Under the pieces are notes generated by a model. The model had not been told where the DNA came from. It searched no databases and saw nothing but the letters and a program-made list of their open reading frames with translations. Both the position numbers and the translations under genes were made by a program. Shown here one piece after another: positions 1 to 41,545 of a stretch of 41,545 nucleotides of DNA (positions are counted from its first letter, which is position 1; each line of letters begins with the position of its first letter). The stretch lies in IMG/VR virus record IMGVR_UViG_3300020220_000121, positions 1-41,545 of that record; one strand, given 5' to 3'. The stretch is from a virus. Its lineage: Duplodnaviria; Caudoviricetes.

Positions 1-160
1 CTTCGGCTTCTGCATCTGACTCACTTGATAATTTGGAAGTAGTTATCTCATACTGCTCCGCAGGGTCTTGGGTGTTGCTTTTTTCCTTCTTACAAGCAAC
101 CATCGTTAAGGCAAGTAATCCTGTTAAAACGGCTACTTGCAGAAAAAGACTCTTTTTCAT
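1..160 (-). CDS. Bacteroidota-type lipoprotein, N-terminal part only (runs off the window edge)
   Basis: Manual translation from ATG at 160: MKKSLFLQVAVLTGLLALTMVAC-KKEKSNTQDPAEQYEITTSKLSSESDAEAE... It has a basic N-region, a hydrophobic core, lipobox MVAC and a K-K-E stretch after the Cys. Not in the ORF track. Confidence 0.8.
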   Translation of the reverse strand, partial: MKKSLFLQVAVLTGLLALTMVACKKEKSNTQDPAEQYEITTSKLSSESDAEAE

Positions 161-278
161 AGTTGAAAATTTATAGGATAACACCACGAATTTACTGTAT
201 TTGGAAGGCAAATTATTCTTTTGGTTTAATAATAGCTTTTTTTATGAGTTTTGCAACGAATGCACAAATTGATAATAA

Positions 279-875
279 CTACATAAGTAATGCATAATAC
301 TCCTCAAAGTGCTTTATACGATCATCCAGACCTATAACACCACCATTAACACATTTTGTTACAATGGTTACTACAGCATCTGTAGAACCTGCATCACACT
401 TCTTTACACAGTTCTTTTCAAAGAACCAAGCAGCGGATGCTAAGGGATATTTTGTAGCAACCAAATCTGGATTAGCTACACAGTCTTCACCAATTGAAGC
501 TGTAAAAGAAGCATAGTTAGACTTACCAGTCAGCTGAATATAACCACGACCCCTGAACTTATAACCATCTCCAGAAGCTTCGTTACCGTTACCCATACGA
601 GAAGCATATACTTTGTTAGCAATCTTTTCGGGTTTACGTGCATAAGCATCAGCTAAAGCTTGTGTAGGAAAATACTTTTTAAAAATTGCCATCAAACCTT
701 TAGATGAATAGTTTAAATTCTCTTTGGCTAATTTGAAGCCACCAGACTCATGAGCACACTGAGCTAAAAAATGAGAAAGCCGTAAAGGTGTATCTATACT
801 GTACTTACTAATAACCTCTGGGATCTGATCAATTACAAAATCCGGTAAGTGATATTTAAGACTTGATAGATCCAT
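279..875 (-). CDS. Glycoside hydrolase family 19 endolysin
   Basis: Motifs HFLAQCAHESGGF, ENLNYS, FRGRGYIQLTGKSNY and VNGG..GL.DR. The probable start is ATG at 875 (MDLSSLK, 198 aa) rather than TTG at 932. Confidence 0.92.
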   Translation of the reverse strand: MDLSSLKYHLPDFVIDQIPEVISKYSIDTPLRLSHFLAQCAHESGGFKLAKENLNYSSKGLMAIFKKYFPTQALADAYARKPEKIANKVYASRMGNGNEASGDGYKFRGRGYIQLTGKSNYASFTASIGEDCVANPDLVATKYPLASAAWFFEKNCVKKCDAGSTDAVVTIVTKCVNGGVIGLDDRIKHFEEYYALLM

Positions 876-1005
876 CCTTAGGCGGCTTAGGATAATAATA
901 CTTCTTTTTCTTCTTCTGTTTAGGAGTAACAATACTTACTTCTTCTTTCTTTTTTACTACCATCCATTTTAAAAAGTTAAGAAGTTTCTGAACAAGTGTT
1001 TTCAT
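856..1005 (-). CDS. Small, very basic hypothetical protein (49 aa)
   Basis: Manual translation: MKTLVQKLLNFLKWMVVKKKEEVSIVTPKQKKKKKYYYPKPPKDGSIKS*. It fills the gap between iscU and the endolysin and overlaps the endolysin start. Confidence 0.6.
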   Translation of the reverse strand: MKTLVQKLLNFLKWMVVKKKEEVSIVTPKQKKKKKYYYPKPPKDGSIKS

Positions 1006-1016
1006 AATATATTATT

Positions 1017-1403
1017 TTACGTTTGATGTTTTTCACGGTAATCATTTATGGCTGCCTTGATAGCATCTTCGGCCAACACAGAGCAGTGAATTTTTACGGG
1101 GGGGAGATTCAACTCTTCTACAATGGTCATGTTATCAATCTTCACTGCTTCATCCACAGACTTACCTTTCAGCCATTCTGTAGCCAGGGAAGAAGAGGCA
1201 ATAGCAGAGCCACAACCAAAAGTCTTGAACTTAGCGTCACGGATAACACCTGTAGCTTCGTCTACTTCAATTTGCAGACGCATCACATCACCACACTCAG
1301 GAGCCCCAACTAACCCTGTACCAACACTTGGACTAGATTTGTCAAGGGTACCTACATTACGTGGATTTTCGCAATGATCAAGTACTAAATTTGAATAAGA
1401 CAT
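1017..1403 (-). CDS. iscU: Fe-S cluster assembly scaffold IscU
   Basis: MSYS...DH..NPRNVG, GAPECGDVMRLQI (C37, D39), KFKTFGCGSAIAS (C64), and LPPVKIHCSVLAEDA (HscA-binding LPPVK, H106, C107). Confidence 0.96.
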   Translation of the reverse strand: MSYSNLVLDHCENPRNVGTLDKSSPSVGTGLVGAPECGDVMRLQIEVDEATGVIRDAKFKTFGCGSAIASSSLATEWLKGKSVDEAVKIDNMTIVEELNLPPVKIHCSVLAEDAIKAAINDYREKHQT

Positions 1404-1408
1404 ATTAC

Positions 1409-2044
1409 TTATTTATTCCTAGACCCAATTTTCCAGTAACTCTGGAAGCCGTAGTTTATATTACCATTGATATCAGAGCTAAGCTTAAGACCCATTATTT
1501 GGTCACGCTTGGTCTTAAGAATCAATCCTACCTCTGCTGTACTTGGTGCAAGCCTCCTATCAACATTTAAAGCACCCCCCATATATAGCTGATTTCTTTT
1601 GGGAGCCTGCTTTGTAATAGTCACTGTCTCTTTTACAACAGGAATCTCATACTTAGCATCTACCGATCTACCGGCCAGTCTATTAAACTGTACGGTATCC
1701 CTTATATAGACTCCACCTTTAAGATCCTTCAATAAAACAGTATCAGAAAATAGTGCCTTAGAAGTATGCTCTTTAACCAAAGCTTCGTATTGAAGTTTCA
1801 AAGCAGCATAATTGGTATCCGGGAGATATTCAGGAGGAAGAGTATCAGTATCGTAAATGACTTTAAGTACCGGTACCCTTTTTATAATAGTGGTATCATG
1901 TCTTTTCCATACTGTATCTATTACTCTTACTGTATCAATCCTGGGTTTATCAAAAAAGCCAAATCCATTATTACATCCAAGTCTAGATATCAAAAATAGT
2001 CCGACAATTACTAAAAGAACAATAACATACTTATTAAACTTCAC
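1409..2044 (-). CDS. Membrane-anchored lysis-cassette protein, spanin-like candidate
   Basis: N-terminal hydrophobic helix ending in LGC (possible lipobox), DTV-rich extended region, short coiled coil, and C-terminal amphipathic beta strands ending YWKI. It lies between the holin-like genes and the endolysin. Confidence 0.5.
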   Translation of the reverse strand: MKFNKYVIVLLVIVGLFLISRLGCNNGFGFFDKPRIDTVRVIDTVWKRHDTTIIKRVPVLKVIYDTDTLPPEYLPDTNYAALKLQYEALVKEHTSKALFSDTVLLKDLKGGVYIRDTVQFNRLAGRSVDAKYEIPVVKETVTITKQAPKRNQLYMGGALNVDRRLAPSTAEVGLILKTKRDQIMGLKLSSDINGNINYGFQSYWKIGSRNK

Positions 2045-2282
2045 CTTCTTTCTTTTTCGTACCGGAGAATTTATCTATACTGTCTGCACCAATACCCACA
2101 CAGGTTATGACCAGAACAGCGTTTACAAGAGCGTCTGACGGCTTAATACTATCATGATTGAAAGAATTGATAATAAGTGTTATACATAAAAAAGCAGCCC
2201 CCATAAACCCAACAACTGGCTTTATGGAGGTAGAGTTACGCTCATCCTTAAAAAGTTCAATGAACCATTCTTTAAATGTCAT
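2034..2282 (-). CDS. Holin-like protein (2 transmembrane segments)
   Basis: Two hydrophobic segments (PVVGFMGAAFLCITLII; ALVNAVLVITCVGIG), a charged C-terminal tail (TKKKEGEV) and lysis-cassette context. Confidence 0.6.
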   Translation of the reverse strand: MTFKEWFIELFKDERNSTSIKPVVGFMGAAFLCITLIINSFNHDSIKPSDALVNAVLVITCVGIGADSIDKFSGTKKKEGEV

Positions 2283-2580
2283 AAAAATATATTTTTTTGG
2301 GTTTAAGTCTTGACTTATTATCAGGCATTACTGCATACATATCATTGGTACTCAGCGGTTTATCTTCAGAATTCCGGGATGAACTAGTCGATCTATCACC
2401 ATATACTTCTCTTTCCAGATTATCTATACGGGTCTTATCTATATTAGATTGAGCCATAAGAAGCTTAATATCAGATCTAATTTCGTTAACACCATTCCAA
2501 ATCATCAAGCTAATAACGGATACTAATCCTGGAAATATCCAAACTTTAAATGCTACTAGTGCGGGGTTATCCTTAATCAT
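2272..2580 (-). CDS. Single-pass membrane protein with coiled coil (holin/antiholin-like)
   Basis: Hydrophobic segment VWIFPGLVSVISLMIW followed by a heptad-like region (EIRSDIKLL...RIDNLER). It overlaps the next gene. Confidence 0.5.
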   Translation of the reverse strand: MIKDNPALVAFKVWIFPGLVSVISLMIWNGVNEIRSDIKLLMAQSNIDKTRIDNLEREVYGDRSTSSSRNSEDKPLSTNDMYAVMPDNKSRLKPKKIYFYDI

Positions 2581-2582
2581 CT

Positions 2583-2855
2583 CTAACTAGCTTTTACAAG
2601 TTTAAACTCATATACATCCCCTTTTGGCTTTTGCAAGCTGATAATCAATGAGTTAGGGATGATATTTCCTTTCTTGTCTTTCCGTATAAAATAACGAAGT
2701 TTGCCAGGGTGATATACAACTACCTGACCAGCACCTGCAACTACGTCAGCGGCAGGAATCTCAAGTAGATTAGCAGGCACCTTAGAGCCACTCATCATTG
2801 TACCGGGAATAGGCCAGCCCAAAGCGTCTTTTTGAGCATAAAATTTCTTAGCCAT
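2583..2855 (-). CDS. Hypothetical protein
   Basis: 90-aa ORF, first gene of the minus-strand operon. It has two loosely similar halves (FYAQKDALGWPIPGTMM / YFIRKDKKGNIIPNSLI). Confidence 0.7.
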   Translation of the reverse strand: MAKKFYAQKDALGWPIPGTMMSGSKVPANLLEIPAADVVAGAGQVVVYHPGKLRYFIRKDKKGNIIPNSLIISLQKPKGDVYEFKLVKAS

Positions 2856-2941
2856 TGTATAAAGATTTATAAACTTACAATATGTAGAGGCTGTATAAGC
2901 CCTACAATATAATATACGAAGAATTTTTTAAATAAATCACC

Positions 2942-2949
2942 TATATTTG
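2942..2949 (+). promoter_or_regulatory. Bacteroidota primary-sigma -7 box (TAnnTTTG)
   Basis: TATATTTG(TA), 21 nt upstream of the ATG at 2971, in the divergent intergenic region. Confidence 0.7.
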
Positions 2950-2970
2950 TAAACCAAACTACCAAAATTT

Positions 2971-3459
2971 ATGGACGGTATAAACTACAATTTTCAGCTA
3001 GAACGTAAACTTATAGATCAATTTAAACAGTCCTTCTTTGAAAAAATAGGGTATTACCCTACAGTTATTACCAAGGTACATGCCCTACCTAAGCTAAGTC
3101 TTAACACATTAGAAAGTCATTTTACCCAATTTTTACCTGTAAGATATCAACGAACAGTTAAACTTAAAAGCAAACATCGGTATAGGGAAATAGTTGAAAT
3201 TAGAATGATATACTGTACCCTAGCAAGGCAAATGGGTTATAGTTTTATTGAGATTGGTAAATACTTAGATAATAAAGACCATACTACAATAATGCATAAC
3301 ATCAAATCCTTTAAAAATCTTATGCAAACCTGCAATGTTTTTAGAAATAAGTACAACACAATCTTCAACTATATAAAAAACTATTACAACCATGAGTCAT
3401 CAACTATGGACAACATTGATCAAGTACAACATCAGTCCGAATCAGTTATACTTCCTTGA
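2971..3459 (+). CDS. Protein with DnaA C-terminal (domain IV) HTH
   Basis: KHRYREIVEIRMIYCTLARQMGYSFIEIGKYLDNKDHTTIMHNIK matches the DnaA domain IV pattern R..IV..R...Y.....S...IG.....DHTTV.H. There is no AAA+ domain. Confidence 0.75.
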   Translation: MDGINYNFQLERKLIDQFKQSFFEKIGYYPTVITKVHALPKLSLNTLESHFTQFLPVRYQRTVKLKSKHRYREIVEIRMIYCTLARQMGYSFIEIGKYLDNKDHTTIMHNIKSFKNLMQTCNVFRNKYNTIFNYIKNYYNHESSTMDNIDQVQHQSESVILP

Positions 3460-3970
3460 TAGCTGTAGAAATAAAATTAAACCTAGTCAAATTATTGACA
3501 CAGAACAAGAACGCCAAGCTGCTATCAATAGAGGGCATATTGATCAAGATAGTAAACTAAGCACAGGAGCAGTATTTATCCTAGATGAATTTGAAACACT
3601 ACTTGTAAAGACAAAAAAGAAAGTAGTGTCTGATATACTGGGAGTCAACGCATTAGACTCAATTAAGATATATAGAGAAATGTTTCCCACCATTAAGCTC
3701 CCCAGTGGAGAATATGCTAGACAAAATATTCAAGAACTAAAAGACAAGTTTGTCTGGTTTTTCAAAACTTATCCAGAATTTACCTGGGAAATAGTACTGG
3801 ATGCCACAGATTACTATGTCTATAATAAACAAAAGGAAGGCTACTTGTACATGATGACCAGCTCATACTTTATACAGAAGACAGACCCCAGAACTAAAAT
3901 TAGCAGGTCTTCTTTGGCTGATCTATGTCAGAATATAATTGACAACCCAGACATTCTGAAAACTCCATAA
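3392..3970 (+). CDS. Hypothetical replication-module protein (possible initiator or helicase loader)
   Basis: 192-aa ORF between the DnaA-like gene and DnaB. The function is inferred from position only. Confidence 0.55.
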   Translation: MSHQLWTTLIKYNISPNQLYFLDSCRNKIKPSQIIDTEQERQAAINRGHIDQDSKLSTGAVFILDEFETLLVKTKKKVVSDILGVNALDSIKIYREMFPTIKLPSGEYARQNIQELKDKFVWFFKTYPEFTWEIVLDATDYYVYNKQKEGYLYMMTSSYFIQKTDPRTKISRSSLADLCQNIIDNPDILKTP

Positions 3971-3996
3971 AAATTATATTTCAACACGTAAACTTT

Positions 3997-4028
3997 TTTG
4001 GTTTTTTACATTTTTAGTTTTATATTTA
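3997..4028 (+). promoter_or_regulatory. Bacteroidota promoter (-33 TTTG, -7 variant)
   Basis: TTTG at 3997-4000, a 20-nt spacer, then TATATTTA at 4021-4028, upstream of the ATG at 4050. Confidence 0.55.
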
Positions 4029-4049
4029 CACTTATAAAATACATTTAAC

Positions 4050-4265
4050 ATGACAACAGTTTCTTTCAAAGAAGAGTTAAAAGAACTTTTCAGTCAACTT
4101 CCATCTGCTAGAATTATAAAAAATGATGATGAACTTAAACTTGTTAATTATACTATTCTTGAAGCCATCGTTAGTAAGATGATGAATAAAGCTTATTACA
4201 AAGGAAGAGAAGAAAGTCTTGATAAAATGGAAAGCATGGTCAATAATATCTTTCTATTAAAATAA
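4050..4265 (+). CDS. Hypothetical protein
   Basis: 71-aa ORF that fits the operon, with an AT-rich leader. Confidence 0.7.
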   Translation: MTTVSFKEELKELFSQLPSARIIKNDDELKLVNYTILEAIVSKMMNKAYYKGREESLDKMESMVNNIFLLK

Positions 4266-4280
4266 TTCATACATGAATAT

Positions 4281-5339
4281 ATGGAAACAGCAGAAGAAAA
4301 ATATGGCTGTAAAAGTTATGTTAGAGTTCTAGAAGATGGTCTAACATATATAGAGAAAAGAATGAAAGGTGAGATTAAATCTTTAAAGACACCTTGGCCT
4401 GGTTTCAATGAAGCTGGAGTAGGAGGACTTGAATGGGGATCTATGCTCACAATAGGTGCACGTCCAGGTGCAGGAAAAACTATGTTAGCATCTCAAATAA
4501 TAAGAGAATCTCATGGTCTTAATCCTGATCAGAAATTTAATATTATTGAATTTCAATTTGAAATGGGTTCAGATCAATATGCAGCACGTCAGTTTGCAGC
4601 TGAGGTTGCTGAAGAATACGGAGTAATATTAAGTACAAAAAAATCACTAGATAGCTTTGTTCATGAAAGAGTTAAACGGTATATAGAAGAAAGTAAATAT
4701 CTTTTTTCTAAGGGAATCAGTAGAGATATGTTTCCCAGATCTCTTAATCATAAAGAGATAGAAGATGCTATAAAGATTAAGTATATGGATGGTGGACGTA
4801 AGCCTATGATTGTAACAATAGACCATAGTTGGCTCATAAAGAAAACAAGTTCTGAAAAAGATAAGTTTGATGTTCTTTATGATACGACAGAAATGCTTAT
4901 GAAACTAAAGAATGAAATTCCTATTACAGTAATTATGGTTACTCAACTAAACAGATCTCTTGATGAAGCTACACGTAAAACACCAGGATCTATAGTAAAC
5001 TATCCTACTAGCTCTGATATATTTGGAGGAGATGCTTTAATGCAGGGATCTGATATGGTTGTAGCAATTACAAGACCATTCAAATCAGACATTCGTTCCT
5101 ACGGTCCATATGCTTACGAAGTAACTAAAGACGACGTATTTATGCACCTTCTTAAAGTACGTAATGGTGATGACCAGAAAAACCTAATCTTCCTTAAAAT
5201 GGATGGTAAACACCAACGTATGATAGAAGTACCAGAATTCGTATCTACAAGACCAGATGGAACATACTTACGCTATTCACAAAGGACAGGAGGAAACGGA
5301 ACAAGAACAACCTCTGCACCTATTGGCAGTGAATTATAA
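4281..5339 (+). CDS. dnaB: DnaB-like replicative helicase (SF4)
   Basis: Walker A GARPGAGKT, FQFEM, Walker B IVTIDH, TQLNR and LLKVRNG. Confidence 0.9.
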   Translation: METAEEKYGCKSYVRVLEDGLTYIEKRMKGEIKSLKTPWPGFNEAGVGGLEWGSMLTIGARPGAGKTMLASQIIRESHGLNPDQKFNIIEFQFEMGSDQYAARQFAAEVAEEYGVILSTKKSLDSFVHERVKRYIEESKYLFSKGISRDMFPRSLNHKEIEDAIKIKYMDGGRKPMIVTIDHSWLIKKTSSEKDKFDVLYDTTEMLMKLKNEIPITVIMVTQLNRSLDEATRKTPGSIVNYPTSSDIFGGDALMQGSDMVVAITRPFKSDIRSYGPYAYEVTKDDVFMHLLKVRNGDDQKNLIFLKMDGKHQRMIEVPEFVSTRPDGTYLRYSQRTGGNGTRTTSAPIGSEL

Positions 5340-5350
5340 AATAAAATTAT

Positions 5351-5923
5351 ATGTTTAACACAACAAATCAATCAGCAAGTCAAGATGATATTAAAGAATT
5401 TAAGAAACAGAAACTTGAAGAAATCAGAGACTATCATCAATCACTAATTAACAACCTTGGTATTACTAGAACAGACTTCAATATGAAGATGCCGTTCTAT
5501 GATAAACAAGCAAGATTGGTCGTTGGAATCTTTGCATCCGAGTTTAAAAAAGAAAAAGGTTTCTATTTTGAACTAATAACTCGTGACTTAGAACCAGCAG
5601 ATACTGATCGTACCGTATATCGTATACCATATAACTCTTCATTTGAAGATGAATATGAAATTAATGAAAAAGGTTCTTATCTAGTACCATTAGAAGAACT
5701 ACGATCCATTGATGCACAAAGTGTTGCTATCAGTGGTGAGAAAGCTTTAATGGAAACAATTAAGCCAAATATAAAAACAGTAACAGCATATAAAGCACCA
5801 TCCCCAATGGAAGATGCCCCATATAGTGAAATGACCATCCGCGATTTTATGGCTATCACCATTGGTAAACCAATCAGTGCTAAAGTATGGCTTAATGAAC
5901 TTATAAAATCAACATCCAAATAA
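5351..5923 (+). CDS. Hypothetical phage protein
   Basis: 190-aa ORF tightly packed between the helicase and the ATPase. Confidence 0.75.
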   Translation: MFNTTNQSASQDDIKEFKKQKLEEIRDYHQSLINNLGITRTDFNMKMPFYDKQARLVVGIFASEFKKEKGFYFELITRDLEPADTDRTVYRIPYNSSFEDEYEINEKGSYLVPLEELRSIDAQSVAISGEKALMETIKPNIKTVTAYKAPSPMEDAPYSEMTIRDFMAITIGKPISAKVWLNELIKSTSK

Positions 5924-5924
5924 C

Positions 5925-6608
5925 ATGGCACAGAGTATTCTAGTAATTGCAGAGTCAGGTACCGGTAAGTCTACCAGTATTGAAAAATTAGACTCAAAGG
6001 AAACATTCATTATCAACGTGGCCAATAAGCCCCTGCCTTTTAAAGGTTGGAAAAATAGGTATACCTTGTGGAGTAAAGATAACCCGACTGGTAATATATA
6101 CACAGGATCTTCAGCCCAACAGATAGAAGCATGCCTTAGTTACGTGAACTCCAAGCGTCCTGAAATTAAGATTATTGTTATTGACGACTTTCAGTACATG
6201 TCAAGCTTTGAGTTCTTTGACAGATGTGATGAAAAGGGCTATGAAAAGTTTACCCAGATAGGTGCTAATCTTGCCCGTATTGCACGTATGCCTAAAGATC
6301 TCAGAGGTGATCTTATCATCTTTTTCCTTACACATGCTGAGGAATCAACTGACTTAGAAGGTAAGCGTAAGTTCAAAGCAAAGACCATCGGCCGTATGGT
6401 TGATGAAAAGCTTAGCTTAGAAGGTTTATTCTCTATAGTCCTTTTTGGTAAAGTAAAAAAAGATAAAGATGGTAATCTCCGCTATGTATTTGAAACTCAA
6501 AACAATGGAGAAAATACGTGTAAAAGTCCAAGAGGTATGTTTGATAGTTTCGAGATAACCAATGACTTAGAACTAGTTAAAAAGTCTATATATAAATATG
6601 AAAGTTAA
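5925..6608 (+). CDS. AAA-family ATPase (AAA_24 / Sak4-like)
   Basis: N-terminal Walker A AESGTGKSTS, Walker B IIVIDD, FLTH, and CKSPRGMF near the C-terminus. It precedes an SSB-like gene. Confidence 0.8.
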   Translation: MAQSILVIAESGTGKSTSIEKLDSKETFIINVANKPLPFKGWKNRYTLWSKDNPTGNIYTGSSAQQIEACLSYVNSKRPEIKIIVIDDFQYMSSFEFFDRCDEKGYEKFTQIGANLARIARMPKDLRGDLIIFFLTHAEESTDLEGKRKFKAKTIGRMVDEKLSLEGLFSIVLFGKVKKDKDGNLRYVFETQNNGENTCKSPRGMFDSFEITNDLELVKKSIYKYES

Positions 6609-6641
6609 TTCCTTATTTTTTAAACATCAAAAACACAACGT

Positions 6642-7253
6642 ATGTTCAGTACAAATGGACAGGAAGTAAAACAAGGTGGCGGTTCTTCCAAGTCATTCAA
6701 CCCGGGAGTAGCTTATGCTCACATTAACAGTGGTCAACTGCGTACATCTAACAAAGGAGACAAGAAAACCCTGGAACTTTATCTAGAGGGACCAGCTCTT
6801 GAGAACTTTGAAGGATGGCCAATAGACAGGGACAATCCCGAAGGACCTAAACATAAAGGTCAGACAGCTCGTGTTGGAGCTACCATGTGGACAGATGAGT
6901 TTGGTAATACAAATGTATCTCGTAATGAGATCATGTATAAGCTTACCATTATTGCCATAGAATTAGGTCTTAAGAATGAACTAGATGCAATTCAAGCTAA
7001 AACCATTGAAGAATGGGTTAAAGAGGTAATTAATCTAGTAAAAGGCCATAATCTATACTGGTTCTTAAAAGGTACAGAAGAAGAATATAATGGTAAGACC
7101 ATTATAAAACTTTCTCTACCTAAGTACAAGTTTGTTTCTATTGACGAAACTAAGCTTGACAAGTTTGATAAGTCAAACAAGTACCATTATAAGGCACTGA
7201 CCACAAAGACTCTTAACAGTTTCGAACCAGCTACCGATGATTTTTCTATGTAG
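6642..7253 (+). CDS. Putative single-stranded DNA-binding protein
   Basis: It follows the Sak4-like ATPase, has a beta-rich body and an acidic-aromatic tail (EPATDDFSM), and is followed by a terminator. Confidence 0.55.
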   Translation: MFSTNGQEVKQGGGSSKSFNPGVAYAHINSGQLRTSNKGDKKTLELYLEGPALENFEGWPIDRDNPEGPKHKGQTARVGATMWTDEFGNTNVSRNEIMYKLTIIAIELGLKNELDAIQAKTIEEWVKEVINLVKGHNLYWFLKGTEEEYNGKTIIKLSLPKYKFVSIDETKLDKFDKSNKYHYKALTTKTLNSFEPATDDFSM

Positions 7254-7277
7254 GTTTCTCGTGGGTTATCTAACATA

Positions 7278-7306
7278 GGGGCTGGTTTCTACCAGCCCCA
7301 CTTTTT
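7278..7306 (+). terminator. Intrinsic terminator
   Basis: GGGGCTGGT-TTCT-ACCAGCCCC, a 9-bp stem followed by ACTTTTT. Confidence 0.8.
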
Positions 7307-7379
7307 CACAGAGTAAAGCTATAGCTATACTTTTTTATATATAAAGTCAAGTAATTGCTTTACACTCAATACGATTATT

Positions 7380-8351
7380 ATGTTTGTAACAAAAAACCTA
7401 GTGCATGACATCAAGAATGTCCCGGTACCATGGATATTTGAACATTTTTGTAAGCTTAAAGAAAAGCTTAACGGCCATGACATAAAAATCAAGAGTATAT
7501 TCAACCCTAAAGAACGTACTCCCAGCATGTGTATCTACATTGCTAAGGATAAAGTATACAGGTATAAAGACTTCTCATCAGGCAAATATGGTTCCGCCAT
7601 AGATTTAGTAAAAGATATTACCCAGCTTCCATATCATAAAGCATGTCAGCAAGTAGTAGAAAAGTATAACGATTTTGTCTTACATAATAATGGAGACTAT
7701 GACCTCCAGGAGTTTAAACAGGCGAGTAAGTACAAAGTATCTTCTATAAAACCCCGGCAGTGGAATACATCTGATCAATACTTCTGGACCCAGTTTAATA
7801 TCGGCACAAGACTTTTAACTGAGCATAATGTTGTCCCTTTAGAGTCCTATTGTATGATAAAGGACAATAAGGAACTATGTATTAGGGGAAACTATCTATA
7901 TGGTTACCACAAGCCCGACGGCAGCCTGTACAAAATCTATCAACCCAAGACCCTGGATAAAAAATTCATTAAAGTCTCTGACTATATCCAAGGTTCAGAT
8001 CAGCTTAAACAACATCCTTTTTTAGTAATAACCAGCTCTCTTAAAGATATCATGTCCTTAAAGAGTCTTAAGTTATCCATAGTAGACTACATAGCCCCGG
8101 ATTCTGAGAATTCAATAATCAGAAAAGAGGTAATGAATGAATACCTAAAAAAGTATAAAAAGATAGTTGTGCTGTTCGATTATGACGAAGCAGGTATAAA
8201 AGCAATGGAACGTTATAAAGAGCTATATCCTACTATACAGATAGCCACTCTACCAATGAGTAAAGATATATCTGATTCTATTAGAGATAATACTGCTCAG
8301 GAGGTACGTAATAGACTAATTCCAATCTTAAACAAAAAACTAGAAGACTAG
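7380..8351 (+). CDS. DnaG-like primase (TOPRIM)
   Basis: N-terminal SIFNPKERTPS...YKDFSSG (CHC2-like, without the metal ligands). TOPRIM motifs ITSSLKD and LFDYDEAG, and C-terminal KDISD. Confidence 0.85.
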   Translation: MFVTKNLVHDIKNVPVPWIFEHFCKLKEKLNGHDIKIKSIFNPKERTPSMCIYIAKDKVYRYKDFSSGKYGSAIDLVKDITQLPYHKACQQVVEKYNDFVLHNNGDYDLQEFKQASKYKVSSIKPRQWNTSDQYFWTQFNIGTRLLTEHNVVPLESYCMIKDNKELCIRGNYLYGYHKPDGSLYKIYQPKTLDKKFIKVSDYIQGSDQLKQHPFLVITSSLKDIMSLKSLKLSIVDYIAPDSENSIIRKEVMNEYLKKYKKIVVLFDYDEAGIKAMERYKELYPTIQIATLPMSKDISDSIRDNTAQEVRNRLIPILNKKLED

Positions 8352-8363
8352 TTAAGTACTGTT

Positions 8364-8371
8364 TATATTTG
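8364..8371 (+). promoter_or_regulatory. Bacteroidota -7 box
   Basis: TATATTTG(TA), identical to the box at 2942 and 20 nt upstream of the ATG at 8392. Confidence 0.7.
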
Positions 8372-8391
8372 TAGAGATAAATCCACACCCT

Positions 8392-8841
8392 ATGCAGCAA
8401 CCCTGGTTCTATAAAAATAAGGAAATCTATAATATAGAAGACTTACCAGCCTACAATAACATCCATGGTTTCGTATATATCATACAAGATACGATAACAG
8501 ATAAGTTCTACGTAGGTAAAAAGGTCCTGCGTAATATTCGTAAAACAAAAATATCAAAGCGTTTAAAAAAAGCTACTAAGACACGTAAGACTTACCAGTA
8601 TATTATAAAAGAGTCAGATTGGAAAGATTACTATGGCTCATGCAAGGAACTACAAGATGACATAAGCAAATATAATAAGCAAAGATTTAAACGCACTATT
8701 CTAGAGTTATGCTGTACTAAGAAGTACTTAAGCTACTGTGAAATAAAGTGGCAGATTAAACTAGAAGTTCTAAATAGAGGAAGCTATAACGGAAACATCT
8801 TGGGCCGTTACTATACCCGGGATATGCAAAACTGTTTTTAA
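8392..8841 (+). CDS. GIY-YIG family endonuclease
   Basis: GFVYII...KFYVGKK, WKDYYGS, a conserved Glu (SYCE) and a C-terminal YN. Confidence 0.75.
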   Translation: MQQPWFYKNKEIYNIEDLPAYNNIHGFVYIIQDTITDKFYVGKKVLRNIRKTKISKRLKKATKTRKTYQYIIKESDWKDYYGSCKELQDDISKYNKQRFKRTILELCCTKKYLSYCEIKWQIKLEVLNRGSYNGNILGRYYTRDMQNCF

Positions 8842-8843
8842 CA

Positions 8844-9053
8844 ATGACAATTTATTTAATAAAATGGACAAACTATGAAACTGGCGAGATATATCGTCGA
8901 GCATTCAGCAATGTAACAGAATCAAGAAAAAAACTTAATGAACTAATAAAAGACAGTAAGATTATTATTGATTATACAGAGGAATCTGGACATATAAAAG
9001 TACTAAAACCAAAGACACAAGCTGATGTAATTAACCTAATAAATACTATATAA
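8844..9053 (+). CDS. Hypothetical protein
   Basis: 69-aa ORF with a TAATG overlap to the next gene. Confidence 0.7.
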   Translation: MTIYLIKWTNYETGEIYRRAFSNVTESRKKLNELIKDSKIIIDYTEESGHIKVLKPKTQADVINLINTI

Positions 9054-9247
9054 TGAAAACTCAAGAGAAAAATGATGCTACTACCCTTAAAGATTTTCAA
9101 GAGCTTGAAAAAATGCAAAAAGAGTACGACCAAATCATAGCATTCCTAGAATATGAAGAGGCGTTCACTACAGATAAAAGAACACAAGAACGCATTTGTA
9201 GAAAACTTCAACAGTTAGGTATATGGTCAACACAACAAGAGAACTAA
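9053..9247 (+). CDS. Hypothetical protein
   Basis: 64-aa helical ORF, translationally coupled to the previous gene. Confidence 0.7.
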   Translation: MKTQEKNDATTLKDFQELEKMQKEYDQIIAFLEYEEAFTTDKRTQERICRKLQQLGIWSTQQEN

Positions 9248-9678
9248 TAGCTAAGTACCCAAAGATATTCCAACAACATAAAGAAAATCAAGGGATGAGA
9301 AACTGGATGAATGTACCAAATAGTTGGTTACATATTATAGATATACTGTGTGGAAGTATACAATCCTACATAGATAATGTTACCGTTTACATAGAAGGTA
9401 AGAAACACATAATTCCTCAAGTAATTTGTTTTCAAATGAAAGAAAAATATGGTTGTCTACGTTTCTATGCATATGGAGGAGATGATCATACTGAAGGCAT
9501 GATTTACATGGCAGAACATTTATGTGATAATACCTGTCAAGACTGTGGATCAACAAATGATATTGGACGAACTAAAGGCTGGATCACTACTCTCTGCAGA
9601 ACATGTGCTATAGCTAATGGAGACAGAGCTATGGCTAATTGGGAACCATTAAATTCTAAAGAAGATGTTAACCCTTAA
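9223..9678 (+). CDS. Phage protein with KEKxG motif and C-terminal Cys cluster
   Basis: QMKEKYGCLRFY, CQDCG and GWITTLCRTC; the two CxxC pairs suggest a metal-binding ribbon. Confidence 0.7.
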   Translation: MVNTTRELIAKYPKIFQQHKENQGMRNWMNVPNSWLHIIDILCGSIQSYIDNVTVYIEGKKHIIPQVICFQMKEKYGCLRFYAYGGDDHTEGMIYMAEHLCDNTCQDCGSTNDIGRTKGWITTLCRTCAIANGDRAMANWEPLNSKEDVNP

Positions 9679-9991
9679 AGACTGGATAAACTCTCCTGAA
9701 TATAAAGAGTTAGTAGAAAGAATGCAAAAATCCCAAGAAGAGCAAATCAAAACTCTTGAGGATAACTTAACCCAGGATATGGTAGCTGACATACGCCACT
9801 GGCGTGTTGGTGAAGCTCCTGATAATTTAGATGCCAATAACTGGCGAGATATATCAAAACTCTTTGTAGAAAAATACCCAGAGTTTTCTGATAAATACAA
9901 TATAGTAATGGATGATCAAATATCCGGTATGCTACTATGCGATGTTGCTATGTCATTACTTAAACAAAAACCTGAAGAAGGATGGAACTAG
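9665..9991 (+). CDS. Hypothetical protein
   Basis: 108-aa ORF overlapping both neighbours. Confidence 0.7.
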   Translation: MLTLKDWINSPEYKELVERMQKSQEEQIKTLEDNLTQDMVADIRHWRVGEAPDNLDANNWRDISKLFVEKYPEFSDKYNIVMDDQISGMLLCDVAMSLLKQKPEEGWN

Positions 9992-11010
9992 AAAGTATTA
10001 TGGAAGAATCTATAGATACTTTGGAGAAAGATTTCTATAGTAAAAAATTCTTTTACTCATACAGCAGCTTAAATAAAATAATCTGGAATCCTCAGATTTT
10101 TTATCAAATGTATGTATTAGGACTTAAAGAAGAAAGACTAGATACCCATCTAGTTCAAGGTAAACTAATCCACCTATTACTATTAAAACCAGAGAAATTT
10201 GAAAAAGAGTTTATAATGACTCCTTCTTCACTTCCATCAGGTAATCTAAAAGTAGTAGTTGACAGAGTATTTAAACACCACATAGAACTTAGCCGTAATG
10301 GTGATGACCGTACAGAGCTTGCACAATTTGACGGAGCCATATTGGATGTAATGAAGAATATAAACTACTTCCAAAATCTAAAAACTGATAAGCAACGTAT
10401 AGAAAAAATCATTACTACAGAAGCTATTTCTTATTGGGAATTTCTAAAAACTAAGGGTAACAAGACCCTTATTGATCCTGATATCCTTAAATTCTGCACA
10501 GACGCAGTAGATATTATCAAGACTAACGAGCAAGTTTGTAAACTTATAGGTTGTGAAGTTAGTGAGTTTGATAACACGGAGGTGATAAACGAATTACCAG
10601 TAACTGCCGAGTTCAGCAATAAAGCATATGGTCTAAAAGGTATTATTGATAACATAGTAATTAATCACGACAAGAAGATAATCTTTGTTAATGATATCAA
10701 GACTACAAGTAAGGATTTAAAAGACTTCCCTGAAACTATAGAATACTATTCTTACTGGTTACAAGCTATCATATATATGATCATTGTTAACCATATATAC
10801 AGTGATATTACCGGTCAAGGATACCAAACTAAGTTTCACTTTGTTGTCACAGATAAAAACTTCCAAAGTTACGCATTCCCTGTATCTGAAGAAACACTGA
10901 ATAATTGGTTAGAGAGATTCCAGACTACAATAGCTAAGGCAGAATGGCACTATGCAAACAAAAACTATAAACTTCCTTACGACTTTGCTAAAGGACTTGT
11001 CGTTCTTTAA
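9982..11010 (+). CDS. PD-(D/E)XK exonuclease (RecE/exonuclease VIII-like)
   Basis: SYSSL, GKLIH, KGIID, VNDIKTT and YWLQAIIY. Confidence 0.85.
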   Translation: MELESIMEESIDTLEKDFYSKKFFYSYSSLNKIIWNPQIFYQMYVLGLKEERLDTHLVQGKLIHLLLLKPEKFEKEFIMTPSSLPSGNLKVVVDRVFKHHIELSRNGDDRTELAQFDGAILDVMKNINYFQNLKTDKQRIEKIITTEAISYWEFLKTKGNKTLIDPDILKFCTDAVDIIKTNEQVCKLIGCEVSEFDNTEVINELPVTAEFSNKAYGLKGIIDNIVINHDKKIIFVNDIKTTSKDLKDFPETIEYYSYWLQAIIYMIIVNHIYSDITGQGYQTKFHFVVTDKNFQSYAFPVSEETLNNWLERFQTTIAKAEWHYANKNYKLPYDFAKGLVVL

Positions 11011-11019
11011 AAAATAATA

Positions 11020-11580
11020 ATGATAGATAGTTTATATACAAAGTATTTTCAGAAGTCTAGGTCCTTTTTATTCCCTGCCCTGGATATAAAAAGGACCTCT
11101 AAATTCTCTCCATCTGGAACCTATGTTGCCCTGAATGGGCTAATCCAACCAGAGGATATTAAACTAATCTGTGCCTACAAGGAAGACTCCTCTGAAGAGT
11201 TTAAGAACTTTGAAGAGCAGATGCTTTTAAGCAATCCCTTATTTTCACAGATACTACACATTAGTCATTATAACCTATATGTGTTTGATTTTCAAACATA
11301 TGCAGATGATTGGTTCAGCTTTATGCTTGGTAAATACTCCAAGTTATCCAATGTTCTAAAGAGGGCAATTAAAGTATATTATGGGGAAAACTCGTCTGAG
11401 TATAAATACATAGAAACCTTTTTATATCCAGAAAAGTACTTTGATATATATGCTAGACTCTTAGACGTAGAACCTAGGACACTTAAAATGATTGGAGAAC
11501 TATGTGACCCCTGTGACCTGGAAAAAGAAAGTCTAAAAATTCCATTAAAAGATTTAGAAATCTTACAAAAAACTGTTTAA
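11020..11580 (+). CDS. Hypothetical phage protein
   Basis: 186-aa ORF (KSRSFLFP...GKYSKLS) directly after the exonuclease. Confidence 0.75.
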   Translation: MIDSLYTKYFQKSRSFLFPALDIKRTSKFSPSGTYVALNGLIQPEDIKLICAYKEDSSEEFKNFEEQMLLSNPLFSQILHISHYNLYVFDFQTYADDWFSFMLGKYSKLSNVLKRAIKVYYGENSSEYKYIETFLYPEKYFDIYARLLDVEPRTLKMIGELCDPCDLEKESLKIPLKDLEILQKTV

Positions 11581-11585
11581 TTTCG
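11578..11585 (+). promoter_or_regulatory. Bacteroidota -7 box variant
   Basis: TAATTTCG(TA), 21 nt upstream of the ATG at 11607. The spacing matches the other boxes. Confidence 0.5.
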
Positions 11586-11606
11586 TATAACTCAATTATA
11601 AATACT

Positions 11607-12017
11607 ATGAATAAAACAATGATGCTGGTTACCGGTAATTGGGGTAACAACAAAACATTTAAAATGATTCCTATACTACCAGACTGTCCATTTAATGAAG
11701 CGATATTTGATAGAGATAGTAAGGTACTTGCTCTTATCGGCAAAGAAAAAAAGCAGAGTCTACATATGATTGCAAAGCTAGATGATAATGGTGATATAAA
11801 GACCCTTAAAATAGGTCGGAGATCAGGAGGTAAACAATTTGCTGAGGAACGTAAGATACTTGAAACATACTATGAATACTACATAGAAAACCCTGATGAA
11901 ATTAAAGATATAGTTAATGCTTTTTCAATAAATGCAGACTCATTTAATTTCGTACAATATATGGAAGATGCCTATGCAAATACCACAAGCCCTACTAGCG
12001 AAGGAATTCCAGCGTAG
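11607..12017 (+). CDS. Hypothetical protein
   Basis: 136-aa ORF upstream of the polymerase. Confidence 0.75.
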   Translation: MNKTMMLVTGNWGNNKTFKMIPILPDCPFNEAIFDRDSKVLALIGKEKKQSLHMIAKLDDNGDIKTLKIGRRSGGKQFAEERKILETYYEYYIENPDEIKDIVNAFSINADSFNFVQYMEDAYANTTSPTSEGIPA

Positions 12018-12062
12018 TTTTTATTATAAAAAGGGGGAACAGCTTAACTGAACACAATAGAA

Positions 12063-14000
12063 ATGAGTAACCAACAGATCCACTGGGTTATGGACTATGA
12101 AACACTATGTAATTGTTTCGTAGCAGTATTTCAGCATTATAAAGATGATAGTGTTAGACATATATTCATAGTCAACAATGAAAAAAATGACTTTACAAGT
12201 TTTGTAAACTTCTTAAAGTCTTGTATAAAAAATAAGCAGTATCATATTTCTTATAATGGCTTAGCATTTGATGCACAAGTTACACAATGGATACTTGATA
12301 ATAGCCAGAAACTCTCTACTAAGAACACAGAGGAAATAGCAAATAGTATTTACGAGTTTGCACAGAAAACTATAAGTCGTAACGACAAAAAAGAGTTTTT
12401 AGAATATCCACCATATAAACTGAAGATTAAACAAATTGACCTGTTTAAGATGAACCATTGGGATAACCATGCCAAGATGAGTTCTCTTAAATGGATTCAG
12501 TATTCTATGGACTGGGATAATATAGAAGAGATGCCTCATCCGCACCTTGAGCCGGTTACGACTGATGATCAGCTCAAAAGTATAGTATCCTACTGTATTA
12601 ATGATGTATTATCTACCAAGAAGATACTATACTACAGCAAGGAACAACTAGTACTAAGACAGACACTAACCAAAGAATATGGTATAGATTTGTACAGTGC
12701 TTCTGAACCTAGAATATCCAAGGAGTTATTTCTACACTTTCTGCAGAAGAAGCTAGGCTGGGAAAAGTCAGAGATTAAACAGCTACGCACTCCAAGACCT
12801 TACATAATACTAGCAGATTGTATAGTTCCTTACATCCAGTTTAAGACCTTAGATTTTCAAAATATACTAGAATACTTTAGAAGGAAAGTAATTACATCCA
12901 CAAAAGAAGGTTTTAAGCACAGTATCACATACCGGGGTATCCGTACAGACTATGGTTTAGGTGGTATCCACGGTGCAACAACTGCAGGTATCTACGAAGC
13001 AAAGCCAGAATGGACCATAATGACCTCTGATGTTATCAGCTTCTATCCTAATCTAGCCATTAAGAATGGCTTTCATCCTGAACATTTACCAGCAAAAGAA
13101 TTTAATGAGCTTTATAAGTGGTTCTTTGAGGAGCGTGAGAAAATCCCAAAAGCCGATCCAAAGAACTATGTCTATAAACTTATCTTGAATTCTACATATG
13201 GTTTAACAGGCGATGAAAATTCTTTCTTGTACGATCCTAGGATGACCATGCAGATTACCATTAATGGACAGCTAAGTCTTAGTATGCTCTATGAAATGAT
13301 CTGTGAGGAGATTCCTGAAGCTATACCCTTAATGCAAAACACGGATGGTTTAGAAACTATGATTCCAACATCTGATATAGAGAAGTACATGAATATCTGT
13401 AATAGATGGGAGATAATTACAAAGCTATCCTTGGAGCACGATGAGTATAAGAAGATGATTATCAGAGATGTAAACAACTACATTGCTATCAGTAAAAATG
13501 ATAAAGTAAAATGCAAAGGGGCCTTTGAGTGGGAAGATCTAGATAAAAAGAAAGTAGCTGTCTTTCACAAGAACAAAAGCTTTCTGATCATACCCAAAGC
13601 TATCTATGCATACTTTGTAAAAGGTACAAAACCAGAAACTTTCCTGGCACAAAATACAGAAATAACTGATTACTGTGCAGGGGTTAAAGCTAAAAGTGGT
13701 TGGTACTTTGAAGAACAATACATTAGTAAAGGACAGCTAGTAGTAAATCGTCTACAAAAGATAGTCAGATACTACGTATCAAACTCAGGATCTAAACTAG
13801 TAAAGCATCACAAAGACGGTAGAGCAATCCAGGTAGAAGCAGGTCAGTGGTTACAAACCACAATAAATCATATAGACAAGGATAAACCTTTTCAGGATTA
13901 TAATATTAACCTGCAGTATTATTTGGAAGAAATCCACAAACAGATTGAACAAATAGAAAAGATAAAAACTAAATCATTCACACAATTATCACTTTTTTAA
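12063..14000 (+). CDS. polB: Family B DNA polymerase with 3'-5' exonuclease
   Basis: ExoI MDYET, ExoII SYNGLAFD, ExoIII YCINDV. Polymerase motifs A SDVISFYPN, B KLILNSTYG and C NTDG. Confidence 0.93.
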   Translation: MSNQQIHWVMDYETLCNCFVAVFQHYKDDSVRHIFIVNNEKNDFTSFVNFLKSCIKNKQYHISYNGLAFDAQVTQWILDNSQKLSTKNTEEIANSIYEFAQKTISRNDKKEFLEYPPYKLKIKQIDLFKMNHWDNHAKMSSLKWIQYSMDWDNIEEMPHPHLEPVTTDDQLKSIVSYCINDVLSTKKILYYSKEQLVLRQTLTKEYGIDLYSASEPRISKELFLHFLQKKLGWEKSEIKQLRTPRPYIILADCIVPYIQFKTLDFQNILEYFRRKVITSTKEGFKHSITYRGIRTDYGLGGIHGATTAGIYEAKPEWTIMTSDVISFYPNLAIKNGFHPEHLPAKEFNELYKWFFEEREKIPKADPKNYVYKLILNSTYGLTGDENSFLYDPRMTMQITINGQLSLSMLYEMICEEIPEAIPLMQNTDGLETMIPTSDIEKYMNICNRWEIITKLSLEHDEYKKMIIRDVNNYIAISKNDKVKCKGAFEWEDLDKKKVAVFHKNKSFLIIPKAIYAYFVKGTKPETFLAQNTEITDYCAGVKAKSGWYFEEQYISKGQLVVNRLQKIVRYYVSNSGSKLVKHHKDGRAIQVEAGQWLQTTINHIDKDKPFQDYNINLQYYLEEIHKQIEQIEKIKTKSFTQLSLF

Positions 14001-14009
14001 TTTAAAACT

Positions 14010-14855
14010 ATGGCAGTAAAGACACAATTTGTAACTGAGCACTACATTCGTAATGCTAGTTTACCCACACATGGTAAGAGTTACACAGTAATTTCTCACG
14101 GTTTCATCATTGATGAGACACGTAGAGAACTAGCCGCAGCAGGCTTTCAAATTAACCAAGAGCTGTACAAAACCAGCCTTGATGGACAAGTAGCACAAGG
14201 TGTATATCACCTAAATTATGGAAATGACCAAGACATGGGTCTTATGTTTGCCTGGTCTAACTCTTACAACAAACAGATGAGGTTTAAGTGTGCAATTGGT
14301 GCACAGGTATTTATTTGCATGAATGGAGTAGTTTCAGGTGATCTAGCTAACTTTCAGCGTAAGCACATAGGATCTGCGCTAGTAGATGTATCTAATTCAA
14401 TTCGGTTTCAGATTGCACATGCCAAAGATTACTATAATAATCTTATAGCAGACAAAGAAATGCTTAAGCAAGTTACTCTTAATCAGTCTCAAAAAGGTAG
14501 TGTTATTGGTAGACTACTTATTGAACAACAGATTCTAACACTTACACAAGTTGGTATAGTACAGCGTGAAATAGATAAACCTACACATGCATATTCTACT
14601 AACCCCAACTCAGCCTGGGATTTGTATAACCATGTTACATTTGCTCTAAAGGAATCACATCCAATGACTTATATATCTGATCATCAAAAAGTACACAACT
14701 TCTTTGTTGATGAATTTGGTAAACTGCAAGGAGTATATGTTCCAGTTGTAAATGATCCAGATCTAGACAATTATAAAGAAGAAATTCCTATTATTGTTGA
14801 TGATGAAATAGTGGAAGAAGAAGAAGAATTATTATATGGTGTAACCTTTAACTAA
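14010..14855 (+). CDS. DUF932-like phage protein with acidic tail
   Basis: SYTVISH, WSNSY, AIGAQVFICMNG and WDLYN.VT, plus a C-terminal DDEIVEEEEE. Confidence 0.6.
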   Translation: MAVKTQFVTEHYIRNASLPTHGKSYTVISHGFIIDETRRELAAAGFQINQELYKTSLDGQVAQGVYHLNYGNDQDMGLMFAWSNSYNKQMRFKCAIGAQVFICMNGVVSGDLANFQRKHIGSALVDVSNSIRFQIAHAKDYYNNLIADKEMLKQVTLNQSQKGSVIGRLLIEQQILTLTQVGIVQREIDKPTHAYSTNPNSAWDLYNHVTFALKESHPMTYISDHQKVHNFFVDEFGKLQGVYVPVVNDPDLDNYKEEIPIIVDDEIVEEEEELLYGVTFN

Positions 14856-14856
14856 T

Positions 14857-14889
14857 AAAAAAAGGAGGGGTGGGTAATACCATCCCTCC
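14857..14889. terminator. GC-rich hairpin, terminator-like (U-tract on the minus strand)
   Basis: A7 at 14857-14863, then GGAGGGGTGG-GTAATA-CCATCCCTCC (10-bp stem with one non-Watson-Crick pair). Confidence 0.55.
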
Positions 14890-14902
14890 AAAACCTCAAA
14901 AT

Positions 14903-15142
14903 ATGAAACATCAAAAATTTTCAACATCAAGTGGTCAGATAGAAATCACCTCTGATAGCATTGTAGCACTCCGTGAATTTGCGGAAGATATTAAAAATTC
15001 AGTCGGAGACGGAAATGAACTTCCAAATTACATATCTGATATGATATTTTCAATTGAAACTATGTATCAGCAGTACTTTGATTTAAGCGAAGATGATTGG
15101 GAGATTCACGAAGAATTACACGAACGGGATGAAATTAGTTAA
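14903..15142 (+). CDS. Small acidic hypothetical protein (79 aa)
   Basis: ATG at 14903 is preferred over GTG at 14870, which lies inside the hairpin. Manual count gives 19 D/E against 5 K/R. Confidence 0.7.
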   Translation: MKHQKFSTSSGQIEITSDSIVALREFAEDIKNSVGDGNELPNYISDMIFSIETMYQQYFDLSEDDWEIHEELHERDEIS

Positions 15143-15173
15143 CACCCCCGCTATAATTTAATAAAAAAATACT

Positions 15174-15458
15174 ATGGAATTAATTAATGCTAGAGAAATG
15201 GCAATCAAGCACCCCAGTACATTTCATGCTCCTTGTGAAGAATGTCTTAATGATATACAAACTGGAGACTATGTAAAAATCTGCCCAGGAAAAGAAAGAT
15301 TCTGGTGTAAAGTACTATCAGCTGACAAACTAAATAATACCATAACAGGATCTGTAGCCAATACTCTTATTCATTATGATTGGGAACCAGGTACAGAGCT
15401 TGAGTTTGGTTTTGAAAATGTGTATGATATTCTTAAACCAGAGGATGTAAACTTATAA
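15174..15458 (+). CDS. Hypothetical protein, possibly SH3-like or DUF2314-like
   Basis: GDYVKI...ERFWCKV...ITGSVAN pattern. Confidence 0.55.
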   Translation: MELINAREMAIKHPSTFHAPCEECLNDIQTGDYVKICPGKERFWCKVLSADKLNNTITGSVANTLIHYDWEPGTELEFGFENVYDILKPEDVNL

Positions 15459-15466
15459 TATATAAC

Positions 15467-16177
15467 ATGGCACTAATAGCAATTTCGGGATATGCTCATT
15501 CTGGAAAAGACACGGTAGGTAAACTTATACAAATAGCCTCCTGCGATAATATTCCAGAAGGTCTAGATCTAGAAGATCTTTTATATAACCCTAAATATTC
15601 ATCATTGATTACTAAAAACCAAAACTGGAAGATTAAGAAATGGGCAGGTAAACTTAAAACTATAGCCAGTATACTTACTGGTATTTCTGTAGAGAAGTTT
15701 GAAGACCAGGATTTTAAAAATAAAGCTCTTGATAGACAGTGGTGTTACCCTACAGAATGGCTAGGAAAAGAATGGTGGGTAGAAATGACAGCAAGGGAAT
15801 TCTTACAACGTCTTGGTACAGATGCATTACGTAACGGTCTACATAAAAACACATGGGTAAACGCCCTAATGGCTGACTATAAAGAGACCGAGTATATAGG
15901 CTCTGACTCAGAGGGTGCTGATATCTATGGGTACCCTGACTGGATTATCACAGATACAAGGTTTCCTAATGAAGCACAGGCTATCAAAAATGCCGGTGGA
16001 ATAGTAATCCGAGTAGACAGACCAGGATATAAACCAATTAATAATCACCCTAGTGAGACAGAACTAGACAAATGGGACTTTGATTATAGAATATTAAACA
16101 TATCTGACCTAAATTCTCTACTCTTCACAATAAATACTATCTTAAAAAAAGAAAATAAAAATTTTATATCTTTGTAA
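15467..16177 (+). CDS. Deoxynucleoside monophosphate kinase
   Basis: P-loop ISGYAHSGKDT, REFLQRLGT, ITDTRFPNE and HPSE. Confidence 0.9.
   Translation: MALIAISGYAHSGKDTVGKLIQIASCDNIPEGLDLEDLLYNPKYSSLITKNQNWKIKKWAGKLKTIASILTGISVEKFEDQDFKNKALDRQWCYPTEWLGKEWWVEMTAREFLQRLGTDALRNGLHKNTWVNALMADYKETEYIGSDSEGADIYGYPDWIITDTRFPNEAQAIKNAGGIVIRVDRPGYKPINNHPSETELDKWDFDYRILNISDLNSLLFTINTILKKENKNFISL
16167..16174 (+). promoter_or_regulatory. Bacteroidota -7 box
   Basis: TATCTTTG(TA), 18 nt upstream of the ATG at 16193. Confidence 0.6.
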
Positions 16178-16192
16178 AAAACCATAACTCAA

Positions 16193-16465
16193 ATGATTCA
16201 TCTACAAGGAACCATTAACACATTATTTGAAGAAACTTGTGTAAAAATTTACGATCCAGAACTTAAAAAAGTCATTGCTGTATTTCCAAACTATTCAAAA
16301 GCCGCTAATAGACTTGGTATACTCTCGTCAGTTGTACAACAAAAATGTATAAGAAAAACTAGAGTATTCTCACCGACATACGGTAAAGAAGTAGTATGTA
16401 GATTATCAAACAAAAATAAAGAAGAAACTGTTTTGATAGAAGAATCCAAAAATAAATTCCTATGA
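16193..16465 (+). CDS. Small DNA-binding protein (NUMOD1-like HTH)
   Basis: VKIYD...VIAVFPNYSKAANRLGI resembles the NUMOD1 pattern F.S..EAA..LGI. Confidence 0.5.
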   Translation: MIHLQGTINTLFEETCVKIYDPELKKVIAVFPNYSKAANRLGILSSVVQQKCIRKTRVFSPTYGKEVVCRLSNKNKEETVLIEESKNKFL

Positions 16466-16731
16466 AAAAGTATATTAACTTAATATTAAGTATTGGAACT
16501 ATTGGATTACTGTTCTATACTCTATTTAATCTAAAAGAACAGGTAAAACAAATACCTATTTTAAAGCATCAAATAGATTCTCTAGAATATATATCAGATA
16601 GTTTACACAGTGAGAACTTTATACTTACTTCAGAGATGGGTAGACACGAAATAACAAGAGGTGAAATTTTAACCAAATATCCTAAAATATATGATGAATA
16701 TAATACGTTCCTTTATACTCAAACTGAGTAA
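16462..16731 (+). CDS. Membrane-anchored coiled-coil protein
   Basis: N-terminal hydrophobic segment (INLILSIGTIGLLFYTLF), then heptads. ATGA overlap with the previous gene. Confidence 0.65.
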   Translation: MKKYINLILSIGTIGLLFYTLFNLKEQVKQIPILKHQIDSLEYISDSLHSENFILTSEMGRHEITRGEILTKYPKIYDEYNTFLYTQTE

Positions 16732-16828
16732 AATTAACTGGACATTTATTCTTGTCTGGTCTTTAATCCTGTTCTTAACATTTAAGTTTTGGGCATCAGC
16801 ATTTCACTTTTTATTTAGTAGTCAATGA
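16691..16828 (+). CDS. Small membrane peptide (45 aa)
   Basis: Manual translation: MMNIIRSFILKLSKINWTFILVWSLILFLTFKFWASAFHFLFSSQ*. The stop overlaps the next start (ATGA at 16825-16828). Confidence 0.5.
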   Translation: MMNIIRSFILKLSKINWTFILVWSLILFLTFKFWASAFHFLFSSQ

Positions 16829-17217
16829 AAGTAAGTTTTGACTTTGACGGAACCCTAGAACAAAAAGAAGTTCAGGAATATGCTAAGCAACTTTTAGAAA
16901 AAGGTATAGAAGTATGGGTGGTAACCACCCGGTGGGATGAAAACCACAAACACAAGTACCGTCATGACGTCACACTAGATGATCTATGGGAAGTAGTAGA
17001 CAGACTTGGTATCCCAAGACATCAGGTAAGATTTACCTGTATGGAGTGGAAGTACACCTACTTAAAGGGTACAAAGTTTATCTGGCACTTAGATGATAAT
17101 GAGGATGAGTACTTTAAAGCCAGGCAGAATGGTGGCTGTAATGTGCCTATGATTAATGTAACCTCATATTACTGGAAAGATAAATGTGAAGAACTACTCA
17201 GAGATGCTGCTAATTGA
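16825..17217 (+). CDS. HAD-superfamily hydrolase (capless)
   Basis: Motif I FDFDGT, motif II VVTTR and motif IV HLDD. Confidence 0.85.
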   Translation: MKVSFDFDGTLEQKEVQEYAKQLLEKGIEVWVVTTRWDENHKHKYRHDVTLDDLWEVVDRLGIPRHQVRFTCMEWKYTYLKGTKFIWHLDDNEDEYFKARQNGGCNVPMINVTSYYWKDKCEELLRDAAN

Positions 17218-17275
17218 GAACTAAGACTACTATATAAGTAAACATCCTTTTGAAATAACTGTAAAAAATTAAAAC

Positions 17276-17437
17276 ATGAATAACTGGTCAGTATCAATTT
17301 CCTTTCTACCCAAGCATCGGCTTCTAGTTGGTTTAAACTTTGTACAAGAAATACAGATTATAGATCAAAAAGAAACAGATATAACTCGTTTTGAAGTAGG
17401 TGTAATGCTTTTTACAATATGCTTTGAAAAGTATTAA
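17276..17437 (+). CDS. Hypothetical protein (53 aa)
   Basis: Manual translation: MNNWSVSISFLPKHRLLVGLNFVQEIQIIDQKETDITRFEVGVMLFTICFEKY*. It has an A-rich leader and ends 1 nt before the terminator. Confidence 0.6.
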   Translation: MNNWSVSISFLPKHRLLVGLNFVQEIQIIDQKETDITRFEVGVMLFTICFEKY

Positions 17438-17438
17438 G

Positions 17439-17464
17439 AAGGAGGGTATTAACCCTCCTTTTTT
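17439..17464. terminator. Intrinsic terminator between convergent modules, probably bidirectional
   Basis: AAGGAGGGT-ATTA-ACCCTCCTT followed by TTTT, located exactly where the + and - gene blocks meet. Confidence 0.85.
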
Positions 17465-20400
17465 ATCTTAGTCCCATTTCTTTTCTGAAGTCATCATCAA
17501 ATATAGCAAACATATCTTGTGCTACTTTAACCCCTGGTAACATCTTATTAAAGTACTTTATGGGATGAGCATTTTTCATTGTTTTTTCATCTGATAAAGC
17601 AAATCCCATAAGCTGTTTGCTAGAGTGACCAAAGAAGTTGTACATATCTTCTAGCAAACCTGTTACTGGTGCAGGACTTTTTAAAAGTATTCTTGCCTCA
17701 GTAGGATTATAAAAGAATGCAAGTTCATTAAAATACTTGCTAATAGCTCTACCCATCAATCTTTCTGCTGGAGTTTTACCTTTCTCATCATCATCAGATC
17801 TCATCCAGGTAATCATACCTAAGAATGCCAGCAATAGTAAAAGCTCACGTTTCATTGAACGCAAGTTAGCCAAGTACATATCTATAAATTGAGTTTCACT
17901 CATTCTTGTTTCAAAGTTATGGTCACCAGCCTCACGCCTTCTGATTACCATTTCTCTATATCTTTCCTTGGCTCTTTCTATAGCGTTATCACCATAACCA
18001 ACAATCAGTTCACCAACCAATGGTAAAAACTTTTTATCAAAGAAGTGTTTAAAAAATGTACGTGCCTTTCCATAAGTGTATGTCTCAAGCTCTGAGTCAT
18101 AAGACACGTCTCCAAAACGTTCTGCAACCATCTGCGGAATCCAAGATCTGAATTGCATAAAGACCTGACCCATCATACTCATGCGGATCTTGTTTATATC
18201 TTCATGGGTAGCATTGCCGATGATATTCTTGTTAATCTTTTTAATTTTATTTCTAAACAAAGTAACCTCTTCACTGTCACGCTTAAGACCCTCTATTTCA
18301 AATTTACCATTAACAATCTTACTTTTTACTTTAAGACTCCTTGTCTTTTTTAGCTCTTCCACTTCTTTGTCTATCTTATCCATCAAGGCTTTTCTATCTG
18401 CACTAGGAAGATTGTATATCTTTTCATAGTCATTCATCTTCTTCACATAATCGCGGATGTATACAATCTTACCATTGTCATCAACCATATGACTTCTAAA
18501 CATTGCTAGAGCTACGGGTTTAATTACAAGCTTATCTGATATCCTTTGTATAATAAAGAAGTCTTCTGCATTTACCTTTTTTACTACTTCGTTAATAGAA
18601 AGCTGACGAGTTCTGCGGTATAGAGTTTCATCAAGCTCAGGAGCAATATAATCCAGAAAACCAAGAGCTTCTGTATTGCGTGTACTATAGTCTACTATAC
18701 CATTACCCCAATCTGAGTCATTAAAGTACATATCTTTACCTGCAGTAAATGATGCATTAAAAGTACCTCCTACAAGGGCGGCAGTACCTGATATAGGATT
18801 AAACGCTAGAGTTTTTAAGCTAAAGTAGTGCATGATCTTCTGTAGTCCCCTGGTAAGGGATACATCTTTACCAAGCACGTTTATTACTTTGTCCTCAGAT
18901 AGATCAATCTTCTGTCCGTAAATTTGATAGTTAATATGGTTCTCCAGCACTTCTGCGTTGATTGTATTTGAATCAATCTTACCGCCTTTCTTTACTTTAC
19001 CATATATATTTGTTTGTAATGACCCCTTATTCTGTTCTACAAACAAGATAGCATTAACTGAATCTTCTATAGAGCTCATGGCTTTATAGTTTTCAGTATG
19101 AGCTGCCCAGGCACCAAAGACTTTAAACAGGTCAAGAGATTTTTCCTGCCCTAACTCTCTGGTATAGTAGACAGGTATTTCCATTATAGGCTTACCACTG
19201 AGAGGGTCAATCTTGCCAAACTGATTAGCAGAATCAACTGCAATCCCGGACAAAAAGTTTTCTCTTTTCAAAAGGTTGTTATACTCTCCAAAAGCAAAAG
19301 CTTCAAGCTTGGTCTTGTGCAGAGAAGGTATGAATCCAAACTCATAATCTATCATGCCTGCTTTTTCTGAGTCCCTTAAAAGGCTTTGAAAGTATTCATA
19401 TACATCTACTAGTGGTTTATTAACCAATTTACCACTGGTATCTTTTTTATACATCTCCTTATACTTATCACTGTACCATTTCTCAATAGGTTTACGGAAG
19501 TTTCCTTTACTCATAAGCATGGCCACTTTACTCTGGCCACCATTATGAGTTTCAATCCAACGAAGCAATACTTTTTCTTTCTTTTCCTTGTCTTCAACAG
19601 GATCCATAGAGTATATATCACTCATTACTATCTCCTTATACTTTTTGAAAGATGCTTCATAAGCTTCTTTATCAAAGATAGTATTATCTTTAATCCATTG
19701 TATATCACCTTTCTGTATAGCTTTCTTTCTTTCCTGCCTGTACTCATCAGAGTATATATCCAGAAAGTCTGTCCCATTCAAGATGCCGTCAAACATTTTG
19801 TCCTTAGAAATACCTTTGCTGGACGCCCAATCTTCAAGCTTTTCCTTTAACTCACTTAGCTTATCAAACTTCTCATCTATAGTGATGTCTCTGATCTGAC
19901 GAGCTTTAACAAGCAATCTATTTAACAGTTGAGTAGCCGCTGTATCCAATGTAGATAGACTCCTAAAGTTTCTTTTAAGATAATCCATCACACGTTCACG
20001 ATCAAGAATCCCAAATATTCCTTGTGACTTGGCCATCTCATCTGTAAGCTCTTTTGCTTTATTCTGAAGAGAAAGGATAACATCTTGGGCGTTTAACGCC
20101 ATTGTTTTATAATTATCCTGCTGCTTCTCAAGATCTCTTTTTACAACCTCATCTGTTTCTTCTTCTATTTGTTTCTTAAGTCTGACAAGAATTGATTTTA
20201 GATACTTTGAACCATGAGCGTACGCTCCAATAATTTCAACACCCTCAAGAGCTTCTCCTACAGTTAGGTTATTATTTGTGATCTTATCTTGATATTTGTC
20301 TATCTGAATAAGACCACTTTGAACAAAGAACTTCATGTCTTTTTTCACCTGAAGATTACGTATTGTTTTTTTTAATTTGTTAAGCTCAAGATTTTTCTTA

Positions 20401-23165
20401 TCCTTATTTTTTGTAGATCGTTGTGAAATAAGGTCATAGGTAAAGTTTAGCTTTTCAATCAGATCGTCTAGCATCTTATCTCCTGTCGACTCCCTAAGAG
20501 CTACTACCGGTAATAGGTATTCTTTACTTTCAGGAATTAAGGTAGCATCAACCGGGCCAATCTCTATATTCTTAAGATCACTTGGTGCCCAAGTAGTAGC
20601 ATCAAGTCTTATATTTTTGAAGATAGTTCTTATGGGAATTGCTCGTACTTTATTGAATTTTAGTATACCATATTCCTTTTCCAGAGCATCTGTATACTCA
20701 TCCAATTGAATTCTGTAGGCCGGTTCTTTAAACCATTTAAGTTCTGTTTCATTATTCCTTACTTCTTGGCTCTTCCAATCATACACATCTACTGAGCCAT
20801 CCTTTAAAAATGCAATAAGGTCGGTAGTGCCAGGCATTCTTTTTCTTGAGTTATATAGTTTTACTTCAGACATAAATCGTGTTCCACTAGGGTAACTCAT
20901 CAATAAAGATCTTATGTACACATCCAGCTTGGCTTGTATTTCAAGGTTGAATTTGGTTGGGGGAGCAACTAAGGGTTTACTTCTAAGAAGACCGGTGTCT
21001 TTGTTAACATATCTTTCAATCAGTTTGTCTATGTACTCATGCAGCTCTGTTCCGTATTCTGCCTTAATATTGTCAATGATCTTTTCAATATCAGTACGTT
21101 TATCAACTGGAAATTTAGATTTATACCACGGTTTTACAACGTTTTCACTTACAGAGCGTGCAGAGCCATCAGGATTTCTAATCTCTTGAGCATCTACACT
21201 ATACAGGTGTTTTTTTGGATCAAGAGTTATCCTGCTCTGGTCAGCCTTTACTCGGTTGAACAGTTTTGCGGAATAGTCTTCAGTTGAAGAATCCTGAAGG
21301 AACATCTCACTGGAAAGATTGTTTTCATCTAGGTCTGCAATATCATTTTCCAGGATCTTATTAGCTGCTGTTGCAAAAGGGTTCTCTATGGCACCATTAC
21401 GCTTGCCGGCTTTAGCAAACAACTCAGTGATAAATTTCCAGACTTTAGCCCACCATTTTTGAGCTTGTAATACTTTGGTAGAATCATCTATCCCACGTTC
21501 TTGTGTAATTACATAGCTCATAATAAGTTTACCAATGGCTTCTTTCTTTAACTTATTAAAGTTAATAGTACCATCACTATTACGATAAAGCTTGTTGTCT
21601 TTATAGGCAGCTACAACTTGAGAATAGAGCTTGTAGCCGGTAATCTTATCATACATCTCTTTATAAAGAGGTGAGTTTACACCTAGCATTTCCACAAAGA
21701 AGTGGGCTGCTTCTTCAGGCAGGGTAGTAATATCAGCCTGACCTTCTACCACCTGGATGATTTTATTAAGCATATCAGCTACGGCAATACCTGAAAGAGG
21801 TTTGCCTTCACGGTCTTTCAACTGGTTGACCGTTTCCAGACGTATACCGATAGAACTTAAGAAACGTTTGATCTTGTTATCAATGTTCTCATCAGGAGCC
21901 TGCTCACTTTGACGCTCCTGTTGCTGATATATATTCCCTGTTTGTTCAGAATAAGTACCTTGGTTAAACAAAGACTTTATCTGATTAGGTTCATATACAA
22001 CAAAGTTATCTGCACGTTCAGGGTCAGCTATATCTTTAAGAATAGCACCATCTACATTTTTATTTTCAGCACCCTGCTTAACAAGCTTGGATACTTCCAT
22101 TAACGCTCCTCTACCATCCGCCTGCATTACAAACGGTTCACCATTAAAGTTCTTTTCTACCGGTGACTTTACATTTAAGAAGACAGGCATAAGGTTAGGT
22201 GTAAACCCACCGTTTTTAATATCCTGTTCTACCTTATCTCTTCCTAGTACAACTACTTTACGTAAACCTGAAACAAACGTATCAAACTTCTGAGAGCTTA
22301 ATGACGTAATATTTCTTCCAGTAAACTGAGCTAGTTCTGGTACAGCATTTATTTTTCCATTTATCACACCATCTAAAGTTAAATACACACTTTCATAGCC
22401 TAAACTATAGCTTGTATTAGAATCAATTCCAAACTTGGAAACACTTGTATACTTACCAGAAAGTATAACCTGTTTATTCTTTTCAAGTTTGTTAACCTCA
22501 TTTTCCATGTCATTGTAATACCTACGTGGATTGGAAATACTTCCTCCACCTGCGTAGTCACGTTCTAATGATCTATACTTCTGAGCCAACACTTTAAGGT
22601 TCTCCATGATTTGTTCCTTGGTTAAACCTTTGGTTTTTAAACCATCTATGTAAGCTGCAAACTTGGGTGACTCTTTACGTAGATTATCATATACCTCCTG
22701 TCTTCTTTTTTGATCCCATGATAAAGTGGATGTAATTGTTTGTAGAGAAGAAGATATCAACATAAGTTCCTGCTGGCGTGCCATGATAGCATAGTTGAAT
22801 GCTACGTTCTCATTATTAGTAAAGAAGAATGCATTTTCAGCATCAAAAGATTTACTACCATCAGCCGAACGACCGGTAGTAGATCCTCTAAGTTCTTTAT
22901 CAAACTCAGCAAAATCAGACCCAGTACCATGGAATACTAACAGTGGCTCACCATTCTCGTCCACCACTTTAGACCCTTTACCTGATTGCCAGTCTCCAAA
23001 CCATCTTTTGAAAGAAGGAGTGTACACCTGGGCCCAATGTCTTAAAGCTTGCTCTTTATTAGAGACAAGCTTATTAATAGATTGAAACAAGTTAGAAGGC
23101 TTACCATTAGGAGCAGTAACCGAAGTTATTTCTCCGGCATTATTACGGAACACTTGACACGACAT
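17463..23165 (-). CDS. 1900-aa polyvalent virion cargo protein: ART-like domain, zincin-like domain, PD-(D/E)XK nuclease and helical C-terminus
   Basis: ART-like: FKRWFGDW, SKVVDENGEPLLVFHGT, FFT....A..YA, MPVFLNVKSP and FVVYEPNQIKS (~21940-23030). Zincin-like: EEAAH (21702-21716) with downstream KEAIG. Nuclease: GTTDL...VYDWKS...YRIQL (~20690-20835). Confidence 0.75.
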   Translation of the reverse strand: MSCQVFRNNAGEITSVTAPNGKPSNLFQSINKLVSNKEQALRHWAQVYTPSFKRWFGDWQSGKGSKVVDENGEPLLVFHGTGSDFAEFDKELRGSTTGRSADGSKSFDAENAFFFTNNENVAFNYAIMARQQELMLISSSLQTITSTLSWDQKRRQEVYDNLRKESPKFAAYIDGLKTKGLTKEQIMENLKVLAQKYRSLERDYAGGGSISNPRRYYNDMENEVNKLEKNKQVILSGKYTSVSKFGIDSNTSYSLGYESVYLTLDGVINGKINAVPELAQFTGRNITSLSSQKFDTFVSGLRKVVVLGRDKVEQDIKNGGFTPNLMPVFLNVKSPVEKNFNGEPFVMQADGRGALMEVSKLVKQGAENKNVDGAILKDIADPERADNFVVYEPNQIKSLFNQGTYSEQTGNIYQQQERQSEQAPDENIDNKIKRFLSSIGIRLETVNQLKDREGKPLSGIAVADMLNKIIQVVEGQADITTLPEEAAHFFVEMLGVNSPLYKEMYDKITGYKLYSQVVAAYKDNKLYRNSDGTINFNKLKKEAIGKLIMSYVITQERGIDDSTKVLQAQKWWAKVWKFITELFAKAGKRNGAIENPFATAANKILENDIADLDENNLSSEMFLQDSSTEDYSAKLFNRVKADQSRITLDPKKHLYSVDAQEIRNPDGSARSVSENVVKPWYKSKFPVDKRTDIEKIIDNIKAEYGTELHEYIDKLIERYVNKDTGLLRSKPLVAPPTKFNLEIQAKLDVYIRSLLMSYPSGTRFMSEVKLYNSRKRMPGTTDLIAFLKDGSVDVYDWKSQEVRNNETELKWFKEPAYRIQLDEYTDALEKEYGILKFNKVRAIPIRTIFKNIRLDATTWAPSDLKNIEIGPVDATLIPESKEYLLPVVALRESTGDKMLDDLIEKLNFTYDLISQRSTKNKDKKNLELNKLKKTIRNLQVKKDMKFFVQSGLIQIDKYQDKITNNNLTVGEALEGVEIIGAYAHGSKYLKSILVRLKKQIEEETDEVVKRDLEKQQDNYKTMALNAQDVILSLQNKAKELTDEMAKSQGIFGILDRERVMDYLKRNFRSLSTLDTAATQLLNRLLVKARQIRDITIDEKFDKLSELKEKLEDWASSKGISKDKMFDGILNGTDFLDIYSDEYRQERKKAIQKGDIQWIKDNTIFDKEAYEASFKKYKEIVMSDIYSMDPVEDKEKKEKVLLRWIETHNGGQSKVAMLMSKGNFRKPIEKWYSDKYKEMYKKDTSGKLVNKPLVDVYEYFQSLLRDSEKAGMIDYEFGFIPSLHKTKLEAFAFGEYNNLLKRENFLSGIAVDSANQFGKIDPLSGKPIMEIPVYYTRELGQEKSLDLFKVFGAWAAHTENYKAMSSIEDSVNAILFVEQNKGSLQTNIYGKVKKGGKIDSNTINAEVLENHINYQIYGQKIDLSEDKVINVLGKDVSLTRGLQKIMHYFSLKTLAFNPISGTAALVGGTFNASFTAGKDMYFNDSDWGNGIVDYSTRNTEALGFLDYIAPELDETLYRRTRQLSINEVVKKVNAEDFFIIQRISDKLVIKPVALAMFRSHMVDDNGKIVYIRDYVKKMNDYEKIYNLPSADRKALMDKIDKEVEELKKTRSLKVKSKIVNGKFEIEGLKRDSEEVTLFRNKIKKINKNIIGNATHEDINKIRMSMMGQVFMQFRSWIPQMVAERFGDVSYDSELETYTYGKARTFFKHFFDKKFLPLVGELIVGYGDNAIERAKERYREMVIRRREAGDHNFETRMSETQFIDMYLANLRSMKRELLLLLAFLGMITWMRSDDDEKGKTPAERLMGRAISKYFNELAFFYNPTEARILLKSPAPVTGLLEDMYNFFGHSSKQLMGFALSDEKTMKNAHPIKYFNKMLPGVKVAQDMFAIFDDDFRKEMGLR

Positions 23166-23186
23166 AGGGTACTGATTTATTTTATT

Positions 23187-26100
23187 TTATCCTCTTTTAC
23201 AACCTCCATCTAAGTTCTTAAGAACATCATCTACTTCGGAACTTGTATTTAATCCTTTACTTACTAAGTCCAGTAGAACATCAGCACTTACAGGAGCTGT
23301 TTCTGCAGGTCCAGTTCTTACCTCATACTCTTTAGGAAGAATAACATTCTCAGGAATACTAATTACATTATAAATTCCTTTAATAACATCTTTGATTTCT
23401 TCAATAGAATATCCAGCTAAGTCACTTCCCAACTTTGTTACATAAAATTTGTACTGAGGATTATTATAAGCAAAGTCTATAAAAGTACTTATATCTCTTC
23501 TTATATTATCAAGAGAAACACTTCTTTTACCTCTAGCTAAATCTTTAGTTACAATTGCATAAGATTGTCCTTGTAAACCTCTAGCTTGACCTTGCTTAGC
23601 ACCAAACTTTTGTTTAGCTGTAAGAGCAGCACCTAACCCATGTCTACCTTCTGTATTAGATCCAAATACAAATACCTCATTTGGTTTAAGAGAAGTAATA
23701 TTTTCTGGTGTATACTCTCTCTCAACACCCATCACGTCAGGAGCTTGGGTAGATATTACTCTTTTATATGCTTCAATCAAAGTTTTTAGAAATATGTTAC
23801 CCGTATTTGATGTCCAACTGTTACCTTCTTTCTTTTGATAAGTTTCTGGATTATCTGATGTATTATACGTATGTATAGATTTTTCTAAAAATTCTATACC
23901 ACCTCTTTTAGTTATTTCGTCTACTAAAAATGGGTATTGTCTTAGTTTAGCTTCTTCTAAATCTGTTATAAGTTTAATATTTTCAGGCGTAGCACCTTCT
24001 TCTTTTCTAAGGCTGAAATAAGCTTCTTCTACATCTTTATAGGGTTTGCCATTAAATTTAATTCCCTTATCTAGTTCTTTATATATACCAACAAGTTTCC
24101 CCTTAGAACTAGAGGTTCCTCCTCTAGGATTATAATGTGTGGGATTGGTAAGAGCTGCACCTAATGGGTCATTAGAACCACTAAATATATTTATACCCTT
24201 AACACTTACAGGAGCTTTCTTATCAGAAACAGATGTAGCTGCAGGTTTGGCTACAGACTTTACTACCTGACGCTTAGTAACATCATTCAATATAGATTGT
24301 AGTTTATCCTGCCATCCTGGATTAGCAATGTTGATTACAGGTATACCCTTACGATAAGCCATATCGATAGCCTGATTAGTTCCGCCACTTTCAGGACGTT
24401 GTCCCTGACCTTCCCATCCAGATTTGTCATAAGCTATAACAAAGTCTACAGGAGTATCTAGGTTTTGGCCAAATATCTGGTTGGTGTTGCGGGCCATGAG
24501 CTCAATACCACCCTTAATACGCTTCAGAGCTTCAGGATTAGGATGAATCTCAAGAGCTATCTCTTTGCTTACATCTGTAGCATCTTTAGGATAGAATACA
24601 TTCTTTTTCTTAGCAGTGTTTCTAAAGACAGCATCCGCTCCTTTGGCATTGCCTGTATTGACAGTAAAGCCCATATTCTCTAGCTGAATTACTATCTGCC
24701 TAAGAATGTTAAGAATCTCTTCAGGAGTTTCTCGTGATCCAATGCCAGCATAAGTCATGCTAGCTATTGAATTATCTTTTCTGGGAAGCTTGTCAAACTG
24801 TGGCGTATCTGAATCATCAAAAGTTTGTTTCATGTACTCTATATGTTGATATACTGCATCTTGATGTAAAGACTCATCTATCTTCTCATTTAGGGTTTCA
24901 AATCTTGATTTTCCAGTTATAGGATCACCAGCTGAAGTCTCCAGTACATACATACCATTGCCAAGCATATTGATAGGTCGGTATGCAATCTTAGGTTTTT
25001 TGTCAGTAACATCTTCTCCATCTTGAATAACTGTAACCTTTTCAAATAAACGTGGAGTGTACAGATTATCAGTATTTTCAATTAAACTATTTGGAATAAG
25101 CAATTCACCAAAGAAAGCTTTGGCTCTATCTTTTAACATCTTATGAGTAACACCTTCTTTAGGAACATATACCTTTACATAGTCATATGCAGCCATTTTG
25201 TTTTGACGATTAAGAATTAGTAAACCATTAGAAATAGTTGCCTTCTTAAGCTTAATTGTAGGTACAATGTTATTGTTTTTGGCATAGTTCTGGTGAAAAG
25301 CTCTCCATATAGCTTTGACATCAATTGGATGCATACTATATGTATATGACCTGAAAATCTTGGCAGCTGTATCTGCGTATAACGCAAGAGGCATGACCTT
25401 TGTAAAAGTGATAGGGCTCAGTTGAAGACCTGACTGCAGAATGGTAAACTTAACTAGATTATCAACAAACTTTTGCAGATCCATATCACCATTAGCTTGA
25501 GCCATAGTATGAAGTGTTTCCAATGACTCACTAATTAGATTAATATCATACGCAGACATTTTGTTATTGAATAACTTTATGTTATCTGTAGCATTTCTAT
25601 TGTCATTTATTATTGGAAACAGATTCTTAAAAGCATGATTATTAGGATATCTTTCCTTCAGTACCTTAAGCATTTTAGGAAGTGAGATTCCATCTTTACT
25701 ATCCTGAAACAGGTCGTAGTTCATGGCTATGGCCTTCTCTTTTCCATAAGGTGTATTTTGCAGGATGTATCCAAGAATAAATGACTGATACCTGTTTATC
25801 AAATCTGCTTTGTCATCATTAGATATAAACAACTCATTATCATCAAGCTGCTTCATAAGAGGATCAAAAACAGGAAGTGTTTTAGGCTGAAGGCTTACAA
25901 AGAACTCAGCAAACATGTTTTCTATATCGTCCTTAATTGACTTTATACTACTAAGGAACGATCTTTGGAAAACCCTATCTACTGAAGCTTTGGTTATAAA
26001 ACCATCATTAAGCATTTTATTGTATCTGAGCTTTTGTATCCTGTTTTCAATCATGCTCTTTGTACGAGAGGTGTCATAAGATATACCCTTAATAAAGTTA

Positions 26101-29100
26101 CTTAAAAGGTTTGCTTGGTCACGATAGTCAAGCATGTCCATCAACATGGCAACCTGCATACCCGCTTGCTTTTTATTAAGCTTTCCTGAGTTCTTGATCA
26201 TGTCAACCATATCAGAAGACTTATATGAACTATAGTCATCTCGTAAAGCTTTGAACCTATTCATTGTCCTTGTAGGATATTCATCCACAGGAATAACCAG
26301 ACCGGTAGCCTGCTCATAATACTTTTTAGCTGCCTTTAAAACTACTTCATTGAAATACAAGTAGTTATCATTTACTTCTGATACATAAGTCCGATTTGTA
26401 TCACGAGCTTTAAAGAAGTCATCTATAGCTGGTTGATTAAAGAAAAGAGCAACGTTCTCCTGACTGACCCCGCGTTTGGTCAGATAGAACCAGGTACTTG
26501 CTGTTTCTAGGTTAAGTCTCAGCTCATATATAAATGGATCCTTGGCAGCATCCACAGATCCAGACAATGTCTCTGACAACAGGTCAAAAATAAACTGACT
26601 CTCAGAGTCTATAGTTAGATCTAGCTTAAGTGTATTGCTATTTGGCAGTTTAATATTTACGTTCTTGGTTTGACCATCGCTATTTTTGTAAGAACCAGAT
26701 AGCTCTATCTCACCTATTTGTGCCATTGTGTGTGAGGTAATCTGAAGAGCCCCTACACCAACAAGCTGTTTTGATGTAACAAAAGTTTCACGAGTTTCAG
26801 CCATTGATCTCCACTCTGAAAGTTTAGTCATATCATTTTCCACCTGACTAGTTCCACGAAGAGATATAATCATCTCAGAAATACTCTTCAAACGAGCTGT
26901 TGAGTTTGGAACAAGAAGCTGCCTACGGTTAGAAGGATGTTCAATAATAGACTTCATTATTTCTATAAGCCTATTCTGAAGTGACTTCTTACTATTTTGT
27001 TTGCTAAGAGGAAGTTTAGAAAACTCCTCTAATGACTTCAACCCATTTAGACGAGCCATTTCTTTGGCCATATCTAAGTATATGGACTGCATCTCTTCTG
27101 AATTGCTTTCAACCAAGTCAACTATAGAAAGCTGCTTGTTTGACTTTATCATGTCTCGGAGTTCAGATTTACGATTCCTAAACGTGTCTAGTATATTCTT
27201 GTAATGTTTTTCAATAAGTTCCTGCTTAAATCCAAGTACATGAAGTTCCTCCTGGTACAACTTTATCATGTTGTCTAGTGTAGAATTATCATCCGTAAAT
27301 ATGTCAGACTCACGCATCATAACAGCATGCTCTAGATAAAGCTGTATCTCACGAGGTCCTTTTATATCTTGGGCAATAATATGATTCTTAACATTTACAA
27401 ATGTAGCTCTAGTTTCATCAGTAAGATTCCAGTAGTGTTTCTTACCTGAAGCAAATAAATCCTTAAAGTGCTGATCTGTATCTTTTTCAATGGTCATAAG
27501 ATTTTCCTTTGACTCACGGTAGTCATTGTACAAGGAATTCTTCCGACTCTTATAGTTGGTGTCAGCTTCTGTATTGATTCTATCAAGCTCTTTTTTAAAG
27601 TTTTCGCGTAGGGAAGCACGTTCATCAGCACTAAGAGCATACATCAGTTTACGTAGATCCTCATCTACAACACGGTTTACATAGTTGATATAACGTTCAT
27701 TAAGCTCGTTTTCAGATGTTGAATATTTTACATACACTAACTCCCCGTTACGACCAATCTTATAATTAGCCAAGAACATGTTGAGTTTATCTATGTCGAA
27801 GTCAGTTCCAGACTTTCCTACGATTTCTGATGGAACTACAACGATATCACCATAGCTTGGGTCTAAGAATCCCTTTATACGGATAGATTCAATAGCATTA
27901 AAGCCTTGAGTAGGAATACGGAAACCTATTGCCGTTAGCAATGTTTCCATAGCCTCAGGAGAATTTGGCGTCCATATGCCTTCTTTTAAACTAAAGCCCG
28001 CCTTTTCAGGAGATATCCCTTCAAAATACCAGGGGATGTAAACTTCCATATAACCATTCTCACCATCATAAAATTTAAGATCACCTGAAGAAAGCATAAC
28101 TGTTTTCTTTTCTTTAGCCGTAAGCTTCTCAAAATCAGTGACTTGCTCGTATTTGTCGTTCTTTAAATATACAAGATTACGTTTTCCTTTCTCCCACATT
28201 GTAGAGGCCACTTGCACAGATGACTTACCAAACATCTCCATTCTGATTATGCGGGTATCCACCATGGCTTGAAGAACAAACTCTATACGTTCTCTGGCAG
28301 GATTAGCATCAAAAGGATACTTTAGCTGCTCACCTAAATCTTTTACAAAATAGGTATCCATCATGTCTATAACATTGTCTGGCATACCTCTGCGAATAGC
28401 TTGCTCACGCATCGTGCTCATCATTTTGCTGAGATCTTTAGAAGTATATACACCATCTTGCTCATTTAAACCAAGTTCATTCAGCAACTGTTCCCTTTCT
28501 CTTAAAATCAGTTCATCTATTACTGCCATGTACTCTTCCTTAAATGGTTCAAGTTCTTTTGGAAGATTGGATAAAATGATCTTACGAACCTGGCTACCGA
28601 AGATAACCATATACCTCGCATAAGATGGTATCTCAACTTGAATACCTACATACTTAGATATGATATCCAGCTGTTTAGGTATAGCACTATTCACAGACCC
28701 GTCTTGATTGTACATACTTACCAGGGACCCATCAGGGTTTGTAACAGCCCCAACTTTATGTCCACTAATGAAATTAATTACGTCTGTACCTGTATTCTGT
28801 GCATCTATATACTTAGCAAGCATTGTAGGATTATGCTTAACTCTATTCCAAGTAAGTGGAAACACTGAGTTCTTAAGCATGTTCACGTGAGTCATGCCAG
28901 GAGTCATGGCAAAACCAAAACCCTGTGGCTTCAAAGGTTGTAGTACAGCATCAGGTTTTGGCTGAGCAAGTATCTCACGAGCCTTTTGAACTTGATCATC
29001 CTGATATCTTTTATGATAAAGGTGATTAGGATCATTACGGTCTACAATCTCCTGAGCATTTTCATAGTTCAACAAATCTTCCTGATCCTTTGTCAAACTG

Positions 29101-32100
29101 CTAGACAGGTACAAAAGATCACGGAAGTAATCCGGCATAATATAAGACTGACCATCAGACTCAGTTATATTGGCATAAGAAACCAATAATGATCCTTTCT
29201 TAATGTTTAATTTCTCAAGCTTGCCATCTTTGGTAAATAATGCACCAAGCAGATCCTCTGCCTTTTGCTTTCCTATAAAAGGCTCAAAGCCTTTAAACAG
29301 TGCTTCTGCAATGGAAGTAAGCTTCTGACTAATTATTTCTGGATCATCATAAGTAAGAGATTTCACCACAGGATGCTGTGTATCTCTGGTTCTTCCATCA
29401 TAGCGAGGCTTGGTCTGATTCATAAGATTTATGACATCAGTATTTTCCGACACAGAGTTCTTTTGAGAGTTAGCACCACCGGAACGCTTAGCAAGCTCTT
29501 TATACAAAGCAGGATGACCATAAAAAAGTTTATGCTGTTCAAATACAGCAAGTTGACGGTTTACAGTTAAAAAGGTAACAAGTTGATCATATCTTAAATC
29601 ATTCATACTCAATACTTCATCTCTCATTAAGATATTATCTGCAGGAATAGATAGAGTATTATACTTACCGGTTGCTTCATCTTTTATCACAATCTCACGG
29701 CTCAACAACCATTGTTTATGCTCAGCTACCTGGGCATTAATATATTTTCTTATAGCACCTTCATTCCGTACTGTACTTACAAAGTTATCAGCTACTGTAT
29801 TATATAGCTCCTCAACAGCATCACGCTTCATCTTTTTAGTAACCTTGGTACTCTTTACCAGGTCATTGAAATAGTTCTGTAGTTTAGAACCTCTTTCATC
29901 ATTAGTAAAACCAAGAATGCCTGAGAAATGCCCAAGCATCAGTATTCTATTTTGATGATCTTTAATATGATTTGGAGAAAAATGAAAGGTCAATGCATGC
30001 ATAACCTCATCACGCAAAGCATCTAGGTACTTATCTTCTATAAGCCTTATATTGTTTATATCATCCGGCTTTATAAAATAACCCATATTAATACCAAACT
30101 CAGATGATTTATCAGAGTTAATAATACTGAAATAAGTACCCCTCATGATATGATATATCTCTTGGGTAATCTTGTCACTGAAGGTTAGGTTATCAGTGTT
30201 ATCCCCCTCATTGGTCTGGTCAGATGCCAAACCTTGGATGTACTCATACTTCAAGGTTTTAAGTTCACCTGTCTGACGATCAAATATCTTATTACCCTTA
30301 GCATCAAAGAATAGACCACCAGGCTTCAAGATTTGAGACCTCCTTTGATAAGGATTCAATACAATGACACCGTTATTAACCGTTCCGTACTGAGGATTAG
30401 AAGCAATAAACTCCTCAAGAGTTTCAACACCTGCCATTGAGTTAATAATGTTTGTTATCTCAGAAGGCAGTGTTATTGCATACTGAGTTTTACCATCAGG
30501 TGTCAAGTGAGATAGCAAGGTATCTTCACTACGAAGATTAGCTTCTATAGCAAGAAGTGAGTTTAAAGGCCCCTCAACCGTTTTACGGTCAAAGAACTCA
30601 CTATACATGAAAGGTATAGTCTTAAGCTTACGATCTTTAAGAACGCCTCTCATACTATTAAACGCACTTTCAATATCACTTTGGTCAGCCCCTGACAGTC
30701 TTTCTGAAGGAACAGAAAACTTAATACCCAAACGAGATAAAGCCTCTAGCTTTTCTCTAAAGTTGGATGCATTCAAAGCAATCTCAAGCTTTTTGCTTTG
30801 GAGGTTTACCTCTATAAATCCTCCTGGATTAATGTAGATCAGATCTGCACTAGCCAAGTTATTTATATCAGACTTAAGAGCTTTGTCTTTTACATTACTC
30901 CTCCACTCTTCTTTAATTTTTTGAACCGTATTTACAGAAATGGCATCCACATGACGTAGTCTTCCATCTTTACCTACAATAACCTTCAGAGGAATATTTC
31001 TGTTACGATTAAATGCATTTTCAAAAGCAAGGAGCAGTCTGAGCTCATCGTCTGTAAGTCTTTGACCTTCTTTTAGTTGATCATATTTAAGACGCTTTAA
31101 CATCTTAGAAATCCACTCAAACCCAGGCTTGAATCTGGACTTGTGAACTGGATCACTATATTTATCTGTTAGCTTCTGAACCATACTATCCAGTGCACTG
31201 ACAGAATTAAATGTTCCATCTGCCTGTTTCTTTTGTACAGGAACTATGTTACTAAGCTCATTTAAAAGAATATTCATCTTGCGTTTATATGCAACAAGAC
31301 TAGTCAAACCAAGCTGGTTCTTTTCTTTATCTATTACTTTACCGTCAACATCTTGTTTGTCTGATGTCAAGGATAAAATGAGCAATCTTACCGAAGGGTT
31401 GGTCAATGTAGTAGGATCAATGTATATAGTATCCTTTAAGTTGAAAGAGTTAGCCAGTTCTTCTTTGTTAATCAGCTCTTCTATAACATCTTCATTTAAA
31501 TTGCCAATAGGAGAGGAGGCATAAAAGTTCTGGTCATCTGCCTTTACTTTGCTGAATGACAACCCAAAATGAGTGAGATATCTTTTGAATTGATCTTTAA
31601 CCTCTGTATTGAATGTCTTCAAAACAGCATCTTTCATTTCAAATAAAGGGTCCTGACCATTCATCCAGGCTTTATACTTGCGGATTTCTTCAGTCTGGCG
31701 TTCTGAACTTTCACCCTGAAACTTCTCATTGTTTAAAATAACCTTAAGACCCGGGTTGAAAGTATTAAATACCTTATTGTAAGTCTTCTTGTAGTATTCA
31801 TCAAATAGTTTGTTGTTCTTATCAAACAACTGCTGTATATTGAAATCATTACTATATAACAGATCAAAGAAGGTTGCTGTCATACCTTCCATAAGAGCTT
31901 GTGTAAACTCTACAGACGTGTCCTTTATAGCTTTGTTGTTTTTTAACGTTGGATCATAGCTTGGAAGAATACTTTGATTCTTGAACCCACCAGAAGCTAT
32001 TTTAGAAAATACAGATTGTATTCTGGTATCAAGCTCCTGCTTTATATCACCAAGACCCAAAAGTTCTTTGATAAAGTTCCAAAGTTTTCTAAACCAGATA

Positions 32101-35100
32101 TTGCGTTTAGGAGACTGCTGCTTGATATTAGCTCCACGGTTAAGCATATAGTCTCTAAACTCCTCAGCCAAAGCTTCCTTTATACGACCAGATTCAGAAC
32201 GGTATGGATAGTTTGCTACAGCCCATTTATAATGGGATTGAGTATTCCATTCAGGACGATTTTTATACTCAGCAATCATTGCCTGCTGTTGCTCAGAAGT
32301 TAAAAGAGCATTCCATACAGCTTCAAAAGCTTCATGGAAACCAGTACCAGCTTCTGCATTTTCATACAGTCTAACAGAACCATTATAAAACTGGCCCATA
32401 TAGCGACCATCTATCAATGAATCAAAGACATCAACCATAAACTGAGGCAATGTTTCTTTCATCCACTCTTTAAACTCAGCTATATCTTCCTTAGAGACCG
32501 CCTCGGGGTTGTTTACACGAGCGTTTGGATCTACATCATTATCTTCCTGGATGGCATTTTGAGCCATCCTTAAATACTCACTAGCGTCATCAGTTTTTCC
32601 TTTTAAAGCAGCTAGTTCTGCATCATACTTTTTAAGAAGTTCTAAAAACTTTTCAAACTTTTCTCCGCCTTTCTCATCAACAACCTTATCTGTTTCAGAC
32701 TTAATAGAATTAAGCTTATTTACAAAATCTTTTCCTAATGCAGTTTTAGCACTGGTAATTATTTGTTCTTGTGATAAAGGTTTACCCACTATTTCATAAT
32801 CACCTGTTTTATCATTAAATTTAGCCACAACCCATCTACCAGTATTATCAATAGTGTAACTGCCCTTCTCTCCAGTTTTATTATTTTGAATTCTTATTGT
32901 ATATTCTAAGTTTCCACCTGTTGGTAGAAAAGTTTCTAATACTTTGTAATCAGAAACAGAAACTACACTATTTGCCTGCTGAGTTTTGGCCTTGTATTCA
33001 GTACGGAGCTGCTTTTGAAAGATATCACTAAACTCATCCAAAGATAAAGGTGACTCACCATTAGCTTTGGTATAAGATACATAACTATCATATTTGTCTG
33101 CTACAAAAGCATCAAACTTGGGATCTTCTACAGGAACAGAAGCAACAGGTACATCTACCGTAGCAACTTTCGTAGGTGTAACAACTTTATTGCCTTTATT
33201 GGCAAAGTCCTCTATACTAAAAAAAGTACTGGTTAATTGTGATATAACATCATCCTGTAAATTCTTCTTATCTGCAGTTACAACACTAAGCAGTTGATCA
33301 TCTGCATAACTAATAATAGAGTTTATTCCCTCCTCATTAGCTGACACCAAATTAGCTAGGTTAGTAAAATCAGTCCCATTTTCATCCACTATCTGAGTGA
33401 CCTTGTATTTACCATTAACATATTCAGCATGAACATATAAATTAGTAGTACCATCTGCTCTCTTTCTTACAAAAGTAAGCTTTGGACCTTTGGGAATATT
33501 ATTGGTAATAGTGTACATAACATCCCCATTTGGAAGCTTGGTTGAGGATTGGTTAATTCCATATGTCTTGATTCCTCCTGCAGGAACATCTGCTTTTGGT
33601 GCATCATTAGCAACTACTGGTGCTTCCTCCTCCAATATACCAGTTGTTCCATATTTTAGGTAAACGTTTTTAAGCTGATAATCTTGAGGTTCAATATTGT
33701 CTGCTTTGGGTGCTGTATAAGGTTTAATGTTTGTGTATATAATTGAACCGCCTTCACGATCAGCAAGAAGGTAATGTTGATAATTAACATACTTAGTACC
33801 AGGTATTATTTTGCCATCAATTACCTTGATCTCCGTAAAAGCATTGTTAGCCTTCTTATCAGAAAGCATTGTGTTGTTAACTTTATGATAAGGTACAGCC
33901 TCAAGTATGGCGTTACGATTATTTTCAATACTCTCCGCAGTAAACTCAATCTTGTTATTTCCAAAATGCAAACCATTCTTTACCCACATCTGAAAAGAGT
34001 AGGGAGCAAATCCTTCTTTTGGAGAAAACCAGTGTGCTACACCTTGGAGATATTTTATACCTAATTGGAACTCAGTATCTTCATCAGGACTCATAAGATC
34101 TAAGGCCTTCATTTCAAAGAGCTCAGCCATACGTTTAAGAACATTAATCAGATTATCATGCTCTTGTTCATTAAACTTTCTGTTATATACAAGAATGCTA
34201 CTATTAGGATCATTCTCTTTGACCATTAGCAGCCTACCGGCTCTTACTTTACCACCATTAAATGTGGATACAGTCAATTTTACAGATGACCCATCGGGGT
34301 GGCGAAGGTTAGAAAAATCAGGATTATTTTCAATAAGTCTTCCTTGTAGAGAAAGCTCCTGGGGAAGAAGATCCCCTGAGTCAGTAATCCCCAAAGGCTC
34401 TCTATTAAAAATGCCAGGTGATTTATCCTCTATAGGTAGAAATACAGGTTCATTATTTTTGATACGTTCCTTTACAGTCTCGCGAAACTTTTTGAATCTA
34501 CTGACTATAGCCAAGGCTTCATTATCAGAAAGCTTATTCTTATTTACAAAGTTCTTTTTTAACCAAGACAGTATCATTGCCGTATCTGAAGACATCAAAC
34601 TAGGATGACCCAGCATGGCAGTATAGATCATGTTATCCTTGGTAGGATTTTCAAGTATATTGCCTGCAACATCTACTGGACGGAATACCCCTGAGCTGTC
34701 TCTTTTGACCACAACCAATCTGATATCATCATCATAGTTAACAGTGTTACCGTTCTCCTGCCAACTAGTTATCCTAAGATCCTGAAACTCTTTTGAATCC
34801 TTGGTAATCGGCATAAAGTAGTAGACAGTACCATTATTATTTCTTAGTGTAGTTCCTTCAGTAAATTTGAAATAACGAGCGTCCTCTGGAGAATTCAGCT
34901 CGGTATCTTCTAAGTCAGCAAAATGCAGACCTGCCGATTTAAACAAAGCTGTTTCAGAAAGAATAGGTATTCTTCCTTCTACTGTAATAAAGCTATCCCT
35001 TTCATTCTGACTATCGGGAATAATGTCTTCAATTACCTGAGTTGTTAATATAGCATCAGGTCCTTTGATAAGATCATCAGCTACAGGATTACTTCCTACA

Positions 35101-38100
35101 GAAATAATTATCTTATTGCCTTCTTGTTTAACACCAGCCCGCTCCCTGCGTATCTTGTACTGACGAATAATCTCGTTCTGTATAAGATCATACATTGATA
35201 TACGTTTCTTAGCTTGGGCAATTCTATCTCGATCTTCCTTTGCAGTGTATAACCTAAGAAGCTTCTCTTCAGTAGCTTGCAGATTGTTAAGTATGTCATT
35301 AAGTTCACGCCTATATTTACCATATCTATCTGCAATATCAAACAGATATGCGGTCTCAATAGAGTCGGCCTTTTTGACCAAAAGATTAATTACGTTTTGT
35401 ACGATCTGTTTTTTATCAGGATTGCTCTCCTGACGTTTGATCATATTCAACTGAAGAAGAAGTTGCTGTTTGTCATCAATGTTCTCAAGAGCATCAACTA
35501 TATCAGGAACCTGGTCAAACTTGCTTAGTTTGTTTAAACGGTCAAGAAGATCGTTAAGTACAGCTATCCGCTCGTTTAATACAGCAATTTCACCCTCTGT
35601 ACTAGCAATCATCTGATCGAGCTTCTCATTAGATATGTTTCTTTTGGGCTTAATAATCTGATTCTTCTGCTCTAACTGATTAATCTCCTGAGTCAGTTCC
35701 TGAGGAACAATGCTGCCTGTCTGGTCTCTTGTATATGGAACACCGGTTGACTTAAGCTCAGTAATACCAGCATCATAAGCTTCATAGATCTTTTCTATAG
35801 TATCTAACTCTTTCTGCAGGTTCTCTATTTCAGTTTTATATGACTTAATAGCATCTTCAGTCTTAGCAATCAATCCTACAAGCTTTTGCTGAGCTTCCTC
35901 AAGACGCTTTCTTTCTTTGGTCTTGGCTCCTTTTTGTTTTTTGGGAGGAAGCTTAGCAATATCCTGCTGGATTTGGTCCATCTCTGTGAGATAGCCAGCC
36001 AGTTCTTCCCTGAGGGCAATATACTTTTGTTCGTTTTCTTTCTTTTGCTCAGATACGCTATCAAACTTTTGAATTAGTTCATCTAAAGCTTTGCTTAGAA
36101 TATCTATTTGAGTCAGTCTTCTTTTCTCATTGGATCTTTTAAAGTACTCTTCCTCAGACTCCGTTAAGTCAAAGAGACTGCTTTTGTTAGAACCATACTT
36201 CTTAATATAATCATTGTTATACTCAAAAGAATCAGTTTTACCTGTTACCGGATTTGTATAGACAACTCTTAATATATATTCAGAAGGTTGTTCTTGAGGA
36301 GCTGTTTCATAACTTGAAGTTCCGGTTTCTTCATCAAATACCAGAACTGGTTCATTACTTTGTGGCTGTTCCTCTTTTGAAAGTTCAAGCCTTGCCTTTA
36401 CAACAACCCCACTAGATGAGTAGTCTTTGTTTGCATGAGGTCCTAATATGAGATGCCTCTTACCAGAGTTAGCACGGACATTCAAATCAAAAACCATATT
36501 TCTGTTACGGAAATAAATACGTTGCTCGGGAGTTAACTTATCCATCGGATACAGTTTCCCAATTGCTGCAAATTCCTCATTGGAGAGATTTATCACCTCA
36601 CCATCATTGTTTACTGTAAAACTTACAGAGTCATCATTAATATTTACAATTTTGATGATATCTTGTCTATATACGATAGTTTTAACACTGCGTCCCTTGT
36701 AAACTCTTGATTCAGGTACAGACTGAGTAATATACTCTTTACCTTCTTGTATACCAAGTTCTTTATTTACCTTATCAGATTGATTATCAAGTTTATTTAC
36801 TTCTTCCTTTAATTTCTTTTCCTCCTCTTCTCTTTTTTTCTTAAGACCATTTATAATATCTACTTCAGCTTTATGCTTTGCTATAAAATTATTCTTACCG
36901 TTTTTATTGTCAGCATAGAAAGCCCATGCTAATCCTTGAGACTTAATCTCATTTAACATCTGACCTTTTTTCTGCAAGTATGCATCAAGAAACTGTCTAG
37001 TTAAAGAGTCATTACGTTCTTCTTTTTCATAGAGATAAAATCCATCTTTGTCTTTTTTCAGATCTGACACAGTTGTCTCATTATCTTTTAACAGTTTATC
37101 ATAGGTCTGATTAAGCTCTTCCAATAAGGTTTCATAAACACCCATTGGTGCAGCTTTGTCTTGACCAGATGTTTTCAGATAGTCAACAAGTTCCTTTTGG
37201 AACTCCATACGATAAAGCAGCTGATTAAGCTGATCTACCATACCATCAGAGAGTGAAGAGTTTTCTGAGTTAATAAACTGATTCTTTACTTCAGACTCTT
37301 CTGCTTCAATAATAGGAAGCTGATGTTTAGCAACAGCTTGTTTTGCTGCAAGATTTGTCAAGAAATACTTACGAGCCTTATCTTCTCTAGAGTTATCAAA
37401 CAGTATACTTTCATTAAGTATTTTGTTCTGCTTGATAATTGTTGAAGCTAAGCTCTTATGCTTTTCAATATCTGATTGGAAGTTTTCATCTGCAACAAAA
37501 CCAAGCTTAGCTAGATCTTCAGGACTTGCTGTTTTAAGAGAGTCCAGTTTATCCATCAAAGTACTTTCTAATCCTGAATTTATATGTGCTTGAACAAACT
37601 CAGAGAAAGCACTAAGTCTAAGATAGTCTCTTGTGTATTTGTTCTTAGTGTTATCAGCATCAGTCAACATATCAGATGTTGTCTGTATACCAGTTACTAC
37701 AGAGTTAAGTTTCTCTTCATCTATAACAGGTTGATTGTTTTCATCTAACACAACTCTGTTAGAAATAATATCATTACCGTTTGAGTCTTTTGATTTAATC
37801 TCTTCAGTCTTATATATATTTCCAAACTTAAGCCAGTTTTCTTGAGCATCGGTATATGCTCGTAGTGCAGCTTCAGAGTTTAGTTTCTGCTGTGCTCTTT
37901 CCCCTCTACTAAATAATAAGTTAGATCCACCACCAAGAAGACCACCAAGACCAATGTTCATTGAAGCCTCAGGATCGTCTCCTTTAATAGCAGCAACTGT
38001 TTGCGTACTATACTGATCAAATAAATCACGGAAGTTATTTAACTCAAAGAAAGAAGAAACTTTACCCTGGCTACCGTATCTTTCATTAATACGTTGTATA

Positions 38101-39404
38101 GCCAACTGCATGTTTTCTTCTATAAAACCTTCACGTGCTATACCACCACCTAATATCTTTCCATAATACTTAAGTGCACTTTCAACAGGAGAAAGAGCAG
38201 CTTGAGACGCAAGACCTTCACCACCAAGAATAGTAGCTTTAATAGCAGACTTCTCACCAAGACCAAATGCTTTACCGAAGTACTTCATCTGCCATAAGTT
38301 AGTAGCACCAAGTAAAGCAGCATTCATTAAGAACGTATTTCTAGAAGCATCCCCAGCAATCTTATTTATCTCATCTTCACTATAGTATGTACCATCTGCT
38401 TTGATTTTATCACGAAGTGTATTTCTAACATTGTCTCTAACTTCTTTAGCCTCAAACATAGATTCTGAAGCAGTAGCTAGAGCCCAAGTATTAAACTTAT
38501 CAATTGTCTTAGCTGCACGTTGAGCTTGCGTAAAATAATTTGCAATAGCTTCACTTCCTTCTACGGTTGTTCCTAAACCAGCTGCACCATATCTAGTAAG
38601 TGAACCAAGACCTCTCATAGTAGCTGCTCCTAGTCCAAGTTTGCTTAATACCATACCTGGAATAAAAGCCGAGATCATAAAAGCAGCACCATCTACAGCA
38701 TCTTCTGCCCAAAAGTCTCCATCTGTAAACATTCTTCCAAAGAAACCTTTATCTCTATCAGCAGCTTCTTGAAACGTGGGCATCCATTCGTTCTTAGTCC
38801 AGTCATCAAAGCCTTCCATTACTTTATATAAAGCATTATCAGCAGATTTAGAAACTACACCTTCATAAGATCCCCAGTTCCAAGGACTTGCTAAACCAGC
38901 AAGAAAACCAGCACCTTGAAGAGTCTTTGTAACTACATATGTAGGAAGTCTAAAAGCACCTTTACCAAGTGTTTCATACCATGCTTCACGCTTACCGTAA
39001 AAGTCATCGTTATCTATACCAGGAATAAAACCGTAGTCCTGGTCATCGTAACGTCTTACAGTGCTTTCTCTATAAAATCTATCAGATGTTGCTCCTGACT
39101 GAAGCAAAGGATCCGCATTCAGGATGGCCCTGTTACGAAGAACAAGATCTTCCAAACTTGTAGGTTGAGGAAGTTTATTCTGTATAAGATGATTTGCTGC
39201 CTGAGCTCGTGCTTTAGGATTACGATCTAAGGGTTTACCCTTACTGTCAGTATATAGAGAAGACTGTGATAAATAATTGGGAGGAAGTACCGGATCACTA
39301 CCACCAATAGGAAGCTGTTCAGTCTCAATTGTTCCTGTATTAAGTCCAGAAGTTTCATCTAATGATAAACTATTAGCGGATTGATCAAATAGATTTTCAG
39401 TCAT
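23187..39404 (-). CDS. 5405-aa virion RNA polymerase polyprotein (crAss-like two-barrel RNAP) with accessory domains
   Basis: Catalytic loop GTDFDIDKL (27786-27803), preceded by GFRIPTQG and followed by VDAAKDP. N-terminal Gly/Ala-rich hydrophobic helices, long coiled coils, zincin-like HEAFE...EALAEEF, and C-terminal SLOG-like, NADAR-like and macro-like modules. Confidence 0.88.
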   Translation of the reverse strand: MTENLFDQSANSLSLDETSGLNTGTIETEQLPIGGSDPVLPPNYLSQSSLYTDSKGKPLDRNPKARAQAANHLIQNKLPQPTSLEDLVLRNRAILNADPLLQSGATSDRFYRESTVRRYDDQDYGFIPGIDNDDFYGKREAWYETLGKGAFRLPTYVVTKTLQGAGFLAGLASPWNWGSYEGVVSKSADNALYKVMEGFDDWTKNEWMPTFQEAADRDKGFFGRMFTDGDFWAEDAVDGAAFMISAFIPGMVLSKLGLGAATMRGLGSLTRYGAAGLGTTVEGSEAIANYFTQAQRAAKTIDKFNTWALATASESMFEAKEVRDNVRNTLRDKIKADGTYYSEDEINKIAGDASRNTFLMNAALLGATNLWQMKYFGKAFGLGEKSAIKATILGGEGLASQAALSPVESALKYYGKILGGGIAREGFIEENMQLAIQRINERYGSQGKVSSFFELNNFRDLFDQYSTQTVAAIKGDDPEASMNIGLGGLLGGGSNLLFSRGERAQQKLNSEAALRAYTDAQENWLKFGNIYKTEEIKSKDSNGNDIISNRVVLDENNQPVIDEEKLNSVVTGIQTTSDMLTDADNTKNKYTRDYLRLSAFSEFVQAHINSGLESTLMDKLDSLKTASPEDLAKLGFVADENFQSDIEKHKSLASTIIKQNKILNESILFDNSREDKARKYFLTNLAAKQAVAKHQLPIIEAEESEVKNQFINSENSSLSDGMVDQLNQLLYRMEFQKELVDYLKTSGQDKAAPMGVYETLLEELNQTYDKLLKDNETTVSDLKKDKDGFYLYEKEERNDSLTRQFLDAYLQKKGQMLNEIKSQGLAWAFYADNKNGKNNFIAKHKAEVDIINGLKKKREEEEKKLKEEVNKLDNQSDKVNKELGIQEGKEYITQSVPESRVYKGRSVKTIVYRQDIIKIVNINDDSVSFTVNNDGEVINLSNEEFAAIGKLYPMDKLTPEQRIYFRNRNMVFDLNVRANSGKRHLILGPHANKDYSSSGVVVKARLELSKEEQPQSNEPVLVFDEETGTSSYETAPQEQPSEYILRVVYTNPVTGKTDSFEYNNDYIKKYGSNKSSLFDLTESEEEYFKRSNEKRRLTQIDILSKALDELIQKFDSVSEQKKENEQKYIALREELAGYLTEMDQIQQDIAKLPPKKQKGAKTKERKRLEEAQQKLVGLIAKTEDAIKSYKTEIENLQKELDTIEKIYEAYDAGITELKSTGVPYTRDQTGSIVPQELTQEINQLEQKNQIIKPKRNISNEKLDQMIASTEGEIAVLNERIAVLNDLLDRLNKLSKFDQVPDIVDALENIDDKQQLLLQLNMIKRQESNPDKKQIVQNVINLLVKKADSIETAYLFDIADRYGKYRRELNDILNNLQATEEKLLRLYTAKEDRDRIAQAKKRISMYDLIQNEIIRQYKIRRERAGVKQEGNKIIISVGSNPVADDLIKGPDAILTTQVIEDIIPDSQNERDSFITVEGRIPILSETALFKSAGLHFADLEDTELNSPEDARYFKFTEGTTLRNNNGTVYYFMPITKDSKEFQDLRITSWQENGNTVNYDDDIRLVVVKRDSSGVFRPVDVAGNILENPTKDNMIYTAMLGHPSLMSSDTAMILSWLKKNFVNKNKLSDNEALAIVSRFKKFRETVKERIKNNEPVFLPIEDKSPGIFNREPLGITDSGDLLPQELSLQGRLIENNPDFSNLRHPDGSSVKLTVSTFNGGKVRAGRLLMVKENDPNSSILVYNRKFNEQEHDNLINVLKRMAELFEMKALDLMSPDEDTEFQLGIKYLQGVAHWFSPKEGFAPYSFQMWVKNGLHFGNNKIEFTAESIENNRNAILEAVPYHKVNNTMLSDKKANNAFTEIKVIDGKIIPGTKYVNYQHYLLADREGGSIIYTNIKPYTAPKADNIEPQDYQLKNVYLKYGTTGILEEEAPVVANDAPKADVPAGGIKTYGINQSSTKLPNGDVMYTITNNIPKGPKLTFVRKRADGTTNLYVHAEYVNGKYKVTQIVDENGTDFTNLANLVSANEEGINSIISYADDQLLSVVTADKKNLQDDVISQLTSTFFSIEDFANKGNKVVTPTKVATVDVPVASVPVEDPKFDAFVADKYDSYVSYTKANGESPLSLDEFSDIFQKQLRTEYKAKTQQANSVVSVSDYKVLETFLPTGGNLEYTIRIQNNKTGEKGSYTIDNTGRWVVAKFNDKTGDYEIVGKPLSQEQIITSAKTALGKDFVNKLNSIKSETDKVVDEKGGEKFEKFLELLKKYDAELAALKGKTDDASEYLRMAQNAIQEDNDVDPNARVNNPEAVSKEDIAEFKEWMKETLPQFMVDVFDSLIDGRYMGQFYNGSVRLYENAEAGTGFHEAFEAVWNALLTSEQQQAMIAEYKNRPEWNTQSHYKWAVANYPYRSESGRIKEALAEEFRDYMLNRGANIKQQSPKRNIWFRKLWNFIKELLGLGDIKQELDTRIQSVFSKIASGGFKNQSILPSYDPTLKNNKAIKDTSVEFTQALMEGMTATFFDLLYSNDFNIQQLFDKNNKLFDEYYKKTYNKVFNTFNPGLKVILNNEKFQGESSERQTEEIRKYKAWMNGQDPLFEMKDAVLKTFNTEVKDQFKRYLTHFGLSFSKVKADDQNFYASSPIGNLNEDVIEELINKEELANSFNLKDTIYIDPTTLTNPSVRLLILSLTSDKQDVDGKVIDKEKNQLGLTSLVAYKRKMNILLNELSNIVPVQKKQADGTFNSVSALDSMVQKLTDKYSDPVHKSRFKPGFEWISKMLKRLKYDQLKEGQRLTDDELRLLLAFENAFNRNRNIPLKVIVGKDGRLRHVDAISVNTVQKIKEEWRSNVKDKALKSDINNLASADLIYINPGGFIEVNLQSKKLEIALNASNFREKLEALSRLGIKFSVPSERLSGADQSDIESAFNSMRGVLKDRKLKTIPFMYSEFFDRKTVEGPLNSLLAIEANLRSEDTLLSHLTPDGKTQYAITLPSEITNIINSMAGVETLEEFIASNPQYGTVNNGVIVLNPYQRRSQILKPGGLFFDAKGNKIFDRQTGELKTLKYEYIQGLASDQTNEGDNTDNLTFSDKITQEIYHIMRGTYFSIINSDKSSEFGINMGYFIKPDDINNIRLIEDKYLDALRDEVMHALTFHFSPNHIKDHQNRILMLGHFSGILGFTNDERGSKLQNYFNDLVKSTKVTKKMKRDAVEELYNTVADNFVSTVRNEGAIRKYINAQVAEHKQWLLSREIVIKDEATGKYNTLSIPADNILMRDEVLSMNDLRYDQLVTFLTVNRQLAVFEQHKLFYGHPALYKELAKRSGGANSQKNSVSENTDVINLMNQTKPRYDGRTRDTQHPVVKSLTYDDPEIISQKLTSIAEALFKGFEPFIGKQKAEDLLGALFTKDGKLEKLNIKKGSLLVSYANITESDGQSYIMPDYFRDLLYLSSSLTKDQEDLLNYENAQEIVDRNDPNHLYHKRYQDDQVQKAREILAQPKPDAVLQPLKPQGFGFAMTPGMTHVNMLKNSVFPLTWNRVKHNPTMLAKYIDAQNTGTDVINFISGHKVGAVTNPDGSLVSMYNQDGSVNSAIPKQLDIISKYVGIQVEIPSYARYMVIFGSQVRKIILSNLPKELEPFKEEYMAVIDELILREREQLLNELGLNEQDGVYTSKDLSKMMSTMREQAIRRGMPDNVIDMMDTYFVKDLGEQLKYPFDANPARERIEFVLQAMVDTRIIRMEMFGKSSVQVASTMWEKGKRNLVYLKNDKYEQVTDFEKLTAKEKKTVMLSSGDLKFYDGENGYMEVYIPWYFEGISPEKAGFSLKEGIWTPNSPEAMETLLTAIGFRIPTQGFNAIESIRIKGFLDPSYGDIVVVPSEIVGKSGTDFDIDKLNMFLANYKIGRNGELVYVKYSTSENELNERYINYVNRVVDEDLRKLMYALSADERASLRENFKKELDRINTEADTNYKSRKNSLYNDYRESKENLMTIEKDTDQHFKDLFASGKKHYWNLTDETRATFVNVKNHIIAQDIKGPREIQLYLEHAVMMRESDIFTDDNSTLDNMIKLYQEELHVLGFKQELIEKHYKNILDTFRNRKSELRDMIKSNKQLSIVDLVESNSEEMQSIYLDMAKEMARLNGLKSLEEFSKLPLSKQNSKKSLQNRLIEIMKSIIEHPSNRRQLLVPNSTARLKSISEMIISLRGTSQVENDMTKLSEWRSMAETRETFVTSKQLVGVGALQITSHTMAQIGEIELSGSYKNSDGQTKNVNIKLPNSNTLKLDLTIDSESQFIFDLLSETLSGSVDAAKDPFIYELRLNLETASTWFYLTKRGVSQENVALFFNQPAIDDFFKARDTNRTYVSEVNDNYLYFNEVVLKAAKKYYEQATGLVIPVDEYPTRTMNRFKALRDDYSSYKSSDMVDMIKNSGKLNKKQAGMQVAMLMDMLDYRDQANLLSNFIKGISYDTSRTKSMIENRIQKLRYNKMLNDGFITKASVDRVFQRSFLSSIKSIKDDIENMFAEFFVSLQPKTLPVFDPLMKQLDDNELFISNDDKADLINRYQSFILGYILQNTPYGKEKAIAMNYDLFQDSKDGISLPKMLKVLKERYPNNHAFKNLFPIINDNRNATDNIKLFNNKMSAYDINLISESLETLHTMAQANGDMDLQKFVDNLVKFTILQSGLQLSPITFTKVMPLALYADTAAKIFRSYTYSMHPIDVKAIWRAFHQNYAKNNNIVPTIKLKKATISNGLLILNRQNKMAAYDYVKVYVPKEGVTHKMLKDRAKAFFGELLIPNSLIENTDNLYTPRLFEKVTVIQDGEDVTDKKPKIAYRPINMLGNGMYVLETSAGDPITGKSRFETLNEKIDESLHQDAVYQHIEYMKQTFDDSDTPQFDKLPRKDNSIASMTYAGIGSRETPEEILNILRQIVIQLENMGFTVNTGNAKGADAVFRNTAKKKNVFYPKDATDVSKEIALEIHPNPEALKRIKGGIELMARNTNQIFGQNLDTPVDFVIAYDKSGWEGQGQRPESGGTNQAIDMAYRKGIPVINIANPGWQDKLQSILNDVTKRQVVKSVAKPAATSVSDKKAPVSVKGINIFSGSNDPLGAALTNPTHYNPRGGTSSSKGKLVGIYKELDKGIKFNGKPYKDVEEAYFSLRKEEGATPENIKLITDLEEAKLRQYPFLVDEITKRGGIEFLEKSIHTYNTSDNPETYQKKEGNSWTSNTGNIFLKTLIEAYKRVISTQAPDVMGVEREYTPENITSLKPNEVFVFGSNTEGRHGLGAALTAKQKFGAKQGQARGLQGQSYAIVTKDLARGKRSVSLDNIRRDISTFIDFAYNNPQYKFYVTKLGSDLAGYSIEEIKDVIKGIYNVISIPENVILPKEYEVRTGPAETAPVSADVLLDLVSKGLNTSSEVDDVLKNLDGGCKRG
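23285..24216. repeat. Short direct repeats bracketing the last two domains of the giant protein
   Basis: Exact 14-mer CACTTACAGGAGCT at 23285-23298 and 24203-24216 (both encode APVS). The core CAGGAGCT also occurs at 23738-23745, between the two domains. Confidence 0.6.
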
Positions 39405-39437
39405 AGGTACAAACTATTATCTTAATTTAATATAGAA

Positions 39438-41545
39438 TTACTCGTAGCGGTAGTCATAATTAATACCGCTCGTATCAATAGTTTTAGAATTAGTACCTTT
39501 AACCTCATTCTCAAATATTTTAGCTCCAGCACCACCATCTGCACTAAGTAATCTTGCAGCACTTATCGCTTCCATAGGAGAATTAAAAACATCAGGATAA
39601 GATACACCAAAACCATTAATATGAAGATAGTACAAATTATTAGATTTCTTAATTACAAATTTAGTATCTCCATACGGTGTAGTAAAAAGAGAACTGGCAT
39701 AATCACGTACACCAACATAAGACTGCATCTGATTAATAACAGCACTTTCTAAAGGACTATACTGCCTAAATTGATTTACTACTCTATTGTTAAGACCTTG
39801 AATCTCAAATATAGCAGGACCTTTCTCAGTTTTAATCAATCTAACCTTTGCTCCGGCAGCAGTCAGTTTGGTAACTATATCTTCAGGTTTCTCATTATTA
39901 CTTCCTTTTGAAGTAATGTAGAAATATGCATTACCTTGATTGTTTGCAGTAACCCCTACCCCAGCATGCTTAAAATCATAACCATCTGGTAAATAGGTTG
40001 ACACACTAGCTTCCAAAGATTTGGCATTAGGACTACCGGCATCAAAGGAAACTATATTGTTGATCATTCTCAGATTAGCAAAGTTATTCTCAATATAAGT
40101 CTGTCTATTTTTAATAAACTTGTCATAAGCATCACCACCTTTTCTTTGAATACTTTTTATCTGGTTATAAGCAAAAAGTAAATTTAAGTTTTCTTGTTGT
40201 AATCTACCTTCTTTTCCAGTTACTTGATTACGAACATTATAAGACTTACCGTTTATTTTTATAGTACCAGTATCACCAAACAAGTTTAAATTTGCAGATA
40301 TAGTACCATTCTTTAAACCAACTGCAAGATCTTTACCTGATACTTTTGTACCATCATCAAGTGTAATAATACCAAGCTGGTTAATCTTTTGGTTAACACC
40401 TTCTACTTGCTTTCTTTCTTCTGGCTTCAAACCTTGCATAGAAGCATCTTCAATCTTCTGAAGTTTATTCTTAGCAACATTCTGAAGTGCATTAATTCTA
40501 GCAAGTTCAGCATTATTTCTATAGTAAATATCTGCTTTGGATACAGGTTTTCCTCCAGGTCCTCCGGTCTTTAACCAGCTTGCAATAAAGGCCTGGTCTA
40601 TCTGGTCAACAGTTAACTTAGAATTAGGATTACGTTCTTTAACCTTAGTAAGAATATGTTGTTTGGTTTCAGTAGTAATTCTTCTCAAACTATCCTCAGC
40701 AACATTTACCTCTTCTTGTAATATAGATAAAGAAGTTTCAATATTCTTGCCATCTTTTCCTTCTGAAAGCTCACGAGTCTGAAAGTTACCTGGCAAGCCT
40801 TCAAGCTCCCACTTCTTAAGCTTTTCAGCATGAGATAAAGCTCGTATCTGTCTAGCATCTGCTCTGTCTTCTTTCATTAATGCAAGGCCAACTTGGTCTG
40901 CATCGATACTTGTAATAATATCATCATGTGCAAAAAGCTTAACAAAACTAGATAGCTTACCGTTAAAGTATATAGCAGACGCAAGTCTTTCAGAGTTATT
41001 TTTTATATAAGAAAGATCACCCTTGGCTATGTTTTGAAGGTTTCCATCTATCTCACGAGTACTATCTTCAAGTTGTTGTTTCTTTGTTTTCAATGCTTTT
41101 ATAACATTAGGATCTTTGCTAAGCAAAAGTTCCTTATCAATAAGACCTACATTATAGGCATTCATTTCTCTTTGCTGTTCAGCTACTTGCTTATATGCAC
41201 CAGACAGAGCCTCAGGATTATTACCAAGTCTTACCTGTGCTTCTATACGCATCTGCTGCTTAGCTTTATCAGAAAGTACTCCATTAAGATATTCACTAAC
41301 TTCAGCTTCTCTCCAGGATTTATCATCTTTAGTTATTTTGTAAAGACCGTTGATATGATCTACTTTATATGTATTAGGTTTGAAATCTTTCATCTTCTCT
41401 TGTATTTCCTTATAGTAGTCATAATAAGGACTATACGACCTACGACCTGAATAATAACTACCTACCGAATCAATAGTATCATTAGCAAAAGCAGCACGTT
41501 GTTGTTTTAAATAATTAAGATTATCTTCACTAAACTCTTTTCCAC
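39438..41545 (-). CDS. Virion cargo/internal protein, 5'-truncated by the window edge (>700 aa)
   Basis: The frame stays open from 41393 to the window end (GKEFSEDNLNY...RSYSPYYDYYKEIQEKM). It is helical and coiled-coil rich and lies directly upstream of the vRNAP gene. Confidence 0.7.
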   Translation of the reverse strand, partial: GKEFSEDNLNYLKQQRAAFANDTIDSVGSYYSGRRSYSPYYDYYKEIQEKMKDFKPNTYKVDHINGLYKITKDDKSWREAEVSEYLNGVLSDKAKQQMRIEAQVRLGNNPEALSGAYKQVAEQQREMNAYNVGLIDKELLLSKDPNVIKALKTKKQQLEDSTREIDGNLQNIAKGDLSYIKNNSERLASAIYFNGKLSSFVKLFAHDDIITSIDADQVGLALMKEDRADARQIRALSHAEKLKKWELEGLPGNFQTRELSEGKDGKNIETSLSILQEEVNVAEDSLRRITTETKQHILTKVKERNPNSKLTVDQIDQAFIASWLKTGGPGGKPVSKADIYYRNNAELARINALQNVAKNKLQKIEDASMQGLKPEERKQVEGVNQKINQLGIITLDDGTKVSGKDLAVGLKNGTISANLNLFGDTGTIKINGKSYNVRNQVTGKEGRLQQENLNLLFAYNQIKSIQRKGGDAYDKFIKNRQTYIENNFANLRMINNIVSFDAGSPNAKSLEASVSTYLPDGYDFKHAGVGVTANNQGNAYFYITSKGSNNEKPEDIVTKLTAAGAKVRLIKTEKGPAIFEIQGLNNRVVNQFRQYSPLESAVINQMQSYVGVRDYASSLFTTPYGDTKFVIKKSNNLYYLHINGFGVSYPDVFNSPMEAISAARLLSADGGAGAKIFENEVKGTNSKTIDTSGINYDYRYE

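What the first reader, a model, noticed from the sequence alone, without database searches (positions are those of the whole stretch)
21940..24760. Candidate virion-delivered ADP-ribose toolkit: SLOG, NADAR and macro-like modules on the RNAP tail, next to an ART domain in the following gene
Seen: four separate nucleotide/ADP-ribose-related domain signatures lie within ~2.8 kb across the junction of the two giant genes. Three end the 5405-aa RNAP protein and one begins the 1900-aa protein. Known: crAss-like cargo proteins are ejected with the DNA. NADAR and macro (DarG) domains reverse DNA ADP-ribosylation by the anti-phage toxins DarT1 and DarT2. SLOG and macro domains are the ADPR-signal sensors in Thoeris ThsA proteins. 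Inference: the phage delivers a writer (ART) and erasers or sponges tethered to the enzyme that first reads its genome, so it could counter ADP-ribose/NAD-based immunity before any phage gene is expressed. It could also mark and unmark its own DNA. The individual domains are known in polyvalent proteins; I am not aware of this arrangement being characterised.
Basis: partly seen in the sequence, partly recalled or inferred. Interest (0 to 1): 0.9.

Follow-up and report, generated by a model that had tools for sequence, protein, structure and literature searches.

The report
Swappable ADP-ribose erasers on phage polymerase

Summary
Observation confirmed. The 5405-aa ORF is a crAss-like virion RNA polymerase. 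Its tail holds a DprA-type SLOG domain (sequence profiles only), a NADAR-fold domain and a DarG/TARG1-like macrodomain; the last two keep the predicted catalytic residues. The next gene opens with a split ART-PolyVal domain.

The "coordinated toolkit" reading is only partly supported. The tail is a hypervariable cassette: the exact triple occurs in 1 of 114 homologous tails, the ART comes and goes independently, and no Thoeris link appeared.

New here: in one lake run the NADAR module has about half the depth of its flanks, and other modules enter at the same breakpoint. A 471-bp, 91% identical copy lies in frame in the tail of a DUF3127 (SSB-like) gene of an unrelated phage, absent from 49 of 50 orthologous loci.

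Best reading: virion-delivered, ssDNA-tethered erasers of DarT-type marks (50%); activity and packaging are untested. The scan found similar tails before on other crAss-like genomes. New variant of known polyvalent proteins and AdfN/AdfM.

The parts
23187..39404 (-). crAss-like virion RNA polymerase polyprotein, 5405 aa; catalytic Asp motif at about 27803-27789; conserved core ends near aa 4866
24267..24761 (-). SLOG domain, DprA/Smf-like type; kept at this place in 9 of the 10 best-scoring RNAP homologues (self included); codon usage like the core (GC3 0.32)
23742..24209 (-). NADAR-fold module of the phage (His) type; Glu5126, Arg5133, His5178, Trp5197; GC3 0.15; swappable slot with breakpoints near 24203 and 23743-23765
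23750..24217 (-). 471-bp block 91% identical to an in-frame insert in a DUF3127 gene of an unrelated phage (L003, L169, L170); the only DNA the two share
23307..23711 (-). DarG/TARG1-like macrodomain (NCBIfam A1S_2505, PHROG 2072); Asn5250, Lys5287; GC3 0.10
23190..23306 (-). short C-terminal cap ending near a Cys, as in most homologous tails whatever modules precede it
17463..23165 (-). second cargo-type protein, 1900 aa: conserved head, ART slot, zincin-like region (by eye), PD-(D/E)XK-like domain, long conserved C-terminal part
22980..23165 (-). 62-aa head also present in orthologues that have no ART
22791..22979 (-). ART-PolyVal, N-terminal half; His79 kept, Phe114 at the strand-2 Tyr position
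22203..22790 (-). ~190-aa mostly helical insert inside the ART; present in 16 of 43 aligned ART regions
21966..22202 (-). ART-PolyVal, C-terminal half; Asp372 conserved, Asn387 where 9 of 43 orthologues have Glu
20655..21092 (-). PD-(D/E)XK exonuclease-like domain of the second cargo protein (outside the finding)

Best explanation
The end of this crAss-like virion RNA polymerase gene is a slot for exchangeable accessory domains, and the NADAR and macro domains now in it are predicted hydrolases that likely enter the host with the genome and likely remove the ADP-ribose that DarT1-type (guanine) and DarT2-type (thymine) toxins put on single-stranded phage DNA. Steps: (1) shown: the domains, their folds and kept active-site residues, the turnover of modules among relatives, within one population and between unrelated phages. 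(2) Inferred from homologues: the polyprotein is packaged, ejected partly unfolded ahead of the DNA and refolds. (3) Inferred: fusion to a polymerase that prefers single-stranded templates, or in the other phage to an SSB-like protein, keeps the eraser where DarT acts. (4) Inferred: modules move by recombination in the short linkers, and varying host defences keep several alleles in the population. The SLOG domain is an older, steadier member of unknown chemistry (ssDNA or adenine-nucleotide binding). The ART in the next gene is a separate polyvalent-protein effector, most likely aimed at host proteins, not the partner of these erasers.
For: Macro fold nearest DarG/TARG1, with Asn 61/67 and Lys 47/64-67 conserved at positions that match DarG N22/K80 by motif (PMC13309987 legend). 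NADAR fold with Glu 18/18, Lys/Arg at +7 17/18, His 18/18, Trp 13/13, the pattern described for NADARs, His being the phage type and Lys-to-Arg active in vitro (PMC11543638). Stand-alone phage versions AdfN and AdfM are proven anti-DarTG factors. DarT modifies ssDNA, and AdfN was proposed to need a localising partner; phi14:2 vRNAP prefers ssDNA; the same NADAR sits in a DUF3127 protein, a family matched to SSB. Cargo packaging and ejection in crAss phages. Cassette behaviour; low GC3; half-depth NADAR and alternative entries at one breakpoint.
Against: No activity, packaging or host was tested. Residue equivalence rests on alignment and motif position, not on a superposed active site. NADAR Z-scores are middling (7.7-8.4) and no profile library recognises it. 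50 of 114 homologous tails have no module at all, only 12 a NADAR and 3 a macro, so the tail is dispensable. 57 of 77 loci of this macro family are small genes, not fusions. Stand-alone NADARs active in vitro often fail against DarT1 in vivo (PMC11125620). Other tail modules (AlkB, SF1 helicase, DUF7831, ASCH-like, DUF4326-like) point to a broader repair or nucleotide role. DUF3127 as SSB rests on one paper's annotation and an acidic tail.
Confidence: 0.5

Rival explanations
1. The three domains act together on soluble NAD-derived signals or toxins (cyclic ADPR variants, ADPr-1''-phosphate) made by host immunity, as sensors and degraders delivered early.
For: Iyer et al. 2022 predict this for viral SLOG+Macro+NADAR(+DUF4326) fusions (passages). 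The triad recurs in other proteins: P0127, P0125 and the 468-aa stand-alone P0265. DUF4326-like modules occur in sister tails (weak Pfam E 0.11). SLOG and macro genes are neighbours in N4-like phages.
Against: Later experiments on phage NADAR and macro proteins showed DNA de-ADP-ribosylation. A soluble target needs no tether to an RNAP or SSB. No ThsA-type profile hit.
Confidence: 0.2
2. The tail is a general kit for repairing modified DNA or RNA around the first transcription complex, of which ADP-ribose removal is one case.
For: The same slot holds AlkB, SF1 helicase and ASCH-like modules in relatives; the SLOG is DprA-like and weakly matches the ShosA and PsyrA antitoxins (E 1e-4, 7e-4).
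Against: The two modules folded here match ADPr hydrolases specifically; rapid allele turnover suits conflict better than housekeeping. This overlaps with the best explanation.
Confidence: 0.12
3. The erasers work late, in the producing cell, when the polyprotein is made; the tail may be trimmed before packaging and never be injected.
For: DarT2 blocks genome packaging when AdfM is missing (PMC13309987). Polyproteins are thought to be cleaved, and a neighbour carries a zincin-like domain.
Against: A late role would be served by a small stand-alone gene, the common form of this macro; repeated fusion to the vRNAP tail (17 of 77 loci) suggests delivery matters.
Confidence: 0.1
4. The ART in the next gene and the tail erasers form a writer-eraser pair that marks and unmarks the phage's own DNA.
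For: Adjacent genes; ART His79 and Asp372 kept; ART-NADAR toxin-antitoxin pairs exist (YarT-YbiA).
Against: ART in 51 of 114 orthologues; 0 of 7 ART pairs with NADAR or macro, 1 of 12 non-ART pairs with macro (small numbers, pairing inferred from equal contig lengths). The NADAR seems absent from about half of one population whose ART region is at full depth. ART-PolyVal is predicted to modify proteins. Tyr replaced by Phe, no last-strand Glu.
Confidence: 0.05
5. The modules are neutral passengers that land in tolerant C-terminal linkers.
For: They are dispensable, polymorphic, AT-rich and cross phage lineages.
Against: No mobility enzyme; active-site residues invariant; 22 synonymous against 12 non-synonymous codon changes between the two NADAR copies; the cargo is drawn from a narrow functional set.
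Confidence: 0.03

Closest known systems
Polyvalent proteins of phages (Iyer et al. 2017, PMC5512222), including N4 vRNAP fused to ART and MPTase
   Same: Giant head-packaged multidomain proteins with unrelated enzyme domains; ART-PolyVal; RNAP fusions (passages).
   Different: That paper's main text has no NADAR or SLOG and no crAss-type RNAP term searched; here the RNAP is the crAss DPBB type and the cargo are erasers in a C-terminal slot.
AdfN (T4 gp30.3), phage NADAR against DarTG1 (PMC11825919)
   Same: NADAR fold with His in place of the last-strand Glu; phage-encoded orphan antitoxin-like enzyme.
   Different: AdfN is a small stand-alone gene; this one is too distant for Pfam NADAR or Phage_30_3 (only an ESM lead at 0.87-0.88), has no tblastn relative among 50,697 phage records, and is fused to a vRNAP or an SSB-like protein.
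AdfM (PhiKZ gp104, T4 tk.4) and DarG2 macrodomain (PMC13309987; bioRxiv 2025.11.20.689424)
   Same: DarG-like macro fold with the Asn and Lys of the active site.
   Different: Shorter family (A1S_2505 / N4 gp14-like), 16-19% identical to DarG in structural alignments; no DarT-binding C-terminal domain; fused to a cargo protein.
Viral SLOG+Macro+NADAR(+DUF4326) fusions (Iyer et al. 2022, PMC9503650)
   Same: Same domain trio in DNA viruses, proposed early counter-defence.
   Different: Described as mostly stand-alone or small fusions acting on soluble ADPr; 'crAss' and 'vRNAP' do not occur in the main text.
phi14:2 gp66 and PhiCrAss001 gp47/gp49/gp50 cargo proteins
   Same: Homologous RNAP core; adjacent giant cargo genes.
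   Different: No such accessory tail is described in the passages read.

Membership tests
crAss-like virion RNAP | Homology to phi14:2 gp66 with the catalytic Asp motif | tested here: met
   E 2e-17 to 6vr4; motif at aa 3868
crAss-like virion RNAP | Packaged in the virion and ejected | not testable with these tools
   Shown only for homologues
NADAR superfamily | YbiA fold | tested here: met
   Z 8.4, rmsd 3.1, 122 aligned to 2b3w; Z 7.7 to 8bau, the only rows covering this part; middling scores
NADAR superfamily | Catalytic Glu, Lys at +7, last-strand Glu/Asp/His, Trp | tested here: met
   Glu 18/18, Lys 14 + Arg 3 of 18 (Arg here), His 18/18, Trp 13/13; equivalence by motif,
Pfam NADAR PF08719 / Phage_30_3 | Profile score above cut-off | tested here: not met
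   No hit at E up to 1; own profile links to Pfam-type NADAR modules at E 1e-3 only
AdfN-type anti-DarTG1 enzyme | Removes ADPr from guanine in ssDNA and rescues phage | not testable with these tools
   Needs assay
Macrodomain, DarG/TARG1 type | Macro fold | tested here: met
   Z 11.5 to DarG 5m3i; Foldseek TARG1 prob 1.0
Macrodomain, DarG/TARG1 type | Asn and Lys equivalent to DarG N22/K80; Gly-rich loop | tested here: met
   Asn5250 61/67, Lys5287 in 47 rows, Gly 58/58; equivalence inferred, spacing shorter than in DarG
DarG2 antitoxin | Second, DarT-binding domain and a darT gene alongside | tested here: not met
   Only a 39-aa cap follows; no PADLOC DarTG hit
NCBIfam A1S_2505 family | Profile above cut-off | tested here: met
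   122 bits against 45
SLOG superfamily (DprA/Smf-like) | Profile similarity | tested here: met
   PHROG 768 E 6e-38; Pfam DprA E 1e-4, below cut-off, N-terminal part only
SLOG superfamily (DprA/Smf-like) | Rossmannoid SLOG fold | not tested
Thoeris ThsA sensor (SLOG or macro) | ThsA-type profile, effector fusion | tested here: inconclusive
   No Pfam or PADLOC ThsA hit; ThsA macro aligns at Z 8.0, below DarG
ART-PolyVal (PF18760) | Profile above cut-off | tested here: met
   51-64 bits against 31.2
ART-PolyVal (PF18760) | His in strand 1 | tested here: met
   His79, 39 of 43
ART-PolyVal (PF18760) | Tyr in strand 2 | tested here: not met
   Phe114; Phe in 15 of 16 insert-bearing orthologues, Tyr in 19 of the other 27
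ART-PolyVal (PF18760) | Asp in strand 5 (H-Y-D) | tested here: inconclusive
   Asp372 in 37 of 43 and Asp381 in 16 of 16 of the insert clade; which one the paper means was not established; Asn387 at the PARP-like Glu position
ART superfamily | ART fold | tested here: inconclusive
   Model pLDDT 88; NatT Z 6.9, tankyrase 6.7, AcrIF11 6.5, ParT 6.5 among unrelated helical rows of like Z; no Foldseek hit at E 0.001
Polyvalent protein | Several unrelated enzyme domains in one invasion-delivered polypeptide, variable architecture | tested here: met
   Architectures; delivery itself not testable

The most novel reading that the evidence does not exclude
crAss-like phages use the tail of the injected RNA polymerase as a rotating counter-defence rack: single eraser domains are exchanged by recombination at short linkers, several alleles coexist in one population, and the same domain is grafted between unrelated co-occurring phages onto whichever protein handles single-stranded DNA (vRNAP here, SSB in a jumbo-type phage). 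Tethering to ssDNA would be the missing localising factor of phage NADARs, and the tail would be a readable catalogue of the base modifications that host defences make, including unknown ones.
Probability: 0.35. Interest if true: 0.8.

Novelty: new variant of a known kind. Interest (0 to 1): 0.6.

Why it matters
Known phage erasers of DarT marks (AdfN, AdfM) are small genes expressed after infection. Fusing them to the packaged polymerase would give protection from the first moment and at the site of the damage. The tail's turnover offers a shortlist of candidate anti-defence domains, several unnamed, in a dominant phage group; a classified gut crassvirus (cr50_1) has the same macro on its RNAP. 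The natural NADAR-SSB and NADAR-RNAP fusions make one open question directly testable: why AdfN works poorly outside its own phage and was proposed to need a localising partner (PMC11825919).

Tried and rejected
Profile searches of the NADAR module (Pfam, NCBIfam, PHROG, PADLOC, PDB sequences) gave nothing; tblastn against 50,697 phage records gave no match. Foldseek against PDB gave no row at E 0.001 for either model, and in BFVD no gp30.3 row appeared in the 50 listed, the macro part filling the list. Profiles of the macro and SLOG against PDB sequences were not significant. No close RNAP relative in IMG/VR. Profile comparison of the DprA-type SLOG with a whole cpYpsA-bearing protein was uninformative. 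The first automatic clustering of tails merged some modules through shared end-caps and was replaced by seed profiles. No RNA holder listed. No complex prediction was sent, as no binding is claimed. Chimeric assembly of the DUF3127-NADAR fusion was considered and rejected: three assemblies hold it, Logan contigs bridge both junctions in runs X1, X7 and X9, and the reading frame returns to the gene's own acidic end; these runs may be one sampling campaign. My notebook's '~250 bp exact' is wrong: the longest exact run is 176 bp. Literature: searches found no paper describing these domains on crAss RNAPs; NADAR, macro and ADP-ribos terms were absent from the main text of PMC7886860 and PMC12386605, and macro and ADP-ribos from PMC11054128. 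Figures and supplements were not seen (Fig. 3 of PMC7886860 marks domains in this gene block), and the 2018 crAss family paper was not consulted, so prior mention is not excluded.
Full report
Setting. The window is a linear virus record, about 32% complete, held by 13 lake-water runs at half its words or more, of 15 listed. It has a replication block (DnaB, primase, DNA polymerase) facing two giant minus-strand genes of 5405 and 1900 aa, 21 bp apart. The larger matches phi14:2 gp66 (E 2e-17), so it is a crAss-like virion RNA polymerase.

After the conserved core come a SLOG-like, a NADAR-like and a macro-like domain, and the next gene begins with ART-PolyVal. I folded the two least certain modules together (pLDDT 88). 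The macro part aligns best to the DarG macrodomain (Z 11.5, tied with PARP9 at 10.8) and the NADAR part to YbiA (Z 8.4) and Phytophthora NADAR (Z 7.7). In the alignment, the NADAR keeps Glu 18/18, Lys/Arg seven residues on 17/18, His 18/18 and Trp 13/13; the macro keeps Asn 61/67 and Lys in 47 rows. These match the catalytic patterns in PMC11543638 and PMC13309987 (passages), by motif position and not by superposition. The SLOG rests on profiles only and is DprA-like; weak PADLOC hits are ShosA and PsyrA, not ThsA.

The ART is real but odd. It passes the Pfam cut-off in two pieces around a ~190-aa insert shared by 16 of 43 aligned ART regions. His79 and Asp372 are conserved; the strand-2 Tyr of the family's H-Y-D signature (PMC5512222, passage) is Phe; the last-strand position that is Glu in 9 of 43 is Asn. 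The model's nearest rows are mostly ART-family folds at Z 6-7, no higher than unrelated helical rows. Activity is open.

The tail is a cassette. Of the best 120 RNAP homologues listed (221 found), 119 had a locatable core end, with tails of 19-989 aa. Among 114 tails of 30 aa or more, the window's own included, 50 carry no recognised module, 17 a named SLOG type, 12 a NADAR type, 3 a macro, 9 DUF7831, 7 an SF1 helicase and 2 AlkB; the exact triple is only the window's own (names; ASCH and DUF4326 labels are weak, E 0.002-0.11, or by eye). P0123, nearest in the core, stops after the SLOG; P0004 (72%) has SLOG plus two other modules. In a search with the tail itself, 63 of 151 proteins also had RNAP core hits, and SLOG, NADAR and macro recur together in P0127, P0125 and P0265. 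The macro family is mostly small stand-alone genes (57 of 77 loci; 17 in RNAP genes). NADAR and macro have GC3 0.15 and 0.10 against 0.32 for the core and SLOG, as expected of later arrivals.

The ART is not tied to the erasers. It occurs in 51 of 114 orthologues of the second gene. Of 19 RNAP/next-gene pairs inferred from equal contig lengths, 7 have the ART and none of these has a NADAR or macro tail; 1 of the other 12 has a macro. The numbers are small, but nothing favours a writer-eraser pair.

Exchange caught in the act. In run X1 the flanking contigs have depth 84-87 and the macro 84-95, but window-type NADAR contigs only 40.5 and 49.4; a joint skips 23765-24231 at depth 28.5, and contigs in X1 and X13 leave the window at 24203, and in X13 at 23743, into other sequence (tables cut, depth is per contig). 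Read by hand, ten codons at each point stay in frame and resemble the start of cpYpsA-type SLOG modules and the end of ASCH-like modules printed; this is a by-eye reading of single contigs. So about half of that population likely carries another module in the NADAR slot.

Transfer between phages. L003, L169 and L170 share with the window one block only: 471 bp, 91% identical, the NADAR. There it lies in frame in the acidic tail of a DUF3127 protein, in a ligase/guanylate kinase/Nudix block syntenic with contigs of about 270 kb. 49 of 50 orthologous loci lack it (two are truncated). Contigs bridge both junctions in X1, X7 and X9, and in X1 both phages are present, the shared block summing their depths. 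The upstream breakpoint is the same as in the window's own polymorphism. Of 152 codons, 22 differ synonymously and 12 not, with one change in codons 59-128; that may be recent recombination or collapsed assembly bubbles. The insert is AT-rich in both phages, so the direction is unresolved. DUF3127 is annotated as SSB in one paper (PMC8004638, passage).

Mechanism. DarT1 and DarT2 modify ssDNA, and stand-alone phage NADAR (AdfN) and macro (AdfM) proteins reverse this (passages). AdfN rescues foreign phages poorly and was proposed to need a localising factor. crAss vRNAP is packaged, ejected ahead of the DNA and prefers ssDNA (passages). One NADAR fused once to a vRNAP and once to an SSB-like protein fits an eraser held at ssDNA. 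I put this at 0.5; soluble ADPr signals (PMC9503650, passages) at 0.2; general repair 0.12; late action 0.1; self-marking 0.05; passengers 0.03. Against my reading: no assay, no known host, middling NADAR Z, in vitro active NADARs often fail in vivo (PMC11125620, passages), and most relatives do without.

Novelty. Polyvalent proteins, SLOG/Macro/NADAR fusions and AdfN/AdfM are known. Six searches found no paper placing them on crAss RNAP tails, but figures and supplements were not seen. ShosTA papers were seen as listing and abstract start only. This scan noted like tails on at least seven other genomes, read after my own reading was formed; nothing on the DUF3127 fusion. Verdict: new variant of a known kind, interest 0.6, mainly for the within-population swap and the cross-phage graft.

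Noticed in passing
L170:5590-6558 (also L003:3763-4725, L169): DUF3127 (SSB-like) gene of a phage related to ~270-kb contigs carries the window's NADAR in frame in its acidic tail; 49 of 50 orthologous loci lack it.
   Followed up: yes
window 24203 and 23743-23765: Alternative modules enter the NADAR slot in Logan contigs of runs X1 and X13; whole alleles not recovered.
   Followed up: partly
window 23700 (run X1): One contig leaves the macro after its first few codons and, read by hand, continues with what looks like the macro's last motif: a possible empty or deleted macro site in a relative.
   Followed up: no
window 23357-23517: A joint inside the macro in X1 (depth 10) and X13 suggests a divergent macro allele.
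   Followed up: no
window 21900-23165: The top structural row for the head-plus-ART model is phi14:2 gp66 itself (Z 7.5, rmsd 2.3, 90 residues, chain range 2-1976), and a cyanophage ejection protein also appears (Z 5.8); unexplained.
   Followed up: no
window 22203-22790: A ~190-aa helical insert in the ART, confidently modelled, goes with Phe and Asn at two active-site positions in a clade of 16 orthologues; it may change or block the target.
   Followed up: partly
P0113, P0118, P0060, P0065, P0004 tails: Several recurring tail modules have no Pfam or PHROG name (one is PHROG 9995, unknown): candidate new counter-defence domains.
   Followed up: partly
L002:2956-17280: Gut crassvirus cr50_1 protein annotated 'DNA helicase' is a vRNAP with this macro family and an SF1 helicase on its tail.
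   Followed up: yes
window 1017-1403: NifU/IscU-like Fe-S assembly gene beside the endolysin.
   Followed up: no
window 8392-8841: ORF matching PHROG 447, labelled 'NAD synthetase' (E 4e-32), and a homing endonuclease family; the label is doubtful and was not checked.
   Followed up: no
phage records H2-H31: N4-like phages carry the same SLOG and macro families as neighbouring small genes (DprA-like and gp14-like): cultured systems in which to test them.
   Followed up: no
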